Assembly (NCBI GenBank): GCA_023265595.1
Contig: JAHFSU010000003.1
Span: 6,178-70,177, forward strand
DNA length: 64,000 nt
Direction of reading: 5' to 3'
Source of the DNA: Deltaproteobacteria bacterium
Lineage (GTDB): Bacteria > UBA10199 > SPLOWO2-01-44-7
Under the pieces are notes generated by a model, which searched no databases, was not told the DNA's origin, and saw nothing but the letters and a program-made list of their open reading frames with translations. This document shows, one piece after another, positions 1 through 64,000 of this stretch. Both the position numbers and the translations under genes were made by a program. The number at the start of each line of letters is the position of its first letter. Positions within the stretch are counted from its first letter, which is position 1.

Positions 1-53
1 TGACACCCCAGCCAATCTGGATTTTATACCCCTCTCAAAAAAGGAGGAAAAAT

Positions 54-1085
54 ATGACGACACTCACAAAAGGAAAATACGAAAATTGCATGAATCTGTG
101 TAATGCCAAAGGGGTTATTGCCGCGGCGGCAATGGATCAGAGGGGTTCTTTAAAAAAATCGATCGCTAAAGCGAAGGGGGTCGATCCGAAAGAGATCAGA
201 CATGCGCAGATGGCTGAGTTCAAAACGGCCGTTACTAAAATTTTGACTCCATATGCCACCGCCATTTTGCTTGATCCTGAATATGGACTCGAAGCGGCCA
301 AGCAGCGTGCGAAAGGAACGGGGCTTCTGTTGGCCTACGAATCTTCCGGCTATGACAATACATCGCCGGGTCGCATGCCTCTTTTATTAACTGACTGGAG
401 TGTCGCGAAACTCAAGGCTACGGGGGCCAACGCGGTCAAGATTCTTCTCTATTACAATCCTTTTGAAAAAACGGAAGTTAATGAGGCCAAGAAAAAATGG
501 GTCGAGAAAATCGGTGTGGAATGTGTCCAAAACGATATTCCCTATTTCCTCGAATTCGTCGGCTACGATATTGCCGGCGGCGAAGGGAAAAATTTTGAAT
601 ATGCCAAACAGAAGCCGGAGATTGTGATGGAGAGTATGAAAGAATTTTCAAAGGATCAATATCATGTCGATGTCCTGAAAGTTGAAATTCCGGTTAACAT
701 GCAATTTGTCTCGGAGACGCAATCCTTCAAAAAAGAGAATCGGGTCGCCTACAATAAAAAAGAGGCGTTGCAATGGTATCGCGATGCGGCGGCGGTGACC
801 GACAAACCATTTATCTATTTAAGCGCCGGTGTCAGCGACGATGAATTTCGCGAAAGTCTTGAATTGGCCTCAGAATCCGGTGTGAAATGGAACGGCGTCC
901 TCTGCGGCCGCGCCACTTGGAAAGAGGGGATTCCGGTTTATGCTAAATCGGGCGTAAAAGCTTTGGAAACTTGGCTTTCCGATCGGGGTGTTCAAAACAT
1001 TGAGGCCCTGAATAATATTTTGCAAAAAGGGGCCTCAGCTTGGTGGGACAAATTCGGCGGAAAAGAGAAAGTTAAGGTGCTTTAA
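54..1085 (+). CDS. Tagatose-1,6-bisphosphate aldolase, class I (LacD-like).
   Basis: 343 aa. Strong similarity by recall to LacD aldolases (AFDQRGxLKK, TPYAxAILLDPEYGL, GLLLAYE). AGGAGG ribosome-binding site 8 nt upstream of the ATG. Confidence 0.7.
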   Translation: MTTLTKGKYENCMNLCNAKGVIAAAAMDQRGSLKKSIAKAKGVDPKEIRHAQMAEFKTAVTKILTPYATAILLDPEYGLEAAKQRAKGTGLLLAYESSGYDNTSPGRMPLLLTDWSVAKLKATGANAVKILLYYNPFEKTEVNEAKKKWVEKIGVECVQNDIPYFLEFVGYDIAGGEGKNFEYAKQKPEIVMESMKEFSKDQYHVDVLKVEIPVNMQFVSETQSFKKENRVAYNKKEALQWYRDAAAVTDKPFIYLSAGVSDDEFRESLELASESGVKWNGVLCGRATWKEGIPVYAKSGVKALETWLSDRGVQNIEALNNILQKGASAWWDKFGGKEKVKVL

Positions 1086-1869
1086 GCGACGGGTCAAACG
1101 TGATCAGAAAACCTTCGTTGTAGGCCTCCCATTCCAATCGTGTTGTCGGGACCGGAAGTGGGGCGGCCCGCTGAATGGCGCGAAGACAAGAGGTATCAAA
1201 AGAGGGATTGCCGGAAGGTTCCTCCCACTCCGTTGAAATGATATTTCCTTCTTTGCTGATCTCGACAACAATACTCGCCTTCGGTTTGAGCGGCCCTTCG
1301 AGATATGTTTGCGGCAAAATCCATTCCTGAATAATTTTGGCCCTTACTTTGGCAACATAGGCCACATATTCGGGATCGCTCGGTGGTATGCGCAGCCCTT
1401 CTGTCCCGGTTCCATATTTAAAACCCTCCCCCTTTTCTTTCACCTGTGCCGCTTCCGGTGGGGCGGGCCGTTTTTTATTCAGGGCTTGGAGCGCCTTCTC
1501 GACAGCCGTCAATTTGCTAGGTTGTGGCTTTTTTTTCGGAACCGGTTCGGGCTGAATCGGCCTTAATTCCGGTTTTTTTGGCTTTTCTGGGGGTGTTACG
1601 AGCGGTTTTTCCTCTTTTTTCGGCGGTTCCTCTTCTTTTTGCCACTCTTTTTGTTCCTGAATTGTTGTTTTGGGGAGGGCCTCCGCTTCTTTCATCTTGA
1701 TTTCAACCTCTTCAGAAGCCCCTTTTGGCAAATCGACCCAGACGACTGTTACCTTCGGTTTCAAAATTTCCAATTTCGGAACAAAAAGAATCAAGAGCAA
1801 AAGGAGAAAATGACCCAAGGCGGAATAGAAAACTGGTTTTTTAAGGGAAAGCTTTTTTTCAAGCTCCAT
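1072..1869 (-). CDS. tonB: TonB-family energy transducer with a Pro/Lys-rich periplasmic spacer and a TonB C-terminal domain.
   Basis: N-terminal transmembrane helix, a long PEPxPK-type proline-rich region, and a conserved C-terminal TonB fold. Lies directly downstream of exbB-exbD. Confidence 0.65.
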   Translation of the reverse strand: MELEKKLSLKKPVFYSALGHFLLLLLILFVPKLEILKPKVTVVWVDLPKGASEEVEIKMKEAEALPKTTIQEQKEWQKEEEPPKKEEKPLVTPPEKPKKPELRPIQPEPVPKKKPQPSKLTAVEKALQALNKKRPAPPEAAQVKEKGEGFKYGTGTEGLRIPPSDPEYVAYVAKVRAKIIQEWILPQTYLEGPLKPKASIVVEISKEGNIISTEWEEPSGNPSFDTSCLRAIQRAAPLPVPTTRLEWEAYNEGFLITFDPSLKAP

Positions 1870-1874
1870 GATTT

Positions 1875-2294
1875 TTATTTTTCAGGGCGTGTGATCATTC
1901 CGATTCGTTCGACTCCGGCTTTTTGCGCCAATGACATGACTTGAATCACTTCACCGTAACGCAATTGTTGATCGGCCTTGATCAAAAGATCTTTGCTCTC
2001 TTTTCCCTGATAGACGGCGACCAGTTTGGCGGGGAGATCATCGGCCAATACCGGAGATCTCGAATCGCCCAGAAAAATGTGGCCCTTATCGTCGATGGTC
2101 AAAATCAGGTCTTGCGGTGTTCGTTTGATCTCCTGAGCCGCGGCTTTTGGGAGTTGCACCGGAAGACCCTGTTGCAATAACGGTGCGGTGATCATGAAGA
2201 TGATCAAAAGCACCAATACCACATCGACAAACGGTGTGATGTTGATTTCCGCCATCGAACGGTTGTGTGTTCCATTGGGTGGAGTAACCTTCAT
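1875..2294 (-). CDS. exbD: Biopolymer transport protein ExbD/TolR.
   Basis: 139 aa with a single N-terminal transmembrane helix and typical ExbD/TolR periplasmic domain motifs. Overlaps the upstream exbB stop. Confidence 0.8.
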   Translation of the reverse strand: MKVTPPNGTHNRSMAEINITPFVDVVLVLLIIFMITAPLLQQGLPVQLPKAAAQEIKRTPQDLILTIDDKGHIFLGDSRSPVLADDLPAKLVAVYQGKESKDLLIKADQQLRYGEVIQVMSLAQKAGVERIGMITRPEK

Positions 2295-3016
2295 GTACGG
2301 GCCCCAAAATATTCGTGATCGACACGGTCAATCAGGTCTTCCGTAAAATCGTCGAGTGTTTTGGTAAAGCGGCGGATTCTGTTGACAAAAATATTGTAAA
2401 AAATCACCGCTGGAATGGCCGCGGCGAGACCGATGGCGGTGGCAATCAATGCCTGAGCAATGTCAGGGCCGACAATAGCCAGAGACGAAGCGCCGCTCTG
2501 GCCGATTTTAAAAAAGGCGTTCAAAATGCCCCAAACGGTTCCGAAGAGGCCGATAAACGGGGCGGCTGAAGCGGTGGTGGCGAGAAAAGAGACGCCGTAT
2601 TCGATCTGCTCCACCTCATCTTCAAAGGCACGGCGGATATCCCTTTCCACCGGATCTTGCCGGTTTTTATATTCTTCCAAAGAATGCTGGGCCGCTTGGA
2701 AAATTTCAAATGCGGGACCTTTTCGTCCCCCTTTGCGGCTTGCGATTTCGTCTAGTTTTTTGGCATCCCAGAAAAATTGGTAAAAAGATTGCGTCCGTTG
2801 CTCACTTTTTTTGATCTGTCGGTGTTTCGCAATGATAATGGCCCAACTCACAACGGAGAAAATAATCAAAATAAAGAGGGTCAGCTTCACCATCGGATCG
2901 GCATGAGCGATAAGGGAAATGAGGTGTTGGTTCTCGGTTGCGGTTTGTTCTATCGGTGCCGCCGGGTTCATGGCCTGTAATAAAAGCGATAACATAGTTT
3001 CTCCTTTGTAACTCAA
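2291..3016 (-). CDS. exbB: MotA/TolQ/ExbB proton-channel protein.
   Basis: 241 aa with three transmembrane helices and the conserved TolQ/ExbB C-terminal helices (GPxAFxxVGxxGLxAAIP-like). Confidence 0.8.
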   Translation of the reverse strand: MSYKGETMLSLLLQAMNPAAPIEQTATENQHLISLIAHADPMVKLTLFILIIFSVVSWAIIIAKHRQIKKSEQRTQSFYQFFWDAKKLDEIASRKGGRKGPAFEIFQAAQHSLEEYKNRQDPVERDIRRAFEDEVEQIEYGVSFLATTASAAPFIGLFGTVWGILNAFFKIGQSGASSLAIVGPDIAQALIATAIGLAAAIPAVIFYNIFVNRIRRFTKTLDDFTEDLIDRVDHEYFGART

Positions 3017-3017
3017 C

Positions 3018-3053
3018 GATGTATTACCAGAAAGTTAAAATACCATAAATGAA
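3018..3053 (+). promoter_or_regulatory. Copy 1 of the 35-bp conserved motif ATGTATTACCAGAAAGTTAAAATACCATAAATGA, in the exbB-murI divergent intergenic region.
   Basis: Read directly. Matches the copy at 24306-24337 with about 5 mismatches and 1 indel. Confidence 0.4.
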
Positions 3054-3120
3054 ATAATGTCAATCGAGAGGTTTGAAATAGAGATTGCATTCACCGGGCA
3101 AAGGTTCTAGGAAGCGCCGC

Positions 3121-3921
3121 ATGTCTTCAAAACCGATCGGCATCTTTGATTCCGGCGTCGGTGGATTAACGGTATTAGCCGCTATCCGCCGTCTTTTGCC
3201 GCATGAATCGCTTATTTATTTAGGCGATACCGCACGTGTGCCATATGGAAATAAATCGGCTGAAACCATTTTGAGATATGCTGAAGAATGCTGCACTTTT
3301 TTGGCCAAAAAAGGGGTGAAGGCGATTGTGATTGCTTGCAATACCGCCTCTGCCCATGCCCTTCCTTATATACAGCATCGTTTTCATTTTCCGATCTTGG
3401 GGGTTGTGGAACCGGGGGTTGAAGAGGCGTTGCGTGTGAACCAAAGCCGCCACATCGGAGTGATTGGGACTTTTGCCACTATTCAAAGCGAAATTTATGC
3501 AAAAGAATTGAAAAAGAGAAATGCTTCGGTGAGAGTCTCTTCGGTCTCCTGTCCTCTTTTTGTTCCGCTTGTGGAAGAAGATTGGTGTGACAATGAAGTG
3601 ACTCTTGCGGTGGCGGAAAAATATCTAAAAAATTTGGGAAGGGATGGAATGGATGCGCTGATCTTGGGCTGTACTCATTATCCTCTTCTTAAAAAAGTGA
3701 TCGGTGAATGTTTGGGGCCCCAAATAGCGCTAATCGATTCGGCCGAAGCAGTGGCCATTTCTCTCCAAAAGTGTTTAGCACTTTCAGCACTGAAAGCGTC
3801 AGACACTTTCGAAGGGGCGGGCGTGGAATTATATGTGACCGATTTAACGCATCGGTTTGAAACGATTGCAAGACGATTTTTAGAGGGAGATATTCCAGAG
3901 GTCAAGCGGGTTACATTATAG
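3121..3921 (+). CDS. murI: Glutamate racemase.
   Basis: IGIFDSGVGGLTV N-terminal signature and CNTAS and GCTHYPLL motifs. The ORF-track start at 3085 is probably too far upstream; the ATG at 3121 is preferred. Confidence 0.85.
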   Translation: MSSKPIGIFDSGVGGLTVLAAIRRLLPHESLIYLGDTARVPYGNKSAETILRYAEECCTFLAKKGVKAIVIACNTASAHALPYIQHRFHFPILGVVEPGVEEALRVNQSRHIGVIGTFATIQSEIYAKELKKRNASVRVSSVSCPLFVPLVEEDWCDNEVTLAVAEKYLKNLGRDGMDALILGCTHYPLLKKVIGECLGPQIALIDSAEAVAISLQKCLALSALKASDTFEGAGVELYVTDLTHRFETIARRFLEGDIPEVKRVTL

Positions 3922-3963
3922 TTGTCATTTCGAAAACCATCTGATAGCCAAACGCATCAAAAT

Positions 3964-5811
3964 ATGGCCCAATCTGATTCCCAAACCGTTGCAACGCTGG
4001 AAGCCATTGCCAAACAGTTGCGCATCGATAGTTTGAGGGCAACGACGGCCGCCGGTTCCGGTCATCCGACTACTTGTCTTTCCGCCGCCGATCTTGTCGC
4101 GGCAATTTTTTTCCATACGATGCGTTTTGATCCGAAAAATCCCTCCGATCCCAACGCAGATCGTTTTGTTTTATCCAAGGGGCATGCGGCCCCGATCCTT
4201 TGGGCCGCTTGGGCAGCCGCCGGTTTTATCTCCCGCGATGATCTTTTGAATTTGCGTAAAATCGATTCCTTTTTGGAAGGCCATCCAACCCCTCGCATGC
4301 CGTGGGTCGATGTGGCGACCGGATCCTTGGGACAAGGGCTCTCTTGCGGTTTGGGGATGGCATTCAGTTTTAAAAAAATTGATAAGAATGATGCAAAGGT
4401 CTTTGTTTTAATTGGAGACGGAGAATGTGCGGAAGGAGCGGTTTGGGAAGCGGCTTCGTTGGCCGGTTATTATAAAATGAATAATCTGATTGCCGTTGTC
4501 GATGTGAACGCGTTGGGACAGAGTCAGGCGACTATGTATCACCACAATTTGGAACCGTACACGAAAAAATTTGAAGCTTGCGGATGGCGGACGATTGAAA
4601 TCGATGGGCACAATATGCAAGCCATTCTCGGTGCATTAGATCAAGCCGCCGCAGAAAAAGAGAGACCGATTGCCGTCATTGCAAAAACGATCAAGGGAAA
4701 AGGGGTCGCCTCTTGCGAAGGGAAAGAAGGATGGCACGGGAAGGCTCTGTCTCCGGCCGATTTGGAAAAGGCGATTCAGGAAATCGGGAAAGTCCCCGAT
4801 TTTGGCAAGATGGCCGTCCGAAAACCGGCCGGATCCATGACGCCGGTGGCTTCTATTCAAGAGGCATTACCTCCTCATTACAAATTGGGTGATGGGGTGG
4901 CAACCCGTGCGGCTTATGGCGAAGCGCTTGTAAAGTTGGGGGCCGCCAATCCGAACGTTGTGGCGCTCGACGGCGACACCAAAAATTCGACCTATTCCGA
5001 AAAATTCATGAAGGCGTATCCCGAAAGATTTTTTGAATGTTTCATTGCTGAGCAAAATATGGTCGGTGTGGCGTTGGGACTGGCCGCGCGCGGTAAAATC
5101 CCTTTTGTCTCGACCTTCGGCGCTTTTTTTGCGCGGGCCTATGATCAAATTCGTATGGCCGGCATTTCGCAAAAACCGTTCAAACTCTGCGGCTCTCATG
5201 CCGGCGTCTCGATCGGTGAAGATGGGCCATCGCAGATGGCGCTGGAAGATCTGTCAATGATGCGGGCGATTCCGAATATGGCGGTTTTGTATCCTTCCGA
5301 TGCGGTCTCTTGCGAACGTCTCGTTTTTGCAGCGGCACAATATCCGGGGATGGTTTTTATTCGCACCGCCCGTCCTGCAACGCCGGTGATTTATCCCAAC
5401 GAGACCTCTTTCCGCATTGGGGGCTGTAAGGTTCTCAAGAGTTCTGAGAAAGATCAGGCGACGATTATTGGCGCCGGTATTACGCTGTTTGAAGCGCTGA
5501 AGGCTTATGATATTCTCAAAAAAGAAGGGATTGCCGTCCGCGTGATCGATCTCTATTCGCTCAAGCCGGTCGACCAGGAGACATTACTCAAAGCCGGAAA
5601 AGAGACGGGCCATTTGATCACCGTTGAAGATCATTACCCGGAAGGAGGCTTGGGCGACGCGGTTTTGGGGGCGGTCTCGGAATTTGGAATGAAGGTTACG
5701 AAGCTGGCTGTCAACCAGATTCCTCGATCGGGCAAACCGCAGGAGTTGATTCAACTTTGTGGCATCAGTGCAGAAAAAATTGTGGAGACCGTTCACGCCA
5801 TTTGCCGCTGA
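3964..5811 (+). CDS. tkt: Transketolase, with N- and C-terminal halves fused (about 615 aa).
   Basis: Thiamine-diphosphate motif GDGECAEG and a transketolase pyrimidine-binding / C-terminal domain. The ORF-track start at 3922 is a TTG immediately after the murI stop; the ATG at 3964 is more likely. Confidence 0.8.
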   Translation: MAQSDSQTVATLEAIAKQLRIDSLRATTAAGSGHPTTCLSAADLVAAIFFHTMRFDPKNPSDPNADRFVLSKGHAAPILWAAWAAAGFISRDDLLNLRKIDSFLEGHPTPRMPWVDVATGSLGQGLSCGLGMAFSFKKIDKNDAKVFVLIGDGECAEGAVWEAASLAGYYKMNNLIAVVDVNALGQSQATMYHHNLEPYTKKFEACGWRTIEIDGHNMQAILGALDQAAAEKERPIAVIAKTIKGKGVASCEGKEGWHGKALSPADLEKAIQEIGKVPDFGKMAVRKPAGSMTPVASIQEALPPHYKLGDGVATRAAYGEALVKLGAANPNVVALDGDTKNSTYSEKFMKAYPERFFECFIAEQNMVGVALGLAARGKIPFVSTFGAFFARAYDQIRMAGISQKPFKLCGSHAGVSIGEDGPSQMALEDLSMMRAIPNMAVLYPSDAVSCERLVFAAAQYPGMVFIRTARPATPVIYPNETSFRIGGCKVLKSSEKDQATIIGAGITLFEALKAYDILKKEGIAVRVIDLYSLKPVDQETLLKAGKETGHLITVEDHYPEGGLGDAVLGAVSEFGMKVTKLAVNQIPRSGKPQELIQLCGISAEKIVETVHAICR

Positions 5812-5838
5812 TTTTGAATCGAAAGGTAAAAGGGGATT

Positions 5839-7110
5839 ATGAAAAAGGTTTTGATTCTTTTTTTGCTGATGGTTTCTCCCGCTTTTGCGCTGGATCAAAA
5901 AGGCTTTGAAACACTCAATGTCTTCACCAAAATTTTAAATTATGTCGAAAACGATTACGTAGAAAAAGTCGACGATCAAAGACTGCTTCGCGGGGCCATC
6001 CGGGGAATGCTGTCCACGCTCGATCCACACACCGTTTATCTTTCGCCGGAGGTTTATAAGGAGTTAAAGGCCGATACTTCCGGTATTTTTGGCGGGGTTG
6101 GCCTCGAAATCACGATTCGCGGCGGTTGGGTGACCATTGTCTCTGCTGTGGAAGGGACACCCGCTTTTCGCGCCGGTGTCCAACCGGGGGACCGAATCCT
6201 AAAAATCGACGGACAATCCACCAAAGAGATGGATTTGTCGGATGCGGTCAAAGCGATGCGTGGTAAAAAAGGCTCCAAAGTGACCCTAACCATTTCAAGG
6301 CTGGGGCAAAAACAACTGTTTAATATCGTTGTTGTTCGTGAAGTGGTGAAAGTGCCAAGTGTCCATGCGGAGCTGTTGGAACATAAATACCCCTACATAA
6401 AAATCAGCAGTTTTCAGGAAAGAACCAATAGCGATCTGAAGAAGGCGCTCAAGAAATATGAAAATGAGGTCAAAACGAATGGTCTCATTCTCGATTTGCG
6501 CAATAATCCGGGCGGCCTTTTGGAACAGGCCGTGCAAGTTTGCTCTGAATTTTTGGATAGCGGAGTCGTAGTCATCACCGAAAGCAGGAAAAAAGAGGTG
6601 GAGAAGAGAGCTATTATGCCGGAGCCCGATAGAATTCCGGTCGATTTTCCGCTAATTATTTTAGTCAACGGCGGTTCTGCTTCCGCTTCGGAAATTGTGG
6701 CAGGGGCGCTGCAAGATCACAAGCGGGCGGTCATTATGGGGACGCAGACTTTCGGCAAAGGTTCGGTGCAGTCGGTTGTCGAACTGGATGACGGTTCGGC
6801 TTTAAAAATTACAATCGCCCGCTATTACACGCCCGACAGGCACTCCATTCAGTCCGAGGGGGTGAAACCCGATGTCGTGGTGGCGCCGAGTCCTGAGGTG
6901 AAAACGGAAGGGACACTGATTCGGCTTCGTGAAGAACATCTCAAGGGACATTTAAAGGGGGCTTTTGAAGAAGAGAAGGAGAAAGAGCATGAAAAGGTGG
7001 TGGAATATGTTGCCCCACCGCCTATCGGCGCTTTTGATTATCAGCGAAAAGCTGCCCTCGATTATTTGAAAGACAAATCTCTTTTTGAAAAGGCAAAAAA
7101 GAAAAAATGA
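5839..7110 (+). CDS. ctpA: Carboxyl-terminal processing protease, peptidase family S41, with a PDZ domain.
   Basis: Signal peptide, PDZ domain, and S41 catalytic motifs (NPGG, GSASASEI). Confidence 0.85.
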   Translation: MKKVLILFLLMVSPAFALDQKGFETLNVFTKILNYVENDYVEKVDDQRLLRGAIRGMLSTLDPHTVYLSPEVYKELKADTSGIFGGVGLEITIRGGWVTIVSAVEGTPAFRAGVQPGDRILKIDGQSTKEMDLSDAVKAMRGKKGSKVTLTISRLGQKQLFNIVVVREVVKVPSVHAELLEHKYPYIKISSFQERTNSDLKKALKKYENEVKTNGLILDLRNNPGGLLEQAVQVCSEFLDSGVVVITESRKKEVEKRAIMPEPDRIPVDFPLIILVNGGSASASEIVAGALQDHKRAVIMGTQTFGKGSVQSVVELDDGSALKITIARYYTPDRHSIQSEGVKPDVVVAPSPEVKTEGTLIRLREEHLKGHLKGAFEEEKEKEHEKVVEYVAPPPIGAFDYQRKAALDYLKDKSLFEKAKKKK

Positions 7111-8150
7111 AAGCGGTTGCAAAGTTGAAAGCCCAGCCGGGGTTCGAGTTGATTGATGCGCCCGTTCCAAAACTGACCTCCCATCGTGTTTTGGTGAAGG
7201 TCAAAGCCGCATCCATTTGCGGTTCGGATGTTCATCTTTTCAAATGGGACGATTGGGCCAGCCATAACCTGACACCACCCAGAATCATCGGCCATGAAGG
7301 GGCGGGAGAAGTGATTGAAGTGGGCGAACAGGTGGAAGGAATCCAAATCGGGGATCGGGTCTCCTTTGAAAGTCATATCCCTTGTCTCCATTGCGCCCGT
7401 TGTCGCACCGGCGAAATGCATTTGTGTCGCGATTTAAAAACGATCGGTTTCGGAGCCGATGGTTGCTTTGCTGAATATATTGCTATGCCTGAAATCTGTT
7501 GCGTCAGAAATGACCGGTCGATGCCGTGGGAGATTGCCTCCATTCAAGAACCCCTTGGAAATTCGGTTTATGCCGTTTCCGAAAGTGATGTCGCCGGAAA
7601 AACCGTTGCCGTTTTTGGTGATGGGCCGACCGGATTATTTGCAGTGGCTGTGGCCCGTTCACTCGGCGCCACCACGATTTATGCGGTGGGGGCAAGTCCT
7701 TTTCGTCTAGGACTCATGAAAAAAATGAAACCGGATATTTTGATCGATGTTACAAAGGAAGAGGCGGCCGAAATCATTTTAGAAAAAACGCATGGCAATG
7801 GAGTGGATGTTGTTTTGGAGATGAGCGGCGCCGAAAAGGCCATTCATGACGGTTTCAAATCGATTCGAAATGGGGGGACATTCACCGCATTTGGAATTCC
7901 TAGCAAGCCGCTTCAAATAGATTTTGCAAAAGAGGTGATTTTAAAAGGGATCAAGTTGATCGCGATTCATGGCCGAAAAATGTTCGATACATGGAAGCAG
8001 ATGGGAGATCTCTTAAACAGCGGGCGTCTCGATGTGACGCCGGTTATTACCCACAAAATGCCGATGGCCAAAATTTCAGAGGCCTTTGCCCTGCTCACCA
8101 AAGATCCGATCGAAGCCGGTAAAATCGTCCTCTATCCTCCTACCTGGTAA
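7107..8150 (+). CDS. tdh: L-threonine 3-dehydrogenase (zinc-dependent medium-chain dehydrogenase).
   Basis: N-terminus MKAVAKLKAQPG...ICGSDVH closely resembles E. coli Tdh. GHEGAGEV zinc site and a Rossmann GDGPTG motif. Confidence 0.85.
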   Translation: MKAVAKLKAQPGFELIDAPVPKLTSHRVLVKVKAASICGSDVHLFKWDDWASHNLTPPRIIGHEGAGEVIEVGEQVEGIQIGDRVSFESHIPCLHCARCRTGEMHLCRDLKTIGFGADGCFAEYIAMPEICCVRNDRSMPWEIASIQEPLGNSVYAVSESDVAGKTVAVFGDGPTGLFAVAVARSLGATTIYAVGASPFRLGLMKKMKPDILIDVTKEEAAEIILEKTHGNGVDVVLEMSGAEKAIHDGFKSIRNGGTFTAFGIPSKPLQIDFAKEVILKGIKLIAIHGRKMFDTWKQMGDLLNSGRLDVTPVITHKMPMAKISEAFALLTKDPIEAGKIVLYPPTW

Positions 8151-8200
8151 GGGAAGGCTCCTCCCTACCTGGTAAGGAAACGTTAATTTCTACCAGGTAG
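8142..8200. promoter_or_regulatory. Three copies of the 9-bp palindrome TACCWGGTA with exact 25-bp centre-to-centre spacing (8142-8150, 8167-8175, 8192-8200). Candidate regulator/enhancer binding array.
   Basis: Read directly: cTACCTGGTAagg...ccTACCTGGTAagg...tcTACCAGGTAggg. The first copy overlaps the tdh stop codon. The same motif with the same 25-bp spacing recurs at 34177-34210. Confidence 0.5.
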
Positions 8201-8231
8201 GGGAATTGTCAAAATGATAACAAAAAGGGTG

Positions 8232-8255
8232 AAAATTGACACCTGCGTCAATTTT
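8232..8255. promoter_or_regulatory. Perfect palindrome AAAATTGAC-acctgc-GTCAATTTT, a candidate operator or activator site about 90-115 bp upstream of the sigma-54 promoter.
   Basis: 9-bp perfect arms. The TTGAC/GTCAA half-site resembles the palindromes at 41961-42070. Confidence 0.4.
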
Positions 8256-8323
8256 TTGACGTCCGTCTGATTTCTATCTAATTGAAATAACTAATTAAAA
8301 TATACGGGCGGATAATTTCTGAT

Positions 8324-8339
8324 TGGCACGGCACTTGCT
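8324..8339 (+). promoter_or_regulatory. Sigma-54 (RpoN) promoter TGGCACG-gcac-TTGCT.
   Basis: Exact match to the -24/-12 consensus TGGCACG-N4-TTGCW, located 27 bp upstream of the ATG at 8366. An AT-rich possible IHF region (8290-8312) and palindromes lie upstream. Confidence 0.65.
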
Positions 8340-8365
8340 CTCTAAACGCTGTCGTTGGAGGGCCT

Positions 8366-10036
8366 TTGCCAAATCGTATTAAAATAACGATCGGATTTTT
8401 TAGTCTTTTGATTTTTTCTCTTCAATGGGGTTGTGGCTCCAGCACCGGTAGTGGTGGCGCCTCTGCGCAGACGGTCAGCGGGACGGGAGGCAATGAAGCA
8501 AGCTCTCCGTCCGCCATGGCGGCAGGCGATGTGATGTATGTCGGTTTTAGTGGAATTTCCGCGAGTGTCAGTTTTAGTGGTGCGAGCGGCACCTATCAAT
8601 TGTTGCTTCAGTCGCAGGCAACCGATGCCGCCTCTAAATCAGTGACCGCTTCAGATACCAATGTTTCCAAATCGATTGGCCTTGGCGATCCCTTGGTTGA
8701 TGATGTCATGAAATCAGAGTCGGAATCGGTTCAGAATCAATTGGAGGCGATATTAAGAAATGAAGAACGGTTTTTATTGAATGTCCCTTGGAATGGAAGT
8801 GTTTCACAACCGGTCTCAACAAATGGAACTGTTTCCGCCGGCAAATCGGTTGGCGGCGGTTCGGGTGTTTCTCCCTCTTTGTCGGTCAATGACAGCGATA
8901 CATTTCGTGTCTTGAAATCTCTGAGTGATGTGACCCAATATCGTACCGTTACGGCAACGGTCAAGTGTGTCAACGATACGGTGGCGATTTATGTTGATGA
9001 TGAAATTTCCAGCACCAATCCTTCTGATTTGTCGCAGGCCAATATCAATACCTTGTGTTCCGAATTTAAAGACTCGCTCGCAACGACGTCCAGCGTTTTT
9101 GGATCGTATCCGGATATCAATAATGATGGTGTAGCTGTTGCGCTGATTACGCCGGCTGTCAATCGATTAGGGGCTTCGAGCGGTGGTATCGTGACCGGTT
9201 TTTTCTATTCGGGCGATCTTTTTGCAAGAAGCAGTTCGATTCCGGCTAGTAATTATCGCGAGATTGTCTATCTTGTCTCTCCCGATTCGGGCGGTGTTTA
9301 TGGCACCAAAATTACCAATGCCTTTGCGATGTCCAACTTTTTGCCTGCTGTTTTTCCGCACGAGATGCAGCATCTGATCAATTATTACCAGCATACTATT
9401 GTCCTTAGCGGCGATGCAGAAGAGGACTGGCTCAATGAGGCCTTGTCCCATTTCACGGAAGATTTGGTTGGCTATGGTCGCGAAAATTATTCGCGCTACG
9501 ATCTCTTTTTGGATTCTCCGCAAAGTTATGCCGTCGTGACCTCTGCAAGTCCCAGTTTGGCGCAAAGGGGAGGAGGGTATCTGTTTTTGAGATATCTTTA
9601 TGAACAGAGTGGGTCGAGTTCGACATTTTTGAAAAATCTGGTGCAGACGACCAATACCGGTATCAACAACTTGGTGGCTGCTTATCCTTCGAAACCGTCC
9701 GATTTTGATTCGTTCGGTGAATTTTTAAGACGCTGGGCGGTGGCCCTTGCCTATACCAATGCAGGATTAACTACTAATTCCAAGCTCACTTACAATGCCC
9801 GAACCTATAATAACAGTACAGGCAACTGGCAGGGAGTTTGTATGATCTGTTCGGCAGAAGATGGTCGTTCGACAGTGTTGAGCGGCCCTTCTTTCGGCAC
9901 TTACAGCGCCGGAACCAGCTACACCATCAAGGCTTCTGCAACGCGGTTTTTGAATCTTTCTTCGACCCCATCTTCCTTGAGTTTGACCGGCGCCAGTGGC
10001 AGTTCCCCCGCCGCCATCATTTTGAAAACGAAGTAA
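8366..10036 (+). CDS. Secreted putative lipoprotein, Ser/Gly/Thr-rich, with an HExxH zinc-metallopeptidase motif (HEMQH).
   Basis: Signal peptide with Cys (LQWGC). FPHEMQHLINYY contains HExxH. No closer family recognised. Confidence 0.5.
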   Translation: MPNRIKITIGFFSLLIFSLQWGCGSSTGSGGASAQTVSGTGGNEASSPSAMAAGDVMYVGFSGISASVSFSGASGTYQLLLQSQATDAASKSVTASDTNVSKSIGLGDPLVDDVMKSESESVQNQLEAILRNEERFLLNVPWNGSVSQPVSTNGTVSAGKSVGGGSGVSPSLSVNDSDTFRVLKSLSDVTQYRTVTATVKCVNDTVAIYVDDEISSTNPSDLSQANINTLCSEFKDSLATTSSVFGSYPDINNDGVAVALITPAVNRLGASSGGIVTGFFYSGDLFARSSSIPASNYREIVYLVSPDSGGVYGTKITNAFAMSNFLPAVFPHEMQHLINYYQHTIVLSGDAEEDWLNEALSHFTEDLVGYGRENYSRYDLFLDSPQSYAVVTSASPSLAQRGGGYLFLRYLYEQSGSSSTFLKNLVQTTNTGINNLVAAYPSKPSDFDSFGEFLRRWAVALAYTNAGLTTNSKLTYNARTYNNSTGNWQGVCMICSAEDGRSTVLSGPSFGTYSAGTSYTIKASATRFLNLSSTPSSLSLTGASGSSPAAIILKTK

Positions 10037-10091
10037 TGCTCGCAGTCCCATCGTTGACTTTCCACCCCTTCAACGTTAAAAATCAATACCG

Positions 10092-10895
10092 ATGTATCCC
10101 ATCTTATTTAAAATTCCGTTGTTTGGTCTTTTTGGTCGTGAGTTCATTCCGGTTCATGGCTACGGCGTTTTGGTGGCTTTAGGGTTTCTGGTCGGGAGCT
10201 GGTATGTTCAACGCGAGGCAAAAAGGGAAAGAGAGGACCCGGCCAAGGCTTTGGATCTTGTCTTCTACATTATCATTGCGGCCATTTTCGGATCCCGAAT
10301 TCTTTTTGTATTGGTGGCGGAACGGGATCTATTTTTTCAGAATCCGTTGCATCTTTTCAAAATTTGGCAGGGGGGGCTTGTTTTTTATGGAGGACTCGTT
10401 GCGAGTCTATTCGTTAGTTGGTGGTATCTGAAACGTCATCATCTGCCTCTTCTCAAATTTTGCGATTTTTTCGTACCGGCAGTGGCTTTAGGGCACGCGA
10501 TCGGCCGCTTGGGCTGTTTTTTTTCAGGATGTTGTTATGGGAGATCGCTGTTGCACGATGCATGGTATGCCCTCATTTTTCCGTCAGACATCAATTCTTT
10601 GGCGCCGCCGGGGATCCCCCTCTATCCGACGCAGTTAATGGAATCGGCCGCTGAGTTTCTGGTTTTTTTAGGGCTCAACTGGAAGTTGCACCGGAAGTCG
10701 TTTGATGGTCAAATTTTATCTCTCTATTTGATGAGCTATGCCGTTGTCCGTTTTGCGCTCGAATTTTTAAGAGGAGATCCGGAAAGAGGCTTCGTATTTG
10801 GCACCGATTTTTCGACATCGCAGTTGATCGCTTTTATTCTATTTGCAATCGGATTGGGATTGTATTTAAATAAGAAAAAATGCGAAAAACTATAA
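10092..10895 (+). CDS. lgt: Prolipoprotein diacylglyceryl transferase.
   Basis: Lgt N-terminus (IPLFGxFxxHxYGVLVALGF) and the GRLGCFFxGCCYG signature. Confidence 0.85.
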   Translation: MYPILFKIPLFGLFGREFIPVHGYGVLVALGFLVGSWYVQREAKREREDPAKALDLVFYIIIAAIFGSRILFVLVAERDLFFQNPLHLFKIWQGGLVFYGGLVASLFVSWWYLKRHHLPLLKFCDFFVPAVALGHAIGRLGCFFSGCCYGRSLLHDAWYALIFPSDINSLAPPGIPLYPTQLMESAAEFLVFLGLNWKLHRKSFDGQILSLYLMSYAVVRFALEFLRGDPERGFVFGTDFSTSQLIAFILFAIGLGLYLNKKKCEKL

Positions 10896-11353
10896 TACTC
10901 TTATTTTTCCTTCTCTTGTCCGTTGGCTGTAATAAAGTCTATCGGACAGCGAAACCGAGCCAGCCTCATCTATATAAACAGACTTTTTCCGCGACGCCGA
11001 ACGACATCTATTATGCGCTGCGATGGGCTTTGCGCGCCAATGGTTATCCGATTGCCGAAGAGGACCTTCAAAACGGGGTCATCAAAAGCCGCTTTGTGCC
11101 GGTCAAGGCGACCTCTCATTATTTAAATATTTTTGATCGTCAAGATTACGGGATCAACGGCGGTTATCATCAGTTGGAGGCAAAACTGATCCCTCAAAAT
11201 GGAAAAACAGAGGTGCAAATCGGTTCTCGCATTCAGAGCATTGTCAGCCGCCTCCGTTCCAACGGGAGTGAAGAGGAGTTGATTTTAGGCAAAATTGGTG
11301 ATTATTTAAGAAACCCAAATGTACAGTTGACCAACCTAGGTATTCAGGAATAA
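10880..11353 (+). CDS. Small hypothetical lipoprotein.
   Basis: Signal peptide with LSVGC lipobox-like cysteine. 157 aa with no recognised domain. Confidence 0.45.
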   Translation: MRKTIILLFFLLLSVGCNKVYRTAKPSQPHLYKQTFSATPNDIYYALRWALRANGYPIAEEDLQNGVIKSRFVPVKATSHYLNIFDRQDYGINGGYHQLEAKLIPQNGKTEVQIGSRIQSIVSRLRSNGSEEELILGKIGDYLRNPNVQLTNLGIQE

Positions 11354-11365
11354 AGCAGTTTTCCC

Positions 11366-14173
11366 ATGGCCATCGATTACAAAGCGACACTCAATTTGCC
11401 GCAAACCGAATTTCCGATGAAAGCCAATTTAGGGCAACGGGAACCTCAGTTTTTGAAAAATTGGGAGCATCAAAAAATCTACCAACAAATCATCAAGAAA
11501 AACGCAAAAAATGCGAAATATATTTTTCACGACGGACCCCCTTACGCCAACGGACATATTCATTATGGAACCATTCTCAACAAGACACTGAAAGATATTG
11601 TAGTGAAGTACAAAAATATGTCGGGCTTTTTGTGCGAATTTGTTCCCGGTTGGGATTGTCACGGATTGCCGATTGAGCTTCAGGTCGACAAGGATTTGGG
11701 GCCAAAAAAAACGTCGATGTCGTCGCTGCAAATCCGGAAACTCTGCAGAGAGCATGCGTCAAAATATATCGACATTCAAAGAGAGGAATTCAAACGATTG
11801 GGCGGGTTTGCCGATTGGGATCACCCCTATCTCACGATGTCGCCGCAATATGAAGCCACCATCGCAAGGGAATTCGGAAAGTTCGTGGCAAAAGATTTGG
11901 TTTACCGCGGAAAGAAACCGGTTTTTTGGTGTCCCTCCTGTCAAACCGCTTTAGCCGAGGCAGAGGTGGAATACAAAGACCATCATTCACCCTCCATTTA
12001 TGTCAAATTTAGACTCAAAGAGGAAAAGGAATTGCAGAAAAGATGGCGTCTGACCGAGGAACCGATCCATCTTGTCATCTGGACAACGACCCCATGGACG
12101 CTTCCCGCTAATTTGGCAGTGGCACTGCATCCCCAGTTTACCTATGTCGCCGCCCGCATCAATAAGGAAATATGGATTGTGGCCGATGGTTTGTTGCATT
12201 CTATTCTGGAAAAATTTGGCTCTCCCGAATGCGAAGTCTTGACCAAATTTTCCGGAAAAGAATTGGAAAATTTTCATTGTCAGCATCCCTTTTTGCCGCG
12301 TGAATCGCTCATTATTTTGGCTCCACACGTAACACTGGAGGCCGGAACCGGCTGTGTCCACACAGCGCCCGGCCACGGTTATGAAGATTATGAAATCGGG
12401 AAAAAATATGGTCTCGATTGTTTGGCCCCGATCGATGCTGCGGGAAAATTTACAAAAGAGGCCGGCGCAGATTGGCTGATCGGTCTTTATGTCGAAAAGG
12501 CAAACCGGCCGATTGTCGAACATTTGCAGAAGACAGGGGCTTTGGCCAAAGAAGAAACCCTTTCCCATTCGTACCCGCATTGCTGGCGTTGCCAGAACCC
12601 GATCGTTTTTCGCGCGACCGAACAGTGGTTTATTTCGATGGAAAAAGAGGATTTGCGCAAGAAGGCCCTGCTCGCAATCGACCATGTCGCGTGGATTCCG
12701 CCGTGGGGAAGAAACCGCATTTACGGAATGGTTCAAAATCGGCCGGACTGGTGTGTTTCAAGACAGCGGAGATGGGGAGTGCCGATCATTGCGGTGATCT
12801 GCACGGCTTGTAACAAGGCCATCACCACAAAAGAGATGGTCGATAAAGTGGCGGATATTTTTGAAAAGAAAGAAGGGGCGGATGCTTGGTTTGAATTGGA
12901 ACTCAAAGAGATTTTGCCGAAAAGTTTTGTCTGTCCCTCCTGCAAAAAAGCAAATTCTTTTTCAAAAGAGATGGACATTTTGGATGTCTGGTTCGACTCC
13001 GGAGCCTCTTATGCCGCGGTTTTGGAAGGGATGTTGAAAATCAAGGAGCCGGCCGATTTGTATCTGGAAGGGAGCGATCAACATCGGGGATGGTTTCATA
13101 CCTCCCTTTTGGAATCGATCGCAACGCGGGGGCGGGCCCCATTCAAGCGGGTGCTGACCCATGGCTTTGTCGTCGATGCCGATGGGAAAAAACTTTCCAA
13201 GTCAGCTAAAAATTTCATCCCTCCCGAAAATGTTTTAAAAAATCACGGCGCCGAAATGCTTCGCCTTTGGGTGGCGAACGAAGATTATCGGAACGACATC
13301 CGTTTTTCAGAGGAAATTCTGACACGACTCGTCGATTCCTACCGTAAAATCAGAAATACTTGTCGCTATCTTTTGGGAAACCTCTACGATTTCACCCCCG
13401 GCAAAGATGATGTGCCGTATGACAAACTGGCCCCTCTTGATCGTTGGGGTCTTCATATTTTGCAAAGAACGGTCACCGATGTTTTGAAGGGCTATGACGC
13501 CTTTGAATTTCACACGATCTCACACATTTTGAACAAGGTTTGTGCGGTTGAGTTTTCGTCGCTCTATTTCGATATTTTGAAAGACCGTCTCTACACCGAG
13601 GCCAAAAACGGTCTGAAAAGGCGCTCGGCCCAGACAGTTTTATTTGATATTCTCGACACTTTGGTTCGTCTGATGGCACCCATTTTTTCATTCACGGCCG
13701 AAGAGGTTTGGGCTTCTATGGCCCGGCGCAAAGGAGAACCCGATTCCGTTTTTTTGGCCTCCATGCCGAAAACAATTTCCCAATGGGACAATGGAGAGTT
13801 GGCCTCCCGATGGGAGCGGTTTTTTACGATGCGTTCTGTTGTAACCAAGGCGCTTGAGACGGCGCGCGCGGCAAAATTCATCGGTAATTCCTTGGAGGCC
13901 AAGGTTGTGATTGAAGCCAGTCACGATCAGGAAGAATTTTTGAAAACATTCCATCCCGACCTGCCGGATTTATTCATTGTTTCTGAAGTGGAATTTGGCA
14001 AGACCAAGGGGGAGTGGGTGCATGCTTCGGAAACCATTTTAGGATTCAAAGTCGGCATTGAAAAATCGGCCGGCAGCAAGTGCGGCCGTTGCTGGAAATT
14101 TCTTTCCTCAGTCGGCAAAAATCCGCAACATCCTGAAATTTGCGAACGGTGTGCAACCATTGTGGAAGGGTGA
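11366..14173 (+). CDS. ileS: Isoleucyl-tRNA synthetase.
   Basis: HIGH motif (PYANGHIHYGT), KMSKS motif (KLSKSAKN), C-terminal zinc-finger cysteines. 935 aa. Confidence 0.95.
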   Translation: MAIDYKATLNLPQTEFPMKANLGQREPQFLKNWEHQKIYQQIIKKNAKNAKYIFHDGPPYANGHIHYGTILNKTLKDIVVKYKNMSGFLCEFVPGWDCHGLPIELQVDKDLGPKKTSMSSLQIRKLCREHASKYIDIQREEFKRLGGFADWDHPYLTMSPQYEATIAREFGKFVAKDLVYRGKKPVFWCPSCQTALAEAEVEYKDHHSPSIYVKFRLKEEKELQKRWRLTEEPIHLVIWTTTPWTLPANLAVALHPQFTYVAARINKEIWIVADGLLHSILEKFGSPECEVLTKFSGKELENFHCQHPFLPRESLIILAPHVTLEAGTGCVHTAPGHGYEDYEIGKKYGLDCLAPIDAAGKFTKEAGADWLIGLYVEKANRPIVEHLQKTGALAKEETLSHSYPHCWRCQNPIVFRATEQWFISMEKEDLRKKALLAIDHVAWIPPWGRNRIYGMVQNRPDWCVSRQRRWGVPIIAVICTACNKAITTKEMVDKVADIFEKKEGADAWFELELKEILPKSFVCPSCKKANSFSKEMDILDVWFDSGASYAAVLEGMLKIKEPADLYLEGSDQHRGWFHTSLLESIATRGRAPFKRVLTHGFVVDADGKKLSKSAKNFIPPENVLKNHGAEMLRLWVANEDYRNDIRFSEEILTRLVDSYRKIRNTCRYLLGNLYDFTPGKDDVPYDKLAPLDRWGLHILQRTVTDVLKGYDAFEFHTISHILNKVCAVEFSSLYFDILKDRLYTEAKNGLKRRSAQTVLFDILDTLVRLMAPIFSFTAEEVWASMARRKGEPDSVFLASMPKTISQWDNGELASRWERFFTMRSVVTKALETARAAKFIGNSLEAKVVIEASHDQEEFLKTFHPDLPDLFIVSEVEFGKTKGEWVHASETILGFKVGIEKSAGSKCGRCWKFLSSVGKNPQHPEICERCATIVEG

Positions 14174-14667
14174 TGGCCTACAAATACAAAATATTACTAA
14201 CCCTTGCCCCTCTGATTCTTTTTCTGGACCAACTCACCAAATTTTTTATTCTCCAAACGGTGCCGATCGGAGATGTGATTTCCGTTCTCCCCGGTTATTT
14301 TGATATCGTTCATATCCGCAATACCGGCGCCGCTTTTGGCATGTTGGCTAATCTTGATGAGGTGGCACGGGTCCCTTTTTTTTACGGGGTTTCCGGCATC
14401 GCGATTTGCATTTTGATTTATGCCTTTTTACATCTGGATCCGAAAGATCATTATTATCCATGGCCGTTGAGCCTTATCGCGAGCGGCATTCTTGGAAATT
14501 TGATCGATCGTTTTCGTTTTGGCAATGTCGTCGATTTCATCTCTTTGCATATTCAGGAAAGCACTTTGGGTTCGATCAAGCTCGAGTGGCCGGCGTTTAA
14601 CGTGGCCGATTCCGCCATCACCGTTTCCATGATTTTACTTTTTGCGCATATTTTGCAAAAAAAGTAG
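14173..14667 (+). CDS. lspA: Lipoprotein signal peptidase II.
   Basis: About 165 aa with four transmembrane helices and conserved LspA motifs (NxGAAFG, FNVAD). The ATG overlaps the ileS stop (TGATG). Confidence 0.85.
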   Translation: MAYKYKILLTLAPLILFLDQLTKFFILQTVPIGDVISVLPGYFDIVHIRNTGAAFGMLANLDEVARVPFFYGVSGIAICILIYAFLHLDPKDHYYPWPLSLIASGILGNLIDRFRFGNVVDFISLHIQESTLGSIKLEWPAFNVADSAITVSMILLFAHILQKK

Positions 14668-14678
14668 AATGAGGGCAC

Positions 14679-15479
14679 ATGAAACCGATTCTTTTTAAAA
14701 TAGGTTCGCTGACGTTTCCCTCGTATACCTTCATGATCATGATCGGTGTTTTGGTGGCCACGTATGTCGGCATCAAAATTTGCCGTGAGCGGGGATTGTC
14801 GGTTGTTTACGGAATCGATTTGGCCATCCTCGGCATTATCAGCGGATTTTTGGGCGGGCGTATTGCCCACGTGTTTGTTGAAGCACCGGCCTATTATTGG
14901 GAGAGCCCGATCCGGTTTTTTTATTTTTGGCAGGGGGGGTTTGTTTCATGGGGGGCTTATGCCGTTGTTTTGATGTCGTGGTATTTTTATCTCCGGTGGC
15001 GCCGAGAACCGGTTTGGGCCTATTTTGATGCCGGTGCCGCCGTTTTTCCGCTCACGATGTTTTTTGGAAGAACCGGTTGCTTGCTTGCCGGTTGTTGTTT
15101 TGGCAAACCGACCGATTTTTTTCTCCATCTTGTTTTTAAGAATCCTGCCTCCACCGCCTACCAATTTTTTCCGAACACACCGCTCCATGCCACACAGATT
15201 TATCTCATGGCCAATGTTTTGTTGATCCAGATCGTCATTTGGTGGGTCTACAAAAAACATTGGCGTTTTCAAGGGCAACTGATTTCTCTGGAGTTTATGC
15301 TCTATGCGATCGGGCGGTTTTTCATCGAATTTTTGAGAGGGGATGTCGATCGGGGTGTCTATTTTGGCGGGACGATTTCTTCCGGCCAAATCACGATGAT
15401 TTTCTTTTTTGTTGTCGGTATTTTCGGATATTTGTCTCTCAAGCAACGGGGGATTCCTGTCCCTGAAAAAATCCGATGA
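14679..15479 (+). CDS. Second Lgt-family prolipoprotein diacylglyceryl transferase paralog.
   Basis: Same architecture as lgt at 10092 (FPSYxxMIxIGVLVA, GRTGCLLAGCCFGKP, FxxEFLRGD). Confidence 0.75.
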   Translation: MKPILFKIGSLTFPSYTFMIMIGVLVATYVGIKICRERGLSVVYGIDLAILGIISGFLGGRIAHVFVEAPAYYWESPIRFFYFWQGGFVSWGAYAVVLMSWYFYLRWRREPVWAYFDAGAAVFPLTMFFGRTGCLLAGCCFGKPTDFFLHLVFKNPASTAYQFFPNTPLHATQIYLMANVLLIQIVIWWVYKKHWRFQGQLISLEFMLYAIGRFFIEFLRGDVDRGVYFGGTISSGQITMIFFFVVGIFGYLSLKQRGIPVPEKIR

Positions 15480-16123
15480 AAAAACTTTTACTGGAATCCT
15501 TCGGCGTCACTTTTTCACTTCTGATCCTTTTGAAATTGGGTCAACTCTTTTTATCCCCAAAATGGGAAGGCCTTTTGGTGCCGACCCTTTTGCTTTATAT
15601 CCCCTTTTTGATTTTAAGCGTGCAAAGAAAACCGATCGATTTTATCGATCATTCTTTGCGCCAATTGGGAACGGGCTTGATGGTATTTGCGGTTTCTATT
15701 TTGATTGTCTTTCCACCGTACATGCTTGCCGCTCATTATTGGATGCTCCATGTTTTCCATTTTGATGCTTTTAAAATGGCGCCGATTCGGATCTTTTTCG
15801 ATCCGCTCCCTTATCAAATTTTGGCGGTAGCACTACCCGAAGAATTTTATTTTCGAGGGTTTCTGCAGCCGATGATGAATAAAATTTGGAAACCAAAGTG
15901 GCATCTGTTCGGCGTCAATTTGGGTTGGGGTTGGATTGTAACGGCCCTTGTTTTTGCCTTTGCGCATAGTGTGATTCAGCTCAAATGGTGGCATTTCTCG
16001 ATTTTTTTCCCCGCACTGATTTTTGGCTATTTAAAAGAAAGAACCGGCTCCATCACCGCCCCCGTTTTATTCCATGCCTTTTCTAACGCCTTCATGTCGT
16101 GGTTTGTGAGGAATTATTTTTAA
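15476..16123 (+). CDS. CPBP-family intramembrane metalloprotease (CAAX protease / Abi-like).
   Basis: EExxxR (EEFYFRGF), FxxxH (FAFAHS) and HxxxN (FHAFSN) motifs in transmembrane helices. Confidence 0.75.
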   Translation: MKKLLLESFGVTFSLLILLKLGQLFLSPKWEGLLVPTLLLYIPFLILSVQRKPIDFIDHSLRQLGTGLMVFAVSILIVFPPYMLAAHYWMLHVFHFDAFKMAPIRIFFDPLPYQILAVALPEEFYFRGFLQPMMNKIWKPKWHLFGVNLGWGWIVTALVFAFAHSVIQLKWWHFSIFFPALIFGYLKERTGSITAPVLFHAFSNAFMSWFVRNYF

Positions 16124-16283
16124 GACGTCGCACTGTTGCATTATGAATCCTGTTGATGGCTCTACCAATACAACACTTAATAAGCCTTTGTAGGTGTCGG
16201 ACCCTAGAGGGGGACCTTTGGCTAACAATTTGATTTTTTATAATATTTTTTACGCAGAAATTAAGATGAGGTTTAATAAACAG

Positions 16284-18680
16284 TTAAATTTTCTGATGTC
16301 GTTTTTCCAAATAGGCTAAAAAAGCAGGGAAGAAGACGACGGTTGAGAGGAGTGTAGCCAAAAGGCCTAAAATAGCTACTTTCCCAAGGGAGGCGAGTCC
16401 GCCGTGATTGGCGAAAATAAGTCCCAAAAATCCCAACGCATTGGTGGTTGAGGCGACTAAGGAGGCCAGTCCCGCCGTCTGAATGACGTTTGCAATCGAA
16501 CCGCTCCCCGTTTCTTTATATCGATGGTAAATATGGATGCAGTTGTCGATGCTCATCCCCATGATGGCAGGAACAATCACGATGCTATAAAAATCGAGTT
16601 TCAATCCGGTCAGAAACAACATCCCGATGAGCCAGATTTCACCAAGCAGAATGGGGAGCGTTACCAAGATTACTTTTTTGTAATTTCTAAGATCGAGCCA
16701 CAAAAGAATTAAAATCACGAGAATGGCAATGCCGATCGCCTTGGGGACATCGTGCATCATTGTTTTCAACACATTCGCAAAAATGAGGGGGTCACTGACG
16801 GCATGAAATATTTTGATCGGTGTTTTGATTTCGCCCACATCTTCCAAAAAACGGAGCGCATTGCGTCCGTCATCTAGGGAGAGCCCTTTTTTCGATTGGA
16901 TAAAAGCAAAGACCCCTTCCCCTTTTGCCCCTTTGAAAACTTTGATGACCTCTTCGGGGATTTCTTGCGGTTCAATGAAGGTCACTTCGCGCAGCGCCTT
17001 TTTGAATCGTTCCAAATCTTTTTTCTTTTCTTCAGGAACCAGCGTTAGCGTTTTATCCTCTAAAATTTTTTCGATCTCTTTTAAAACCGCCAGTTTCTGT
17101 TTTTGTTCCACTTGATAAAGATCATAATAAGAGAAAAAAGATTCAATCGTCGGGGTCTCTTGGTCATTTTTGATTTTATCGAGGACAGCCTTCTTTAGGG
17201 CCTGAGCCTCTTCGGGGCTCTGGATCAGCACGGTTCCGGGCCCGACCAGTTTATCGACGGTTTCGCGGTATTTAGCCTTGGCAACGGCTGATGCCGGAAT
17301 CCTCGGTTTCAGGCGGGAAAAATCGTATTCAAACAACTCCTTTCGAAAACCGATGAAAATGGAAAAAAGGGTCAAAACAAGGCTCGCCGTCAAAATCAAT
17401 TTTGGGGATACAAAAGATTTCAATTCTATTTTTGAAAAAAGCGGGGCTTTGGGCTGGTGTAATATTTTCAGTTTTTCGGCCAAGACAACAAACGGGACAA
17501 AAAAGAGGAGGTAGGCAAAATAGACGCACAAGAGCCCAACGCCGGCGATGAGTCCAAATTGGGAGAATCCTTTGAAGTCATTCAAAATCAGCGAAAGAAA
17601 AATGGCAGAGACCGCCGCCACGGAAAAACCGATCGAACGGCCCGTTTTTTCCATCACTTCAAAAAGGGCCGCTTTCATATTCAAACCGTGATGGCGTTCA
17701 TAATTATAGCGCGACAGAAAATGGATGCCGTTTTCAACCCCTAACCCCGACAAGACGCTGTAAAGAAATGAGGTGATAATGTTCAGTTTGTCGACCAGAT
17801 AAAAAGTGACGCCAAATGCGGCGACAAGGCCGATGGTCAAGGGGGCAAAAACCAGAAAAGGGGCGGAGAGACTTCGGAAATAGAAAACCAGCAGTAACAC
17901 AATGGCCGTGATCGAGATGACCCCCGCAATTTTCAAATCGCGAATCAATGTTCTGTATTCATCGACACGATTTTTGGCTTTGCCGGCAAAATAAATACCG
18001 TTCGGCCTCTCCCCTTTTAAAGAACCGAGCCATTTCAGGGCACAAGGTTCCACCGATTCATAAAAACGTTTGTTGAAGGCAATGCTGGTGTCGGTTCCCT
18101 GGGCGAGTACAAACAGGGAATAGAGCGTTTTCTCTTTATTCCGGAAATAGGGACTGGTGACACCGCCTTCTGTTTGTTCCCGATATTTGCTTTCCAGATC
18201 GCTGTATTGGAAGGATTCATCCTGACCTTCCCCCAGATCGATAAAAAGCCCCCCCAATTTTTTTCTCTGGATTTCACGATCGAGCCTCTCTTTGAGCGTT
18301 TGCAAATCGGGGAGTTCCAGAAACAGGAGTTTGTGATCATAAAAAAAATCGTAGCCGGTTTTTTTGAAATCGACTCGTTGGACCAAAGGACACGATTGCA
18401 AAGAACCGGCCAGATTTTTGAGCCATCCCTCCATTTTTTGTGGACTGCCTTCCAATGTGATCGAAAGGACGGTCGCGTCTTCCAGCTTGTTTCTGATTTT
18501 GTGGATTTCCTGAACGGCCGGGTAATGGTCGGGAAGAAGGCTGATCAGATCGGTGCTGATATTTTTATAAAGACGGACGGTTTTAGGGACGCTCCACCAA
18601 CAGACGAGTCCGCCCAGAATCAAAAAAAACCAAAAATAGCGGACGGAAAAATCGATCCATTTTTTAAAAAAAATTTGCAT
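16284..18680 (-). CDS. MMPL/RND-superfamily exporter (12 transmembrane helices, two large periplasmic loops).
   Basis: 798 aa with duplicated 6-helix + loop topology and MMPL-like conserved regions (e.g. GMSIDNxIH, MGMxVDAxI-like). Confidence 0.7.
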   Translation of the reverse strand: MQIFFKKWIDFSVRYFWFFLILGGLVCWWSVPKTVRLYKNISTDLISLLPDHYPAVQEIHKIRNKLEDATVLSITLEGSPQKMEGWLKNLAGSLQSCPLVQRVDFKKTGYDFFYDHKLLFLELPDLQTLKERLDREIQRKKLGGLFIDLGEGQDESFQYSDLESKYREQTEGGVTSPYFRNKEKTLYSLFVLAQGTDTSIAFNKRFYESVEPCALKWLGSLKGERPNGIYFAGKAKNRVDEYRTLIRDLKIAGVISITAIVLLLVFYFRSLSAPFLVFAPLTIGLVAAFGVTFYLVDKLNIITSFLYSVLSGLGVENGIHFLSRYNYERHHGLNMKAALFEVMEKTGRSIGFSVAAVSAIFLSLILNDFKGFSQFGLIAGVGLLCVYFAYLLFFVPFVVLAEKLKILHQPKAPLFSKIELKSFVSPKLILTASLVLTLFSIFIGFRKELFEYDFSRLKPRIPASAVAKAKYRETVDKLVGPGTVLIQSPEEAQALKKAVLDKIKNDQETPTIESFFSYYDLYQVEQKQKLAVLKEIEKILEDKTLTLVPEEKKKDLERFKKALREVTFIEPQEIPEEVIKVFKGAKGEGVFAFIQSKKGLSLDDGRNALRFLEDVGEIKTPIKIFHAVSDPLIFANVLKTMMHDVPKAIGIAILVILILLWLDLRNYKKVILVTLPILLGEIWLIGMLFLTGLKLDFYSIVIVPAIMGMSIDNCIHIYHRYKETGSGSIANVIQTAGLASLVASTTNALGFLGLIFANHGGLASLGKVAILGLLATLLSTVVFFPAFLAYLEKRHQKI

Positions 18681-18707
18681 GAAACGCTGTCTTGTAATTT
18701 GGTTTTT

Positions 18708-19346
18708 TTAAGGAGTCAACAGGCGTATTTTGGCCCAGTGATTGAGACGATAAAATTGACGCGCCGCACCCAGCAGTGCTTGCCACCTTTTCGCGCGCAG
18801 ATAGTGTGTCTCCAAATGATTGCAAAATCGGGCCGCCAAGGTGTTGGCTTTTTCATAGCGTTCTTTTTCCTCCGGAGTTAGCGCCTCATGCCATCGGAAA
18901 TTTTCAAAGAGCGCCGGAAACAAAAAAAGAGGGAGGGTGTGGTGCTGGTGGTAATACAAAAAACAGGTGAGCAGATATTTGTCGACTTCGGCTTGGACTT
19001 CCATTTCCAGTTGTGTGACCGGCAACTCTTTTTCAGCCCTTGAGAGAAAATAGAGAAAATGGCTGACCCCTTCTGTCGCCGTCAGAAAAGGTTCCAAATT
19101 GCTTGTGTTCAGACGGGTATAAGGATTGTCGGTTTTTAATTTTTGCAATAGTTTTGGATGGAAAAACAGACCCACTTCGACATCATTCCCATTTTGTCTG
19201 ATGAAGAGGGCCTCCTGTTGAAAACGACTTCCGATTTTCTGAGTCCCTTTCTGATGTCCGGTTTGGGTCAGGAAATTTTTTACATTTTGATCGAGTTGGA
19301 TAGCGTACAGTGTTTCAAGGTCTTTTTGGATTTTTTCTAAAATCAT
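18708..19346 (-). CDS. Hypothetical protein, co-oriented with the MMPL exporter.
   Basis: 212-aa ORF with no recognised motifs. Overlaps the upstream ORF stop by 4 bp, suggesting an operon. Confidence 0.4.
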   Translation of the reverse strand: MILEKIQKDLETLYAIQLDQNVKNFLTQTGHQKGTQKIGSRFQQEALFIRQNGNDVEVGLFFHPKLLQKLKTDNPYTRLNTSNLEPFLTATEGVSHFLYFLSRAEKELPVTQLEMEVQAEVDKYLLTCFLYYHQHHTLPLFLFPALFENFRWHEALTPEEKERYEKANTLAARFCNHLETHYLRAKRWQALLGAARQFYRLNHWAKIRLLTP

Positions 19347-19954
19347 TGTGGTTTATCGGTTTGGCCCCGATCGGGGATCGCAATGCCCGCCTTCTTCAGA
19401 AGATTTTCAAGGTGTTCATCACCGGTGGCCAACCATCGCTCATAAATTTTGAGCAGATTCTCATTGGTCTGGCTTTCGGAGGTAGAAGCCACCTCCGCTA
19501 AAACATCGACCAGATTCGGAAATAATTTTGCAAGTTCGAGATAAAGCTCTCCAAACGTCTTCTCATTTTGCAACATTGCCGCCAGAGAGGTGTAGGCGGA
19601 GCATCCCATTTTAATATAATAATCAATATCGATGATTTTGCGCCGAATCGATTCCCCGAAAAATCCGGCAGTGTAAAGGCTCACATCCCCCAATTTTTTA
19701 AGGCACCTTATTTTGGTGTGGATATTGGCCATGGCCGCTTCGGCCAAGATGAAGGCGAGCGGTTTTTGCGACATTTTATCCCCCTCTTTTTCAAAAAGGG
19801 TCTCCGTTTTTTTGAATTCCTGCAACAGATTGGCGAGATAAAATTCGGTGAAAACGCTTGCAGGGACACGTTGATGGACCAAAGCTTGGCCCACCCGTTC
19901 TTTAAAAAACTCAAGAAGGGGGACTTGTGCCAACAGTTTCTCTTTACCCCTCAT
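19343..19954 (-). CDS. Hypothetical protein, first gene of the putative MMPL operon.
   Basis: 203-aa ORF with no recognised motifs. Confidence 0.4.
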   Translation of the reverse strand: MRGKEKLLAQVPLLEFFKERVGQALVHQRVPASVFTEFYLANLLQEFKKTETLFEKEGDKMSQKPLAFILAEAAMANIHTKIRCLKKLGDVSLYTAGFFGESIRRKIIDIDYYIKMGCSAYTSLAAMLQNEKTFGELYLELAKLFPNLVDVLAEVASTSESQTNENLLKIYERWLATGDEHLENLLKKAGIAIPDRGQTDKPQ

Positions 19955-20018
19955 AATGCAGATTATACAAAATAGAGAATGAGTAAGACAGCAAAATTTT
20001 ATCTGTCCTGAAAGGCGT

Positions 20019-21044
20019 CTAAATAGGGAGGTTTTGACCGAGAGAGGTCGGAGGAGAATGGCTTTTAAGCGGGGGTTGGAAAAGATCTTTTGAAACTTTT
20101 TTAAGACAGATCATCCCGAAGAGGGCCTTTAAAAAATAATTGGCAAACATCCACAAAAGACTTGCCGTAAACAATAACTCAGCCGGTGTGATGACGCCGC
20201 GATCAAAGATAGGACCTTTGAGATACGGTTTCAGCAATTCCACCATGACCGCATTGGTTGTGCCAAGCCCTCCGGGCGTGATCGGGATCGTACCGGTCAA
20301 AATAACCAGAGGGATGTTGCCGAGCAACTGAATAAACGGGACAAAAACATCGAATGTCTTCAAAACAATGTACATCGAAACAATAAGCGAGATGTGGATG
20401 GGGATTCTCAAAAAGGCCAGTTTCAAATAATCTGAAATTTTAGCTTCTTTCAAAAGCCGAAAGATATCCTTTTTGCGGATCCAATGAATGGCTCTCCAGT
20501 TTTTCGACTCGATTTTTTTGTAGAGGGGCCCGCGCCAGAAAAGAAGATTGAGAATAAAAATGATGTAGGCAATGGCGGCCACAATCCAGACGAATTTTTT
20601 GAGTTCGATTCCCGCAATGTTGAAGTTGAGAAAAAAAGATCCGGCAAAGGCAAGCGTGATGACCCAATAGAGATCGATAAAGGCGATAAAGAAAAAAAGA
20701 CTAAAGGCTTCCCACAAAGGAATCCGATGCGTCCGTTTTAAATAATAGGCGAAGGCCGCCTGTCCCGCGGCATAATTGAGAATCATCAGGAGATAAGTGA
20801 CCCCCCTCGCGGCAACAAGGTCCTTGACATGAATCGCAAAGCCGAAGCGTTTCAGAAGACGGGTCAATGCGAAGGTGTCGGCAAAAAAAATCAGAAAAAA
20901 ATAACCGATCGCGAAAGGGATGAATGTGCTTAGGCGGACAAATTGGAGGCTCTCCCAGATTTTTTGAGGAGGATAAAGATGAAAAAGATAGGCAAAAATG
21001 GCAACGGCCATGGTCCAAGGCAAGACATTTTTGATTTTCGACAT
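20019..21044 (-). CDS. Polytopic membrane protein, flippase-like (UPF0104 / lysyl-PG synthase transmembrane-domain-like).
   Basis: 341 aa with about 8 transmembrane helices. Resembles the MprF N-terminal transmembrane domain family by recall. Immediately downstream of rlmE. Confidence 0.5.
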   Translation of the reverse strand: MSKIKNVLPWTMAVAIFAYLFHLYPPQKIWESLQFVRLSTFIPFAIGYFFLIFFADTFALTRLLKRFGFAIHVKDLVAARGVTYLLMILNYAAGQAAFAYYLKRTHRIPLWEAFSLFFFIAFIDLYWVITLAFAGSFFLNFNIAGIELKKFVWIVAAIAYIIFILNLLFWRGPLYKKIESKNWRAIHWIRKKDIFRLLKEAKISDYLKLAFLRIPIHISLIVSMYIVLKTFDVFVPFIQLLGNIPLVILTGTIPITPGGLGTTNAVMVELLKPYLKGPIFDRGVITPAELLFTASLLWMFANYFLKALFGMICLKKVSKDLFQPPLKSHSPPTSLGQNLPI

Positions 21045-21620
21045 TTATTGCCCCCTGAATCCGATCGCCACGAGATAAACTTCAGAAGATGTTTTTCGTG
21101 TGGCCTCCGGGATGAAAGTGACCAGTCGATCAAACGCCTTTTTCATCTCTTTTTTCAGTAATTCCATTTCTTCGCCCGGAAAAACCTTTATTACCAGATT
21201 TCCTTTTTTTTTCAAAAAGAGTTTTGCCAGTTCCCAAACCCGCACCGCCAATTCATAAGAACGATAGGTATCTCGAAAACGGATGCCGGAGAGGTCGGGA
21301 GAAAGATCGGACAAGATAGAGTCAAATTGTCGATCGAAAGTCAATGTGGGATCAAAAAGCTCCTTCTGGATGAAATCGACGTTTTGGGGCGGAGCGATTT
21401 TTAACGGAGAGCGATCGATGCCCGTAATGAAACCGTGAGGACCCACTTCTTGGGATAGAATTTGCAGCCAGCCGCCGGGGGCTGAACCCAAATCCAAAAT
21501 GGAGTTTCCCTTTTTCCAAATTTTGAATTTTTTCTCGATTTCCAAAATTTTATAGGCGGCACGGCTTGCCAATCCCTCTTTTTTGGCCTTTTTGTAGAAA
21601 TGATCTTTTCTTTCAAACAT
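21045..21620 (-). CDS. rlmE: 23S rRNA (uridine-2'-O)-methyltransferase RlmE/FtsJ.
   Basis: RSRAAYKL, DLGSAPGGWLQ and K-D-K-E motifs. The ORF-track start at 21701 is too far upstream; the Met at 21620 (MFERKDHFYKKAKKEG) fits the family N-terminus. Confidence 0.85.
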   Translation of the reverse strand: MFERKDHFYKKAKKEGLASRAAYKILEIEKKFKIWKKGNSILDLGSAPGGWLQILSQEVGPHGFITGIDRSPLKIAPPQNVDFIQKELFDPTLTFDRQFDSILSDLSPDLSGIRFRDTYRSYELAVRVWELAKLFLKKKGNLVIKVFPGEEMELLKKEMKKAFDRLVTFIPEATRKTSSEVYLVAIGFRGQ

Positions 21621-21621
21621 A

Positions 21622-21652
21622 AGCAACTTTTTTTGAAACCTGCCGATAATAG
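21622..21652 (+). promoter_or_regulatory. Copy a of the conserved promoter-like motif aaGCAACTTTTTTTGAAAcctGCCGATAAtag (CAAC-N14-GCCGATAA).
   Basis: Read directly. GCCGATAA matches the sigma-28/FliA-class -10 element. Divergent from the rlmE start. Confidence 0.5.
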
Positions 21653-21704
21653 TATTAGAGAGAAGAGGAGTCACTATTTCTTTGGGGTATAAAGTCGCCA
21701 AAAC

Positions 21705-21723
21705 AGGGGAAAATCCCCTTTTT
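21705..21723 (+). terminator. Short stem-loop AGGGGA-aaa-TCCCCT followed by TTTTT, about 50 nt downstream of motif copy a. Terminator or attenuator-like.
   Basis: Read directly. The 6-bp stem is weak. Confidence 0.3.
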
Positions 21724-21836
21724 GGGGGAGCGGCATTTGATAATTATATAGTAATTTCAATTACTTATAATTTATCCTGAGCGATTCAGTTTTGGCAACG
21801 GTTTTGCAAAGTTAAAGGGGAGCAAAAGGGGTATAT

Positions 21837-22196
21837 ATGTCTGCTATCGGCTCCGTTGGTTTGAAAAATTATGATGCCTTGCTGAAGGCGCTTTCCAGCT
21901 ATCGTCCGACTCTAAGCGGAGTCAAGGCGCTTGAGGAAGCCGCTTCCAAAGTCGACATCAATCTGAATCAGGCATTTGCAGAGGCCGGTTTGGGAAAATT
22001 CAAATCGGCTCTAAGAGGTATTAACCCGAGTCTATTCGGTTCAAAAGCGCCCGCCCTTTATCCCGGTCAAGCAGAGGTTGTTGCCGCTCTTTTTATGAAA
22101 ATTGAGAAACAAAATCCTGCCTTGGCGGGAGAACTGGCCGCAGAATGGTTTCATACCGTCGCAAAGGAGGTCCCCATTTATGGCAAGCAAAACTAA
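21837..22196 (+). CDS. Small hypothetical protein (119 aa, Ala-rich, helical).
   Basis: ORF with a GGAG-type ribosome-binding site. No known motifs. Confidence 0.45.
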   Translation: MSAIGSVGLKNYDALLKALSSYRPTLSGVKALEEAASKVDINLNQAFAEAGLGKFKSALRGINPSLFGSKAPALYPGQAEVVAALFMKIEKQNPALAGELAAEWFHTVAKEVPIYGKQN

Positions 22197-22500
22197 AAAA
22201 TGGACAAGAACCGAGGCGGTCCGTGTTTTTGAAATTTTGATGGAAAGGGGGAGCACCCTTTTTTCAAACCCCCATTTTCGCAAGCATTTAAATCGCGATG
22301 AAAACCTGTTGGCTAACCAATTTACCCGCGAGGCCAATGGGAATATCGCCTATCGTTCTGTCGATTTCAAAATTGAGGAAGAGATGACCGATAACGATTT
22401 TTGGAGCCGCATTGAAACAACACCGTATAATGATTTGATCGAAGAGAATGCCGCCATCGCTATTGTTAAAATGGCCGAAAAGCTGAAATTGGTGTCGTAA
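22181..22500 (+). CDS. Small hypothetical protein (about 106 aa).
   Basis: Starts at MASKTKKW, overlapping the previous stop by 16 nt. No known motifs. Confidence 0.4.
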
Positions 22501-22531
22501 CAATTTTTTTTTGGATTTTTTGAAAATAATT

Positions 22532-22562
22532 AGCAACTTTTTTTGAAAGTTGCCGATAACAG
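22532..22562 (+). promoter_or_regulatory. Copy b of the conserved promoter-like motif taGCAACTTTTTTTGAAAgttGCCGATAAcag.
   Basis: Read directly. Followed 30 nt later by a strong terminator. Confidence 0.5.
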
Positions 22563-22565
22563 TAG

Positions 22566-22620
22566 TGAGAGGTTTGAAAATCAAATAGACGGGGGAGCCA
22601 GAAGCTCCCCCTTTTTTATT
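22566..22620 (+). ncRNA. Candidate small RNA of about 55-60 nt, running from motif copy b to an intrinsic terminator.
   Basis: A promoter-like motif precedes it directly. The sequence is AGUAGUGAGAGG... and ends in the hairpin GGGGGAGC-cagaa-GCUCCCCC + UUUUUUAUU. It has a 5' end similar to the unit after copy a. The terminator could instead belong to the upstream ORF. Confidence 0.3.
22591..22620 (+). terminator. Rho-independent terminator GGGGGAGC-cagaa-GCTCCCCC-TTTTTTATT.
   Basis: 8-bp GC-rich perfect stem followed by a T-tract. Confidence 0.8.
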
Positions 22621-22736
22621 GGTTACGGGGCTTTTATTAGGAAAAGAGGGTTGGGGGAATCAAAAAAGTAGTATTCGCGAACAATTTTGGGGCTTTGGGG
22701 CGTTCTTTGAAACGAAAGGCACTTTTATGCGCCTTG

Positions 22737-22809
<73 letters not shown>

Positions 22810-23053
22810 TTTATACGAAAAGGTGTTGGGTAAACAAAACAGAGAGAGGTGTCAAGGAAAGGCGAAGAATAAAAAAATAAAAATTTTTTTAAAAAAAATT
22901 TTAAAAAAGAAGTAGATTGAAAAATTAGAAATTTGAGCTCGATCTTAAAGTAAAGGTTGAGCAAAAAATAGGCAACGCAGCGCCCAATTGTTTGACGCTG
23001 GTTGGCCGGCTGTGATATACAGCAAGCAATTCAAAAAAAGGAGGGGTATTCCG

Positions 23054-23587
23054 ATGCCAAAAGGTTCACCGATGAATAGGGAGTTCAAAGTAGGGGATAT
23101 GGCTGTTTATCCGGCGCATGGGGTCGGTCAGGTTATGAGTATCGAAAACAGGGAGATTGCGGGGGCCAAAGCCCAGTTTTATATCTTGAAAATCATGGAT
23201 AGTGGGATGACGATCATGGTCCCGACCAGTAACGTTCGCAACGTCGGTTTAAGAGAGGTTATCAACGAAGATGAAGTGGAATCGGTTTATCATATTTTGC
23301 GTGAGAATGGGGAGTATGCGATCACGGAACAGACGTGGAACCGTCGTTATCGCGAATATATGGACAAAATCAAGACCGGTTCCATTTATGAAATAGCTGA
23401 GGTTTTGCGCGATCTCTCCATGCTCCGTTTTGACAAAGAGCTCTCCTTTGGTGAACGCAAGATGCTGGATACCGCCAGAAATCTCATTATCAAAGAGTTG
23501 GCTATCGCGCAGGAAGAGGAAGAGGAAGAGGTGGCAAGGGAAATTGATGGGATTTTTACCGCCAATGCCAAACCGGCCAAGTCATGA
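23054..23587 (+). CDS. carD: CarD/CdnL-family RNA-polymerase-binding transcription regulator.
   Basis: N-terminal RNAP-interacting domain signature (FKVGDxxVYPxHGVGxV...AxxxFYILKI). AGGAGG ribosome-binding site before the ATG at 23054. Confidence 0.8.
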   Translation: MPKGSPMNREFKVGDMAVYPAHGVGQVMSIENREIAGAKAQFYILKIMDSGMTIMVPTSNVRNVGLREVINEDEVESVYHILRENGEYAITEQTWNRRYREYMDKIKTGSIYEIAEVLRDLSMLRFDKELSFGERKMLDTARNLIIKELAIAQEEEEEEVAREIDGIFTANAKPAKS

Positions 23588-24249
23588 AAAAATCGGGTGT
23601 TGTGATTGTTGCCGCCGGCAGAGGAGAGCGGCTTAAATCCGATATTCCGAAAGCCTTCATCCAATTGCTTGGAAAACCGCTTTACAAATATAGCCTCGAA
23701 GTTTTCCTGAACCATCCCGATATCGATGAGGTCGTGTTGGTTGTCCCTTCCGAAAAAGTCGGGGGTGTGCCTAAAAACAGGTGTCAAGTGGTTGGAGGGG
23801 GTGCCACGCGCCAAGAATCGGTCATAAATGGGTTGGCGGCGCTCAGCCCCAAATGTGAATCGGTTTTGGTCCACGATGCCGCAAGGCCTTTTGTCACCGA
23901 TGCATTGATCGACAGACTGCTGGCAACACTCGCCGAAGGAAAATCGGGGATTGTCGCTTGGCCGGTTCCCGATACGCTTAAAAGGGCCAAGGGGGATATT
24001 ATTTTAGAGACAGTCGACCGAAGTCATTTTTGGGCCGCCCAAACCCCCCAAGCCTTTCCGGTTGCTATTTTGAAAGAGGCGCTCCAAAAGGCCAAAGAAG
24101 AAAATTTTGTTGGCACCGATGAGGCATCGGTGGTAGAGCGCTTGGGACTCGAGGTTTGTTTGGTCTTGGGCGATGCCAGAAATATCAAGATCACAACCCA
24201 ATACGATTTGACACTTGCCCAAGCCCTTTTAAAGTATTTCAACATTTGA
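23584..24249 (+). CDS. ispD: 2-C-methyl-D-erythritol 4-phosphate cytidylyltransferase.
   Basis: VIVAAGxGxRL N-terminal motif and conserved IspD regions. Confidence 0.85.
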   Translation: MKKSGVVIVAAGRGERLKSDIPKAFIQLLGKPLYKYSLEVFLNHPDIDEVVLVVPSEKVGGVPKNRCQVVGGGATRQESVINGLAALSPKCESVLVHDAARPFVTDALIDRLLATLAEGKSGIVAWPVPDTLKRAKGDIILETVDRSHFWAAQTPQAFPVAILKEALQKAKEENFVGTDEASVVERLGLEVCLVLGDARNIKITTQYDLTLAQALLKYFNI

Positions 24250-24305
24250 GACGTACCGAAGGTGCGGATCAAATGTTAGAAATACTTATGGTTTTTAACT
24301 CACCA

Positions 24306-24337
24306 ATGTATTACAGAAAAGTTAAAATATCATAAAA
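24306..24337 (+). promoter_or_regulatory. Copy 2 of a 35-bp conserved motif ATGTATTAC(c)AGAAA(a)GTTAAAATAyCATAAA, ending 9 nt upstream of the ispF ATG.
   Basis: Near-identical to 3018-3053 upstream of murI, in the same orientation. Confidence 0.4.
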
Positions 24338-24345
24338 GAGACGCT

Positions 24346-24813
24346 ATGAGAATCGGCACCGGCTACGACATCCATCGCCTAGAAAAAGGGGAGCCCCTTC
24401 TTTTGGGCGGTGTCAAAATCCCTTCCGAAAAAGGTTCCGTTGCCCATTCTGACGGGGATGCCTTGTTGCATGCCATTACCGACGCCCTTTTGGGGGCGGC
24501 CGCGCTGGGAGATATCGGCCAGCATTTTCCCGACACCGACCCGCAATACAAAGGAAAGGATAGCCGGTATTTTTTAAAAGAGGTTTGCGCGTTAATCCGT
24601 GAAAAAAAATACGAAATAAAAAATGTCGATGCAACCGTCATTCTACAATCGCCGAAACTGGCAGAACATATTCCAGCCATTCGGAGAACGATCGCTTTGT
24701 GCATGGAACTGGATGTCGACCAAGTCAGTGTGAAGGCCAAAACAAACGAGAAATTGGATGCAACCGGTTTAGGCGAAGGGGTGATGGTGCAGGCGGTGGT
24801 ATTATTGTCGTGA
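24346..24813 (+). CDS. ispF: 2-C-methyl-D-erythritol 2,4-cyclodiphosphate synthase.
   Basis: MRIGxGYDxHRL...HSDGDxxxHAxxDAxLGA signature. Confidence 0.9.
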   Translation: MRIGTGYDIHRLEKGEPLLLGGVKIPSEKGSVAHSDGDALLHAITDALLGAAALGDIGQHFPDTDPQYKGKDSRYFLKEVCALIREKKYEIKNVDATVILQSPKLAEHIPAIRRTIALCMELDVDQVSVKAKTNEKLDATGLGEGVMVQAVVLLS

Positions 24814-24822
24814 AAGATCCCC

Positions 24823-26295
24823 ATGTTGAAAGTTTACAATTCATTAACCCAAAAAAAAGAGAAATTTGTTCCGCTCACCGACAAAAAAGTTCGAATGTAT
24901 GTCTGCGGGATCACCGCTTATGATTCCTGCCATTTGGGCCACGCCCGCGCGGCGATTGCTTTTGATGTTGTCTACCGTTATCTAAAATTTTTGGGTTTTC
25001 AGGTCGATTATATCCGCAATTACACCGACATCGATGATAAAATCATCAACCGTTCCAAAGAATCGGGAATGCCTTGGAAAGAATTGACGGGGCGCTACAT
25101 TAAAGAATATCAGGAAGACATGCAATCCTTGAATGTTTTGCCTCCCACCAGGGAACCGCGCGCGACGGAACATATCCCGCACATGACCAAAGCCATTCAA
25201 AAACTGATTGAAAACAAGATGGCCTATGCATCGCAAACGGGTGTCTATTATTCTGTCCGCAGTTTTAAAGATTACGGAAAATTGTCCCACAAAAAAATAG
25301 AGGAATTGGAATCGGGGGCCCGTATTGAAATTGACGAGACGAAAAAAGACCCGCTCGATTTTGCGCTTTGGAAAAAGGCGAAGCCCGGAGAGCCGGAATG
25401 GGAAAGCCCTTGGGGAAAGGGGCGCCCCGGATGGCATATCGAATGCTCCGCGATGAGCACCGAATATCTGGGACAGCCGTTTGATATTCACGGCGGCGGA
25501 AGAGACCTCATTTTTCCACATCATGAAAATGAGATTGCTCAAGCCGAGGGGGCCTGCGCCAAATCGTTTTGCAAATATTTTTTGCATAACGGTTTTGTCA
25601 ATATCGATGCGGAAAAGATGAGCAAATCAAAGAAAAACTTCAAAACCATAAAAGAGGTGATTGCCGAACGCGATGCCGAAGTGGTCCGTTATTTTCTCAT
25701 CTCGGCCCACTACGGATCCCCAATCGATTTTACCGATAGAAATATGAAAGATGCACGTGCCGCTCTCGATCGCTATTATCTGTTGCAGCAGAGATTATCG
25801 GCACTTCCCGATTTCAAATCGTCGAAGGTGGCAAAGGCGGAAAGCGGCGTCGAAAAAGAACTGGCCGATTCGCTTAAAAATTTACCAAAACGGTTTCAAG
25901 AGGCGATGGACGAAGATTTCAATACGGCCGGCGCCTTGGGGGGGCTTTTTGAAACGATCCGATTGTTCAATAAATATCTGGATAGCCTTCAGGGAAAAAA
26001 TCCCCCGTTTGCCTCGTGGGCCAAAAGCGAATGGGAAAAACATCAAAAGGTATTTCAGGATGTTTTGGGTGTTTTTGTCTCGAAGCCTGAAACTTATTTT
26101 GAACGGTTGAAAAAAATCCACGCCAAGGTACATCGCGTTGATGTTGCGTTGATTGAAAAAAAGATTGAAGAACGGCGTCAAGCGAGACATGCAAAAGATT
26201 TCAAATTGGGAGATGAAATTCGGAACGAACTTTTGAAAATGGGTGTTGAAATCAAGGACAAACCGGATGGAACCACCGAATGGCATTTGAGGTAA
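24823..26295 (+). CDS. cysS: Cysteinyl-tRNA synthetase.
   Basis: HIGH motif (HLGHAR), zinc-binding cysteines, KMSKS motif. Confidence 0.9.
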   Translation: MLKVYNSLTQKKEKFVPLTDKKVRMYVCGITAYDSCHLGHARAAIAFDVVYRYLKFLGFQVDYIRNYTDIDDKIINRSKESGMPWKELTGRYIKEYQEDMQSLNVLPPTREPRATEHIPHMTKAIQKLIENKMAYASQTGVYYSVRSFKDYGKLSHKKIEELESGARIEIDETKKDPLDFALWKKAKPGEPEWESPWGKGRPGWHIECSAMSTEYLGQPFDIHGGGRDLIFPHHENEIAQAEGACAKSFCKYFLHNGFVNIDAEKMSKSKKNFKTIKEVIAERDAEVVRYFLISAHYGSPIDFTDRNMKDARAALDRYYLLQQRLSALPDFKSSKVAKAESGVEKELADSLKNLPKRFQEAMDEDFNTAGALGGLFETIRLFNKYLDSLQGKNPPFASWAKSEWEKHQKVFQDVLGVFVSKPETYFERLKKIHAKVHRVDVALIEKKIEERRQARHAKDFKLGDEIRNELLKMGVEIKDKPDGTTEWHLR

Positions 26296-26302
26296 TTTTA
26301 AG

Positions 26303-26902
26303 GTGATTATGAACGAAGCCGCAAACATTATTCATTTGTTGAAACGGGGGGATGTCGAACAGAAAGAAGAGGCGGTCAAAGCGGCGAGCCTTTATGTCTA
26401 CGACCGCTCTTATTTTCCCGAAGCCTTTTCCCTTCTAATCGAACTTTTGGAACAGGAAATCACCCCCAAAATGGCGGAGGAGGCGGCTTGGGCCTTATGG
26501 AAATTCAAAGATGCAAAAGCGATTCCGGTTTTGCTCAAAAAAGCCAAAGAGGCAAAAACAATCGGTGTCCGAGAAAAATCGATTCGCGCTTTGGGATTGT
26601 TGGAGTCGATGGAGGCGCTTCCTCTTTTAAGGGAGTTGGCCTTGGGGGGATTGAAGGCGCCGGCTTCTCTTCGGGTTGCGGCCATTGCCGCGTTAGGGCA
26701 TTATAGAGACGCCGATTTGATCTCTCTTTTGTCGACCCGTTTGAAAGATAAAAATGAGGGGGTATGCAAAGAGGCCTTGGCTTCATTAAACCGGTTTTTA
26801 AGAAGAGATCCAAAAAATTTCCCTTTAAAAATTTTGAAAAAAATGCAACGGTTTGAATCGAAAAAAAGTTTCTGGAGGTTTTTATGGCCAATGAAGCCGT
26901 GA
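26303..26902 (+). CDS. HEAT-repeat (PBS-lyase-like) protein.
   Basis: Repeated helical AxxALGxxxxxxAxxxL units. 199 aa. Confidence 0.5.
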   Translation: MIMNEAANIIHLLKRGDVEQKEEAVKAASLYVYDRSYFPEAFSLLIELLEQEITPKMAEEAAWALWKFKDAKAIPVLLKKAKEAKTIGVREKSIRALGLLESMEALPLLRELALGGLKAPASLRVAAIAALGHYRDADLISLLSTRLKDKNEGVCKEALASLNRFLRRDPKNFPLKILKKMQRFESKKSFWRFLWPMKP

Positions 26903-28044
26903 TTGTCGCCGCCGTCCGCTCACCCATGGGACGCGCCAATAAGGGGCAGTTTGTGCATACCCGCATTGATGATTTGGCGGCTGAAGTCATCAAAGCCGCC
27001 TTTGCGAAAGTTCCGCAACTCAAACCGGAAATGGTGGAGGATGTTTTGATCGGCTGTGCCATGCCCGAAGGGGAGCAGGGTTTGAATGTTGCCCGTAACA
27101 TCAGTTTTTTGGCGGGGATTCCCTTTAGCTCCGGCGCGGCAACGGTCAACCGTTTTTGCGCTTCGTCTCTCACCACGATCAACATGGCGGCCGATGCTGT
27201 TCGCGACGGTTCATGCGATGTCTGTGTCACGGGCGGTATCGAGTCGATGAGTCATGTTCCGATGGGCGGATTCAATCCAAGTCTGAATCCAAAACTATTT
27301 GGTGAAGGGAAACCCGCGGCTTATATCGGCATGGGGGAGACCGCCGAAATGTTGGCGGAAAAATATAATATCAGCCGCGAAGAGCAGGATAAATTCGCAC
27401 TGGGCTCTCATCAAAAAGCGATTCGTGCACAAAAAGAGGGGAAACTAAAAAATGAAATTGTGCCGTGCCACGCAGTACAATCGGATGGTTCACTAAAAGT
27501 GGTGACGGTGGATGAAGGCCCGCGCGAAGATTCCACCTACGAAAAATTAGCGGCGTTGAAACCTTCGTTCAAAAAAGAGGGGAGCGTAACTGCCGGCAAT
27601 TCTTCGCCGCTGACGGATGGGGCGGCCTGTGTGATCGTGATGTCGTCTGCAAAAGCAAAATTGCTCGGCATCAAACCGATTGCGAAAATTTTAGGCCATG
27701 CGGTGGCGGGTGTCGATCCGGCCGCGATGGGGATTGGCCCTGTCTTTGCCGTGCCGAAGGCATTGGCTAGAGCTGACCTAAAACTCTCTGACATCGATTT
27801 GCTGGAATTGAATGAGGCCTTCGCAGTGCAGGTCCTCTCGGTTTGCAAAGAGCTGAAGATCGATATGAATAAACTCAACGTGCACGGAGGCGCGATTGCT
27901 TTAGGCCATCCTTTGGGTTGCAGCGGCGCCCGCATCATGTCGACATTGTTGAACGCCTTGGCCCTCTACAACAAATCGCTTGGTCTTGAAACCATGTGCG
28001 TCGGCGGCGGGCAGGGTGTTGCCACGATTGTCGAGCGAATATAA
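26884..28044 (+). CDS. Acetyl-CoA C-acyltransferase / 3-ketoacyl-CoA thiolase.
   Basis: Thiolase active-site Cys region (RFCASSL), and NEAFA and GHPLGCSGAR motifs. Confidence 0.85.
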   Translation: MANEAVIVAAVRSPMGRANKGQFVHTRIDDLAAEVIKAAFAKVPQLKPEMVEDVLIGCAMPEGEQGLNVARNISFLAGIPFSSGAATVNRFCASSLTTINMAADAVRDGSCDVCVTGGIESMSHVPMGGFNPSLNPKLFGEGKPAAYIGMGETAEMLAEKYNISREEQDKFALGSHQKAIRAQKEGKLKNEIVPCHAVQSDGSLKVVTVDEGPREDSTYEKLAALKPSFKKEGSVTAGNSSPLTDGAACVIVMSSAKAKLLGIKPIAKILGHAVAGVDPAAMGIGPVFAVPKALARADLKLSDIDLLELNEAFAVQVLSVCKELKIDMNKLNVHGGAIALGHPLGCSGARIMSTLLNALALYNKSLGLETMCVGGGQGVATIVERI

Positions 28045-28100
28045 TGCGATTGTCATTGCGAGGCCGAGTTTATCGAGGCCAAAGCAATCCATATTTTAAG

Positions 28101-28126
28101 CAACTTTTTTGAAGCCCTGCCGATAA
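28101..28126 (+). promoter_or_regulatory. Copy c of the CAAC-N14-GCCGATAA motif (aaGCAACTTTTTTGAAGccctGCCGATAAcaa).
   Basis: Read directly. Immediately upstream of the HTH gene. Confidence 0.5.
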
Positions 28127-28133
28127 CAATGCC

Positions 28134-29108
28134 GTGAGCATTATTTCGCAAAATGTCTCGTTGCTTCCTTATCTTTTGCAAGGGGCTGGGAATTTTTTAA
28201 CGGCTGCCGGCAGCTCTATTTTATCTACTCTACCTTCTGATTTTTTTGTTTTATCGGGCGATATGGGGCGGCAATTATTAGCTGTGGTCCCCCCACTTGC
28301 CTTTGGAATGAGTCGTTTTCGAACCGCGATCGCTTTGAATATATCCCTTAGAGTGGACCCATTGAACGAAGAGGAGTTAATGCGACAAATTATGGCAGGG
28401 GATGTGAGTCAGGTTCCGGTGGAAAAAAGGGATGTTCTTTGGCGTTTGCAAGTTTATGTAGGTGACTTGATAAGACAACACCGTGAAGAGAGGGAGATGA
28501 CTCTCAAAAAATTAGCGTCTCAAGTCGAGGAACTTGGCTCTGCAGATTTAAGCTGCATGGAGAACGCACGAATGTGGGGAACAAAATATTATCCGGGTCT
28601 TGAAAAGGTATTTGATCTTGAACCCGGATTTTTTATGAACGTGATCAAGGCAGGAGAAGGGGAAGCCATCCGTGAGGAAAAAATGGAGAGGGCTGTAGAA
28701 ATGATCATTGGGAATGAGCTGAAGAGATTAAGGATGGAAAAAAATTGGTCTCGGCAACAATTGGCAGAAAAATCAGGCTGTACGGAGTGGAATATAGAAT
28801 ATGCCGAGCAGGGCCACTATTTTTCCAAAGAGACTAAAAAGTGGTATCGTGATTTTGCAAAAGCCTTGGATCTAAGATCGGAATATTTTGAAGAACTCGT
28901 TGAACAACATTTGGCGAGACTCTCCAAATCGGCACCGTCTGAACGGGGGAAAGATTGGAACCCGATGTTACGAGATATTGAAGAGCGCATAGGAGAACCG
29001 ATTCAGGCTATTCACCCAACGGAAAATAAAAGTATATGGACCATAGTCACAGAAACCGGCAAAGCCTTTCGTGTAGAAATTGCTATTTCTGAATTAGTCA
29101 AAGAATAA
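28134..29108 (+). CDS. Hypothetical regulator with two XRE/Cro-type helix-turn-helix regions.
   Basis: ELKRLRMEKNWSRQQLAEKSGCTEWNIEYAEQG is a classic HTH_XRE. An earlier weaker HTH-like region is present. The start codon is uncertain (GTG at 28134 or the internal ATG at 28263). Confidence 0.5.
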   Translation: MSIISQNVSLLPYLLQGAGNFLTAAGSSILSTLPSDFFVLSGDMGRQLLAVVPPLAFGMSRFRTAIALNISLRVDPLNEEELMRQIMAGDVSQVPVEKRDVLWRLQVYVGDLIRQHREEREMTLKKLASQVEELGSADLSCMENARMWGTKYYPGLEKVFDLEPGFFMNVIKAGEGEAIREEKMERAVEMIIGNELKRLRMEKNWSRQQLAEKSGCTEWNIEYAEQGHYFSKETKKWYRDFAKALDLRSEYFEELVEQHLARLSKSAPSERGKDWNPMLRDIEERIGEPIQAIHPTENKSIWTIVTETGKAFRVEIAISELVKE

Positions 29109-29159
29109 CGAACTCTCCCGTTGCGATTTTAGTTTGTTCATAATAGGTGAGTCTCGCCT

Positions 29160-31469
29160 ATGCATTCCATCAAAAAAGTCGCGGTGATTGGGTCGGGTGT
29201 TATGGGCTCCGGCATTGCGGCTCATTTGGCCAATTGCGGGATTCCCTCTTATCTTCTTGATGTGGTGCCGCCGGACTTGGGAAAAATCCTCAAGGCAAAA
29301 CCGGCCCACCTTTATGACGCCGACGACATCAAACTCATTACCCCGGGCCTGCTCGATCAAAATTTGGAGAAATTGAAAGAGTGCGATTGGGTTATCGAGG
29401 CAATCCCCGAAAGACTCGATCTCAAAAAAGAGCTCTACAAAAAAATCACGCCGTATTTAAGAAACGACGCATGGGTCTCTTCCAACACCTCCGGCCTGCC
29501 TTTTCATGAACTCAAATTCCGCGACAAATTTTGCATCACCCATTTTTTCAATCCCCCCCGCTATCTCAAGCTGGTTGAAATGGTTGGTGACGCGCCGGAG
29601 CTGGCGGCATTTATCCGGGAAAAATTGGGGAAAGGTGTTGTGCGTGCTAAAGACACGCCGAATTTTATCGCCAACCGAATCGGCGTTTTTCATGTCTATG
29701 ATTGTCTGCATAAAGCGGCGGAAAACGGGTGGCCGGTCGAGGTGATCGACAAGGTGATGGGGCCCGCAACACTCCATCCCAAGAGCGCCGCTTTCCGAAC
29801 GTGTGACATTGTCGGTCTCGACACATTAAGTCTTGTCGCCAAAACCTGTTATGACGGCTGTCCCCAAGATGAATGCCGCGCTACTTTCAAAAATCCGGAG
29901 TTCTTGGACAAGATGATTGAAAAAAAATGGCTCGGCGAAAAAACGAAATCGGGATTTTACAAGGTGGTCCTTCGACCCTTCGACCCTTCGACAAGCTCAG
30001 GACTCAGGGTGAGCGGGGCTCAGGATGAGCGGGGTGCCAAGGAAATTTTATCGATTAATTTGCAGACATTGGAATATGGGTCGCAACAAAAATTCCGCGC
30101 TGATTCCTTGGGGAAAGTAAGGGAGATCACCGATCCGGCTGAAAAAATAAGGACCGTTGTCTTTGCCGATGACGAAGCCGGAAAGATCGCATGGTCGCTG
30201 ATGTCGAATATGCTTCTCTATGCCGCCAATCGGGTCCCTGAAATTTCGGATTCCATTCAAGATGTCGATCACGCTATGCGCTGGGGCTTTAATTGGGAGA
30301 TGGGCCCTTTTGAAATGTGGGATGCGCTCGGTGTGGCAACGGTTGCCGAGCGTTTGCAAAAAGAGGGGCGTGTCGTTCCGGCACTTGTTCAAGACATTCT
30401 CAAAAAAGACGGAAAGTTTTACCCCAAGCCGTCGCTCACCTTTTTAAAATCGCGCAAAGAGAGCGGCGGCGTTGTTGAAACGAATGCCGGCGGATCGGTG
30501 GTCGATCTGGGCGACGGCGTTTTTTGCGCCGAGTTTCATTCCAAAATGAATGCAATCGACGGCGATGTGCTGGAGATTATCAATAAAGGTTTGGCGCGGG
30601 CTGAAAAAGAGGGCCAAGGCTTGGTCATCACAAACGAAGGAGAAAATTTTTCGGTCGGTGCCAATTTGATGCTGATCTTGCTAACCGCCCAGCAGAAAGA
30701 TTGGAATCAGCTCGATTTCATCGTACGCGAATTTCAAAAAACGATGCAGGCGATCCGCTTTAGCAAAAAACCGGTTGTGGCGGCCCCTTTTAATTTGGCG
30801 CTCGGCGGCGGTTGCGAAACCTGTCTCTCCGCCGCGCACATTGCGGCCGCGGCGGAAACCTATGTCGGTTTGGTTGAAGTAGGCGTTGGGCTTTTGCCCG
30901 CCGGCGGCGGTTGCAAAAATATGCTCCTTCGGTGGGAAGAGAGAATGAGGGAAAATCATAATCCGAAAGATAAAATCTGGTTTTCTCCCGCTGATGGCGG
31001 CCCTTTTCCAAAAGTGCAAAAGGCCTTTGAATTGATTGCGATGGCCAAGGTGGCGACTTCGGCCAAAGAGGCTAAAAAATTTGGATTTTTAAGAAAAAAT
31101 GATTCGGTTGTTTTGGATCGGGAGAATCTGACCGAGGCCGCCAAACAAAAAGTGTTGGAGCTCTCCAAAAATTATGCACCGCCGTTGCCGTCCGAAAAAA
31201 TTCAACTTCCCGGACTGGGCGGCGAGATGGCGTTGACCAATGCCGTTCACGGATTTTTGATTAAAGGGGAGATCAGTGAATACGATGCCTTCATCGGCAA
31301 AACCATCGCCCATGTTCTTTGCGGCGGAGACAAACCGTCGACCCATTATACCGATGAACAGCATCTTCTCGATTTGGAACGGGAAGCGTTTTTAAAACTT
31401 TGCGGTGAAGAGAAGACACAAGCTCGCATGCAGAATATGCTGATGACCGGCAAACCGCTCCGCAATTAA
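29160..31469 (+). CDS. Bifunctional 3-hydroxyacyl-CoA dehydrogenase / enoyl-CoA hydratase, with FadN-type domain order (dehydrogenase N-terminal, crotonase C-terminal).
   Basis: N-terminal NAD-binding VAVIGSGVMGSGIA. A C-terminal crotonase-fold region. 769 aa. Confidence 0.75.
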   Translation: MHSIKKVAVIGSGVMGSGIAAHLANCGIPSYLLDVVPPDLGKILKAKPAHLYDADDIKLITPGLLDQNLEKLKECDWVIEAIPERLDLKKELYKKITPYLRNDAWVSSNTSGLPFHELKFRDKFCITHFFNPPRYLKLVEMVGDAPELAAFIREKLGKGVVRAKDTPNFIANRIGVFHVYDCLHKAAENGWPVEVIDKVMGPATLHPKSAAFRTCDIVGLDTLSLVAKTCYDGCPQDECRATFKNPEFLDKMIEKKWLGEKTKSGFYKVVLRPFDPSTSSGLRVSGAQDERGAKEILSINLQTLEYGSQQKFRADSLGKVREITDPAEKIRTVVFADDEAGKIAWSLMSNMLLYAANRVPEISDSIQDVDHAMRWGFNWEMGPFEMWDALGVATVAERLQKEGRVVPALVQDILKKDGKFYPKPSLTFLKSRKESGGVVETNAGGSVVDLGDGVFCAEFHSKMNAIDGDVLEIINKGLARAEKEGQGLVITNEGENFSVGANLMLILLTAQQKDWNQLDFIVREFQKTMQAIRFSKKPVVAAPFNLALGGGCETCLSAAHIAAAAETYVGLVEVGVGLLPAGGGCKNMLLRWEERMRENHNPKDKIWFSPADGGPFPKVQKAFELIAMAKVATSAKEAKKFGFLRKNDSVVLDRENLTEAAKQKVLELSKNYAPPLPSEKIQLPGLGGEMALTNAVHGFLIKGEISEYDAFIGKTIAHVLCGGDKPSTHYTDEQHLLDLEREAFLKLCGEEKTQARMQNMLMTGKPLRN

Positions 31470-31813
31470 ACCGTTTTTGCCAATTGTGTGTTTTTTTTCT
31501 GAAAAGTTTCGAGACGCGTCAAATAGGCATCCAGACGGCCGATACGGGCATTCAACGTTTTGGCTTTCAGATACCATTTCTTTCCGTCGATATTTTTAAG
31601 CCTTTTGACCAATTCGGTTTTCTCTTTGGCGACTCTCTCTTTATCCTTTTTGATCTGGACTTCGCGGTTTTTCAAAAAATCTTTGGCAAATTCTTTGAAA
31701 GCGGCTTTGAACGCCTTTTCTCCTTCGGGTGAAGTTCTCTTGATCTTTTTCTTTTTAAACTCGGGATTTTTCTTCAAAAACTGACCCCAAGTAAAGTGAT
31801 TTGATAATGACAT
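31466..31813 (-). CDS. Small basic Lys-rich hypothetical protein.
   Basis: 115-aa ORF, highly basic, no recognised domain. Confidence 0.35.
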   Translation of the reverse strand: MSLSNHFTWGQFLKKNPEFKKKKIKRTSPEGEKAFKAAFKEFAKDFLKNREVQIKKDKERVAKEKTELVKRLKNIDGKKWYLKAKTLNARIGRLDAYLTRLETFQKKNTQLAKTV

Positions 31814-31879
31814 AAAACCTCCAAGATTTGCGGATTGCCCTCTCTACGGTGATTTGATAAGGGATGTCAAGGAGGATTT

Positions 31880-32260
31880 ATGACCTATCCCAACATTAAA
31901 CCTAGAGAGGCCTATCAAAAAATGCAGGAAGGTTTTACCTATCTCGATGTCCGCACAACGGAAGAATTCAAAAAAGGGCATCCCAAAGGGGCGGTGAACA
32001 TCCCCGTTTTTATTGTCGGGCCGGCCGGACGAGAATTGAATCCCAATTTTTTGGAGATTGTTAAAGAACAGTTTGACAAAAATTCCAAACTGGTTGTCGG
32101 TTGTCAGTCGGGCGGACGTTCTGCCAAGGCTTGTGAGTTTCTTACGGAGGAAGGTTATCTACAGGTTATGAATTGCAAGGGGAGTTTCGGCGGCGGCCCC
32201 GACCCCGAGACCGGTGAAATGGTTAAAGGCTGGAAAGAGGAAGGACTTCCTTGTGAGTAA
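31880..32260 (+). CDS. Rhodanese-domain sulfurtransferase.
   Basis: Single rhodanese domain with active-site loop CQSGGRS. Confidence 0.75.
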   Translation: MTYPNIKPREAYQKMQEGFTYLDVRTTEEFKKGHPKGAVNIPVFIVGPAGRELNPNFLEIVKEQFDKNSKLVVGCQSGGRSAKACEFLTEEGYLQVMNCKGSFGGGPDPETGEMVKGWKEEGLPCE

Positions 32261-32263
32261 TAT

Positions 32264-33031
32264 ATGCTTCTAGCGATGGATGTCGGAAATACAAATGTAA
32301 CACTCGGTTTTTTTGCAGAGGGGAAGCTGCAGCACGATTGGCGTGTGGATACCGCACACGTTCGTACTGCCGATGAGATGGGGATCATGTTCAAAGCCCT
32401 TTTCAGTCTGGCGGGGATGGATTTTGAATCGATTAAGGCGATTGCCGTCTCCAATGTTGTTCCGCCCCTTCAGCATATTTTATTGACGACCTGCCAGCGC
32501 TATTTTGAAAAAGAACCTCTCTGGGTGACTCATGAAACGGCCAAAATAAAATATCGTGTCGATCGGCCTGAAGAAGTCGGCGCCGATCGTTTGTGCAATG
32601 CCATTGCGGCTTGGGAAAAATTCAAAACCGCAACAATCGTTGTCGATTTCGGGACGGCCACCACTTTTGATATTGTGACAGCCAAAGGAGAATATGGAGG
32701 TGGGGCTATTGCGCCGGGGATAGGCATTGCGAATCGAGCCTTAGCCGAAGCTGCCGCCAAACTGCCGCGCGTGGAAATTGCCAAACCGAAACATGTTGTG
32801 GGGCGTAACACCGTGGAATGTATTCAAGGAGGGATCTATTACGGCTACGTCGGTCTCGTCGATCATCTGGTGAGTTTGAGTATTCGGGAAGAGGGGGTAC
32901 CGATGAGAGTTGTAGCCACCGGCGGTTTGGCTTCTTTGATTGCACAAGAATCAAGGACGATTGAAAGTGTCGAACGGTTTTTAACGCTTGAGGGGATTCA
33001 TCATATCTGGAAACGGTGTCATGCCCACTAA
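32264..33031 (+). CDS. coaX: Type III pantothenate kinase.
   Basis: MLLAMDVGNTN N-terminus and conserved CoaX/Bvg-accessory-factor motifs (GTATTFD, GGxA). Confidence 0.85.
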   Translation: MLLAMDVGNTNVTLGFFAEGKLQHDWRVDTAHVRTADEMGIMFKALFSLAGMDFESIKAIAVSNVVPPLQHILLTTCQRYFEKEPLWVTHETAKIKYRVDRPEEVGADRLCNAIAAWEKFKTATIVVDFGTATTFDIVTAKGEYGGGAIAPGIGIANRALAEAAAKLPRVEIAKPKHVVGRNTVECIQGGIYYGYVGLVDHLVSLSIREEGVPMRVVATGGLASLIAQESRTIESVERFLTLEGIHHIWKRCHAH

Positions 33032-34119
33032 ATCCACTGTGGAAATAATTTTTGAATAATCGGGTGAACGGCTTTTCCATTTTGTGTCTGTAAACCCAAT
33101 CGGAGTGTGGCATCGGACTCCAATGCCTTGTGTATACCTAAATTGGCGAGATTCAAGACATAGGGAAATGTTGCTGTGGTGAGAGCTTCGGTCGATGTGC
33201 GCGGTGTGAGCGCCGGCATGTTGGTGACGCAGTAATGGATGACGCCGCGCTCTTTGTAAGTCGGTTCCGCGTGGGTGGTGGGGTGGGAGGTTTCAATGCA
33301 TCCCCCCTGATCGATGGCCACATCGACAATCACCGAGCCCTCTTCCATGCTCCCCACGGTCTCTTTTTTGACAACGGTCGGGGCCTTGTCTCCCGACACC
33401 AGAACAGCACCGACAAGCAGATCGGCTTTGACAACCCATTCGAGAATGGATTGTGGGGTGGAGCGAATCGCTTTGACGCGGCCATGAAATTTTTCTTCGA
33501 TCCGTTTGAGTTTGTGATCTTTTACATCGAGCATCACCACTTCGGCGCCGAGACCGGCCGCTACTTCCGCGGCATTCATGCCGACATGCCCTGCACCGAT
33601 CACAACCACGAGTCCCTTATCGGTGCCGGTCACGCCACCGAGCAGGACCCCTTTTCCACCGTGATTGGTATGTAACAGATAAGTGCCAATTTGTGTGGCG
33701 ATTCGGCCGGCCACTTCGCTCATCGGAGTCAATAGCGGCAATTCGCCGCTCGATAATGCGACCGTTTCATATCCTATTCCGGTCACTCTGTTTTGGCAGA
33801 GGGCATCCATTAATGGAAGCATGCTTGCCAAATGGAGATAGGTGAATAGTGTAAGGTTCGGCCGCAAATAACGATATTCACTTTCGACAGGCTCTTTCAC
33901 TTTCACAATCAATTCCGATTTGGCCCAAACCTCATCGGCATTAGGGCAAAGAGTAGCGCCGGCTTTTGCATATTCTTCATCGGTAAAACCGCTTGCAAAG
34001 CCGGCCTTTTGCTGGACCAAAACAGAATGACCTCCCTGAAGCAGTCTTTGAACCCCTTTGGGAGTCACCGAAACGCGGGTCTCTTTGGTTTTAATCTCTT
34101 TTGGAATGCCGATTTGCAT
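33028..34119 (-). CDS. ald: L-alanine dehydrogenase.
   Basis: MxIGIPKExKxxExRV N-terminus and Rossmann GAGxVG motif. 363 aa. Confidence 0.85.
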   Translation of the reverse strand: MQIGIPKEIKTKETRVSVTPKGVQRLLQGGHSVLVQQKAGFASGFTDEEYAKAGATLCPNADEVWAKSELIVKVKEPVESEYRYLRPNLTLFTYLHLASMLPLMDALCQNRVTGIGYETVALSSGELPLLTPMSEVAGRIATQIGTYLLHTNHGGKGVLLGGVTGTDKGLVVVIGAGHVGMNAAEVAAGLGAEVVMLDVKDHKLKRIEEKFHGRVKAIRSTPQSILEWVVKADLLVGAVLVSGDKAPTVVKKETVGSMEEGSVIVDVAIDQGGCIETSHPTTHAEPTYKERGVIHYCVTNMPALTPRTSTEALTTATFPYVLNLANLGIHKALESDATLRLGLQTQNGKAVHPIIQKLFPQWI

Positions 34120-34176
34120 GATCGCCGAACTGCCTATCCGATATCCTGATTGAAGTCAAATCTCCGCAATCTCCGC

Positions 34177-34210
34177 TACCTGGTAGAAAAGAGGCTTTCC
34201 CTACCAGGTA
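34177..34210. promoter_or_regulatory. Two TACCWGGTA palindromes (34177-34185, 34202-34210) spaced 25 bp, the same motif and phasing as at 8142-8200.
   Basis: Read directly: cgcTACCTGGTAgaa ... cccTACCAGGTAgaa. They lie about 30-80 bp upstream of motif copy f. Confidence 0.5.
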
Positions 34211-34238
34211 GAAATGACGCTTTGTGTCATTCGGCAGG

Positions 34239-34264
34239 CAACCTTCTTGAAGGAGTGCCGATAA
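34239..34264 (+). promoter_or_regulatory. Copy f of the CAAC-N14-GCCGATAA motif (gCAACcttcttgaaggagtGCCGATAAgaag).
   Basis: Read directly. It ends 8 nt before the ATG at 34273, which implies a leaderless or near-leaderless mRNA. Confidence 0.45.
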
Positions 34265-34272
34265 GAAGTCAG

Positions 34273-37200
34273 ATGCGCAACTGTTTTCTTACATTGGCTT
34301 TGGCCCTTGCCTCGATTTGTTTTTTCTCCTGTTCCGACGGCAAACTCGGTGTCAGCGGCGGTATTACGCCCGATCTGGTCGGTACGCCGGATACTTCGCT
34401 TAGCGTTCATGAGGCTTCGCAGTTGATTGGTGGGCCGGCCGCGCAAGGACGTTTAGGCGATATTCTTCTTTCCAATTCCAAAATCCGCGTCCTTTTTCAG
34501 AAGGCCTCCAAAGATGCCGGCATCGGATCTTTCGGCGGTAATATTTTGGATGCCGATCGTGTGCGGCCCTCCGGCTCGCTCGGTCAGGATCGTTGGCGCG
34601 AACTTTTTCCGCTCGTCAATGTGGAATGGACGGTCAACACCGTCGATTTTATCGTCTTGTCCGATGGAAAAGAGGGCGGCCCTCAAGTTTTAAGAACCGT
34701 CGGCATGCTCGATGTCTACGATTATCTCGATCTCGACTGGATTGCCGACGCCGCCTCTGCGGTATTGGGGCAGCAGATCAATTTCGCCGATCGTTTTGAT
34801 GATCGCCGCGATCCGTTCAATGTCGATCCCTCGCTCAAAAATTTGTACCCGCAAGTGATTACCGACTACACGCTCGAACCGAATACCAACTATGTCAAGA
34901 TGGTAACCACCTTCACGAACCCCTCCAAAAATCCGATTGCGATGCCGGTCGGCGATTTTCTAGTCGGCGGCGGCGAGTTGCAAGTACTGGTGCCGGGCCA
35001 AGGTTTTGCACCGCCCGTCATGACACAGGTGGCACAAACAACTCCCGCCGTGATTTTTGCCGGTTTTCCGGGCGTCGATGTTTCATACGGTTATTTTTAT
35101 GAGTTAGCCGATTTCAAAAAACCGAAAATCAAGGAAGAGGATCCCGATGAGCTCTACACGACCACGGCTCTTAGCTATTCCGGCGTCACCGGCGTTTTGC
35201 TCGGAGAAGAATTTTTGAAAATCCTGCCGATCGGAATGCATGCAGCGCCTGAAATACATTTTGTGATTCCGCCGGAAAGTGAACGGAGCATCACCCGTTA
35301 TTTTGTCATTGGTGACGGATCGGCCGGTTCCGTGCTTGATACCGGACTCGTGATTTTGAAAGTCCCCACATCGACATTGTCAGGACAAGTGGTGGCCGGC
35401 AGCGGGGCCCCCGTTTCGGGAGCGACCGTTGCAGTGAAAAAATTGGGAGGTCCGACCGTGGTGACCTATACAACCGATGTGACAGGTCATTTTCACGGAA
35501 AGTTGCCGAAAGGTTCCGATCTGGTCGGAAAAACATTTGGTGATGGGCAATACGAAGTTTGGGTTAACAAAGAAGGGTATCATCAAAATACAACCGGCCG
35601 GGCGGGGACTTGTTCTCCCGCAAAAATTGATGTGACGCAAATGGCGGGTGTGCAGATTTCTTGTACATTAGGCGAAGTCGGATTTGTGCAATTAAGTGGT
35701 ATAACGGATGCCTCAACAGGGACGAATATTGCGTCACGATTGACCATTGTCGGCATTGACCCCTCGCCGGAAACGGAAGGCGCCGGCACTTTTTCAGACA
35801 CAAGCGTTTTTACGAGGCCCTTCGGTATTATTGATGCGAAAATTATCAATGTCAGAGGAGGGATCGGTTTGAGCGCCAAAAACATTTTTGAGCTGGAACC
35901 GGGAAACTACAAATTTGTTTTCTCACATGGGCCCGAATATTCCATTTTTGAAAAGGATGTTGTTGTGGGAGCCAGCGCCACAACGGTTATTCCCCCGGTT
36001 GTCCTCAAAAAAGTCATCTCTACACTCGGTTTTATCTCCGCCGATTTTCATGTCCATGCTCTGAACAGCCCCGACAGCGCTTTTAGCGTAGAGCGTCGGG
36101 CTTTAACGGCTGTTGCCGACGGTTTGGATGTGCTCCACAGCTCTGATCACGATTTTTTGACCGACTATGCCCCCGTGGTGGGCGAGTTGGTACAAGAGGG
36201 CTGGCTTACATCGGGGAGTGTGCAAACGATTGTCGGAGATGAAATTACACCGAATCAATATGGCCATCTGCATGCCTTTCCGTTAACGATCGATCCGGAA
36301 GATGTCGATCATGGTGCGCTCGACTGGTCGATGCATCCGTTGGATGAGGTCTCCACCGCTCCGGATTATGCACTTTCACCGCGTGAAATTGGGAACGAAG
36401 TCTTTCAAGATCCGGGTGAAGAGGTGTTTCAGGTCAACCATATTTCAGATAACCCAACCGGTTTGCCGGTGGCTACCGGTTGGCTGACAACCCCCATTTA
36501 CCGGAAAAAATTCGGCGTGCCGGCTTTCGTTTCTTACGCGGATCCGATTGAAAGGCGGCTCACCGCCCCAACCAACCGTCCGCCTGTCCCTCCTTATACG
36601 ATGTCGGAATCGGAGTTGATTTTTGACAATTTTACCGCAGTGGAATTGGTGATCGGCGCCAATCTCAAAACGAATCAACTTTGGGAATCGGCGCTTCCCA
36701 CATGGTTTAATCTTCTAAATTTGGGGCTCATGCCGACCGCGACCGGCGACTCCGACAGCCATCATGAAATTTCGGTGCCGCTGGGACTCCCGAGAAATTA
36801 TATTGCGATGCCTGTCGATCCGAGGGACGGGCTCGGAGAGAGTTTTGATGACATCAACGAAGAGGTTTATGCCCACAGCATTAATGAGCATCATGTCGTG
36901 GTTTCTGCGGGGCCGTTTATTACCGTCACGGCAAAAAATGAAAAAGGGAAATCGGCGGGTGTGGGTGATGTGATCCGCGGCCATTCGATAAAATTTGATA
37001 TTAAAGCGGAGGCCCCCGATTGGGCATGGTTTGATACGATCGAAATTTACGCCAATACCGAACCGTTGCCGGCGGAAGACAGCGGGCGTTTTGCCATGCG
37101 TGGCGAGGCCGAAACGCCATCCGGTTTTGCGGCGCCTTACCATATTCCTCGTTATACTTATGATGCGATTCAAAAATACAAATTGTCTGACGGGTCGCTG

Positions 37201-37563
37201 AAAAATTTCAAAAAGAAAGACGGCAAAATTACAGCCGAGGTGGAAGTGACGATGAACGTCAACGAAGATACGTGGATGGTGGTTGCCGTCAAGGGAACTC
37301 CGGGGACGGAAGGGTATCGGTCCTTATATCCGATGGTTCCTGACGCCTTCAAAGACGGGAAGAAAAAACCGGAAAATATGGATCCGCTTGATTTGGAGGC
37401 ATTATACAAAGACGAAAATCTCGGCGCTGCCGCTTGGGCTTTTACCAATCCGATTTTTATCGATGTCGATGGGGATGCCGACGGGGATGGCTTTCCTTTC
37501 GAGGCCAAATGGGTTCGTGAAGGATACTCCAAACTTAAGCCCTTTAAACAATTTGTGAAATAG
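34273..37563 (+). CDS. Large secreted lipoprotein (about 1096 aa) with a carboxypeptidase-regulatory-like beta-sandwich and a PHP-type (polymerase/histidinol phosphatase) metal-dependent phosphoesterase-like domain.
   Basis: Signal peptide with Cys (ICFFSCS). PHP-like motifs DFHVHAxNSPDS, SSDHD, GDSDSHH. The ORF-track start at 34150 is rejected because that region carries regulatory motifs. Confidence 0.5.
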   Translation: MRNCFLTLALALASICFFSCSDGKLGVSGGITPDLVGTPDTSLSVHEASQLIGGPAAQGRLGDILLSNSKIRVLFQKASKDAGIGSFGGNILDADRVRPSGSLGQDRWRELFPLVNVEWTVNTVDFIVLSDGKEGGPQVLRTVGMLDVYDYLDLDWIADAASAVLGQQINFADRFDDRRDPFNVDPSLKNLYPQVITDYTLEPNTNYVKMVTTFTNPSKNPIAMPVGDFLVGGGELQVLVPGQGFAPPVMTQVAQTTPAVIFAGFPGVDVSYGYFYELADFKKPKIKEEDPDELYTTTALSYSGVTGVLLGEEFLKILPIGMHAAPEIHFVIPPESERSITRYFVIGDGSAGSVLDTGLVILKVPTSTLSGQVVAGSGAPVSGATVAVKKLGGPTVVTYTTDVTGHFHGKLPKGSDLVGKTFGDGQYEVWVNKEGYHQNTTGRAGTCSPAKIDVTQMAGVQISCTLGEVGFVQLSGITDASTGTNIASRLTIVGIDPSPETEGAGTFSDTSVFTRPFGIIDAKIINVRGGIGLSAKNIFELEPGNYKFVFSHGPEYSIFEKDVVVGASATTVIPPVVLKKVISTLGFISADFHVHALNSPDSAFSVERRALTAVADGLDVLHSSDHDFLTDYAPVVGELVQEGWLTSGSVQTIVGDEITPNQYGHLHAFPLTIDPEDVDHGALDWSMHPLDEVSTAPDYALSPREIGNEVFQDPGEEVFQVNHISDNPTGLPVATGWLTTPIYRKKFGVPAFVSYADPIERRLTAPTNRPPVPPYTMSESELIFDNFTAVELVIGANLKTNQLWESALPTWFNLLNLGLMPTATGDSDSHHEISVPLGLPRNYIAMPVDPRDGLGESFDDINEEVYAHSINEHHVVVSAGPFITVTAKNEKGKSAGVGDVIRGHSIKFDIKAEAPDWAWFDTIEIYANTEPLPAEDSGRFAMRGEAETPSGFAAPYHIPRYTYDAIQKYKLSDGSLKNFKKKDGKITAEVEVTMNVNEDTWMVVAVKGTPGTEGYRSLYPMVPDAFKDGKKKPENMDPLDLEALYKDENLGAAAWAFTNPIFIDVDGDADGDGFPFEAKWVREGYSKLKPFKQFVK

Positions 37564-37590
37564 TCATAAATTTGCTATTTTGCCCCCCAA

Positions 37591-40587
37591 ATGCGCAAAA
37601 TCTTTTTTGGGGTTTTTTTTCTCTTTTCCGGTTTTTTATTTATTCCTCAAACCGTTTCAGCGGGTCTTTTTTATCCTTTTTACGGTTGGCGCACCATAAA
37701 CACCCAACATTTTTCAATCCATTATCATCAGGATTCCGAGGCGGTTGCCAAAAAAGCGGCCGGTTATTTTGAAGAGGTCTATGAAAAACTGACACCGCAA
37801 TTTCATTGGAAACCCTGGGGAAAAACGGAAGTCATTTTGACTGATAATAATGATGAATCCAACGGTCTGGCCAGCACGCTCCCCTACAACTGGCTTTTGT
37901 TACGCATTGTCCCTCCCGAACCGGAAAGCTCTCTTTCTACTTATGATGACTGGTTGAAATTACTCATTACACATGAATTTACACACATCCTGCATCTCGA
38001 TGCCTACGGCGGTTTTTGGAAACCGTGGCATTATCTCTTCGGAAAATTGATTGCCCCGGCCGGCTTGACGCCGAATTGGGTCAAAGAAGGGATGGCCACG
38101 TTAGAAGAAACGGAGGAGACCGAAGGAGGACGCGGTCGTGCGGCATACAGTGAAATGCTGGTCCGAACCGCCATTTTACAAAACCAGTTTCCTTCCATCG
38201 ATCGAGCCGATGGTTTGCAGTGGAAATGGCCTGCGGCACAGACCCAATACATTTTCGGCGTCAAATTTTTGCAATATCTTGAAAAACGTTTTGGAAAAGA
38301 AAAATTGATGGAATTCAACCGGGTCACCCAGCATTCCGTGCTGGTCAGCGCAGTTAACCACGCCGCAAAAAAGGCCTTTGGAGAAAGTTTCTACAAATTG
38401 TGGAGAGAGTGGCAGGAAGATTTGCGCAAGGAATATGCGGCTTGGGAAGAGACTGTCAAAAAAGAGGGGATCACCGAAACGGAAAAATTTATTGAAGGAA
38501 AAAAATACGACTCTTTTTATCTCCCGACTTTTTCAAAGGACGGAAAATGGCTTGCTTTCGTAGTGACCAACCCGAAACGGGCGCCGGTTTTATGGCTGAA
38601 AGATGTGGAGACCGGAAAAAAAAAGAAAGTTTCGGCGCAAATTCCCAGCCAAATTTCTTTTGCACCCGATGGAGAATCCCTGATCTTTTCATCCGTCTCC
38701 ACCTATAAAAGCCGCTATCGCTATTATGATCTTTACCGCTACGATATCAAAAACGAAAAATTGAAAAGGCTGACACACGGCGCCCGCGCGAAAGATCCCG
38801 ATTTTACGGCCGATGGTAAGAAAATCCTTTTTTCGGCAAGCAAGAATGGAACAGACACTCTTAAACTGTATGATGTGGAAACCAAGGAAATTACCGATCT
38901 GGTTTTGCCCCCCGAACCGTTTACGCAATTTGCAAACATGCGCTATTCGCCGGATGGCTCTCATTTTGCCGTGGTTCGCTTTAAAAATCAGGTCGGGTGG
39001 GAATTGGCGGCCTACAATAGCGATGGTTCCTTTAACCGCCGGATTACAAAAACCGGCCTTCCTGTCGAATCGAGGCCGACGTGGACAGCCGATGGACGGT
39101 TTATCATTTATAGTTCGGATGAGGATGGGGTGAATAATTTTTATCTTTATGACTGGCAGACACAAACGAGAAAGCGTTTGACCCGAGTGACAACCGGTGT
39201 TTTTGAACCGACCCTCGGTGAAGAAGGCAAAACGTTGCTAGCGCGTTATTACAATGGCGAGGGGTATGCTATTCGAAAAATCCCCATGGGACCATGGACC
39301 ATGGACCCCGCCACACTGCGGACGGGCAGGCAGAGACCAGAGACCAAAAAACAAAAAAAAGAATCCGTTGATAAAGATGAAACAGATGACTCCGGTCATG
39401 GTGAGCCTGTCGAACCATCCACGATCCACGATCCACGAAAATACAGTCCCTTCGGCAAATCTCTTTTTCTGCCGCGATTTGTTCTCCCCGGTTTCGCCTT
39501 TTTGGATGACGGTGTTTTGGCAACCGCAGCGACCGGTGGCAACGATCCTTTACGTTATCATAACTGGAATGGGGGAATCAGCTATCGAAGCGGCGCCGGC
39601 TATCTCGGTTATTTTGGGCGTTATGCTTATGCCCATTATCTTCCCATTTTGGGGGTGGGGATCAATGCGAGCGCCGTCGATTATGGAACATTAAGATTTT
39701 CAACCGGAAATTCGTATCATTTTTATGAAGAGCGGCGCAATACAAATGGATTTATTTCTCTCCCGATCGGGACGAGACAAGCCGTGGGGGCCGCCTATTT
39801 TTTTGAAAATCGTTCCCCCATTACGAATATTTTGTCGAATGAAGCGGCGGCCCTAAATTTGGGACACTACGCCGGCTTTGGCGCCACCTATGTTTTTGGG
39901 GAGACGGAGGCTTATCCCGCCTCGATCAGCCGGCCCGAAAAAGGGACGAAACTTCGTTTGAGTCTTATTGCCTCAGATGCCCGTCTCGGTTCTGCGGAAA
40001 AAAATGAACAGCGCGTTTACATGGGGGACATGCGCGAATATCTCCCGTTAGGTAATAATCATGTCATTGCGCTGCGTGCGGCCGGTGGTTTTGCGCAGGG
40101 GGATCGCTTTGTTCCGGGGACCTTCACTTTGGGGGGTGATTTGGGAGAAGGGACGCTGACCGCTCCACCCGGCGGGAGCTACTTTAGTTTAAGGGGTTTG
40201 CCTGTGGCGGCGTTCAGCGGAGATCGTGCGATGGTTTTGTCGGGTGAATATCGTCTCCCGATTATCTCTCCGCAACACGGCCCCGGCACATGGCCCTTTT
40301 TTGTGGAGAATCTTCACATCGGTTTTTTTGCCGATTATGGCGACACATGGAGTAAAACACAAAACGATCACAATAGCTGGGGGAATTTTTTTGATAAATT
40401 TATGCTGGGTGTTGGAACGGAATTGCGCGGGGATTTTATCGTCGGACACGGATTGCCCATTACCGGGCGTTTTGGTTATGCGATTATTGTGAACAACCGG
40501 AATCGCTTGGCCGGCCTGCTGGATCCGATTACGGGATCGGGCATCCGTAATGGTATCTTTATTTTGCAATTTGGGACGCCGTTTTAA
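37591..40587 (+). CDS. Outer-membrane-type protein (998 aa) with an N-terminal HExxH zincin-like region (HEFTHILH), TolB-like beta-propeller repeats, and a C-terminal beta-barrel-like domain ending in Phe.
   Basis: SPase I signal (VSA-GL). WD40-like 'DGKxLxF' repeats. A C-terminal alternating hydrophobic pattern with terminal F. Confidence 0.5.
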   Translation: MRKIFFGVFFLFSGFLFIPQTVSAGLFYPFYGWRTINTQHFSIHYHQDSEAVAKKAAGYFEEVYEKLTPQFHWKPWGKTEVILTDNNDESNGLASTLPYNWLLLRIVPPEPESSLSTYDDWLKLLITHEFTHILHLDAYGGFWKPWHYLFGKLIAPAGLTPNWVKEGMATLEETEETEGGRGRAAYSEMLVRTAILQNQFPSIDRADGLQWKWPAAQTQYIFGVKFLQYLEKRFGKEKLMEFNRVTQHSVLVSAVNHAAKKAFGESFYKLWREWQEDLRKEYAAWEETVKKEGITETEKFIEGKKYDSFYLPTFSKDGKWLAFVVTNPKRAPVLWLKDVETGKKKKVSAQIPSQISFAPDGESLIFSSVSTYKSRYRYYDLYRYDIKNEKLKRLTHGARAKDPDFTADGKKILFSASKNGTDTLKLYDVETKEITDLVLPPEPFTQFANMRYSPDGSHFAVVRFKNQVGWELAAYNSDGSFNRRITKTGLPVESRPTWTADGRFIIYSSDEDGVNNFYLYDWQTQTRKRLTRVTTGVFEPTLGEEGKTLLARYYNGEGYAIRKIPMGPWTMDPATLRTGRQRPETKKQKKESVDKDETDDSGHGEPVEPSTIHDPRKYSPFGKSLFLPRFVLPGFAFLDDGVLATAATGGNDPLRYHNWNGGISYRSGAGYLGYFGRYAYAHYLPILGVGINASAVDYGTLRFSTGNSYHFYEERRNTNGFISLPIGTRQAVGAAYFFENRSPITNILSNEAAALNLGHYAGFGATYVFGETEAYPASISRPEKGTKLRLSLIASDARLGSAEKNEQRVYMGDMREYLPLGNNHVIALRAAGGFAQGDRFVPGTFTLGGDLGEGTLTAPPGGSYFSLRGLPVAAFSGDRAMVLSGEYRLPIISPQHGPGTWPFFVENLHIGFFADYGDTWSKTQNDHNSWGNFFDKFMLGVGTELRGDFIVGHGLPITGRFGYAIIVNNRNRLAGLLDPITGSGIRNGIFILQFGTPF

Positions 40588-40703
40588 CTATGGATAATAA
40601 ATCACGGTGTCATTGCGCCTGTCCGCCGGGTGTTTGGCGGAAGCCCCGAAGGGCCGAAACAATCCAGAGGAAATTCGCGAGAGATTGCTTCGTCCTCCTC
40701 ACT

Positions 40704-41984
40704 ATGCTCGGAGTCCTCGCAATGACAACCCTTCCGGCTTTTGCCAACACGCTTCCCCCCAATCTTGCGATTTTGGAAAAAGAGCCGGCCGATTTAAAAA
40801 TAATCGAAAAATTGGTTGACTATCGGTGGTTTGATCAAGCGTTAAAGGCTTTAATAAATTATCCGGATACGGATGAAAAGGCCCTCTTTTTAAAAGCCCG
40901 ATGTTGGATGGGGCTTAAAAGTTACAAAGAGGCCCTCGAATTATTTCACCAACTTGCAGAATCGTCTTCCTCTTTTGAAATGCGTCGCGAGGCCCTTTTG
41001 AAAGAGGCGATGATTTTTGTTCGACTCAAAAAATACGAGGCCGCGTTGGATATCTACAATCGTCTGCTTGAAGAAAATCGCGGGAAAAAAAGAGGGATCA
41101 GAGAAATTGCGAAGCGGGCTTTTAAAACGGCGTTGGAAGCGAAAAAATATGATGAAGGCCTGCTGTTTTTGGGACACTTCAGCGGAGATGAAGCCCGTTG
41201 GTGGCGCGGTTGGTGCCATTTTCGAAAAGAGGAATATGATGCCGCATTAACCTATTGGGATAAAATTTCCAAACGGAGTGATTTTTACCCGCAGACCCTT
41301 TTTTGGAAATCCCAAATTTTCAAAAAAATCAAAAATCCGGAGAAGAGTGATTCTTGTTTTCAGACACTTCTTCAGGAATATCCCTTCCATTATTATAGTT
41401 TTTTGGCTCTTTTTGAAAAAATTCCAAGGAAAAAGGATCGACTCGATCTGATTTCTACCCATTGGTCTGGTGACAGGGATAAATCGAAATGGATGGAGCG
41501 CTATCCACGAACATTTGAAATCGAAGTCAAAAAAGCAGCAAAAAAAAGAGACCTCGATTCCTATTTTGTTTTTGCCGTGATTTGGCAGGAATCCCATTTT
41601 CGCGAATGGGTGGTTTCTCCAAGTGGCGCGATCGGTTTAATGCAGCTGATGCCGCAAACGGCTTTGACATTGGCCCATGCGATTCAATTAAGACATTTTG
41701 ATCTTGTCCAAATTTTGAAACCGGAAATGAACATCAAGCTCGGTTCCCTTTACCTCTCTTTTTTGAAAAAACTTTTTTCCGGCCATCTTCCGCTGGCCGT
41801 TGCCGCCTATAATGCCGGGGAAGAAGCGGTTAGCCGGTGGTTGAGCCTTCGCAAAAAGGATTCTCTCCCGCTGATTATCGAAGAAATCCCTTACGACGAA
41901 ACCCAAAAATATACTAAAAAGGTGCTTTTGGCCCATTGGATTTACCATTGGCTCTACAGAGGGGACGTTCCACCCGTTTTTTGA
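40704..41984 (+). CDS. Lytic murein transglycosylase (SLT domain) with N-terminal TPR-like repeats.
   Basis: SLT catalytic motif (ES...GLMQLMP, AYNAG). Signal peptide from the Met at 40704. The ORF-track start at 40590 was rejected. Confidence 0.75.
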   Translation: MLGVLAMTTLPAFANTLPPNLAILEKEPADLKIIEKLVDYRWFDQALKALINYPDTDEKALFLKARCWMGLKSYKEALELFHQLAESSSSFEMRREALLKEAMIFVRLKKYEAALDIYNRLLEENRGKKRGIREIAKRAFKTALEAKKYDEGLLFLGHFSGDEARWWRGWCHFRKEEYDAALTYWDKISKRSDFYPQTLFWKSQIFKKIKNPEKSDSCFQTLLQEYPFHYYSFLALFEKIPRKKDRLDLISTHWSGDRDKSKWMERYPRTFEIEVKKAAKKRDLDSYFVFAVIWQESHFREWVVSPSGAIGLMQLMPQTALTLAHAIQLRHFDLVQILKPEMNIKLGSLYLSFLKKLFSGHLPLAVAAYNAGEEAVSRWLSLRKKDSLPLIIEEIPYDETQKYTKKVLLAHWIYHWLYRGDVPPVF

Positions 41985-42070
41985 CGCTTTTTGGCACCAC
42001 CGTCAAAAAAATAGGGGGACGTTCCACCAATTTTTTGACGCTTTTTGATGCCACCGTCAAAAAAATGACG
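41961..42070. repeat. Two tandem 53-bp direct repeats, each containing the palindrome TTTTTTGACG-N14-CGTCAAAAAA. Candidate enhancer/activator binding sites upstream of a sigma-54 promoter.
   Basis: Read directly. Repeat 1 overlaps the last 8 codons of the slt gene. Confidence 0.5.
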
Positions 42071-42089
42071 GTTCCGATAGGATCAAAAT

Positions 42090-42105
42090 TGGCATCGATA
42101 TTGCT
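42090..42105 (+). promoter_or_regulatory. Sigma-54 promoter TGGCATC-gata-TTGCT.
   Basis: Matches TGGCACG-N4-TTGCW at 15 of 16 positions, about 45 bp upstream of the ATG at 42149. Confidence 0.55.
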
Positions 42106-42148
42106 AGATAAACGGTGTGGTCTCAATTTTCAAAAAAAGGATAAAATT

Positions 42149-44719
42149 ATGAAAAAAATATTGTTTTTATTGCCTATTTTTATTTTTTTCATGGCCTGTT
42201 CGGAGAAGAGTTCGCAACAGCCTCAGGGGAATGGAGGAGGGGGGAATGGTGGTGCCGAGGGTGGTCCTGTCGTACCGCCACCCGCCGATGGTGGTGGAGA
42301 TCTTCTCCCTCCCGGACCGACTGGGGGAGGTGATGTCGCCATTCTTCCACCGGGGCCGATCGTTGTTATTGAGGAAGATTGTGAAGATAATTTGGATAAC
42401 AATGCCGATGGGGCCACTGATTGCGCCGATGTCCGGTGCGCCCAAAAAGAGGTTTGCCAAGCACCTGCCGGTGGTGGTGGGGGCGGTGGCGGAGCAGGTG
42501 GAATAAACCAGTTGAGTGGTACTGTCACTATGGGTGGTTTGCCGACAGGAATGGGTGGCTTGTCCGGTCAGCTTGGTAACCTTGCACAGCAGTTTTCTGT
42601 TCGAATCGGAGGAGGAGGTGGTGGTGCTCTCCCTCCCGGTGTTATAGTGCCGCCGATACCTCCCATGGGTGGGGCTGGAGGTGGAGCGGGTGGAGGTGGT
42701 GTAGAACCTCCGGTTGCTACAACAGCCTCTTCGAACTGCCCGGAAGATGGAATCTTGGATGTTAAAACAGATATTGAAGTGATGCGTGGCAATGTCAGCA
42801 ATCTAGTGGCCCATAATGAACATGCCGTTATAGAAGGGAGTCTGGTTTTGGAGATTAAACTCATTCCGTGGGTTGCCGGCATCAAAGCCCCGCGCGATCG
42901 TCGTTACAACTACTCTTGGAGATGGTTGACCGACGAAGGTCGTGACTCGGGAGATGCGGCGGACGGTATTATCTCCCCCTCTTTTACTTTCAGAAATGCC
43001 GGCACGAAACATGTCAAGTTGGTTGTGGAAGATACCGAGTGTCAGCATAATGGGAGCAATATTGTCGGTAAGGGACTTGTCGATATTATTGTGAACCATC
43101 CACCAATCACTGCAAACCCTTCCCAAATTATTGTAGTAGGTCCTGCCGGAGAGAATTGTGAACAGCCGGTACAGTCCGTTGAAATTAGTCCTGTTTTGAT
43201 TTCCGGCCAGGCAAGAGTCTCTCCACAACTGGTAGAAGGGTTGCATGCTCCGTATCAGATTCGTTTTGAGGCAAAAGTGAATGGGGCCCTCTCTACGCAC
43301 CCGGGTTATACCTATAATTGGATGGTTGATGATGCCCCGATGCTCAATGCCGTTGCCGGAAATAGAAACAATATTTCAAACACATTTAACGATTTGGGTT
43401 TTCATCAAGTCAATGTGACCGTGACCGACAACTGTGGCAATTCGGCCTATGATCCGATCCGGATTGTCCCCGGAGAAGCGCCTCCCCCTGCAGCTCAAGC
43501 GGCATGTACAGACTGCAAACCGGAGTGGGAGAAATTTGATATAGGTTCTGGTATTCACCAGTTGACCGTGGCCAGCGGCGACAATATTGCCGTGATGGTT
43601 GCTGTGACACCACTTCGTAAAAATGTCTTCTATCTCCTTTTTGATTTGCAGAATCGGCGTTTTGTTTCCGATTGGAAACCGTTTGAAAAATTATCTCAAG
43701 TGACCTGCGATGCAAACACACCGGTTCAGTTTGATAAACCCTCCGTGGCCGTCACAAAAAATGGCAACAAATTTATTGTCACGATGGAAAAAGAATGTGG
43801 CAACGACAGGAACAACGTTTTTTATGAGAAATTTACAAAACAGGCCGATGGTACTTACCGAGAGGGGGATCCCGATTACATGGGCCAGCGCGGCAATAAA
43901 TGGACGCCGGTTGCAATGGTCAATGATAACAACGATTTTGCCATCAGCTGGCTTTTTGAGGAGATTAATGAGCCAAAGCTACTTCAAAATACCCGATTTA
44001 ATTATAAAGTCCAAAAAGCCTATTTTAAAATTCTCAAATCAAATGGAGGTCAAATCGGTCCCTCCCGTTTTGTCACAACATGGTGGCAGGGGGGATGGCA
44101 TGAGCCCGATTTTGAAAACCGTAATGTGGTTAACGAAGAGCTGGAAAGAAGGCTCAAAGGGACGGCGTCCGGGAACAGTTTTTGCGCTAGTTTCAGAAGA
44201 ATTTTGAAAAATAATTACGGCACTTCCGTTCTTTCCGATAAAAGTGAATTGGTCTGCGTGAATGCAAATGGAGACCTCAATATGCGGGATACAAACAGTT
44301 TTCGTCTGGATACCCCCGCATTGGCCTCTGCAAAATTCGCGGCAGGAAACATGCTCGTTGCTGTTGGGATCCAAAGCGACGGCAGATTGAAATTTGATAC
44401 ATGGCTCGGCAATGAAAAGAAAGCTTATTACACAGTAAGCCAAAATTGGCCCGATACGGTTGGTAATATCACGGCCCTCAATTCTTACGGATTGCTTCAA
44501 GTCATCTTGAGTAATCCGTCGGGGAACACCGTTATGGTTTTTCATCCGGGAGCTGTTGGTTCCGATAATGCCAATACAATGATTCCCGGCCACGCCTTTA
44601 GTGTTCCTGGCGCCAATCTAAGCAATACTGTCTATTCCGCCGATCAAAACCGCCACGCCATCAGTGTTTGGGTGCAAAACAACGTTGCTTGGGGGATCAC
44701 CGGTTCGGTTGAGCCATAA
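42149..44719 (+). CDS. Large lipoprotein with Gly/Pro-rich low-complexity linkers and PKD-like domains.
   Basis: Lipobox-like FMAC. Poly-Gly tracts. PKD-like strands (FTFRNAGTKHVKLVVEDTECQ, HQVNVTVTDNCGN). Confidence 0.5.
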   Translation: MKKILFLLPIFIFFMACSEKSSQQPQGNGGGGNGGAEGGPVVPPPADGGGDLLPPGPTGGGDVAILPPGPIVVIEEDCEDNLDNNADGATDCADVRCAQKEVCQAPAGGGGGGGGAGGINQLSGTVTMGGLPTGMGGLSGQLGNLAQQFSVRIGGGGGGALPPGVIVPPIPPMGGAGGGAGGGGVEPPVATTASSNCPEDGILDVKTDIEVMRGNVSNLVAHNEHAVIEGSLVLEIKLIPWVAGIKAPRDRRYNYSWRWLTDEGRDSGDAADGIISPSFTFRNAGTKHVKLVVEDTECQHNGSNIVGKGLVDIIVNHPPITANPSQIIVVGPAGENCEQPVQSVEISPVLISGQARVSPQLVEGLHAPYQIRFEAKVNGALSTHPGYTYNWMVDDAPMLNAVAGNRNNISNTFNDLGFHQVNVTVTDNCGNSAYDPIRIVPGEAPPPAAQAACTDCKPEWEKFDIGSGIHQLTVASGDNIAVMVAVTPLRKNVFYLLFDLQNRRFVSDWKPFEKLSQVTCDANTPVQFDKPSVAVTKNGNKFIVTMEKECGNDRNNVFYEKFTKQADGTYREGDPDYMGQRGNKWTPVAMVNDNNDFAISWLFEEINEPKLLQNTRFNYKVQKAYFKILKSNGGQIGPSRFVTTWWQGGWHEPDFENRNVVNEELERRLKGTASGNSFCASFRRILKNNYGTSVLSDKSELVCVNANGDLNMRDTNSFRLDTPALASAKFAAGNMLVAVGIQSDGRLKFDTWLGNEKKAYYTVSQNWPDTVGNITALNSYGLLQVILSNPSGNTVMVFHPGAVGSDNANTMIPGHAFSVPGANLSNTVYSADQNRHAISVWVQNNVAWGITGSVEP

Positions 44720-44770
44720 TTTTTCTCTTTTCTTGACACTCCTGTGTGAGGCTGGTACCTGCGCCTCGAA

Positions 44771-45388
44771 ATGTTATTTCCAAAGGGAAAAGAGTTTTTC
44801 GAGAGAATCGATCTCATCGCCCAAAATGTTTTGGAGTCGGCGAAGGCCCTTCAGGATTTTATTGCCAACTCCCCCACCTCGGCAGCCAAACTCAAAGTTT
44901 TAGAAGACAAGGAACATGAAGGGGATCGTTTGACCCACGATGTGATTGAGCTTCTCAATAAAACTTTCATCACGCCGCTCGACCGCGAAGATATTCACGA
45001 GCTCGTCAGCGCCATGGATGATATTCTCGATTATATTTTCGGGAGCGCGGACAGGATGGTTTTGTATAAAATTCCCTACATTAGCGACGAGTTTAAAGCC
45101 CTGTCGCGCGTGCTCGTGCGCACGGCAGAAGAGGTTGCCAAGGCGGCCCTCCGGCTCAAAGATTTGAAAAATTCCCAAATGATTTTGGCCCAGTGCATTG
45201 AAATCAACCGCATGGAGAATGAGGCTGATGAAGCGCATCGCCATGCGGTGGCCATGTTGTTCGAAAAAGAAAAAGACCCCGTCAACATTATCAAGATCAA
45301 GGAAATTTTGGATCACATGGAGACGGCCACCGATCGTTGTGAAGATGTGGCCAATGTGATCGAATCGATCGTCCTTAAAAATGCCTGA
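44771..45388 (+). CDS. DUF47/PhoU-like phosphate-transport regulator (YkaA-type).
   Basis: 205-aa helical protein with characteristic pairing to the PiT gene. N-terminus MLFPKGKEFFERID is typical of the TIGR00153 family by recall. Confidence 0.65.
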   Translation: MLFPKGKEFFERIDLIAQNVLESAKALQDFIANSPTSAAKLKVLEDKEHEGDRLTHDVIELLNKTFITPLDREDIHELVSAMDDILDYIFGSADRMVLYKIPYISDEFKALSRVLVRTAEEVAKAALRLKDLKNSQMILAQCIEINRMENEADEAHRHAVAMLFEKEKDPVNIIKIKEILDHMETATDRCEDVANVIESIVLKNA

Positions 45389-46385
45389 GACCTCTCTCAT
45401 CATTTTGGCCGGGTTCATTTCGATAGCGCTCGCTTTCGATTTTATAAACGGCTTTCACGATGCCGCAAACTCTATCGCCACCGTTGTTTCTACGCGTGTG
45501 TTAAGTCCGCGCATGGCGGTTGTCTGGGCCGCTTTTTTTAATTTTGCGGCGGCGTTTGCTTTTGGCACGGCCGTCGCCAAAATGATTGCGAAGGGAATCG
45601 TGGTGCCGGAATTTATCACGGTCAACGTGGTGGTCTGCGCATTGGTTGGTGCCATCGTCTGGGACTTGATCACCTGGTGGCGGGGGCTGCCGACCAGTTC
45701 TTCGCACGCGCTGATCGGCGCCTTTGCGGGGGCGGCGGTTGCGCAATCCGGTTTTCAGGCGATTGAATTTTCCGGCCTCAACAAAGTGATGGCCGCCATT
45801 TTGCTCTCCCCTGCAATCGGGATGTTTTTCGGGTTTTTGCTGATGTGGATAATCAGTTGGCTTTGCCACCGCATGGCACCGGGTTTGGTCGATCAATGGT
45901 TTCGACGATTACAGCTCGTCTCCTCCGCTATTTTTTCTTTTTCGCACGGCTCCAACGATGCTCAAAAAACGATGGGGATCATCGTGGCTCTGCTTATCGC
46001 CACCGGCCATTTACCGAAAAATTCCGGCATTCCGATGTGGGTTATTTTTTCCTGTTATGCGGCTATTGCTTTGGGGACTTATTTTGGCGGATGGAAAATT
46101 GTGAAGACGATGGGAATGAAAATTGTAAAACTCCGTCCCGTCGATGGTTTTTGCGCCGAGACCGGTGGCGGCGTGATTATTTTATTGATGTCTTATTTAG
46201 GAATTCCTGTTTCGACAACTCACACCATCACCGGCGCCATTGTTGGTGTCGGAGCAACACGGCGTCTGAGCGCTGTGCGCTGGGGGGTAGCCGGCCGCAT
46301 CGTATGGGCATGGGTTTTCACCATTCCGGCCGCGGCACTCCTTGCCGCGTTTGCAATGACCCTTTTTCAGTTTGTCGGTATTTGA
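45381..46385 (+). CDS. pitA: Inorganic phosphate transporter, PiT family.
   Basis: GFHDAANSIAT and GSNDAQKTMG duplicated motifs. 334 aa. Confidence 0.85.
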   Translation: MPETSLIILAGFISIALAFDFINGFHDAANSIATVVSTRVLSPRMAVVWAAFFNFAAAFAFGTAVAKMIAKGIVVPEFITVNVVVCALVGAIVWDLITWWRGLPTSSSHALIGAFAGAAVAQSGFQAIEFSGLNKVMAAILLSPAIGMFFGFLLMWIISWLCHRMAPGLVDQWFRRLQLVSSAIFSFSHGSNDAQKTMGIIVALLIATGHLPKNSGIPMWVIFSCYAAIALGTYFGGWKIVKTMGMKIVKLRPVDGFCAETGGGVIILLMSYLGIPVSTTHTITGAIVGVGATRRLSAVRWGVAGRIVWAWVFTIPAAALLAAFAMTLFQFVGI

Positions 46386-46389
46386 TAAT

Positions 46390-47310
46390 CTAAGGCAGCA
46401 GTTTTTCAATCCCCTCAAAAACCGCGATCAAATGGCGGACATTCGAGACAAAATCGATTTTGGCGACATCGATGCTCAACACCGGACCTCGGTACCATTT
46501 CGTCTCTTGCACCACATTCATGAAAAGATGGTAGCGATGGTCCAGGGCTTTAACGAGACGGACCAGTCCATCCGGCAATTCCGGACAGGGTGAGCCAGTC
46601 GAACCATGAACCTTTGCCTTATCCAATTCTTCAGCCCTCTGCCGTTCCCGAATATTACCGAGCAGCGCTTCACTGGAGCCATGCAGAAAAACCATCAAGT
46701 CGGGTCTGGGGAGATTTTCAAAATCTCTTTTGAGGCGGATTTCGATCTCCTCCAACCCCGCGGCGCTTAAAAAAGGAACTTCCATGTCATGATGCAAAAC
46801 TTCGCAAAAAGCGTAACGATCGGCTAATGGCGATCCATCGATGCAGGAAGAGCCCTTCAGATGGGTCACCGCCTGCAACTGCATTTTACGCAGATCGAGA
46901 TAGGCATGCTGGATATCGAGAGCCCCTTTTTCTAGCGATTTTTTGGCGCTCATCCACTGCGGGCTCTCGACCGGATGCGCCTTGTGGATTTCGAGAAAAT
47001 GGTTGATGGCGCCATAATAGGCGCCGAGCGTTCTCTTGGCCGTCTCTTTAGAAGTGGTCAAAAGGTTATGGACCGCATCGTTACCGGGAAGATAATCCTC
47101 AAAACCTTCGTCGGGGAGTTCGAAGAGGGCATTCATCGATGTGTTAAATGCGAGATATTTGACAAGAGAACTTTTGCCGGTGCCGATATTGCCGACACAG
47201 GCGATCAATACTTTATTTTGCGCAAAACGTTCCGTGAGGCGGCGCTCCACGGAAGTCAACCGGTTGGCCAGTTTGTGTTTCGGGATCGTTTCATCGGCAA
47301 CAAGGTTCAT
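46390..47310 (-). CDS. Deoxynucleoside-kinase-family P-loop kinase (paralog 1), with an approximately 30-aa N-terminal extension.
   Basis: Walker A GNIGTGKSS resembling the dNK EGNIxxGKST motif, a DRY motif, and a RERQRAEE lid-like motif. Confidence 0.5.
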   Translation of the reverse strand: MNLVADETIPKHKLANRLTSVERRLTERFAQNKVLIACVGNIGTGKSSLVKYLAFNTSMNALFELPDEGFEDYLPGNDAVHNLLTTSKETAKRTLGAYYGAINHFLEIHKAHPVESPQWMSAKKSLEKGALDIQHAYLDLRKMQLQAVTHLKGSSCIDGSPLADRYAFCEVLHHDMEVPFLSAAGLEEIEIRLKRDFENLPRPDLMVFLHGSSEALLGNIRERQRAEELDKAKVHGSTGSPCPELPDGLVRLVKALDHRYHLFMNVVQETKWYRGPVLSIDVAKIDFVSNVRHLIAVFEGIEKLLP

Positions 47311-48077
47311 AAATTGTTTATCCGGGCGGCAACGATGCGCCTTACTTTTTCACGAATCGTTCCTGCCACCACATGGACATAATCGGGGTGCTCTTCCATA
47401 TCGATTTCGGCCGGCAAGATAATCAGATCGATATCGGAAGGGACGATTGCCATCTCCATATATCGCAGCAAAACTTTTTTCCAGTTGGTAACTAATTGTT
47501 CGTAGCAGTCGTGAATTTCTTTAAGATAGCCCGATGCAATGGAGGCGGCATAACTATCTCCGTCGGCGGCCCTTTTTTCACGCCGCTTCTCGAGCAAGTC
47601 AGGTTCGGAGCGAAGATAGACCATCAGATCGGGCATCCGAATATGTTCATTTTGCAAAATCTGTTTTAAAAGTGTTCGGTAAAGCTTGGCGTGTGCTGAA
47701 GGCATCTCGCCGGACTGGATCATCCGCTGTACGAAAACTTCCGGCCCATCGATGAAAGGGCGATCTTCAATCACAATCACACCGCGGCCATTTTCGCGCG
47801 TCATCAAATGTCTGATTTCCCGTTGTTGTAGAGTGCGCATGTGCAAGAAGGAGATTTCGGTCGGGAAAATATTGGCCACGCGATCGTGATAAAAAAGTTT
47901 GAGACATTCATCGGCCAGCGAACCCTTTTCAACCCTTTCCGAAAAGGCGTGGAGATCGGCATTATCCAAAATCATCGAGAGAGAACTTTTGTAGGGGTCT
48001 TGAGAGAGGGCGTTCATGAGGGTTGTCTTGCCCGAAAACAGATTTCCCATAATGCCGATGTGAAAATTGCGTGTCAT
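47307..48077 (-). CDS. Deoxynucleoside-kinase-family P-loop kinase (paralog 2).
   Basis: Walker A GNLFSGKTT, and DRPF and RSEPDLLEKRREKR lid-like motifs. The ORF extends to 48314 but overlaps the divergent gene and its promoter motif, so the internal Met at 48077 is preferred; start uncertain. Confidence 0.45.
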   Translation of the reverse strand: MTRNFHIGIMGNLFSGKTTLMNALSQDPYKSSLSMILDNADLHAFSERVEKGSLADECLKLFYHDRVANIFPTEISFLHMRTLQQREIRHLMTRENGRGVIVIEDRPFIDGPEVFVQRMIQSGEMPSAHAKLYRTLLKQILQNEHIRMPDLMVYLRSEPDLLEKRREKRAADGDSYAASIASGYLKEIHDCYEQLVTNWKKVLLRYMEMAIVPSDIDLIILPAEIDMEEHPDYVHVVAGTIREKVRRIVAARINNL

Positions 48078-48148
48078 AAGGAGGGCGTTTCGCTTCTCTA
48101 TCAAACAGCTGGACAATTTGTCCACTCTGTTTTCACCTTGATTGGAAG

Positions 48149-48174
48149 CAACTTTTTTGAAAGATTGCCGATAA
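48149..48174 (+). promoter_or_regulatory. Copy d of the CAAC-N14-GCCGATAA motif (aaGCAACTTTTTTGAAAgattGCCGATAAcag).
   Basis: Read directly. 24 nt upstream of the ATG at 48199, with an AAGGGA ribosome-binding site in between. Confidence 0.5.
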
Positions 48175-48198
48175 CAGTTAAGAAGGGATGATAAAACT

Positions 48199-49662
48199 AT
48201 GCCACCCGTCGATGGGAATATTGCTTTGGGAATACAAGCAGTTGGGGTGTCTAATTTCACCCTCAGCACCAATCCAACAGCCACTTCCTTATTAACAGAT
48301 GCAATAAATTCCACTGCAGGGTTTCAAAATGTAACTTCTTCATTTGAAACTGTCCCCGATATTCATCAAGCCCAACCCCCTCCTGCTACAAGTTCGGGAT
48401 TGCGATTTTCTGCCACCCATCCCCTAACACAGAATGGGGATTTTTTGGATGAAGAGACTCCATCTCATTTTAACTCTCTGGTTCGCCGAATGGTTTTTGG
48501 GGCGCTCAGTTTTGCTTCGGAACTGGAAAATCTTGTTCTGTTTCTTATCGATCGTTCTCCTCTCACCGCTATCGGATTTTTTGGGCCTCGTTCCGAGAGG
48601 GGGATACCTTGCTCACGCAGAGGAGTTTTTTCTTATCTCGCACAACTCAATCTGTCGAAATACGATTTCAGCGGGAAAATGGTGTTGGATGTGGGAAGTG
48701 GCAGAAGCCGTTTTGCGCAGATCATTGATGTCACTTACAGAGATTCGGGTACGCGTGCCATTCCGGTGGATCTGCTTGTTCAGCCCAAATCGGCTATCGG
48801 AATGAAGGCAGATGCCGTTTCCCTGCCGTTTGGAAGGGGTATGTTTGGTTTAGTAACTAACAACTGGGTTCTTCAACATTTCCTTTTTACCGCAACCGGC
48901 GATTCTATGTTGGAAGAGATGCTCCGCGTCTGCAAGTCGGGAGGGGAAATCCGAGTTTCTTTTCAGAGAGATGAACCATTGGACAAACTGATAGCTTATC
49001 TAGAAAGTCATCCTGCCGTGGAAAGGGTTGTCCAACATTCCAGAGGCATGCTGACCAAATCTATTGAAATTCACCTTCGCAAAGAACCTCCTTCAAAAGA
49101 AAGGCTCGCGGCTTTTTATGAAGATTTGGAAAGAAATGGAATGATTTATGTCCCATGGAGATTAGATGTTTTGGCCCATCGCTCTTCAAGAGCAAGGGTG
49201 ATTGAATTAAGAAGGGGTGGGTTATCGGATCGGTTGGATTATATTGCCGATGTCAGGAGGTTTCTCAATCACGATCCCAGTGATCCTTTTGTTATCGATC
49301 CGGAATATCCAACCGTTTTGGCATCATGGTTTGCTGACTCCCGCGATCATTTTGAATTGAGGAAAAGTATTGTCAGTTTATTTATGGAGTGGGCAGCGTT
49401 GTATCCCCATTTTCAAGAGGCTTGGGATTTGCTGTCCGATTTGGAAAAAAATAGTCTGATGGAATATTGGCTGTTAACGCCTGTTTATAGAGAGTTGCTG
49501 AGGAGATCCCCTGAAAATTATTTTGAGATTTCCGGTGTCTATTCGCCAACCGTTACAGCACTTAGGGACAAGTTAAGTCAAGAGATCAAAACAGCAGCGG
49601 CAATTAGAGAGATAGAATTAGAAGCAAAAGAGCGTTTTGCCGATCCTATGTTTATACGCTAA
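48199..49662 (+). CDS. Hypothetical 487-aa protein with a class I SAM-dependent methyltransferase-like core.
   Basis: Motif I-like VLDVGSGRSRFA and a post-I acidic residue. The remainder is unrecognised. Confidence 0.45.
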   Translation: MPPVDGNIALGIQAVGVSNFTLSTNPTATSLLTDAINSTAGFQNVTSSFETVPDIHQAQPPPATSSGLRFSATHPLTQNGDFLDEETPSHFNSLVRRMVFGALSFASELENLVLFLIDRSPLTAIGFFGPRSERGIPCSRRGVFSYLAQLNLSKYDFSGKMVLDVGSGRSRFAQIIDVTYRDSGTRAIPVDLLVQPKSAIGMKADAVSLPFGRGMFGLVTNNWVLQHFLFTATGDSMLEEMLRVCKSGGEIRVSFQRDEPLDKLIAYLESHPAVERVVQHSRGMLTKSIEIHLRKEPPSKERLAAFYEDLERNGMIYVPWRLDVLAHRSSRARVIELRRGGLSDRLDYIADVRRFLNHDPSDPFVIDPEYPTVLASWFADSRDHFELRKSIVSLFMEWAALYPHFQEAWDLLSDLEKNSLMEYWLLTPVYRELLRRSPENYFEISGVYSPTVTALRDKLSQEIKTAAAIREIELEAKERFADPMFIR

Positions 49663-50822
49663 ACTCTCTCTTCCAAATCAAACAGCTTTTTGTGTTCCTG
49701 CAGGGCGAAGCGGTCGGTCATGCCGGCGATGTAGTCGCAGATATGTCGCTTGGTTTCTTTGCTTCCCCTGACCCGCGTGTAGAATTCTTCCGGCAAAATT
49801 CTTGGATTGGCGATATAGGCCTGAAAAAGATCGGTAATCGTCCGCTTTGCTTTTTCTGCCATGCGAACCACCCGCCAGTGGAGGTACATATTTTCATACA
49901 GAAATTTTTTGAGTTCCGCCGTCTTTTTTTGCATGGCAGGGTTTAAAGAGACGATTTTTTTCCCGTGAGTCCGCACATCTTCGAGCGTCTTTATTTTTTC
50001 CTCCGAGATATTTTTTAGGGTTTCGGTTTGCAAATCATCGACCAACTTGTGGATCAGACGGCTGATGGTGCGAAAGCGCTTCACTTTGTCGGGGGCGTTG
50101 GGAATCGATTTTTGGATGTCGGCAAAGGTTTCGTTCCAAAGTCGGACCTCTTTCAATGACTCAAAAGTGAGCATCCCATATTGAAGGCCGTCATCCAGAT
50201 CGTGATTCATGTAGGCGATCTCGTCGGCAAAGTTGACCGCTTGAGCCTCCAGTGTCGGAAAGCCCACCCTTTGAAAATCGGCATCTTCCAGAGGTTTGTC
50301 ATATTCCGTCTGGTGTTTCAAAATCCCTTCGAGGACTTCAAAAGATAAATTTAGGCCCGGAAAGTTGGGATAGCGCTCTTCGAGTTGCGTCACCACACGA
50401 TAACTCTGTTTGTTGTGCTCAAACCCGCCGACATCTTCCATGAGCGTGTGCATCGCCGCCTCTCCCGCATGGCCAAAGGGTGTGTGGCCCAAGTCATGTG
50501 CGAGGGCAATCGTTTGCGCCAAGTCTTCATTGAGCCTCAGCATTCGTGAAATGCCGCGCGAAATTTGGCTCACCTCCAGAGAATGTGTGAGGCGTGTCCG
50601 GTAATAATCGCCCTCGTGATTGATGAAGACTTGCGTTTTATATTCAAGCCGCCGAAAGGCGGTGGAATGGACGATGCGGTCGAGATCGCGCTGAAAACAG
50701 GGACGAAAGATACATTCTTCTTCTTTGTGTTTTCTGCCGAGGCTCGCCGAAGAGAGTTGGGCGTAGGGGGCCAAGAGTTCTTTCTCTTTTTCTTCATACG
50801 CCTCGCGGTGGAGCATGGGCAA
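49659..50822 (-). CDS. dgt: dGTP triphosphohydrolase-like HD-domain protein.
   Basis: HD-domain motifs (HSLEV, DLGHxPFGH) and typical Dgt N-terminus. Confidence 0.8.
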   Translation of the reverse strand: MPMLHREAYEEKEKELLAPYAQLSSASLGRKHKEEECIFRPCFQRDLDRIVHSTAFRRLEYKTQVFINHEGDYYRTRLTHSLEVSQISRGISRMLRLNEDLAQTIALAHDLGHTPFGHAGEAAMHTLMEDVGGFEHNKQSYRVVTQLEERYPNFPGLNLSFEVLEGILKHQTEYDKPLEDADFQRVGFPTLEAQAVNFADEIAYMNHDLDDGLQYGMLTFESLKEVRLWNETFADIQKSIPNAPDKVKRFRTISRLIHKLVDDLQTETLKNISEEKIKTLEDVRTHGKKIVSLNPAMQKKTAELKKFLYENMYLHWRVVRMAEKAKRTITDLFQAYIANPRILPEEFYTRVRGSKETKRHICDYIAGMTDRFALQEHKKLFDLEERV

Positions 50823-50852
50823 GGGCTACTACACCTTCTTATTAAGATCAAG

Positions 50853-50990
50853 CCCATGGGAATATAGGTAGTGGGTCAGTTTGTTGATGTCATCCCCGCG
50901 AAAGCGGGGATCCATGGATTCCTGCTGGAGTTTACCCCCGCGTGTTGTAAGCGGGGGCAGGAATGACAAACTGACCCACTATTGAAATAT
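50853..50990. repeat. Nested perfect-palindrome element: 16-bp outer arms (TAGTGGGTCAGTTTGT / ACAAACTGACCCACTA) enclosing CCCCGC-GAAA-GCGGGG, ATCCATGGAT, and TCCTGC[...CCCCCGC-N9-GCGGGGG]GCAGGA. Candidate MITE/REP-like or structured RNA element.
   Basis: Read directly. GC-rich stems in the dgt / 51064 divergent intergenic region. Confidence 0.45.
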
Positions 50991-51063
50991 AAAAGTTGAA
51001 AAAAATATGGTTGCTAGGGGGACTTTCCTTTTGATATGTCAGCCGAAGACCAAGGAGGTATTT

Positions 51064-51651
51064 ATGTTTGCGGCAACGCCTATTTTATTCATCGGGACAG
51101 TGGGAAACCAACTCTTGGCATCTCCGGACGGGCTTGAGGTCCTTTTATCTCAACCCGATTTTGATCCCATCAGTTCCATGAGAGAGGTCGATACCGTTGT
51201 TGCCCAAGTTTATCGGAAACTGGGAAAGGAAGGAGATAAGATCAAAGAGGCATTAAAGATAGTTTCACATTTTTCGCTAATTCCTGATGCCTCTGCATCC
51301 GACGCACGCACGGCCTTAGAGAGTTTAGCGTGTTCTTTAAGGAAGATAGATAAAACTAATTTTGAAAAAGCCGCCTCCATGGCCATGCAAACATGCCACA
51401 TGGCTTTTTTGTGGGCTTCTCTCGGCGTTGTCAGGCAAGAGGTGGCAGCCGTTCTTCGTGCTGGCGGAGGAGATCCCGCGGACGACTCTTCCTTGGAAGG
51501 AATCGTGCGGCGCGCAAAAGCCCATCTAGAAAGAGAAGTCATCGAGCGTATTTTGTCAGAAACCGGCGGGAATGTTACGCATGCTGCCCGAAGGCTGGGC
51601 CTTAGCCGACGTGGGTTCCAGGCAAAAATGAAAGAATTTGGATTGCGTTAA
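51064..51651 (+). CDS. Small protein with a C-terminal Fis/NtrC-type helix-turn-helix (HTH_8) but no AAA+ domain.
   Basis: C-terminal ...ERILSETGGNVTHAARRLGLSRRGFQAKMKEFGL matches NtrC-family DNA-binding helices. AGGAGG ribosome-binding site before the ATG at 51064. Confidence 0.55.
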   Translation: MFAATPILFIGTVGNQLLASPDGLEVLLSQPDFDPISSMREVDTVVAQVYRKLGKEGDKIKEALKIVSHFSLIPDASASDARTALESLACSLRKIDKTNFEKAASMAMQTCHMAFLWASLGVVRQEVAAVLRAGGGDPADDSSLEGIVRRAKAHLEREVIERILSETGGNVTHAARRLGLSRRGFQAKMKEFGLR

Positions 51652-52214
51652 TCCACCGGTCTCACTTTCATTGTCGCCTGTTTTATTTCGGCGAGTTCTT
51701 TTGTAAACCGTTTCATGACCTCTTCCCCCAGTTTTTTCGGTTCCATCTTATAATCTTGCAACCCCTTTGTCAGAACCGGCGTGTTTTTTCTGGAGATGTT
51801 GATGCCGGTGTGTATCAGACACGAAATGGGAGAAGAGGTGGCAATCGAGACCGAAAGTTTGCAATCGCCATCATAGAGATCATCGCCGTCGCGAATGATT
51901 TTGAAGCATTGCGGAAATTGCAGCAAGGTTTCGTGGAGGATGGCAATCAACATCCTTTGGCGCAAAACCATTTTTTCGAGATCCTTATCAAAAATTTCAC
52001 AGATAAAATGGAGCATCGACTCGCTAAAGATCGGCGCATTGCGGGCGACATCTTCCAGATCGACCATATGTTCGATCGGCACGTCGGCAGGGCCGATAAA
52101 CCCAACGATGGCATCCCCTTTAAGAGCGCTAACTTCTTGAATCCACTCGGATTTTAATTGAGTCCCGTCATAGGTTGTGGTGGCTGAAAGCCAACCCATT
52201 TTCAAAACCGACAT
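51648..52214 (-). CDS. Conserved hypothetical protein.
   Basis: 188-aa ORF. The start is uncertain because it overlaps the divergent ORF. Confidence 0.35.
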   Translation of the reverse strand: MSVLKMGWLSATTTYDGTQLKSEWIQEVSALKGDAIVGFIGPADVPIEHMVDLEDVARNAPIFSESMLHFICEIFDKDLEKMVLRQRMLIAILHETLLQFPQCFKIIRDGDDLYDGDCKLSVSIATSSPISCLIHTGINISRKNTPVLTKGLQDYKMEPKKLGEEVMKRFTKELAEIKQATMKVRPVD

Positions 52215-52231
52215 ATGTTAACAGGTACCAT

Positions 52232-53185
52232 ATGCAAGTTTTGAGGCAACTTTTTTCTGGTTTTGACGAACACAATTCTGAAAGGCATAAACAACGCATG
52301 ACACCCCTTGTTAGTTTGACCTCATTGGATATCTATTCGGGCGCCCTTTTGGTGGGGCCTTCGGGTCTTATGGAGGCCTGCCGCAATTTAGGTCCGATCG
52401 GATACGACGACCACCGGATGCTGGTTCGCCTTCTTCCGGCCCTTTCGGAGGCCCTTTCCGATGAAGGAATCCCCACCTCTGCATGGTCAATTCCCGTCAG
52501 GGAATATGTCCGCACAAAAGAACTTGGAAAAGAATCCCAAGCAAAACTTCGGCAAATTGCCTCCGGTTTAAGGGGTATCTCGCTCGAAGCGGAATCGAGC
52601 TATCAAAGGGCCGTGGATCGGGCGACGGCTTTTTTAATGAAGAAAAAAGAAGCTCTTTTTTTTCCTGTGGAAAAAATGGAAGCACTGCAAAATATCGTTT
52701 ATGCCAATCCCGTTGGCCATGCCTTAGCCGCATGGGTGGACCGTTTTTTTGGAGATTATCGCGATGCGGCCGAAGATTTTGGACAGATGGCCGATGGTTA
52801 CCGGATTCGCGGGGATGTGGTGCGGGCGAGACGATTTTACTTTTTAGAAGCGGAAAATTATTTCCGCAGCGCCATGAAATTTTCCGATCGTTCCCAAAAA
52901 GGGGAGCTCGTCGTTGCCGCGCTACATTTTAAAAAATCAGCCTTGGCCTATTTGGCCGCCGATAACGAATTGCGGGCGAAAGAGGCGGGTCAAAGAAAAA
53001 GAGAGATGGAAGAAAAGGCGCTGGAGGCGTCGGAAGAGGGCCCTTCATCTCCCCGGTTTCTGGATCGGCTCTTCAGAGGCCTGTCGGCTTTTTTCGAATA
53101 TGCAGAACCGGTGGTGGGGCGTGACGCCGGCAGAACGGTGGGGGACGGAAAAAGTGGGCGTCATCTGCGACTCGTCAAAAAATAG
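52232..53185 (+). CDS. Hypothetical protein.
   Basis: ORF of about 318 aa from the ATG at 52232. No recognised motifs. Confidence 0.35.
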   Translation: MQVLRQLFSGFDEHNSERHKQRMTPLVSLTSLDIYSGALLVGPSGLMEACRNLGPIGYDDHRMLVRLLPALSEALSDEGIPTSAWSIPVREYVRTKELGKESQAKLRQIASGLRGISLEAESSYQRAVDRATAFLMKKKEALFFPVEKMEALQNIVYANPVGHALAAWVDRFFGDYRDAAEDFGQMADGYRIRGDVVRARRFYFLEAENYFRSAMKFSDRSQKGELVVAALHFKKSALAYLAADNELRAKEAGQRKREMEEKALEASEEGPSSPRFLDRLFRGLSAFFEYAEPVVGRDAGRTVGDGKSGRHLRLVKK

Positions 53186-53873
53186 AAAACCGATACCGTA
53201 TTTTTTCCGACAATTCGTTTTCTTGAAAAGCCGCGAGGGTGCGGGCGCATGATTCGCAGGTGCCGCACATCTTTTTACCCCCCAAATAACAGCTCCAGAA
53301 ATTATCGAACGAGAGATCGCGTTCGATAATTTTTTGCACCATCTCTTTTTTGTTCATCTCCTGAACATAGCTTTTGACCTTGGGTGGAAAAAGGAGAGTC
53401 GATAACTCCAATGCGCGATTGGTGCGATGGACAAAATCCGAAGAATTGTCAGGAAAGGTAGAGGCCTCTTCCCTGTTAAAGCCGGTAATAATCCATGAGG
53501 CCCCGAGACTTTCGGCAAAGGCCGCGGCGATATTGATAAAAATGCCGTTGCGATTGGGGACCCAAACCGCTTCAGCCGATTTTTCGGTTGCCTTTTTCTC
53601 TTTCAATTTTTCGGGGTCATGAAATTTGGGGAGGAGTCTGGTGGATGAAGTGAGAGCCGATTCTCCTAGATTTTTCAGCCAAGGCAGTTCGACAACTTGA
53701 TGCCGCATATGCCATTGTTGCGCCATTTTACGGGCGGCCTGAATTTCTTTTAGGGCCGCTTTTTGGCCGTAATCAAAGGTGAGACTCAAAATAATTTCGT
53801 GGTGATCGCGCGCAAGGAGACACGAAAGAGTCGAATCTAAACCGCCGGATAATAAAACGACCGCCCTATCCAT
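53175..53873 (-). CDS. queC: 7-cyano-7-deazaguanine synthase.
   Basis: SGGxDST PP-loop and a C-terminal CxxC...C zinc motif. Confidence 0.85.
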   Translation of the reverse strand: MDRAVVLLSGGLDSTLSCLLARDHHEIILSLTFDYGQKAALKEIQAARKMAQQWHMRHQVVELPWLKNLGESALTSSTRLLPKFHDPEKLKEKKATEKSAEAVWVPNRNGIFINIAAAFAESLGASWIITGFNREEASTFPDNSSDFVHRTNRALELSTLLFPPKVKSYVQEMNKKEMVQKIIERDLSFDNFWSCYLGGKKMCGTCESCARTLAAFQENELSEKIRYRFSIF

Positions 53874-53875
53874 AG

Positions 53876-54319
53876 TTATGGTCTAGGCGATGGACGCAAA
53901 GTTTTCAAGCGCTTTTCGAGCTGACTCAAACGGCTGTTGAGCTTTGCCACCTCTTTTTTTGTCGGGAAATTGAGAAGATTTAAAAATTCATTTCCTTTGT
54001 GGGTCGCTAAATTGATCGCTTTAGAGGCCACATCGCTCTTTTGAATTTTTTTGACAAAACCCTCCAGATTCCGTTTTGCCTCGCGAAGGAGTTTGTTTTT
54101 GTTGGGCAAAAGATCGGCATGGGTCAAGGTGTGCACAATGCCATCGGCGTAATATTTTACTTCTTTTGAAATCTGGGTTCGTTTTTTGATCGCCAGACGG
54201 ACAATCTCTTTGCTGTCCAACTGGTTCCATTTTTTATAGGCAAACGCGGCTTGTTTTTCTAAGGATTGCAGCGCGTGATTTAGAAAACCGCCGTTACCTC
54301 TTTTTGTCTTCTTCTTCAT
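53876..54319 (-). CDS. Coiled-coil hypothetical protein (phasin-like?).
   Basis: 147 aa, helical and basic. Weak resemblance to PHA granule-associated proteins. Confidence 0.3.
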   Translation of the reverse strand: MKKKTKRGNGGFLNHALQSLEKQAAFAYKKWNQLDSKEIVRLAIKKRTQISKEVKYYADGIVHTLTHADLLPNKNKLLREAKRNLEGFVKKIQKSDVASKAINLATHKGNEFLNLLNFPTKKEVAKLNSRLSQLEKRLKTLRPSPRP

Positions 54320-54368
54320 AATAATTGCCTCCTTTTGAGGAACATCCTAACCTTAATAACGCATCGTG

Positions 54369-56078
54369 TCAACACTTTAAATCCTTAATTTTTAACTGAA
54401 TTACGCGCATCTCCTGATAGGTATTCCATTGGGGGATAAAGACCAAATCTCCCCTCTCTTTTGCCAAAGGGTGCCTATTTCCCATATTAAAGGCGATCGC
54501 TTCAAGCTGATTTTGATCATCTGCCACTTTTAATTTGAGATGTTTTTCGGCTACGACTTTGGCCTCTTTCAAAGAGAGCGCGCGCCCCAAAAAAACCGGC
54601 TCCGGATTTTTGATGCCGAAGGGTTGCAATGTCTGCAGTTCTGTTAAAAATCGCTCACTAATTTCCGCCAATTTTAATTCATAATCGACTTTGATGCTGG
54701 GGGTATAAAGTTCTTGAGATGCTTTCTGGCTTAAAAGTGTTTCAAAGCGTTCTTCAAATTCCGGAATTTTTTCTGTACGCAGGGTTAGGCCGGCCGCGGC
54801 GGTGTGCCCTCCAAACTGTTCCAACAGATCTTTGCACCCCTCCAAAATTTCGACAATGTGAATGCCGGAAATACTCCGTCCGGAACCGCGTGCCCATTCT
54901 CCTTCGATGCTCAGCGCAATAGACGGGCGATAAAAATTCTCCGTCAATTTGGAGGCGACGAGCCCCACAATTCCCGGATGCCAATCTTTTGAGGCAACCA
55001 CAAAACTAAATCGGGTCTCCTTTTGCGACGCCATCTCAAGCGCTTGACGAAGATGTCTCTCTTGCATTCCTTGTCGGTCTTGGTTGCATTGCTCGAGAAT
55101 GGTTGCCAGTTTTCGGGCTCGTTCCAGATCGTCGCAACACAAAAGATCCAATCCCAGTTGCGCCTGCGAGATGCGCCCTCCGGCATTAATTCTGGGGGCC
55201 AGCTTAAAACCGATATCGGAAGGGACCAAGGTTTTTCCCTCTTTTAATTTGGCCGCTTCTTTCAAAGCGATGATTCCCGGTTTTTTGCTTTGCGCCAATT
55301 CCTTGAGACCAAACGAAACCAGAATGCGATTGATGCCGGTCAAGGGTGCCATGTCGCCGATGGTCCCCATGGCGACGAGGTCGAGATGTTGTTTCAAATT
55401 GGGTTCGAGAGTTTTGAAAAGATTTTGTTCCCGAAGTTTTTGGCGCAGCGCCAACAGCAAAAAGAAAGCGACGCCGACGCCGGCCAACTCTTGTCCCAAA
55501 CTTCCTTTGGAAAGGAGTTGCGGGTTGACAAAGGCAAAGGCCGGCGATGCTTGAGCATCCAGCTCATGATGATCGGTCACAATCACATCCAGCCCAATCT
55601 CTCCGGCCCGTTTTATGGCGTCATGCGATTTGGTGCCGCAATCAGCGGTGATCACCAAAGAGGTCCCTCTTTTTTTCAAATTTTCGAGAGCCGCCGCTTG
55701 CAAACCATAACCTTCCTTGATGCGGTCCGGAATGTAGACAAGAGGGGTAATCCCCATCTCTTTGAAAAAAAGATTCAAAAGGGCGGCTGAGGTCAAACCA
55801 TCCACATCATAATCACCATAAATGGCGATTGTTTCATTTCGTTTGATGGCCTCGACAATTCGTTCAACCCCCTTTTCCATGTTGGGAAGAAAAAAAGGGT
55901 TCGGGAGATTTTTTAGAGAAGGGCTCAAAAAAAATTGGGCTGTTTCAACGGAATCGATCCCGCGATTAATCAAAATTTGCGCAATCACGGGAGAAATATT
56001 TAAACTTTCGGACAATTTTTTTTGCAAATCGGGTTGTTTGGGATACAGCCACCACGATTTTTGATGGGGTTCACTCAT
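54369..56078 (-). CDS. recJ: Single-stranded-DNA-specific exonuclease RecJ.
   Basis: DHH motifs (IAIYGDYDVDG, DHH) and a DHHA1 domain. Confidence 0.85.
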   Translation of the reverse strand: MSEPHQKSWWLYPKQPDLQKKLSESLNISPVIAQILINRGIDSVETAQFFLSPSLKNLPNPFFLPNMEKGVERIVEAIKRNETIAIYGDYDVDGLTSAALLNLFFKEMGITPLVYIPDRIKEGYGLQAAALENLKKRGTSLVITADCGTKSHDAIKRAGEIGLDVIVTDHHELDAQASPAFAFVNPQLLSKGSLGQELAGVGVAFFLLLALRQKLREQNLFKTLEPNLKQHLDLVAMGTIGDMAPLTGINRILVSFGLKELAQSKKPGIIALKEAAKLKEGKTLVPSDIGFKLAPRINAGGRISQAQLGLDLLCCDDLERARKLATILEQCNQDRQGMQERHLRQALEMASQKETRFSFVVASKDWHPGIVGLVASKLTENFYRPSIALSIEGEWARGSGRSISGIHIVEILEGCKDLLEQFGGHTAAAGLTLRTEKIPEFEERFETLLSQKASQELYTPSIKVDYELKLAEISERFLTELQTLQPFGIKNPEPVFLGRALSLKEAKVVAEKHLKLKVADDQNQLEAIAFNMGNRHPLAKERGDLVFIPQWNTYQEMRVIQLKIKDLKC

Positions 56079-56980
56079 GCAGAGCGTTTATCCGCTTTAT
56101 ACAGGCTGATGTAGATGGGGCAAGCGATGGAGAAGGTGGAATAAGTACCGGTGACAACGCCGATCATGAACGCAAAAGCGAAATCTTTGATTGTGGCTCC
56201 GCCGAAAAGATATAGAACCAAAACAACCAGAAAAACAGTCAGTGACGTGATGACCGTTCTGGAGAGTGTTTCATTGATACTCTTGTTGACGATTTCATCG
56301 ATCGAATCGCGATCGATCAACTTGGCATGCTCCCGAATCCGGTCAAAAACAATGATCGTGTCGTTGATGGAATAGCCGACGATGGTCAGAATGGCCGCTA
56401 AAATGGTGAGATTGAATTCCAGTTGCAAAAGGGCAAAGGCCCCGAGGGCCAAGAGGACATCGTGAAAAAGGGCGATCAAGGCGCCGGGGGCAAAATGAAA
56501 ATCGAAACGAAAACCGATGTAAATCAGCATGCAGGCCAATGACACCAAAACGGCGAGCAGACCTTTTTTGCGGAGCTCTTCGCCCACTTTGGGGCCGACC
56601 GTCTCTTCCTGTTCTAATGTAACCGTTTGTCCTTCAAAAGATTTTTCAAAAGCCGGCGTCAGTTTTGACGACAAAGTCAAATTCTCCTGTGTCGGTTTGG
56701 CAAGCCGTATCACAAAGCGATTTTCCTTTGGTTCCCCATAACGGATGACGGAGGCCTCTTTCAAATCAAGGCCGGTCAATATTTTTCTAATTGTATCTTC
56801 CGTGGTCGGTTTGCCGAATTGATATTGGAGTTTGACGCCACCGGTAAAATCGGTGCCGTAATTCAAGCCTTTGGTGGCCAGCAGGACAATGCTGACAACT
56901 ATAATGAGGCCGGAAAGGGCCAAAAAGAGAAAACGGTTTTTGACAAAGGGGAAGTTGGGCGTCTGTTTAAAAAGTTTCAT
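56075..56980 (-). CDS. secF: Protein translocase subunit SecF.
   Basis: Six transmembrane helices plus a periplasmic loop. SecF motifs. Confidence 0.85.
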   Translation of the reverse strand: MKLFKQTPNFPFVKNRFLFLALSGLIIVVSIVLLATKGLNYGTDFTGGVKLQYQFGKPTTEDTIRKILTGLDLKEASVIRYGEPKENRFVIRLAKPTQENLTLSSKLTPAFEKSFEGQTVTLEQEETVGPKVGEELRKKGLLAVLVSLACMLIYIGFRFDFHFAPGALIALFHDVLLALGAFALLQLEFNLTILAAILTIVGYSINDTIIVFDRIREHAKLIDRDSIDEIVNKSINETLSRTVITSLTVFLVVLVLYLFGGATIKDFAFAFMIGVVTGTYSTFSIACPIYISLYKADKRSA

Positions 56981-56987
56981 AGAAATC

Positions 56988-58685
56988 CTATATGCTGATT
57001 TTTTGCACTTTACGCACGGTCAAAAAATAATCGTAAACAGTGCGAGTCATCATAACAGCGGTAAAAATGTTACAGACGAGGCCGATCATCAAGGTAACCG
57101 CAAAGCCGCGAATGGGGCCCGTTCCGTATTGATATAAAATGATGCCGGAAATAATCGTAGTCAAATTCGAATCGATGATGGCGCGCAGGGCATTCGAATA
57201 GCCGGCTCCGACGGCGGCCCTCGGTTGTTGTCCCGCGGCCAATTCCTCCCGGATTCTTTCAAATATAAGAATATTCGCATCGACCGCCATACCGATTGTC
57301 AATGCAATGCCGGCCATACCGGGGAGTGTGAGCGTTGCCTGAAACATGGCGAGCAGTGCAAAAAGAAAAAGGGTGTTTAAGATCACCGCGAAATCGGCCA
57401 AAAGTCCCGACCATTTATAATAGAGGACCATAAACAAAATGACGAGGATTGTGCCGACATAAATCGCCTTCAGGCTTCGGTTGATCGAATCTTCACCGAG
57501 GGTTGGGCCAATCACCGTTTTGGTTGCCTCTTTGAGGCGAGCCGGCAGAGCCCCTTCTTGCAAAACAAACGTCAAATCTTTGGCCTCTTTGAGCTGTGCG
57601 TCGCGATCGAGGTTGCCGCCCAGTTCAATTTTACATTGGCCGTTCAAAATCGGCTCGCGGATTTGCGGCGCCGAGGCGACATTCCCGTCGAGCATGATAG
57701 CCAACAATTCCTTGACATGGGCTTTCGTTAAATCTCCAAAATTTTTGGCGCCGATCGGGTTGAAGGCAAGGCTGACGTAAGGTTCCGAACTTTGCGGATC
57801 GATCTGTACCTGTGCGGTTTTGAGCATATCCCCGGTTACATAAGCAGTTTTGTCGAGTAGATAAGGTACCGCTTGTGTCACCTCTCCGTTTGACGGATCC
57901 CGTGTGATTTCAAAAGCGACTTCAGTTCCTTCGGGAAGTTTTGGTTTCAAGGCTTCATTCAATTTTTGGATATCTTCCGCAGAATAGCCGATGGTCAGAT
58001 TTTTTTGCTTTTTGGCCTCCGCAATCCAGTTGCCGAGTTCGGTTTTGTTGGCTTTGCCGTTAACCAGTTTGAACTCCAGTTTGCCGGCCTGCTGGATAAT
58101 TTTGATGGCCCTTTCCGGGTCTTTCACGCCGGGAAGTTCCACAACAATCCGGTTTTCCCCCATTTTCTGTACGGTCGGTTCGGCCAAACCGTAACGATCG
58201 ACACGGTTTCGAACCGCCTGCACGGCCTGAGAGACAATATCTTTGCGGATCTGTTTTTCATATTCCGGTGTCAAAAGAAATCGGATCGATGGCTTATTTC
58301 CCGGTGTGACGGGTCCTTTTGTGAGGGCCCCTTTGTAATTTTTTGCGGCGACTCCGACAGCGTTTTGCAAATCGGCCTCGTTATTAAAAGTAAACGTGAC
58401 AAAAAGGGCCTTGTCATCGCGGGTCCATTGGACCGGTTCGATATTGCGGCTTTTTAAATCTCTCACAAGGTCTTGGGCCAAAATGTCGAGTTTGGTGACG
58501 AGCCCCTCTTGAACCTGCACATCGAGCTCAATGTAGATACCGCCGCGGAGGTCGAGACCTAAATTGAGACCTTTTTCAGGCAAAAAACTGAGATGAGAAG
58601 GAAAAAAAGTGGGGATCAATGCATAAACCGCCAAAAGAATGACAGCCCCCATCCCCCAAAATTTCCCTTTCAGTCCGGAATCCAT
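56988..58685 (-). CDS. secD: Protein translocase subunit SecD.
   Basis: 565 aa with a large periplasmic domain and C-terminal 6 transmembrane helices with SecD motifs. Confidence 0.85.
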   Translation of the reverse strand: MDSGLKGKFWGMGAVILLAVYALIPTFFPSHLSFLPEKGLNLGLDLRGGIYIELDVQVQEGLVTKLDILAQDLVRDLKSRNIEPVQWTRDDKALFVTFTFNNEADLQNAVGVAAKNYKGALTKGPVTPGNKPSIRFLLTPEYEKQIRKDIVSQAVQAVRNRVDRYGLAEPTVQKMGENRIVVELPGVKDPERAIKIIQQAGKLEFKLVNGKANKTELGNWIAEAKKQKNLTIGYSAEDIQKLNEALKPKLPEGTEVAFEITRDPSNGEVTQAVPYLLDKTAYVTGDMLKTAQVQIDPQSSEPYVSLAFNPIGAKNFGDLTKAHVKELLAIMLDGNVASAPQIREPILNGQCKIELGGNLDRDAQLKEAKDLTFVLQEGALPARLKEATKTVIGPTLGEDSINRSLKAIYVGTILVILFMVLYYKWSGLLADFAVILNTLFLFALLAMFQATLTLPGMAGIALTIGMAVDANILIFERIREELAAGQQPRAAVGAGYSNALRAIIDSNLTTIISGIILYQYGTGPIRGFAVTLMIGLVCNIFTAVMMTRTVYDYFLTVRKVQKISI

Positions 58686-58688
58686 AAT

Positions 58689-60172
<1,484 letters not shown>

Positions 60173-61186
60173 TTATAAGAGCAGCATGCAATCGCCGTAA
60201 CTAAACAGCCGATAGCGCTCCGATATCGCCTCTTGATACGATTGCAAGAGAAATTCTCGCCCTGCAAAGGCCGCAACCATTAGGATCAGCGTGGAACCGG
60301 GCTGATGAAAGTTGGTCAGGATCCCATCCACCATTTTGAAGGGAGTACCCGGGTATATATAATGATAAGTGACCGGTTGGCTCCAATCGCTCTCGAGTGC
60401 GCGGACAACGGTTGTCCCGATTGCAATCACCCGGCCGCCGTTTTGTTTTGTCCGGGCGATTTTTTCTTTTGTTTCATCGGGGATGTGAAAACGTTCGCCG
60501 TGCATTTTGTGTTTTTGGATATCGGCTTCACGGATCGGCAAAAAAGTGTCGCGCGAGACATGCAGCGTGATTGTTGCTGTCTCAATCCCTTTGTTTTTGA
60601 TGGCTTCGAGCATTTTTTGGCTGAAGTGAAAGCTGGCGGTGGGAGCGGCGGCGGAACCTTTGTGGCGCGCAAAGATCGACTGATAGCGAACGCGGTCTTC
60701 TTTTGTGTAGTCGGCCGCTGATTTGCGCCGGATATAAGGAGGAAGCGGCGGCAGACCGATTTTTTCAATCTCTTCTTCAAAATTTTTGGATTCAAATTGA
60801 ATCCGCAAAACATCTTCTCTATTTTGGATGATGGTCCCTTTTAAATTTTCTGAAAAAATAAGTTGCAGCCCTTCGCCCAATTTTTTGAGCGGCTTGCCGA
60901 GACATTTCCATGTTTCGTCAGGGCCGCATTTTTCAAGAAGCAGAATCTCCATTTTTCCGGAAAGAAGGCGAGCCGGAAAAACTTTGGTATCATTGAAGAC
61001 CAAAAGGTCTCCTTTTTGCAAATAAGCCGGCAAATTTTTGACCCACTCATTGCATATGGTACCTGTTAACATATGCTCGTCTGTTGGGCGCTGGAGGACC
61101 ATCATCCGGCTTGAATCCCTTTTCGGCAGCGGGTGCTGGGCGATGAGCTCTTGCGGATAATCGTATTGGAAAAGGCTCAAATCCAT
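60173..61186 (-). CDS. queA: S-adenosylmethionine:tRNA ribosyltransferase-isomerase.
   Basis: QueA N-terminus (FxYxxPxELIAQxP) and C-terminal motifs. The ORF-track start at 61381 is rejected; the Met at 61186 matches family length. Confidence 0.85.
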   Translation of the reverse strand: MDLSLFQYDYPQELIAQHPLPKRDSSRMMVLQRPTDEHMLTGTICNEWVKNLPAYLQKGDLLVFNDTKVFPARLLSGKMEILLLEKCGPDETWKCLGKPLKKLGEGLQLIFSENLKGTIIQNREDVLRIQFESKNFEEEIEKIGLPPLPPYIRRKSAADYTKEDRVRYQSIFARHKGSAAAPTASFHFSQKMLEAIKNKGIETATITLHVSRDTFLPIREADIQKHKMHGERFHIPDETKEKIARTKQNGGRVIAIGTTVVRALESDWSQPVTYHYIYPGTPFKMVDGILTNFHQPGSTLILMVAAFAGREFLLQSYQEAISERYRLFSYGDCMLLL

Positions 61187-61224
61187 AAAAATGTTACACC
61201 TAGTGCCTGGCACTATATGATACG

Positions 61225-62361
61225 TCAATAGAGCTTTCGGAGGGTTGCTTTCGGATAATAAAATTTGAGGATTTCCTGATAGGTTTTGCCCGATTCGGCC
61301 ATTGTTTTGGCCCCCCATTGGCAAAGACCCACGCCATGGCCATATCCGGTGCCGGTGAAGACGATTTCGCGCGGTGACCAATCGATATCAAACCATGTGC
61401 TCTTTAACTCTTTGTATCCCAAAATCCGGCGTAAATCGGTGGCCCCGATGAAAAGTGTCGCCACATTGGTTTCGACAATCACCATTACGTTTCGGGGCCC
61501 CTCTTCATAGCGCTCCAACGAAATATTTTTAATCCGCGAACCTTCCAATCCGTGGCTTTTGAGCTGATTTAAAAAATCGCGCTGGCTAAGACGGAGCTGC
61601 CATTTGCGCTGTGGAGAATTTTCGCAAAAAGGATCGATTACCGAATAAGACGATTCTTTTTTCCCCCAAACCCGGCTTGCTAATTCGGTTTGTCCTCCGC
61701 AACAACTGTGAAAATAGGCGGGATACAATCCGTTTCTCCAGAGGACCTCTCCTTTTGTCGCCGCGACGATTTCTTGAACGATTCGGTCTTTGGGATCATC
61801 CATCATGCCGGCATAAACCTGATCGGCGATGTCGGATTCCAAATCGTAATCGGAAGAATTAAGAGATGCTTTTTGCTGTTGGCGCTTCAATGCATACGTT
61901 CGAGCGGCGACAGCCTGTGCTTTGAGCGCCTCCGGATGCCAAAGGGCTGATATTTCACCGTGGATGAGACCGATAAGATAGTCCTCCAACGGCAGTTCAT
62001 TTAAAACCAGTAATTTTCCGTTCGGTGTTTTTCGGATTTCAATTTTTCCATCCACTTTTTTTCCATCCACATCGATCAATTCTTTTTCGGCGCCGATTTG
62101 GATAAAAGGATAATCAAAATTTTCGCTATTGATGGCAAACCCGTCATCGGTGGCTGTGATATGCGCCGGGTCGTCGATATGATAACCGATCGGTCTTGGC
62201 TCCGGCGTTTTGACGTACAATTGATAACCTTGTACGGTCACTTGGGGGACCTCTTTAAAAAGGGCAACCCGAATTAGAGGCATCAATAAAAGAGGTAAAA
62301 ACAGGCTAAAGAGGCGATTTTGCATCATTTTCATTCCTAGCATAATTGTTTGATATGACAA
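61225..62361 (-). CDS. SpoIID/LytB-domain protein.
   Basis: HSCCGGQTE signature. Signal peptide. Confidence 0.75.
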   Translation of the reverse strand: MSYQTIMLGMKMMQNRLFSLFLPLLLMPLIRVALFKEVPQVTVQGYQLYVKTPEPRPIGYHIDDPAHITATDDGFAINSENFDYPFIQIGAEKELIDVDGKKVDGKIEIRKTPNGKLLVLNELPLEDYLIGLIHGEISALWHPEALKAQAVAARTYALKRQQQKASLNSSDYDLESDIADQVYAGMMDDPKDRIVQEIVAATKGEVLWRNGLYPAYFHSCCGGQTELASRVWGKKESSYSVIDPFCENSPQRKWQLRLSQRDFLNQLKSHGLEGSRIKNISLERYEEGPRNVMVIVETNVATLFIGATDLRRILGYKELKSTWFDIDWSPREIVFTGTGYGHGVGLCQWGAKTMAESGKTYQEILKFYYPKATLRKLY

Positions 62362-62379
62362 AGGTATTTTGGTTATAAT
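62350..62379 (+). promoter_or_regulatory. Sigma-70-like promoter TTGATA-N18-TATAAT upstream of motif copy e.
   Basis: Read directly. Confidence 0.4.
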
Positions 62380-62388
62380 TTAAAGACA

Positions 62389-62414
62389 CAACTTTTTGGA
62401 AAGGCTGCCGATAA
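62389..62414 (+). promoter_or_regulatory. Copy e of the CAAC-N14-GCCGATAA motif (acaCAACTTTTTGGAAAggctGCCGATAAagg).
   Basis: Read directly. It ends 9 nt before the ATG at 62424, which implies a leaderless or near-leaderless mRNA. Confidence 0.45.
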
Positions 62415-62423
62415 AGGGTTCAA

Positions 62424-63938
62424 ATGATTCGTATCTCAATTCCGATCAAAGTTTTGGTGGTAGCGGGCTTAAGCTATGTGGGGGCCCTCTTTTTTACAAG
62501 CTGGTTGACCCTTTTTTTTCATGTGGCGCCCGGTACGCCGGTTTTTGGGTTTCCGATCGAATATCTCTTCAATATTTTTCATCTTTTTTTTGTTGTTTTG
62601 ATGGCCGCCCTCGCGACGTATCTTTTGTTAGATCGGCCTTTAAATAAATTGACGCAGGCGATGACCAAAGCGGGTGAAGGAGATTTTTTGATCCGCGCCG
62701 AAATTGATAAAAAAGATGAACTGGGCCACTTGGCCGATAATTTCAACCAGATGCTGGCCCGCATTACCGATCTGTCGGCCAAGAAGATCGAGAGCGAACA
62801 TGACCTGACTGTGATGCAAGAAGAACTCAAGTTTAAAAAGGAGCTCGAAGAAAAAAACCGTCAGATTGAAAAAACAAATTTCAAATTGGAAAATCTGGTT
62901 AAAGATCTCTCGCTACTTTATGAAATCGGGCAGGGGGTCAATCAAACCATCGATTCGAGCCAGCTCTATGCCGTTATCACCGATGTGCTCAAAGGACATT
63001 TGACCCTTGAAAATTTTTCACTCATGGTTTGGGACGAAAAAGCGCAGGTCTTGCGGGTCAAGGCCTTTTTTGGATTTGAGTCCATTCCGCAAGTGTCGCA
63101 AATGGTGCTCAAAATGGGAGAAGGCATTGCAGGTGAAGTATTAAAAAACGGGAAAACCATTTGTGTTGGCGATTTGAAAGAGGATCCTAATTTTGTTTTC
63201 AAAGGTTTTCAACTGCGCGGTTCCCTTTTGTCAATCCCGCTGATTTATAAAAATGAGCGCTTGGGCGTGATCAATTTTGGGCGTCGGGGGACTTTTGCCT
63301 TCAGCCCTCACGATGTTAAAATGTTGACTCTTGTTGCCAATCAAGTGGCGTTGGCCATGGCCAACTCTCGGCTCTACACACAAACACGCGAACTCTCCGT
63401 GACGGATGAACTGACCGGTGTTTTCAATCGCCGCCAATTTGGACAGGTGCTCCACATGGAATGGAAACGGGCAATTCGTTTTCAGCGCGATCTTTCTTTA
63501 TTGATGTGCGACGTCGATCATTTCAAGAATTACAACGATACATATGGTCACCCGAAGGGAGATGAAATTTTGCGCGGTCTAGGGCAATTGCTCACCGCTA
63601 ATCTGCGCGAAGTTGACACCGTAGCCCGGTTTGGCGGCGAGGAGTTTGTGATTCTACTTCCGGACACCGATAAAAACGGTGCGTTGGCGGTTGCCGAAAA
63701 ATTGCGCCACTTGGTGCAAGAAAAAATGGGTGGTGTGACCATCAGCATTGGTATTGCCCATTTTCCGGAGGATGTCGCAGAAATGGATGATCTGATCGAT
63801 CATGCCGATATCGCGCTTTATGATGCGAAAGATGCCGGCCGCAACAAGGTCTTTACCTACAAAGGCTCCAAGCCAATGCCCTCTGTCACCGAAGAGGGGG
63901 CTCCCAAACCGCCGCCCAAACCGCGGATGGTGCATTAA
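62424..63938 (+). CDS. GAF-domain diguanylate cyclase (GGDEF).
   Basis: N-terminal transmembrane helices, a coiled-coil, a GAF domain, and a GGDEF domain with RxGGEEF active site. Confidence 0.85.
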   Translation: MIRISIPIKVLVVAGLSYVGALFFTSWLTLFFHVAPGTPVFGFPIEYLFNIFHLFFVVLMAALATYLLLDRPLNKLTQAMTKAGEGDFLIRAEIDKKDELGHLADNFNQMLARITDLSAKKIESEHDLTVMQEELKFKKELEEKNRQIEKTNFKLENLVKDLSLLYEIGQGVNQTIDSSQLYAVITDVLKGHLTLENFSLMVWDEKAQVLRVKAFFGFESIPQVSQMVLKMGEGIAGEVLKNGKTICVGDLKEDPNFVFKGFQLRGSLLSIPLIYKNERLGVINFGRRGTFAFSPHDVKMLTLVANQVALAMANSRLYTQTRELSVTDELTGVFNRRQFGQVLHMEWKRAIRFQRDLSLLMCDVDHFKNYNDTYGHPKGDEILRGLGQLLTANLREVDTVARFGGEEFVILLPDTDKNGALAVAEKLRHLVQEKMGGVTISIGIAHFPEDVAEMDDLIDHADIALYDAKDAGRNKVFTYKGSKPMPSVTEEGAPKPPPKPRMVH

Positions 63939-63946
63939 TTTCATCA

Positions 63947-63983
63947 ATGCAAATTTACAACTTATTGTAAAATTGCATTTTCA
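63947..63983 (+). terminator. Hairpin ATGCAAATTTACAA-ctta-TTGTAAAATTGCAT followed by TTT, a possible terminator after the GGDEF gene.
   Basis: Read directly. The AT-rich stem and short U-tract make this a weak candidate. Confidence 0.3.
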
Positions 63984-64000
63984 TGCAGGCCCCTTCAAAA

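Follow-up and report, generated by a model that had tools for sequence, protein, structure and literature searches.

Our analysis of a 64-kb stretch of DNA (termed the window) argues strongly for a genuine sigma-54 (RpoN)-dependent promoter at positions 8324 to 8339 of the + strand, which would control the gene of a membrane-anchored, M30-like zinc-metallopeptidase lipoprotein. An earlier note on this DNA had proposed that a metallopeptidase-like lipoprotein is expressed from a sigma-54 promoter, with an enhancer further upstream and an AT-rich bend between them, and this core reading is supported by the conservation of the promoter, by palindromes kept upstream of it, by activator genes located next to homologous genes and by the M30-like core of the product. 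The promoter and its upstream arrangement are common to dozens of related uncultured bacteria, which argues that the switch is real but mechanistically ordinary.

The sigma-54 promoter and its conservation

The motif TGGCACGGCACTTGCT (TGGCACG-GCAC-TTGCT) carries the -24 GG at positions 8325 and 8326 and the -12 GC at positions 8337 and 8338, with a spacing of exactly 10 nt in a TGGCAC-N5-TTGCW context and 0 mismatches. The exact consensus that had been claimed for this site thus holds, and the site is the single 0-mismatch match to TGGCACGNNNNTTGCW in the window, 100 dinucleotide shuffles having yielded 0 such matches. Sequences with up to 2 mismatches were found 10 times window-wide, against 9.4 expected; since this class is not enriched, all the weight falls on the exact site and its position. 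A weight matrix trained on 56 promoters of homologous genes, with the window left out, gave 28.1 bits to the site (training median, 24.7), while the runner-up in the window scored 11.1. A second sigma-54-type site of the window lies at position 42090, for which we found one partial homolog for comparison, on a contig that does not include the upstream DNA.

The promoter is located 26 nt upstream of the start codon at position 8366, which is a TTG and not, as had been noted, an ATG at a distance of 27 bp. By sequence reading, a ribosome-binding site GGAGG (8357 to 8361, + strand) lies in between, 4 nt 5' of the TTG, and a GGAG-type site occurs at an equal offset in close relatives of the window. 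Sigma-54 promoters typically start transcription about 12 nt beyond their -12 GC. This general geometry predicts a transcription start near position 8350 (8349 to 8351, + strand) and therefore a 5' UTR of about 16 nt.

We then looked into the conservation of the promoter. TGGCAY-N5-TTGCW was present with up to 2 mismatches upstream of 32 of the 34 homologous genes from non-Gemmatimonadota genomes, and upstream of all 34 when 3 mismatches were allowed; the Gemmatimonadota homologs gave 0/37 at the 2-mismatch threshold. The position of the motif is fixed in these 32 homologs, down to ∼28% protein identity, and its distance to the codon of the lipobox cysteine has a median of 116 nt in the homologous genes and is 108 nt in the window. 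In an alignment of 10 close relatives (alignment A2), TGGCA and CTTGCT are invariant, and the mean column identity is 50%.

This conservation bears on the possibility that the consensus match is fortuitous or vestigial, transcription coming instead from a sigma-70 promoter or from read-through of the upstream dehydrogenase gene. Such an origin could be defended on the grounds that the window as a whole has no excess over chance of matches with up to 2 mismatches, that rpoN was not found in these 64 kb and that TTGAC elements upstream of the gene resemble -35 boxes. However, chance alone would give zero exact matches, and our search of positions 7900 to 8600 of the + strand revealed no sigma-70-like promoter. 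In relatives, no -10 element consistently accompanies the TTGAC boxes, and two related genomes (L020 and L021) have activator genes beside the homologous gene. Together with the fixed distance of the motif in 32 of 34 homologs, these points make a fortuitous match very hard to believe. A search of the same region (7900 to 8600) against Rfam gave nothing meaningful, so that a known cis-regulatory RNA is unlikely there.

Neither rpoN nor an RpoN box was detected in the window by a six-frame search and by Pfam scans of 36 open reading frames, including the longest. Likewise, a six-frame search for GAFTGA and for the Walker A pattern GE[ST]G[TVS]GK, together with Pfam scans of the 36 open reading frames, revealed no enhancer-binding-protein gene in the window. 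As our reading of this organism covers the window and short contigs, we infer its possession of sigma-54 from its relatives. In L020, an activator with GAF, AAA+, and HTH domains and a GAFTGA motif is encoded directly upstream of the homologous gene, on the same strand. In L021, the neighbors of the homologous gene, in divergent orientation, encode a histidine kinase and a response regulator of the NtrC/AtoC type, and an enhancer-binding-protein gene is located 4.5 kb from the homologous gene in a third locus (L017).

The lipoprotein and its gene neighborhood

The gene downstream of the promoter (8366 to 10036, + strand) is an open reading frame with a TTG start that encodes 556 aa, with a predicted M30-like (lugdulysin-like) gluzincin domain. 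Its N terminus, MPNRIKITIGFFSLLIFSLQWGC, corresponds to a signal peptide and a lipobox with the cysteine at residue 23, followed by a Gly/Ser-rich linker. HEMQH is found at residues 332 to 336 and NE at residues 357 and 358, and our comparison of 30 homologs showed that Cys23, H332, E333, H336, and E358 (in WLNEALSH) are invariant. The zinc-ligand motif aligns with HEYQH...WLNEALS of lugdulysin. A profile search (hmmsearch) against lugdulysin (7bb8_A) gave an E value of 1.5e-28 over ∼310 residues, at an identity of ∼17%, and the AlphaFold2 model (pLDDT of 86.7) had the same structure as its top Foldseek match (E value of 6.6e-16, target TM-score of 0.68). No Pfam-A model at an E value of ≤0.01 and no NCBIfam model matched the protein, and it is therefore best called M30-like, in the sense of a distant relative.

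The suggestion that the HEMQH lipoprotein is metallopeptidase-like is thus strengthened by an M30-like zinc-peptidase core, by lugdulysin as the top match and by the invariance of Cys23 and of HExxH...NE. Sequence and structural model make the product a lipoprotein with a distant kinship to the M30 zinc peptidase lugdulysin and with a predicted peptidase activity. Like lugdulysin and hyicolysin (MEROPS M30, PDB 7BB8), it has HExxH followed by WLNEALS, as in gluzincins, and the two are linked by sequence similarity and by the best fold match. In contrast to lugdulysin, the protein of the window is a lipoprotein of the Gram-negative type, and it carries an additional beta domain at its N terminus as well as a beta-sandwich at its C terminus. 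In the structural work on lugdulysin, Tyr315 was mutated together with the catalytic Glu (PDB 7BB8); in our profile alignment, on which this match is based, the counterpart of Tyr315 is Arg401, an invariant residue in the family of the lipoprotein. An unannotated protein family, for which neither Pfam nor NCBIfam has a model, can in this way be assigned to M30-like lipoprotein peptidases, as a conserved candidate target of sigma-54.

The lgt gene is located directly downstream of the lipoprotein gene. The neighborhood in the clade of the window is one of lipoprotein maturation, with lgt and ileS, and with lspA in a relative. We found no intrinsic terminator after the upstream gene or between the lipoprotein gene and lgt, and a megablast of positions 7000 to 12000 against a plasmid collection gave no match. 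An annotation error recurs in this family, as gene callers start the open reading frame inside the promoter or 50 codons late.

Conserved palindromes and the AT-rich spacer

We next analyzed the region upstream of the promoter, counting motifs in 57 nonredundant promoters of homologous genes and taking the expectation from block shuffles. A family-wide palindrome, GGGT-N8-ACCC, was found with up to 1 mismatch at -120 to -60 in 28/57 promoters (0.4 in shuffles), with a mode at -90 to -93 and often with a second copy ∼100 nt further upstream. Exact copies with an AT-rich spacer numbered 27 in 810 kb of related loci, and 23 of them sit 50 to 230 nt upstream of such promoters; genomes with promoters of this type include CP064976.1 and the contigs L020 and L011. 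As a candidate enhancer site, the window has GGGTGAAAATTGACAC (8227 to 8242), which deviates from this motif by one mismatch and is centered 89 nt upstream of the T of TGGCAC, at about -115 relative to the predicted start.

A second candidate is the palindrome CGTCAA-TTTT-TTGACG (8246 to 8261), which in the clade of the window is better conserved than any other upstream block and is centered 70 nt upstream of the T of TGGCAC and at about -96 from the predicted start. TTTTG.C in this block is invariant across the 10 close relatives of alignment A2, and GTCAA-N4-TTGAC (up to 1 mismatch) was found at -125 to -65 in 7/57 promoters (0.09 in shuffles). TTTTTTGACG has 6 copies in the window, against 1.05 expected, 5 of which lie upstream of the two sigma-54-type sites. 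The third conserved palindrome, TGTCAAAATGATA (TGTCA-N3-TGATA, 8207 to 8219), is a copy of TATCA-N3-TGATA with one mismatch, and its center lies 111 nt upstream of the T of TGGCAC. L001, L081, and L166 carry TGTCAAAATGATAAC unchanged. TATCA-N3-TGATA (up to 1 mismatch) occurs at -150 to -105 in 13/57 promoters (0.26 in shuffles), and in L020 the stretch from the enhancer-binding-protein gene to the promoter contains two perfect copies. A search of the accessible paper library by name for GGGT-N8-ACCC, TATCA-N3-TGATA, and CGTCAA-N4-TTGACG retrieved no paper.

The earlier note had singled out a different palindrome in this region, AAAATTGAC-N6-GTCAATTTT (8232 to 8255). Its arms (8232 to 8240 and 8247 to 8255) are indeed 100% complementary, but as an element of its own it does not stand, since it straddles two neighboring sites and, among the 10 close relatives, is shared by L001, the closest, alone. 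By its sequence, it is a by-product, composed of the spacer of the GGGT-N8-ACCC-like site and of the left arm of CGTCAA-N4-TTGACG. TGTCAAAATGATAACA of the window fits the NifA site TGT-N10-ACA. Since L001, L081, and L166 all lack the ACA, we treat this fit as a coincidence.

The conserved palindromes might instead bind ordinary repressors or other regulators, which would for instance occlude the activator or the bend, the true activator site being elsewhere or absent. The co-occurrence of three types of palindromes, more than one activator needs, would be in keeping with this, as would the operator-like, promoter-near position of TATCA-N3-TGATA in some loci (-11 in L004 and -43 to -67 in others). 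However, we consider such a role unlikely for the set, as GGGT-N8-ACCC is sharply fixed ∼90 nt upstream of the -24 element and often has a second copy ∼100 nt further, which is typical of enhancers, and hardly occurs away from these promoters.

Between the palindromes and the promoter, positions 8270 to 8305 form an AT-rich spacer with 86% A+T, compared with 52.5% for the window, which is a candidate bend or integration host factor (IHF) site. An AT-rich, IHF-like stretch had been described at 8290 to 8312; the AT-rich DNA is real, while the assignment to IHF stays tentative, given that TATCTAATTGAAAT (8275 to 8288) differs by one mismatch from the relaxed IHF-like motif YAANNNNTTGAW. Enrichment was counted with this relaxed pattern, to which the match of the window is imperfect: on the + strand and centered at -60 to -28, it was found in 19/57 promoters (0.45 in shuffles), and on the other strand in 1/57. 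The strict form (consensus WATCAANNNNTTR) was found in 6/57 promoters (0.17 in shuffles), and alignment A2 has a consensus block TATCTCnTTGAAAT within the spacer.

We propose that sigma-54 RNA polymerase would bind the -24 GG and -12 GC elements (8324 to 8339) and be held there in a closed complex. An AAA+ enhancer-binding protein, which would be encoded outside the window, may bind the conserved palindromes 65 to 115 nt upstream, with the GGGT-N8-ACCC-like site (8227 to 8242), CGTCAA-N4-TTGACG (8246 to 8261), and possibly TGTCA-N3-TGATA (8207 to 8219) as candidate sites; the copies of GGGT-N8-ACCC and TATCA-N3-TGATA in the window have one mismatch each, which is a caveat to this reading. The 86% A+T stretch with its IHF-like motif may bend the DNA so that the activator contacts sigma-54, and ATP hydrolysis by the activator would open the promoter, with transcription from near position 8350. 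The mRNA would carry GGAGG in a short leader and be translated from the TTG, and its product would be exported and lipidated at Cys23, the lipidating enzyme Lgt being encoded directly downstream. In this scheme, the transcription start, the palindrome that the activator chooses, the role of IHF, and an inducing signal are the parts that we infer.

Examples of the classical architecture, in which an enhancer and an IHF bend precede a sigma-54 promoter, are glnAp2 with NtrC, nifH with NifA, and Pu with XylR. The promoter described here shares with them the full-consensus -24 GG and -12 GC elements at the exact spacing, palindromes ∼100 and sometimes ∼200 nt upstream and an AT-rich, IHF-like stretch in between, and AAA+ activators with GAFTGA adjoin the homologous gene in two relatives. 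It differs from them in that its upstream motifs are not NtrC, NifA, or XylR sites and that its target is an unannotated protease-like lipoprotein rather than a gene of nitrogen, flagellar, or catabolic function. GTCAATTTTTTGAC of the window shares the GTCAA-N4-TTGAC half-sites and their spacing with the FleQ box of Pseudomonas aeruginosa, for which the consensus GTCaNTAAAtTGAC was proposed and found to be poorly predictive (PMC6120874). FleQ is also a sigma-54 activator, but the resemblance is one of DNA motifs only, the organism being unrelated, and no homolog of FleQ turned up.

Control of lipoproteins and of the cell exterior by sigma-54 is a published theme (Francke et al. 2011, PMC3162934), into which the lipoprotein promoter fits. 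The Rrp2-RpoN system of Borrelia likewise places surface and lipoprotein functions under sigma-54 (PMC3162934), but this control proceeds via RpoS, whereas here the sigma-54 promoter would act directly on the lipoprotein gene. Since the mechanism is textbook, no new principle is gained here, and the gain is one of annotation and regulon mapping. A lineage with no other record than metagenomes receives a high-confidence regulatory annotation, and the candidate enhancer motifs defined here are usable for finding the activator and the rest of its regulon. More speculatively, a dedicated sigma-54 activator circuit for M30-like surface lipoprotein peptidases may have been kept across several uncultured lineages (labeled Deltaproteobacteria/UBA10199-type, Nitrospirota, and Bdellovibrio). 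It would be marked by GGGT-N8-ACCC, a so far undescribed enhancer motif that is fixed ∼90 nt ahead of the -24 element and often accompanied by TATCA-N3-TGATA. We hold this idea only tentatively; if it is true, the circuit would be an envelope, lipoprotein-homeostasis, or protein-scavenging response, and GGGT-N8-ACCC would let the regulon and the activator be predicted in unculturable organisms.

The TACCWGGTA repeats

Further upstream, three TACCWGGTA palindromes with a 25-nt phase (8141 to 8199) start at positions 8141, 8166, and 8191. They had been placed one base off (8142 to 8200) and counted as part of the enhancer; the repeats are real and nonrandom, as the window has 5 copies where 0.05 would be expected, while the enhancer role is weakened by their absence in 10 relatives and by their recurrence without a sigma-54 motif. 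The first copy, TACCTGGTA, overlaps the 3' end of the upstream dehydrogenase gene (7107 to 8150), in its last codons and its stop codon. The second and third copies form a predicted hairpin (8163 to 8202) with a 12-bp stem, 13 nt after the stop codon, with an energy of -22 to -32 kcal/mol and a z-score of -3.2. A second pair with equal spacing was found at 34177 to 34210, with no sigma-54 motif downstream, and its stem extends from 34172 to 34212. Copies 2 and 3 are exact inverted repeats of each other down to the central base, as are the copies at 34177 and 34202, and both loops have 16 nt but unrelated sequences, which fits a hairpin-forming repeat. We found no TACCWGGTA repeats in the corresponding loci of the 10 close relatives, 8 of which show the same upstream dehydrogenase gene, and only 3 isolated copies in 1.78 Mb of related loci.

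If the palindromes were the enhancer, activator sites would lie at about -155, -180, and -205. Their excess over expectation, their form as short palindromes phased by 25 nt upstream of a promoter and the location of both arrays of the window in front of lipoprotein genes would agree with this. Nevertheless, the 10 close relatives without the repeats keep the promoter and the other palindromes, the array at 34177 to 34210 recurs without a downstream sigma-54 motif, and we therefore think that the triplet is probably not an enhancer. The scarcity of copies in related loci, the overlap of the first copy with the stop codon of the upstream gene and the exact inverted repeats with unrelated loops also speak against it, and altogether we give the enhancer role little credence.

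The sequence data suggest that the arrays are probably a separate, lineage-specific hairpin-forming repeat, outside the conserved control region. More specifically, we lean slightly toward a repeat that is REP-like, or that serves as a 3'-end stabilizer or partial terminator of the dehydrogenase gene, unrelated to sigma-54 control and compatible with a sigma-54 promoter downstream. The stable stem-loop at 8163 to 8202, the recurrence of its stem with an unrelated loop at 34172 to 34212, and the lack of conservation in relatives are consistent with such a repeat. Many REP elements end in GTAG or CTAC, and the TACCWGGTA units resemble them in this respect. On the other side, only two loci were found, both within the 64-kb window; the stem at 8163 to 8202 is not a canonical intrinsic terminator, because no T-run follows it, and the array at 34177 to 34210 cannot act as a terminator, because it lies between divergent gene starts. 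Like REP and REPIN repeats, the arrays are short, intergenic, multicopy inverted repeats with conserved stems and variable loops that are absent from close relatives; they differ from REP and REPIN repeats in that their units have only ∼11 to 12 nt and that two loci are seen in 64 kb.

Sigma-54 promoter of the lipoprotein gene

The intergenic region at 8151-8365 separates a zinc-dependent dehydrogenase gene (7107..8150, ADH_N/ADH_zinc_N) from a 556-codon ORF (8366..10036) and contains, on the + strand at 8324-8339, the sequence TGGCACGGCACTTGCT, which matches the sigma-54 consensus TGGCACGNNNNTTGCW exactly. Nowhere else in the 64-kb window does TGGCACGNNNNTTGCW occur without a mismatch, and no such match turned up in 100 dinucleotide shuffles. 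Looser matches (≤2 mismatches) were not enriched over the whole window (10 versus 9.4 expected), so the weight rests on the exactness and position of the 8324-8339 site. It lies 26 nt from the start codon at 8366, which is TTG, preceded by GGAGG at 8357-8361, and not ATG as claimed in the earlier note. No sigma-70-type promoter was detected on the + strand between 7900 and 8600.

Relatives of the window's uncultured bacterium are deposited as "Deltaproteobacteria bacterium" MAGs (RIFCSP, CG11, NC_groundwater), and UBA10199 appears in the isolate name of one related record. We gathered 160 loci encoding homologs of the lipoprotein from genome and metagenome collections, and an exact-protein look-up added 9 more, on 7 distinct contigs. 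All of the first 22 homologous loci inspected carry a GG-N10-GC motif of the TGGCAY-N5-TTGCW type 29 to 159 nt 5' of the lipoprotein start, with at most 2 mismatches in 20 loci and 3 in the other 2. For a systematic count, each gene was anchored at its lipobox Cys codon. Among the non-Gemmatimonadota genome loci, the motif was found in 32/34 genes at ≤2 mismatches and in 34/34 at ≤3. For 60 such genes, the distance from motif start to Cys codon had a median of 116 nt (interquartile range, 108 to 123), compared to 108 nt in the window. The Gemmatimonadota homologs, used as an internal control, gave 0/37 genes with ≤2 mismatches, their best sites having 3 to 7 (mostly 4 to 6). When the upstream regions of the ten closest relatives (proteins 50 to 72% identical) were aligned, TGGCA and CTTGCT showed no variation, against a mean column identity of 50%. 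With a weight matrix trained on 56 non-redundant promoters from homologous genes, the window left out, the 8324-8339 site scored 28.1 bits (training median, 24.7 bits; next best site in the window, 11.1 bits). The sigma-54 promoter proposed in the earlier note is thus borne out by its exact and unique match in the window and by its conservation before homologous genes.

Several related genomes (L002, L003, L013, L016, and L085) have two paralogs of the lipoprotein gene separated by about 2 kb, and both paralogs have a sigma-54 motif of their own at the usual distance. More distant homologs forming another group (L124, L130, L141, L145, L154, and L158) have TGGCAC-N5-TTGCG about 300 nt 5' of the lipobox codon, which may be a sigma-54 promoter for an upstream gene of the same operon.

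Activators and upstream control region

Neither rpoN nor enhancer-binding-protein genes turned up in the window, whether by six-frame motif search or by Pfam scans of 36 of its ORFs. In related loci, we found a 523-aa GAF/AAA+/HTH activator with a GAFTGA motif, encoded directly 5' of the homologous gene on the same strand (L020; its best NCBIfam match is NifA-type, under the cutoff), an NtrC/AtoC-type response regulator and a histidine kinase divergent from the homologous gene (L021), and an activator gene 4.5 kb away (L017). Since enhancer-binding proteins of the GAFTGA/NtrC type function solely with sigma-54, the lineage uses this factor, at least sometimes with a dedicated neighboring activator; for the window's own genome, we infer the same.

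We then enumerated palindromes in 57 non-redundant upstream regions, measuring positions from the T of TGGCAC to the motif center; three motifs far exceeded shuffled controls. Exact GGGT-N8-ACCC occurs anywhere within 250 nt upstream in 21/57 regions (shuffle mean, 0.13); at ≤1 mismatch it is found at -120 to -60 (mode, -90 to -93) in 28/57 (0.4), with a second copy at -215 to -170 in 10/57 (0.53). At ≤1 mismatch, TATCA-N3-TGATA is present at -150 to -105 in 13/57 (0.26) and GTCAA-N4-TTGAC at -125 to -65 in 7/57 (0.09). The 810 kb of related loci contain 27 exact copies of GGGT-(AT-rich N8)-ACCC, and as 23 of these lie 50 to 230 nt 5' of these promoters, the motif is nearly specific to the lipoprotein gene family. 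An orientation-specific IHF-like motif, YAANNNNTTGAW (a relaxed reverse complement of WATCAANNNNTTR), is centered at -60 to -28 in 19/57 promoters versus 0.45 expected, and in 1/57 on the other strand.

In the window, the four elements are all present, arranged as in the family: TGTCAAAATGATA (8207-8219, at -111; TATCA-N3-TGATA with one mismatch), GGGTGAAAATTGACAC (8227-8242, at -89; GGGT-N8-ACCC with one mismatch), an exact GTCAATTTTTTGAC inside CGTCAA-N4-TTGACG (8246-8261, at -70), and the IHF-like TATCTAATTGAAAT (8275-8288, about -43, one mismatch). The conserved blocks of the alignment of close relatives coincide exactly with these four elements, and A+T content reaches 86% at 8270-8305 versus 52.5% window-wide. 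The palindrome AAAATTGAC-N6-GTCAATTTT singled out previously (8232-8255) is exact, but it is not a separate element: it arises from the TTGAC of the GGGT-N8 spacer together with GTCAA from the element that follows, and only the closest relative retains it. PMC6120874 quotes a proposed FleQ box, GTCaNTAAAtTGAC, whose half-sites and spacing are identical to those of GTCAA-N4-TTGAC; this is a resemblance only. A search of the accessible literature for the three palindromes by name found no mention of them, and these candidate enhancer motifs are apparently undescribed.

The architecture is that of a classical sigma-54 promoter with enhancer and bend. The parts shown here are the motif, its conservation and geometry, the presence in relatives of activator genes adjoining the homologous gene, and the product's predicted fold. 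For the mechanism, we propose that sigma-54 holoenzyme would sit at 8324-8339, that in response to a presumed inducing signal an activator would bind one or more of the palindromes at 8207-8261, and that the AT-rich stretch, putatively bent by IHF, would bring it to the holoenzyme. The activator would open the promoter using ATP, and transcription would start at ~8350, giving a short leader with GGAGG and the TTG start. The product would be exported, lipidated at Cys23, and act as a surface or periplasmic zinc peptidase. Such a promoter agrees with the published view that sigma-54 controls the cell exterior, lipoproteins included (PMC3162934). New here are the target, an unannotated M30-like lipoprotein family, and the breadth of promoter conservation in uncultured lineages.

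TACCWGGTA repeats

The earlier note also assigned three phased TACCWGGTA palindromes to the control region. They are present (8141, 8166, and 8191) with a 25-nt phase, and the window contains 5 copies versus 0.05 expected, but a role as the enhancer is unlikely, the repeats being missing from 10/10 close relatives. The same dehydrogenase gene precedes the homologous gene in 8/10 of these, and 1.78 Mb of related loci contain three isolated copies only. A second pair, TACCTGGTA-N16-TACCAGGTA (34177-34210), has the same 25-nt phase and spacing as the first array with an unrelated loop, and folds into a hairpin whose stem is 11 bp long. Its neighbors are the divergent gene for alanine dehydrogenase (33028..34119, - strand) and a gene for a 1,096-aa lipoprotein (ATG at 34273), and neither a sigma-54 nor a sigma-70 consensus lies close by. 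In the first array, copies 2 and 3 pair into a stem of 12 bp (8163-8202; -22 to -32 kcal/mol, z = -3.2) that lies 13 nt past the dehydrogenase stop codon, and the first copy, TACCTGGTAA, constitutes the last three codons and stop (8139-8150) of that gene, which ends in ...PPTW*. Given the absence from relatives, the second locus devoid of a sigma-54 motif, the hairpins, and the overlap with the dehydrogenase end, TACCWGGTA is probably not the enhancer but an independent hairpin-forming repeat specific to this lineage, either REP-like or the operator of some unrelated dimeric factor. The dehydrogenase homologs of L081 and L083 end a few codons sooner, suggesting that an insertion or duplication placed the repeat in the gene's 3' end.

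The lipoprotein, its neighborhood, and other sites

The protein has a lipoprotein signal at its N terminus, MPNRIKITIGFFSLLIFSLQWGC, which leads into a Gly/Ser-rich linker. Across 30 aligned homologs, Cys23 does not vary, nor do H332, E333, and H336 (HEMQH), N357/E358, S361/H362, and E365. Pfam and NCBIfam searches with the lipoprotein gave no match. The alignment profile matched lugdulysin, the M30 zinc metallopeptidase of Staphylococcus lugdunensis (PDB 7BB8), over ~310 residues (E = 1.5e-28), with HExxH and WLNEALS aligned, and the AlphaFold2 model (pLDDT 86.7) had 7bb8_A as top Foldseek match (E = 6.6e-16), followed by M1 aminopeptidases, LTA4 hydrolase, and thermolysin, all gluzincins. 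The reading as an HExxH metallopeptidase-like lipoprotein was therefore right, and profile and predicted fold identify the family as a distant M30 relative. Lugdulysin has Tyr315, the residue mutated along with the catalytic Glu in PDB 7BB9, whereas the lipoprotein family has an invariant Arg401 at the aligned position; its active-site chemistry may differ from that of characterized M30 enzymes.

Some deposited homologs have misplaced starts. The N terminus of P0002 (MARGLLY...) is the translated sigma-54 promoter, A-TGGCACGCGGCTTGCTCTAC (L161, 4001-4020), its true start being the downstream Met that precedes the lipobox, and that of P0077 (MVRGLLY...) is apparently the same artifact. P0001 (506 aa, 100% identical to the window protein) was called 50 codons too late.

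Five gene tables of close relatives show the order transketolase, S41 peptidase, dehydrogenase, M30-like lipoprotein, and lgt, to which L165, L168, and L169 add a small lipoprotein gene and ileS. The full order, with the S41 member a C-terminal processing peptidase, is conserved between window 3922..14667 and L161 and L165-L169. L169 also has lspA and a second lgt, and L161 a trehalose-phosphate synthase/phosphatase pair between the M30-like lipoprotein gene and lgt. With lgt in the conserved order (and lspA in L169), the sigma-54-controlled gene lies inside a lipoprotein-maturation neighborhood. No terminator was found between the lipoprotein gene and lgt, so read-through into lgt is possible.

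Another sigma-54-type site, TGGCATCGATATTGCT (42090-42105), is found 43 nt upstream of the ATG at 42149, the start of a gene (42149..44719) for an 856-aa PKD-domain lipoprotein (MKKILFLLPIFIFFMAC); too few homologs were found for comparing this site. Upstream are two 52-nt direct repeats (41961-42066), each containing TTTTTTGACG-N14-CGTCAAAAAA. The 10-mer TTTTTTGACG has 6 copies in the window versus 1.05 expected, and because 5 of the 6 lie upstream of these two sigma-54-type sites (8324 and 42090), the promoters at 8324 and 42090 may share one activator. A weak sigma-54-like site, TGGCAACGGTTTTGCA (21793-21808), is intergenic, after a divergent FtsJ-like methyltransferase gene, and is followed 28 nt later by the start codon (ATG, 21837) of a 119-aa ORF with no assigned function.

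Follow-up and report, generated by a model that had tools for sequence, protein, structure and literature searches.

A candidate small RNA gene and a putative two-sigma control module around a conserved small operon of metagenome-derived bacteria

Comparison of this locus with its relatives points, with a probability that we put at about one in two, to a two-sigma control module arranged round the conserved operon ORF1-ORF2, in which one promoter-bearing unit (b) would encode a free-standing small RNA and the other (a) would be a second promoter. The locus lies in a 64,000-nucleotide stretch of DNA, analysed at its full length and referred to here as the window; related loci carry L numbers. 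In the mechanism proposed, a sigma-54-type promoter would drive ORF1-ORF2, with a palindrome upstream at the helically phased positions of -108 or -88, and two GCAAC-N15-CCGATAA promoters, sigma-28-like in type, would be overlaid on the same operon. Copy b would give rise to a small RNA of its own, ~54 nt long and closed by a strong intrinsic terminator, a layout matching that of a 3' UTR-located small RNA with its own promoter. This RNA may act in trans by base pairing, with its purine-rich 5' end (AGUGRRDGG) as the putative seed for pyrimidine-rich targets and with its A-rich linker and terminator U-tail as presumptive chaperone-binding and stability elements. The transcript from copy a would have a similar 5' end and would run through the enhancer region toward ORF1-ORF2, part of it perhaps stopping, in the window, at a weak hairpin; it would also be complementary to the promoter and 5' region of rlmE. 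The transcription starts, 3' ends, targets and chaperone of the two RNAs are predictions throughout. The resulting RNA family, which is open to direct testing, has no Rfam entry; it is described by its promoter, seed, terminator and covariance model and counts more than 40 instances.

Both genes of the operon lie on the + strand. ORF1 (119 aa, 21837..22196) is fast-evolving, with no tblastn relative and no convincing Pfam/NCBIfam match, and an ORF of 100-160 aa occupies its position in every locus; its identification as the anti-sigma factor FlgM was dropped for want of Pfam/NCBIfam support, and four ORF1 homologues match FliG_M only at E values of at least 0.065. ORF2 (106 aa, 22180..22500) is a conserved hypothetical protein, predicted to be all-helical, with 102 homologues and 24 invariant columns; its AlphaFold2 model is too uncertain (pLDDT 69, pTM 0.35), and its candidacy as a known chaperone or RNA binder was set aside on finding no Pfam/NCBIfam match. 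An earlier reading of this DNA, made without database searches (the sequence-only reading), had placed the promoter motifs, both hairpins and the tRNA-Phe strand where we also find them. The two small ORFs that it described are present, the second starting at 22180, one base to the left of the 22181 given there. It had also reported that no + strand gene follows copy b for 400 bp, which is borne out, the next being carD (start at 23054), with tRNA-Phe at 22736-22809 on the - strand. The host bacteria are known here only from metagenomes, under the labels Deltaproteobacteria, Pseudomonadota and 'bacterium', the loci L002-L046 having come from groundwater and sediment samples. No cultured members of the lineage occur among the sequences retrieved.

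Promoter b and the small RNA that it may drive

The two promoter copies, assigned from motif statistics and relatives, lie on the + strand at 21622..21649 (copy a; -35 GCAAC at 21623-21627, -10 GCCGATAA at 21642-21649) and 22532..22559 (copy b; -35 GCAAC at 22533-22537, -10 GCCGATAA at 22552-22559), and both read AGCAACTTTTTTTGAAA(CC/GT)TGCCGATAA. A search pattern that leaves the two differing spacer positions free matches both copies with zero mismatches, with 0 matches expected in shuffles. The looser motif CAAC-N16-CGATAM occurs six times in the window, each time on the + strand, against 0.24 expected, and GCCGATAA by itself is found 12 times, where 2.5 would be expected. Four of the six motif copies stand 7-24 nt 5' of ORF start codons and one falls in the 62 nt between two divergent genes, an interval that has to contain a promoter; the ORFs fronted by the motif encode a GGDEF protein, an HTH protein, a methyltransferase and a large secreted-type protein. 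Promoter a adjoins the start codon of rlmE (21618-21620, - strand), and promoter b begins ~32-33 nt past the ORF2 stop codon. The sigma-28 consensus comprises a -35 element TAAA(G) and a distance of ~15 nt from this pentamer to CCGATA. The arrangement GCAAC-N15-CCGATA fits it in spacing and in the -10 box, with exact GCCGATAA boxes at 21642 and 22552, and shares only the central AA of the -35 pentamer; the cognate factor may be sigma-28 (FliA)-like. The pentamer GCAAC is also similar to the ECF-type AAC motif. A scan of 30 window proteins turned up no flagellar gene, no fliA and no other sigma-factor gene.

The case for unit b as a real, conserved small RNA gene looks good on comparative grounds. 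A promoter b follows the ORF2 homologue in 41 of the 45 related loci, and over 25 distinct loci its C-A-A-C and C-G-A-T-A cores are invariant, even where ORF2 is only 45% identical. Of the four loci lacking it directly after ORF2, one (L008) has its b-like promoter and RNA displaced by ~1 kb, on the far side of an inserted ORF and next to an apparent tRNA gene, and another (L009) gives a weak covariance-model match at the equivalent position. The predicted RNA in the window, ~54 nt long (22564..22617, + strand), consists of a AGUGAGAGG seed, an A-rich linker, the GGGGGAGC hairpin and U6, and its counterparts, at 38-73 nt, retain the conserved 5' end, the A-rich linker and the hairpin with its U-tract. 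The 5' nonamer AGUGRRDGG is conserved (U3 in 23/23, G8 in 22/23) and predicted to be unpaired, the linker is 41% A, and the U-tail, with a median length of 5 across relatives, reaches 6 in the window; b thus has the features of an Hfq-type small RNA, namely a conserved seed predicted to be single-stranded, a terminator hairpin and a U-tail of five or more, of which the sequence-only reading had suggested looking for the U-tail after a hairpin. The covariance model gave 23 + strand matches at E < 0.003, and its match at b (50.1 bits, E = 3e-9) is the sole strong one in the window. A promoter, 5' end and terminator kept together in 41/45 related loci strengthen the proposal that b is a free-standing small RNA made from an alternative-sigma promoter.

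Searches against Rfam 15 at gathering thresholds returned tRNA-Phe only, for the window and 14 relatives; every match listed up to E = 10 for the window region scored far below the gathering threshold of its family, and the loci of three relatives gave nothing except tRNA at E <= 0.5. Unit b appears on these comparisons to be an RNA family that has no Rfam entry and is kept across the lineage. Small ORFs inside a or b were also considered, with the frames read by eye across loci, and a coding reading was rejected because the candidate frames are not conserved. The seed differs by clade (GAGAGG, GGAUGG, GGAGGG), so that any target would need to co-vary, and no recurrent site complementary to it was found within the related loci. 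A cis target in the locus was rejected, the GGAUGG/CCAUCC matches being conserved ORF2 His-Pro codons confined to one clade.

Terminator b (22591..22617, + strand) pairs 22591-22598 with 22604-22611 and is followed by a U-tract at 22612-22617. The hairpin GGGGGAGC-cagaa-GCTCCCCC with TTTTTT has a folding energy of -17.8 kcal/mol (z = -3.3) and passed the terminator scan, and in 24 of the 25 distinct cores a U-tract comes directly after a hairpin with an energy between -14 and -30 kcal/mol. Covariation analysis of homologous loci, which the sequence-only reading had recommended, favours the stem: 90.6% of the aligned cells pair, the observed covariation score was reached by 0/500 shuffles, and the flanking pairs covary through CG, UA, AU and GC, so that unit b unites the stem, U-tract and compensatory changes of an intrinsic terminator. 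Twenty-two stem cells are G-U, pairs that the opposite strand would turn into C-A mismatches, indicating selection on the + strand RNA. The 5' arm GGGGGAGC is invariant across loci; this invariance exceeds the needs of a terminator, and base pairing by the 5' end leaves it unexplained.

It might be argued that there is no independent RNA at all, the hairpin at 22591 being a mere terminator of the ORF1-ORF2 mRNA, or a bidirectional one shared with tRNA-Phe, and the promoter motif silent or incidental. In the window, the ~33 nt between the ORF2 stop and promoter b do hold no strong terminator, and hairpin b also scores as terminator-like on the - strand; with so short a gap, the b terminator probably ends the ORF1-ORF2 mRNA too, and initiation at copy b free of read-through is inferred from the relatives only. 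Among these relatives, however, 17 of the 34 distinct loci carry a separate terminator for ORF2 upstream of promoter b, which argues that b is an independent unit, and neither the invariant promoter cores in the 25 distinct loci nor the displaced unit of L008, nor the 22 G-U cells, would be expected of an incidental motif. We consider this explanation highly improbable. The condition under which the sequence-only reading would have given up its small RNA, that the terminator is simply the 3' end of the ORF2 mRNA, is answered by the comparison of loci: b stands as a unit of its own in half of the distinct ones, although in the window the terminator is probably shared.

Unit a and the sigma-54 promoter

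A sigma-54-type promoter, TGGCAACGGTTTTGCA (TGGCA-N6-TTGCA; 21793..21808, + strand), lies 28 nt upstream of the ORF1 start codon. The strict form TGGCA-N6-TTGCA is found once per locus, on the + strand and at the corresponding place, in 29 relatives and in L001, a copy of this very locus that brings the total to 30; with the looser forms seen in further loci, ORF1 is fronted by such an element in nearly every locus examined. Upstream of it, an imperfect palindrome, GGGG-N8-CGCC (21684..21699), starts 109 bp from the -24 element and looks like a candidate activator-binding (enhancer) site. The pattern GGGG-N8-C[CGA][CT]C recurs in 27/35 distinct loci, with ~0.016 occurrences expected per 90 nt, and has its start at -106 to -109 in 17 loci and -88/-89 in another 7, so that 24 of the 35 are phased; the positions -108 and -88 are two helical turns apart. 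The locus thus combines a sigma-54 element upstream of a gene with a phased upstream palindrome. An RNA hairpin as the source of GGGG...CCCC is disfavoured by the fixed N8 spacer, which has no internal complementarity, and by the phasing, and an enhancer acting at the level of DNA is preferred because the palindrome keeps its distance from the sigma-54 promoter in loci that have no promoter a. An AT-rich conserved block is visible between palindrome and promoter; an IHF site there is not claimed, the strict consensus being found in only 5/35 loci.

Unit a differs from b in most respects. The initial stretch of its predicted transcript (21655..21723, + strand, from the presumed start) contains a purine-rich 5' end, UUAGAGAGAAGAGGAGUC, the motif UUUGGGG, a weak hairpin and T5, and folds with z = -1.2. 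The hairpin, AGGGGA-aaa-TCCCCT with its T-run (21705..21723, + strand), has an energy of -8.6 to -9.0 kcal/mol (z = -1.5), is equalled by 15 of 200 shuffles, and did not pass the terminator-scan criteria; its GGGG starts at -87 from the sigma-54 promoter, where another clade has its palindrome, and the hairpin as a whole looks to fall inside the apparent sigma-54 enhancer region. Promoter a recurs in 16 distinct loci, mostly 141-154 nt upstream of the sigma-54 promoter. A hairpin with a T-tract follows it in 5 of these 16, at differing positions, is convincing in 3, and there lies elsewhere than in the window; no counterpart at the same position was seen in the close relatives inspected.

The sequence-only reading had treated a and b as paralogous promoter-plus-terminator units. 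Their similar 5' ends are real and recur across loci, yet paralogy as promoter-plus-terminator units is not supported, given a terminator-like hairpin in 5/16 loci only and the silence of the b covariance model over 21600-21840 even at E <= 10, on which ground a was rejected as a homologue of b. The two units share only the promoter and the purine-rich start, and common ancestry is credible for no more than the promoter and roughly the first twelve bases. That unit a nonetheless encodes a small RNA of its own, ~70 nt long, ending at 21723 and homologous to b, would gain from the shared promoter and 5' end, from the retention of GGGAGUC...UUUGGGG in the closest relatives (L002, L003, L006, L023 and L026), and from the hairpin and T5 of the window together with the stronger hairpins of L024 (-17.1 kcal/mol) and L026 (-15.9); the weakness of the window's hairpin, its lack of any equivalent in 11/16 loci, the absence of a model match and the occurrence of GGGG-N8-CCCC at a fixed distance from sigma-54 promoters in loci without any promoter a make it unlikely. 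The other suggestion, a leader attenuator of ORF1, is not supported in view of the conserved sigma-54-type promoter, overlooked at the time, that stands between hairpin and ORF1, and of the scarcity of the hairpin, which is also weak and placed in the apparent enhancer region. Copy a is best read, on the present comparison, as a second, distal promoter without a conserved terminator; since its transcript would head through the enhancer region to ORF1-ORF2, its RNA would be a long alternative leader.

Alternative roles for the G-rich RNAs

Beyond terminator b, a G-rich trailing region (22618..22735, + strand) contains GAGGGUUGGGGG, UUUUGGGGCUUUGGGGC and GUUCUUUGAAA, and includes at its right end the - strand terminator of tRNA-Phe. 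The intergenic region between ORF2 and the tRNA (22501-22735) holds five GGGG runs against one CCCC run, and no significant fold was detected in 22618-22735 (z = +0.6); the trailing region looks to be a degenerate vestige of the longer, structured RNAs seen there in other clades. Judged by sequence composition, the G-rich, GGGAG-rich homologous regions point just as much to a role in protein binding. Accordingly, the RNAs could be decoys whose G-rich motifs (GGGGAG, GGGAGUC, GGGUUAGGG, UUUGGGG) titrate an RNA-binding regulator, either CsrA-like or a product of ORF1/ORF2, with b in the window as a minimal one-site version of the arrays of its relatives. GGGAG is indeed present at 9.6 per kb in the b regions against 1.3 per kb in the flanks and favours the + strand by 70 to 13; runs of at least four G reach ten times their density in the neighbouring coding sequence, L006 carries nine GGGAG repeats right after promoter b, and L033, L039 and L044 carry five each. 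In the hairpin, the GGGGGAGC arm is invariant whereas the 3' arm drifts from C to U, and four of the 13 GGGGAGC copies in the window are on the + strand inside this 900-bp locus. Set against this, the b region of the window has a single GGGAG, buried in a stem, whereas sites of the Csr type present GGA in loops; no csrA-like ORF emerged when six-frame translations of the window and of all the fetched loci were scanned with a regular expression, so that a nearby CsrA was discarded, and ORF2 lacks both a basic character and any known RNA-binding fold. A decoy function is a tentative proposal, to which we would give rather long odds.

A different use of the same invariant arm would be a conditional terminator, in which GGGGGAGC is held by a factor or by an alternative pairing, transcription reads on into the G-rich modules, and the 54-nt species is the 'off' product. 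Conserved sequence past the U-tract in many loci would suit this, as would the downstream elements found there, a hairpin with covarying purine/pyrimidine stems and a GGGUUAGGG loop, a distal terminator and then GUUCUUUGAAA. L016 has the GGGGGAGC hairpin without a U-tract and a terminator further downstream, and in the clade of L033, L039 and L040 the promoter leads straight into a structured RNA of ~220 nt without the early hairpin. However, the A/G-rich upstream stretch offers no conserved antiterminator partner for the 5' arm, the downstream part in the window has neither the 3' arm of the GGGUUAGGG hairpin nor a significant fold, and terminator b is strong, all of which leaves this reading improbable. 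The widest proposal would combine the RNAs from sigma-28-type promoters (b, the a leader and the GGGAG/GGGUUAGGG arrays of relatives) in a lineage-wide ribonucleoprotein switch, the invariant GGGGAG being recognised by an RNA-binding regulator, possibly ORF1/ORF2, that is titrated and so couples the sigma-54 operon to sigma-28 activity; we regard it as speculative and unlikely, though if true it would amount to a sponge system like Csr/Rsm that uses another motif and another protein. Were GGGGAG shown to bind a protein, this locus would establish a new RNA-protein regulatory pair.

Comparison with known systems

Classical sigma-54 promoters combine upstream activator sites with -24/-12 elements. 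The promoter of ORF1-ORF2 resembles them in its TGGCA-N6-TTGCA element 28 nt before ORF1 and in the palindrome, with fixed N8, at -108/-88, and departs from them in the rarity of the strict IHF consensus (5/35 loci) and in having a second, sigma-28-type promoter that would transcribe through the putative enhancer. This layout, two FliA-type promoters flanking a sigma-54 operon with one of them reading through the enhancer of that operon, is unusual. Csr/Rsm sponge RNAs (CsrB, RsmY, RsmZ) expose multiple GGA motifs in loops. Relatives such as L006 and L033 are like them in repeating G-rich, GGA-containing motifs on one strand of a non-coding RNA; unlike them, the motif here is GGGAG(U/C), is often in stems, and is present once, in a stem, in b of the window, which in this respect departs from sponges of the Csr/Rsm type. 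Their Rfam models gave no match, nor was csrA found in the window or loci.

The sigma-28-dependent small RNAs of E. coli (UhpU, MotR, FliX and FlgO, of which UhpU corresponds to a metabolic gene's 3' UTR; PMC10578931) offer a parallel, being likewise short, transcribed from FliA-type promoters and located in or beside the UTRs of neighbours. The position of b is comparable to that of UhpU: it sits 3' of ORF2, is preceded by a promoter of its own and closes with a terminator that is probably shared with the ORF1-ORF2 mRNA. The E. coli RNAs differ in having no sequence or Rfam similarity to b and a different -35 element, and b belongs to an uncultured lineage with no flagellar context visible in the window. 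In Campylobacter jejuni, CJnc230 is RpoN-dependent and CJnc170 FliA-dependent (PMC11187230); there too small RNAs are tied to a hierarchy of sigma-54 and then sigma-28, and one lies directly downstream of a sigma-54-dependent gene. Unlike that pair, b downstream of the sigma-54 operon has a sigma-28-type promoter and would not be processed from the sigma-54 transcript, and no flagellar genes or flgM were identified in the window, ORF1 having no FlgM match. In motif usage there is a likeness to Bdellovibrio bacteriovorus, where the FliA motif TTAAG-N16-CCGATA fronts many non-flagellar genes and three small RNAs of the attack-phase regulon (PMC3627812). The -35 element there is TTAAG, as against GCAAC here, whilst the common pattern of xxAAx, ~15-16 nt and CCGATA is used far beyond flagellar genes, small RNAs included; as in Bdellovibrio, a FliA-type motif in the present lineage fronts non-flagellar genes and a candidate non-coding RNA.

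Promoter elements of the ORF1-ORF2 locus

The locus runs from rlmE (- strand, start codon at 21620) through unit a, the + strand reading frames ORF1 (21837-22196, 119 aa) and ORF2 (22180-22500, 106 aa), unit b and tRNA-Phe (22736-22809, - strand) to carD, ispD, ispF and cysS, units a and b each comprising a sigma-28-like promoter copy and a downstream hairpin. The sequence-only reading had taken the two units for paralogous promoter-plus-terminator elements, and its motif copies are borne out: AGCAACTTTTTTTGAAAnnTGCCGATAA, searched with the two spacer positions that differ between a and b left free, is present at 21622-21649 and 22532-22559, with a third copy (three mismatches) at 48147, where chance would give none in the window. 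The core CAAC-N16-CGATAM has six matches, exclusively on the + strand, versus 0.24 expected in the window, and GCCGATAA by itself has 12 versus 2.5. Four of these core copies, all + strand, lie outside a and b, 7-24 nt from the start codon of the downstream ORF, i.e. ahead of an HTH protein (28101-28126; ORF at 28134), a 1096-aa protein with a CarboxypepD_reg domain (34239-34264; 34273), a methyltransferase-domain protein (48149-48174; 48199) and a HAMP-GAF-GGDEF protein (62389-62414; 62424), the last copy being inside a 62-nt divergent intergenic gap. These positions at start codons and within the divergent gap identify the motif as a promoter; transcripts from the four extra copies would have very short leaders or none. 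The copy at 34239 also heads a series of large secreted-type proteins (PD40, SLT/TPR, PKD).

The sigma-28 consensus is TAAAGTTT-N11-GCCGATAA, and the window motif agrees with it in the -10 box, GCCGATAA, and in the 15-nt distance to the upstream pentamer. Its -10 box and spacing likewise resemble TTAAG-N16-CCGATA, the FliA motif behind most Bdellovibrio attack-phase genes and three small RNAs (PMC3627812). The window pentamer is GCAAC, so that the assignment to a sigma factor is not certain; all four genes behind the extra copies are non-flagellar, and the window holds no flagellar genes, its remainder being housekeeping genes.

ORF2 has 102 homologues, every one from uncultured bacteria and, where named, labelled Deltaproteobacteria, Pseudomonadota or 'bacterium'; their alignment has 24 invariant columns. 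Related loci, 20 taken from genome assemblies and 25 from metagenomes, were compared, and each contains a positional counterpart of ORF1 (100-160 aa), although tblastn found no ORF1 relatives, the sequence being too divergent. Mean column identity is 19% for ORF1, indicating very fast evolution, versus 70% for the overlapping or abutting ORF2. Neither protein has a convincing match in Pfam or NCBIfam; four ORF1 counterparts match FliG_M weakly (E >= 0.065), and the structure model of ORF2 is helical with low confidence. Many ORF1 counterparts begin MISGG and carry a central LF(G/A)xxAP-like motif and a C-terminal amphipathic helix.

Overlooked by the sequence-only reading, a sigma-54-type -24/-12 element, TGGCAACGGTTTTGCA, lies at 21793-21808, 28 nt upstream of the ORF1 start codon. 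In each of 30 loci (29 relatives and a short copy of the window's own locus) strict TGGCA-N6-TTGCA has a single + strand match, always at the corresponding position; looser forms occur in further loci. Upstream of this promoter, 27 of 35 distinct loci contain the palindrome GGGG-N8-C[CGA][CT]C (approximately 0.016 expected per 90 nt). Its start, relative to the sigma-54 promoter, falls between -106 and -109 (17 loci) or at -88/-89 (seven loci), two helical turns apart. Since the spacer is fixed at 8 nt and is neither conserved nor self-complementary, the start positions are helically phased, and the palindrome is found even in loci lacking promoter a, a candidate protein-binding enhancer site on DNA fits better than an RNA hairpin. 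In the window the palindrome is GGGGTATAAAGTCGCC (21684-21699), directly followed by hairpin a, whose GGGG begins at -87, the palindrome position of another clade. Elsewhere, a 556-aa ORF without a Pfam match (8366-10036) has a second sigma-54-like site, TGGCACGGCACTTGCT (8324-8339), 27 nt ahead of it.

Conservation and probable independence of unit b

The b promoter follows ORF2 in 41 of the 45 related loci. Among the exceptions, one contig ends at ORF2; L008 carries its b-like promoter and RNA about 1 kb beyond ORF2, past an inserted ORF and beside an apparent tRNA gene; L009 gives a weak model match (E = 0.14) at the equivalent position; and in L012 no b-like unit was seen. C-A-A-C and C-G-A-T-A are invariant over 25 distinct sequences, 24 of which share the same architecture: a predicted start shortly downstream of the -10 box, a 5' end AGUGRRDGG (U3 in 23/23, G4 in 21/23, G8 in 22/23), a variable linker (41% A), and a hairpin with U-tract. 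The predicted RNA spans 38-73 nt (54 nt in the window). Its window hairpin (22591-22611, -17.8 kcal/mol, z = -3.3) passed the terminator scan and is followed by U6, and across the 24 sequences the hairpins fold at -14 to -30 kcal/mol and lead into a U-tract, so that the U-tail proposed as an Hfq-type feature is present.

A covariance model trained on 20 sequences finds one strong match in the window (22564-22617, 50.1 bits, E = 3e-9) and 23 + strand matches in relatives at E < 0.003. Covariation, proposed earlier as a check on homologous loci, was detected: in an alignment fitted to the model's own structure, 90.6% of cells pair, versus 59-70% with partners slid by 1-3 columns, and none of 500 shuffles reaches the score. 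Three of nine stem pairs change on both sides, and 22 G-U cells would be C-A mismatches if read on the opposite strand. Independent folds of each sequence agree, with covarying flanking pairs (CG, UA, AU, GC). Almost all change is from C to U in the 3' arm, and the 5' arm, GGGGGAGC, is practically invariant.

The relatives agree with a free-standing small RNA b, one of the options of the sequence-only reading. A hairpin with T-tract separates the ORF2 stop codon from the b promoter in 17 of 34 distinct loci (<= -13 kcal/mol in 14 of them), so that a terminator stands on either side of the b promoter and its short RNA. The window and its closest relatives have a gap of 4-35 nt that contains no strong terminator, and there the b terminator therefore probably ends the operon mRNA too.

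Further inverted repeats were noted here. Promoter b contains a perfect one at 22533-22553, GCAACTTT-ttttg-AAAGTTGC, terminator-like on the - strand by the terminator scan and seen neither in copy a nor in relatives. A different repeat crosses the -10 box in L020 (3355-3395), L004, L013, L044 and L045, its left arm in the promoter spacer and its right arm around positions +10 to +20 of the RNA; arms vary by locus (e.g. GCCCTGTGCC/GGCACAGGGC in L020), a pattern suggestive either of covariation in a read-through transcript or of an operator. In L033, L035, L039 and L040 a third CAAC-N16-CGATA copy, at the end of the intergenic region, is directed at the terminator of the convergent tRNA-Phe gene.

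Unit a as a proposed distal promoter

The claim that a is likewise a promoter-plus-terminator unit did not hold across relatives. In 16 distinct loci the sigma-54 promoter is preceded by a CAAC...CGATA promoter, usually at a distance of 141-154 nt. Only five of these loci have any hairpin with T-tract between the two promoters, at differing positions, and only three of the hairpins are convincing. Hairpin a itself (21705-21719) is weak (-8.6 to -9.0 kcal/mol, z = -1.5), is equalled by 15 of 200 shuffled sequences, and was not listed by the terminator scan, because only four T are left after the stem; nor does the b model match region a even at E <= 10. With the sigma-54 promoter located 3' of the hairpin, a does not fit the usual definition of an attenuator. 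Given so few and variably placed hairpins, we read a as a distal second promoter whose RNA would cross the putative enhancer region towards ORF1-ORF2; in the window, some of this RNA may end at the weak hairpin. Predicted a transcripts start with a purine-rich stretch (e.g. AUAGAGAG, AUAGAUGG or AAUGGGAGAGGG), followed in the closest relatives by GGGAGUC and then UUUGGGG. An RNA from a would, in addition, be antisense to the 5' region of rlmE, whose start is 2 nt from the motif.

Possible mode of action and relation to known systems

Our preferred reading of b is a trans-acting, base-pairing small RNA, in which the conserved 5' end would serve as seed and the A-rich linker and U-tail would bind a chaperone. 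Unit a, whose RNA begins similarly, would give the sigma-54 operon an additional promoter of sigma-28 type. A search for b targets within the loci found none. STAB-SD-type elements act as 5' stabilisers in Bacillus, and the purine-rich, Shine-Dalgarno-like 5' stretch could alternatively have such a role.

Two further explanations, that these G-rich RNAs are protein decoys or that the b hairpin is a conditional terminator, are retained as less likely rivals, mainly because of the invariant GGGGGAGC arm and a G-rich theme downstream of the b promoter. The interval from this promoter to tRNA-Phe contains 104 runs of at least four G versus 30 of C, and its G-run density is about tenfold that of ORF2; GGGAG reaches 9.6 per kb in b regions versus 1.3 per kb in flanks, with a strand bias of 70 (+) versus 13. 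L006 has nine GGGAG repeats, mostly GGGAGUC, at 990-1130, and L033, L039 and L040 have about 220 nt of structured sequence, comprising a hairpin that includes GGGUUAGGG, a CAUCGUG...CACGAUG stem around GGGGAG motifs and a distal terminator with GUUCUUUGAAA behind it. Past the b terminator (22618-22735), the window retains only fragments of these long RNAs, without a significant fold, and the relatives' long RNAs have no Rfam match.

Several observations accompany this theme. Long G-rich RNAs occupy the b position, from ORF2 to tRNA-Phe, in L006, L032, L033, L035, L038, L039, L040 and L044, and in the other-clade hairpin GGGUUAGGG sits in a loop closed by covarying purine/pyrimidine stems. GUUCUUUGAAA lies just past the distal terminator, beside the 3' side of tRNA-Phe, in the window (22700-22712) and in L002, L003, L006, L016, L018, L028, L033, L039 and L040, and also within certain a-type leaders (L040, L041, L044). 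Four of the window's 13 GGGGAGC copies (21725, 21817, 22248, 22592; + strand) fall in this one 900-bp locus, one in the ORF1 5' UTR and one within ORF2.

Sigma-28-dependent small RNAs are known from E. coli (PMC10578931), Campylobacter (PMC11187230) and Bdellovibrio (PMC3627812), and an RNA of this kind is therefore not new; the window layout, with one terminator common to b and the operon, resembles that of UhpU, a sigma-28-dependent, UTR-derived small RNA of E. coli. The b family, in comparison, is without an Rfam description and restricted to one uncultured lineage, and its invariant terminator arm is unusual, as is the arrangement in which a sigma-54 operon lies between two sigma-28-type promoters and transcription from one of these crosses a putative enhancer.

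Follow-up and report, generated by a model that had tools for sequence, protein, structure and literature searches.

Do four consecutive genes for large exported proteins, all read in the same direction, encode a single dedicated apparatus at the cell surface, as a preliminary description of this locus had proposed, or do they belong to separate units? In the window (the whole stretch of 64,000 nt of DNA analysed here), the four plus-strand open reading frames (ORFs), designated g1 to g4, are the following:

34273-37563, plus strand: g1, a 1096-aa lipoprotein (lipobox FFSC, Cys20)
37591-40587, plus strand: g2, a 998-aa predicted outer-membrane protein of the WD40-like Omp85 subfamily
40590-41984, plus strand: g3, a family-1 (Slt70-like) lytic transglycosylase rich in TPRs; the ORF has 464 aa
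42149-44719, plus strand: g4, an 856-aa lipoprotein (lipobox FMAC, Cys17)

Independent public gene calls for the same contig agree with these ORFs, giving products of 1096, 998, 420 and 856 aa; the true start of g3 is likely Met39 or Met45 (40704 or 40722), and g4, previously described as encoding 857 aa, encodes 856 aa from the ATG at 42149. All four products are exported according to sequence prediction. The domains that had been proposed from the letters alone (PHP, zincin HExxH, TolB propeller, barrel, SLT, PKD and CarboxypepD_reg) are borne out by profile searches and structure models, and all the motifs named were located: DFHVHA (residues 591-596), SSDHD (623-627) and GDSDSHH (825-831) in g1, and HEFTH (128-132) and the terminal FGTPF in g2. 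We conclude that the region probably consists of two independent transcription units, g1-g2-g3 and g4, and not of one machine. Genes g1-g3 represent envelope families that are already catalogued and that occur together in one bacterial clade only, and g4 is a near-orphan gene; in our best reading, g1-g3 would be a lineage-inherited envelope-maintenance operon and g4 an unrelated orphan. For the window, this is mostly a clarification and not a new system: catalogued families in a lineage-specific order, with one orphan added.

Three regions are distinguished in the g1 product:

g1 residues ~40-350: N-domain, a galactose-mutarotase-like supersandwich
g1 residues ~365-580: CarboxypepD_reg/Ig-like domains
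g1 residues 586-1063: PHP-type CehA/McbA metallohydrolase domain

The AF2 model of g1 has a pLDDT of 91, and NCBI names its homologues CehA/McbA family metallohydrolases. CehA and McbA are carbaryl hydrolases that cleave a carbamate ester; McbA, a periplasmic enzyme, needs His residues of its PHP-like domain (PMC8292978). The likeness of g1 to these enzymes resides in its C-terminal domain, which scores above the curated cutoff of NF038032 (87.5 bits, cutoff 80; residues 586-1063 aligned to positions 1-314 of the 315 in the model), in its predicted export, and in its His/Asp/Glu ligands, with D591, H593, H595, D625, H626, D627, E657, H665, H723, D828 and H830 invariant among 50 sequences of 38-68% identity. 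Unlike them, g1 is a 1096-aa lipoprotein with additional mutarotase-like and Ig-like domains, and its relatives are found in chromosomal housekeeping contexts rather than in operons for xenobiotic catabolism. Members of the large PHP lipoprotein family that includes g1 come from UBA10199 and Myxococcota. The hosts of g1 relatives are uncultured bacteria and Myxococcota.

The same domain allows another explanation, in which g1, as part of a Pho-type regulon, would be an extracytoplasmic phosphoesterase that scavenges phosphate, its position reflecting phosphate metabolism and not envelope remodelling. PHP folds typically belong to phosphoesterases, and the weak PDB profile matches of g1 are to PHP phosphoesterases, RNase AM and histidinol phosphatase. 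Phosphate genes are also close at hand: PhoU_div and PHO4 flank the cluster at 44771-46385, pstSCAB-phoU directly follows g3 in the related locus L001, and a Na/Pi cotransporter with PhoU lies upstream in L003. However, a housekeeping backbone (AlaDH, CoaX, dNK and HD) is equally conserved at the cluster, so that the linkage may be inertia; there are no phosphate genes near g1 in loci L006-L008, and no Pho box was identified. Moreover, the designation of g1 as a phosphoesterase is not assured, because CehA and McbA hydrolyse a carbamate ester (PMC8292978). We thus regard a Pho-type role of g1 as unlikely.

To judge from its sequence, g3 is an ordinary Slt-type lytic transglycosylase. It contains an SLT domain (PF01464, E 4.8e-27) with the motifs QES (333-335), GLMQ (349-352) and AYNAG (406-410), and its best equivalog-type matches are PRK11619 (Slt) and Borrelia BB0259, with scores below the equivalog cutoffs. 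As in Slt70, the SLT domain carries the ES, GLMQ and AYNxG motifs, and the N-terminal helical repeats of g3 are TPR-like, although g3 is shorter (420-464 aa). In other lineages, the g3 relatives encoded downstream of g2 have 700-730 aa.

We compared 168 related loci. Of 82 metagenome loci containing g2, 50 were informative for neighbours. The adjacency g1-g2(-g3) is a property of a subclade of UBA10199-type 'Deltaproteobacteria' metagenome-assembled genomes and is broken in many others: all three genes are together in about eight loci of this one subclade (L001/L002, L003/L017, L009, L010, L011, L031, L089 and L090), and g1 is directly upstream of g2 in seven species-level loci and within one gene of it in four more. 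Unrelated genes, differing from locus to locus, lie between g1 and g2 in L028, L029, L030 and L036, and the two genes are 8 kb apart in L040, a 68% relative. Conversely, g2 is on its own in L004, in L005 and in most phyla; g1 is upstream of it in 3 of the 82 metagenome loci and lacking there in the other 79. Loci with g1 but no g2 are L006-L008, at least 12 more of the UBA10199 type and all those from Myxococcota, in which no g2 was found within 10 kb of the g1 homologues. Nevertheless, around 11 loci keep the g1-g2 adjacency across 44-78% identity, despite insertions and an inversion in L024, and this persistence could reflect functional coupling rather than inertia.

The distribution of g4 is different: none of the 168 related loci contains it, and in the closest relatives g3 is followed by pstSCAB or an HD gene and not by g4. 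An exhaustive HMMER search of 1.84 billion representative proteins retrieved five relatives beyond matches to the PKD domain or the repeat, and a word-index search retrieved one. The protein comprises a low-complexity region rich in Gly and Pro, a single acidic double-disulfide repeat (78-103) and PKD domain(s) at ~358-434; its C-terminal half has no domain assignment. An ORF at 8366-10036 that was compared with g4 shows no similarity to it. The following elements surround g4, which is separated from g3 by a gap of 164 nt:

41961-42066, plus strand: two 52-nt direct repeats, 54 nt apart, each with the inverted repeat TTTTTTGACG-N14-CGTCAAAAAA
42090-42104, plus strand: sigma-54-type -24/-12 element TGGCATCGATATTGC, 45 nt upstream of the g4 ATG
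44702-44715, plus strand: terminator-like hairpin at the g4 end, with a weak consensus match only

The putative -24/-12 element has one mismatch to TGGCAC-N5-TTGC, with the GG and GC intact and at canonical spacing. The window contains 11 sites as good as this one, and a lone site is not significant; its candidacy as a promoter becomes credible because of its position and the repeats upstream. These repeats, which lie 25-130 nt upstream of the sigma-54-type site and the first of which overlaps the 3' end of g3, are a candidate enhancer (UAS) of the g4 promoter. Their palindrome has two matches in the window, against 0.33 expected, and none in 88 related loci. None of the window ORFs scanned encodes a Sigma54_activat protein. 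An ORF at 51007-51651 contains an HTH_8 domain only.

Upstream of g1, the candidate signals are of another kind:

34176-34211, no strand assigned: two copies of the palindrome CTACCWGGTAG, 25 nt apart and 62-97 nt upstream of the g1 start
34237-34265, plus strand: blocks GCAAC-TTC and CGATAAG (AAC-N16-CGA), ending 8 nt before the g1 ATG

The blocks GCAAC-TTC and CGATAAG are invariant and at fixed spacing in the window and in L009, L040 and L010, while the remaining intergenic DNA diverges, making this element a candidate ECF-sigma-like promoter of g1. The palindrome is a probable regulator binding site: it occurs five times in the window, where 0.06 matches are expected, and the remaining three copies are at 8140-8200, upstream of another gene with a sigma-54 promoter that encodes an exported protein (8366). 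Among related loci it precedes g1 only in L009, a 78% relative. Its presence before both g1 and the gene at 8366 fits some special regulation. A possible sigma-54 promoter before g1 (CGGCAG-N5-CTTC) was discarded, as it lacks the -12 GC and is not kept in relatives. The window ORFs scanned included no gene for an ECF sigma factor or a bEBP.

These data bear directly on the proposal that g1-g4 constitute one dedicated, specially regulated degradative or remodelling apparatus with cooperating parts. Consistent with it, g1-g3 are co-oriented and tightly packed (gaps of 27 nt and 2-134 nt), all four products are predicted to be exported, g1-g2-g3 are linked in the loci listed above, and cis elements not of the sigma-70 type precede g1 and g4. 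The alternative control invoked in the preliminary description is supported, with a sigma-54-like site and tandem palindromes before g4 and an ECF-like element and palindrome before g1; the sigma-54 part applies to g4 only. Against the proposal, co-conservation of the four genes is lacking, as g4 is missing from every relative, which already largely refutes a single apparatus for g4, and even g1-g2 adjacency is limited to about 11 of some 30 informative UBA10199-type loci and is absent from Myxococcota; most lineages have lost this linkage, and both families are widely solitary. Additionally, g4 appears to have its own promoter behind the 164-nt gap, and g3 is a generic Slt. Duplicated lgt and lspA genes had been cited in favour; there are indeed two lgt paralogues, 33% identical, but they lie, with ileS-lspA, at 10092-15479, and the argument is weak because these genes are about 20 kb away and lspA is single. 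An ORF at 10880-11353, considered as a second lspA, has no Peptidase_A8 match and no similarity to lspA. All in all, a four-gene apparatus seems to us quite improbable.

The second gene, g2, has the most composite product:

g2 residues 1-24: signal peptide
g2 residues 33-292: M1-like gluzincin domain
g2 residues 298-565: six-bladed TolB-type propeller
g2 residues 570-605: disordered charged linker
g2 residues ~632-998: 16-strand Omp85 barrel, the chain ending in Phe

The AF2 model of g2 (pLDDT 90.3, pTM 0.89) contains about 16 long strands at 632-994 (pLDDT 90). This segment has profile matches to BamA (8xnb, E 1.8e-6) and to a POTRA protein (9ccg, E 7e-6) and a Foldseek match to the BamA barrel (7nre, E 2e-9), and many g2 homologues have PF01103 on record. 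Within it, R868 and G869 of an LRGL sequence (867-870) are invariant in 63 sequences; from its position between strands in the model, LRGL would correspond to the loop-6 (V/I)RG(F/Y)-type motif. No POTRA domain was matched by Pfam in g2. The propeller is formed by 24 strands in six blades (298-565 in the AF2 model) and is recognized by Pfam (PD40, E 2.3e-17), by profiles of TolB structures (E 5e-41) and by Foldseek (TolB, E 3e-12); Tricorn_N and Tricorn_2nd matches are also on record for g2 and its homologues. Although g2 shares the six-bladed PD40 propeller with TolB of the Tol-Pal system, it lacks the N-terminal TolA-binding domain of TolB and has a peptidase and a barrel fused to its propeller. 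We rejected it as a TolB orthologue, since it reaches 85.4 bits with TIGR02800 against a cutoff of 343, with the propeller part alone aligning. In the gluzincin domain, H128, E129 and H132 of HExxH and E166 of WxxEG do not vary among 63 sequences, whose identity goes down to 24%. A profile match to M1 aminopeptidase 3cia (E 0.0036) covers the third-ligand region, and Peptidase_MA_2 matches 10 of 22 family members (best 4e-7); g2 itself has no Pfam match for this domain on its own.

The WD40-like Omp85 subfamily was catalogued by Heinz & Lithgow (2014, Front Microbiol 5:370; PMC4104836; see also PMC11358297) and includes UniProt entries H1XQ58, D0MEQ5, D5CSQ4 and J1SNQ0; cultured species with catalogued members include Myxococcus xanthus and Rhodothermus marinus. 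Its members are recorded with PF01103, repeats of PF07676, and PF00930, without a POTRA domain, and Table S3 lists Phyre matches to the BamA/TamA barrel, TolB and M1 aminopeptidases (1z5h, 4kxd and 4fgm) (PMC4104836). The barrel, TolB-like PD40 propeller and M1-aminopeptidase-like domain of g2 are the same, with no architectural difference, the comparison being by architecture and not by alignment to the listed accessions. The preliminary description, which found no characterised system of this composition, was accordingly half right: the g2 architecture is catalogued in that table and g1 relatives are named by NCBI, whereas neither the g2 subfamily nor the g1 relatives have an experimentally assigned physiological role. 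The conservation of the catalytic site seen here is not discussed in PMC4104836. We found WD40-like Omp85 proteins in Myxococcota, Nitrospirota, Gemmatimonadota, Margulisbacteria, Cloacimonadota and UBA10199. To our knowledge, this is among the few Omp85 subfamilies without a known function.

Omp85/TpsB or Slam barrels whose genes adjoin those of their cargo provide precedents for g2 acting as a translocator or anchor for g1, in a two-partner or Slam-like manner that would place the PHP hydrolase on the cell surface, and the loci with g1 directly upstream of g2, or within one gene of it, agree with this. However, POTRA domains are missing from g2, whose N-terminal part consists of an entire enzyme followed by a propeller. 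Furthermore, its family occurs in many phyla with no g1 nearby, Myxococcota g1 homologues have no g2 in their vicinity, and the invariant gluzincin site would argue for catalysis and not transport, so we judge a translocator role very unlikely. Among Omp85 proteins, PlpD and FhaC are discussed in PMC4104836. Equally improbable is that g2 is a BamA/BamB-like assembly factor without a proteolytic role, as suggested by Heinz & Lithgow, who considered the fusion reminiscent of BamA plus BamB and serving as a platform (PMC4104836), since, although the barrel, the loop-6 RG motif and a propeller are all present, the propeller is of the TolB type, with six blades instead of the eight of BamB, a POTRA domain is missing, and the invariant HExxH and third-ligand Glu would be hard to explain without catalysis.

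We therefore return to the two-unit reading, in which g1-g2-g3 would be an envelope-maintenance set inherited within a subclade of UBA10199-type groundwater bacteria. The g1 product would be an extracytoplasmic lipoprotein hydrolase, its PHP-fold, multinuclear-metal CehA/McbA-type domain acting on an ester or phosphoester and being presented to the substrate by the carbohydrate-binding-type supersandwich and the Ig-like spacers. The 16-strand barrel of g2 would serve as outer-membrane anchor, holding on the periplasmic side an active M1-like zinc peptidase beside the TolB-type six-bladed propeller. The N-terminal domains of Omp85 proteins normally sit on the periplasmic side, and this orientation is assumed here for the passenger domains by analogy with BamA and TamA; PlpD is an Omp85 protein able to export its N-terminal enzyme domain. 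Tricorn, DPP-IV and POP are propeller-gated peptidases, and BepA is an M48 metalloprotease with a TPR domain that works at the BAM complex. As in all of them, g2 appears to combine a peptidase with an interaction or gating domain and, like BepA, would be a zinc peptidase at the outer membrane; unlike them, its peptidase is MA(E)/M1-like, neither M48 nor serine, and is part of the same polypeptide as an Omp85 barrel. On the model of tricorn, DPP-IV and prolyl oligopeptidases, the propeller may dock or filter substrates, and g2 may be an outer-membrane-tethered peptidase for turnover or quality control of periplasmic or outer-membrane proteins, with g3 as a soluble Slt-type lytic transglycosylase. 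In the second unit, g4 would be a lineage-specific orphan lipoprotein with its own sigma-54 promoter and tandem enhancer.

A TPR-SLT gene directly follows g2 in 6 of the 50 informative metagenome loci, down to 27% identity, and clustering of the ORFs around the 82 g2 loci identified it as the only recurring neighbour with an envelope function. The invariant zinc-peptidase site and the recurring adjacent Slt thus suggest that g2 is an outer-membrane-tethered periplasmic protease tied to cell-wall turnover, a role that can be tested in a widespread family. That g1, g2 and g3 act in the UBA10199-type clade as one periplasmic module, cutting protein, ester or phosphoester, and glycan links between outer membrane and peptidoglycan during growth or division, is a speculative extension that we put forward with little confidence; if true, it would give WD40-like Omp85 proteins their first physiological role, as proteases rather than assembly factors. 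The other recurring neighbours of g2 (a NAD-epimerase, a response regulator and a TerC-like membrane protein) were set aside as unrelated or spurious high-GC ORFs. In L007, g1 lies beside genes for a class A PBP, a YkuD L,D-transpeptidase and an M15 peptidase.

The stretch carries four consecutive ORFs, all on the plus strand, for exported proteins whose domains we confirmed:

34273-37563, plus strand: g1, PHP-type CehA/McbA lipoprotein, 1096 aa
37591-40587, plus strand: g2, gluzincin/TolB-propeller/Omp85-barrel protein, 998 aa
40590-41984, plus strand: g3, Slt lytic transglycosylase, 464 aa as ORF
42149-44719, plus strand: g4, Gly-rich PKD lipoprotein, 856 aa

The preliminary description of four large, co-oriented exported-protein genes holds with minor corrections: g4 is a gene as claimed, but one residue shorter than the 857 aa assigned to it, and all the motifs quoted are present, in g1 (DFHVHA, 591-596; SSDHD, 623-627; GDSDSHH, 825-831) and in g2 (HEFTH, 128-132; terminal FGTPF). 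Publicly available gene predictions for the identical contig are of 1096, 998, 420 and 856 aa, and the difference between the 420-aa call and the 464-aa ORF indicates that g3 probably starts at Met39 or Met45. Intergenic gaps are 27 nt (g1-g2), 2 to 134 nt (g2-g3) and 164 nt (g3-g4). Lipoboxes occur in g1 (FFSC) and g4 (FMAC), the signal peptide of g2 ends in VSA, with the mature sequence from Gly25, and that of g3 is internal, ending in AFA. Catalytic residues are conserved in g1 (PHP metal site), g2 (gluzincin site) and g3, as is the Omp85 loop-6 RG in g2; g1, g2 and g3 are all members of catalogued families, and each of the four proteins belongs to a known, largely uncharacterised kind. Both flanks are housekeeping, with an opposite-strand alanine dehydrogenase gene (AlaDH), then CoaX, rhodanese, FadB-like, thiolase and CysS genes upstream, and PhoU_div plus a PHO4 phosphate transporter, two deoxynucleoside kinases, an HD phosphohydrolase, QueC and RecJ downstream; GC content of the window is 44-51%.

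Pfam and NCBIfam recognised only a PD40/TolB propeller in g2 (PD40, 2.3e-17), with TIGR02800 scoring 85 bits, far under its cutoff of 343. A homology search returned 267 relatives of about 950-1100 aa, the nearest (61-62% identity) from 'Deltaproteobacteria bacterium RIFCSP...' MAGs and remoter ones from Nitrospirae, Myxococcota, Gemmatimonadota, Margulisbacteria and Cloacimonadota. Many of the remoter relatives have PF01103 (Omp85) and PF13485 (Peptidase_MA_2) on record, and some relatives are named 'BamA/TamA family outer membrane protein'. Residues H128, E129, H132, E166 (in WxxEG), E173 and R868-G869 were invariant in an alignment of 63 members reaching down to 24% identity. The family profile matched TolB structures (5e-41) and BamA (1.8e-6), a profile of residues 1-296 matched the M1 aminopeptidase 3cia over the region of the third zinc ligand (E 0.0036), and Peptidase_MA_2 was matched in 10 of 22 family members. 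A confident AlphaFold2 model (pLDDT 90.3, pTM 0.89), which Foldseek matched to TolB (3e-12) and the BamA barrel (2e-9), contains these regions:

33-292: N-terminal mixed alpha/beta domain
298-565: propeller of 24 strands, forming six blades
570-605: disordered linker, rich in Lys, Glu and Asp
632-994: barrel region of about 16 long strands

g2 is a member of the 'WD40-like' Omp85 subfamily (Heinz & Lithgow 2014), for which PF01103 plus PF07676 architectures are listed in supplementary tables, the propeller is structurally nearest to TolB, and the best matches of individual members are BamA/TamA, TolB (2ivz, 2w8b) and M1 aminopeptidases (1z5h, 4kxd, 4fgm) (PMC4104836). The subfamily was described in 2024 as having 'divergent WD40 and peptidase domains' (PMC11358297), and our literature search found no functional study of it. 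There is perhaps an even chance that g2 is an outer-membrane-anchored zinc peptidase facing the periplasm, with a propeller that docks or filters substrates; we consider it improbable that the enzyme domains are instead displayed on the cell surface, in the manner of PlpD.

Loci L001 and L002, from a 61% relative (L010 comes from the same contig, MGRG01000012.1), keep AlaDH, g1, g2 and g3, followed by pstSCAB-phoU with g4 absent, and a 46% relative (L003, L017) has AlaDH-g1-g2-g3 and then an HD gene. Gene order was also compared in 80 genome loci surveyed through g1 and 82 metagenome loci surveyed through g2. In the g1 survey, g2 directly follows g1 in seven of the 80 loci, five of which also have g3. 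Four loci contain one gene between g1 and g2, never the same (TatC-like, AAA ATPase, membrane protein, sugar kinase) and in three cases on the opposite strand; in another, g2 is inverted and upstream of g1. At least 12 other UBA10199-type loci, and all the Myxococcota loci of this survey, have no g2 within reach of g1. Among the 82 metagenome loci, g1 is upstream of g2 in three, and neither g4 nor, apart from Slt, any recurring envelope gene near g2 was found; of the 50 whose sequence was long enough, 6 have a TPR-SLT gene directly 3' of g2, among them relatives with a mere 27-29% identity. The order g1-g2-g3 is ancestral to one clade and now decaying, g2-Slt is the sole pairing recurring more widely, and g4 is an insertion specific to the genome of the window.

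The preliminary interpretation is supported in part: it was right about the domains, and plausible as to unusual regulation, but a co-conserved four-gene apparatus is not supported, with g4 absent from the related loci and the synteny of the other three genes limited to a clade; g4 is an orphan with separate cis elements. The trio would rather serve general envelope turnover than form a dedicated machine. What stands out most is that WD40-like Omp85 proteins have an invariant peptidase site and a recurrent Slt neighbour, which makes an outer-membrane protease role testable.

In three loci with g2 homologues at 27-29% identity to the window's g2 (L094, L096, L107), the TPR-SLT genes are Slt70-sized (about 700 aa) and overlap or directly adjoin g2 at its 3' end; no other neighbour of this Omp85 subfamily recurs as widely. 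In the g1 survey, a 68% relative (L040, 4641-12784; JAUSII010000031.1) has g1 and g2 separated by about 8 kb that contains some eight ORFs, whereas the two genes are adjacent in relatives both closer and more distant.

In g1, Pfam placed CarboxypepD_reg at 368-415, and NCBIfam the whole NF038032 model ('CehA/McbA family metallohydrolase') at 586-1063, with 87.5 bits against a cutoff of 80; McbA, which with CehA names the family, is a periplasmic carbaryl esterase needing His residues in its PHP-like domain (PMC8292978). Fifty full-length relatives (38-68% identity) keep D591, H593, H595, D625, H626, D627, E657, H665, H723, D828 and H830 and the Cys447-Cys464 pair, and over 90% of them the lipobox Cys20. 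By sequence, g1 is weakly linked to PHP phosphoesterases of solved structure (E 0.027-0.27). In a confident model (pLDDT 91), Foldseek identified the N-terminal third as a galactose-mutarotase-like supersandwich (Slr1438, GalM, YidC P1, GH36/GH38 accessory domains) and the middle as Ig/pilin-like domains. Species-representative genomes contain 262 relatives, at 34-78% in UBA10199-type or 'Deltaproteobacteria' MAGs (three isolates bear the label UBA10199) and, full-length, at 25-31% in Myxococcaceae, Archangiaceae and Bradymonadales. A Myxococcales MAG (L055, 9737-16094) has a tandem pair of g1-family genes, which score 378 and 340 with the g1 profile. A 44% relative (L007, 12378-20702) has a class A penicillin-binding protein gene after g1, and Peptidase_M15 and YkuD L,D-transpeptidase genes nearby, which is a peptidoglycan-enzyme neighbourhood. 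Together with the mutarotase-like domain, these neighbours point to g1 as a hydrolase of esters or phosphoesters that would work outside the cytoplasm, possibly on a substrate linked to glycan. Phosphate scavenging by g1 is weakly hinted at by the phosphate-transport genes adjoining the cluster in three related contexts, but the entire backbone is syntenic there, so these neighbours may reflect that synteny or a phosphate link of the PHP hydrolase. The three uptake systems are all different: PhoU_div plus PHO4 (window, 44771-46385), pstSCAB-phoU (L001, 14461-18635) and a Na/Pi cotransporter plus PhoU (L003, 526-2187).

g3 is an ordinary Slt-type lytic transglycosylase, TPR-rich, with an SLT domain (4.8e-27) and motifs ES, GLMQ and AYNAG. 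The g4 protein combines a stretch rich in Gly and Pro (Gly makes up 23% of residues 21-260), a single acidic double-disulfide repeat, PKD domain(s) and a C-terminal half without domain match. It is nearly an orphan: a word-index search gave one partial relative, and an exhaustive one five among 1.84 billion representatives, the remaining matches covering PKD or repeat only.

Upstream regions contain the following elements:

8246-8261: palindrome CGTCAATTTTTTGACG, upstream of TGGCACGGCACTTGC
8324-8338: perfect sigma-54 consensus TGGCACGGCACTTGC, preceding the ORF at 8366-10036
41961-42012 and 42015-42066: two 52-nt direct repeats before g4, each holding TTTTTTGACG-N14-CGTCAAAAAA
42090-42104: sigma-54-like -24/-12 site TGGCATCGATATTGC, after the repeats and before g4

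With an AAGGA Shine-Dalgarno after TGGCATCGATATTGC and then the ATG at 42149, the region before g4 is a candidate sigma-54 promoter of textbook layout with tandem activator sites; the -24/-12 match is not significant alone, since the window has 11 comparable sites. The palindrome CTACCWGGTAG occurs at five sites in the window (0.06 expected), two of them before g1 (34176 and 34201, 25 nt apart) and three, also at 25-nt spacing (8140, 8165, 8190), upstream of the perfect sigma-54 site. The ORF at 8366-10036 encodes 556 aa with a lipoprotein-like N-terminus and without Pfam match; its upstream region has CTACCWGGTAG in common with that of g1, and the TTGACG half-site in common with the candidate enhancer of g4, which suggests a small regulon of exported proteins. 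CTACCWGGTAG before g1 is kept in the 78% relative only. Four related sequences share, nearer to g1 itself, unchanged GCAAC-TTC and CGATAAG blocks at constant spacing (AAC-N16-CGA), a candidate promoter that resembles those of ECF sigma factors. Among the window ORFs that were scanned, no gene for an ECF sigma factor or for an enhancer-binding protein turned up; the sole enhancer-binding-protein-like fragment seen is a 214-aa protein (51007-51651) with only a C-terminal Fis-type HTH_8 domain, without the sigma-54 activator ATPase domain.

The proposed link of the cluster to duplicated lgt and lspA genes is not meaningful. Two lgt paralogues, 33% identical (10092-10895 and 14679-15479), bracket ileS-lspA (11366-14667), and a Rce1-like CAAX protease gene (15476-16123) follows the second; only one lspA was found, the ORF at 10880-11353 being unrelated to it. 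An MMPL/RND-type transporter gene lies at 16284-18680 on the minus strand, followed, in the region 16284-19954, by two ORFs of 212 and 203 aa without Pfam match. The deoxynucleoside-kinase paralogues are in tandem on the minus strand (46390-47310 and 47307-48314), near an HD/HD_assoc dGTPase-like phosphohydrolase gene (49659-50822), an arrangement kept in L001.
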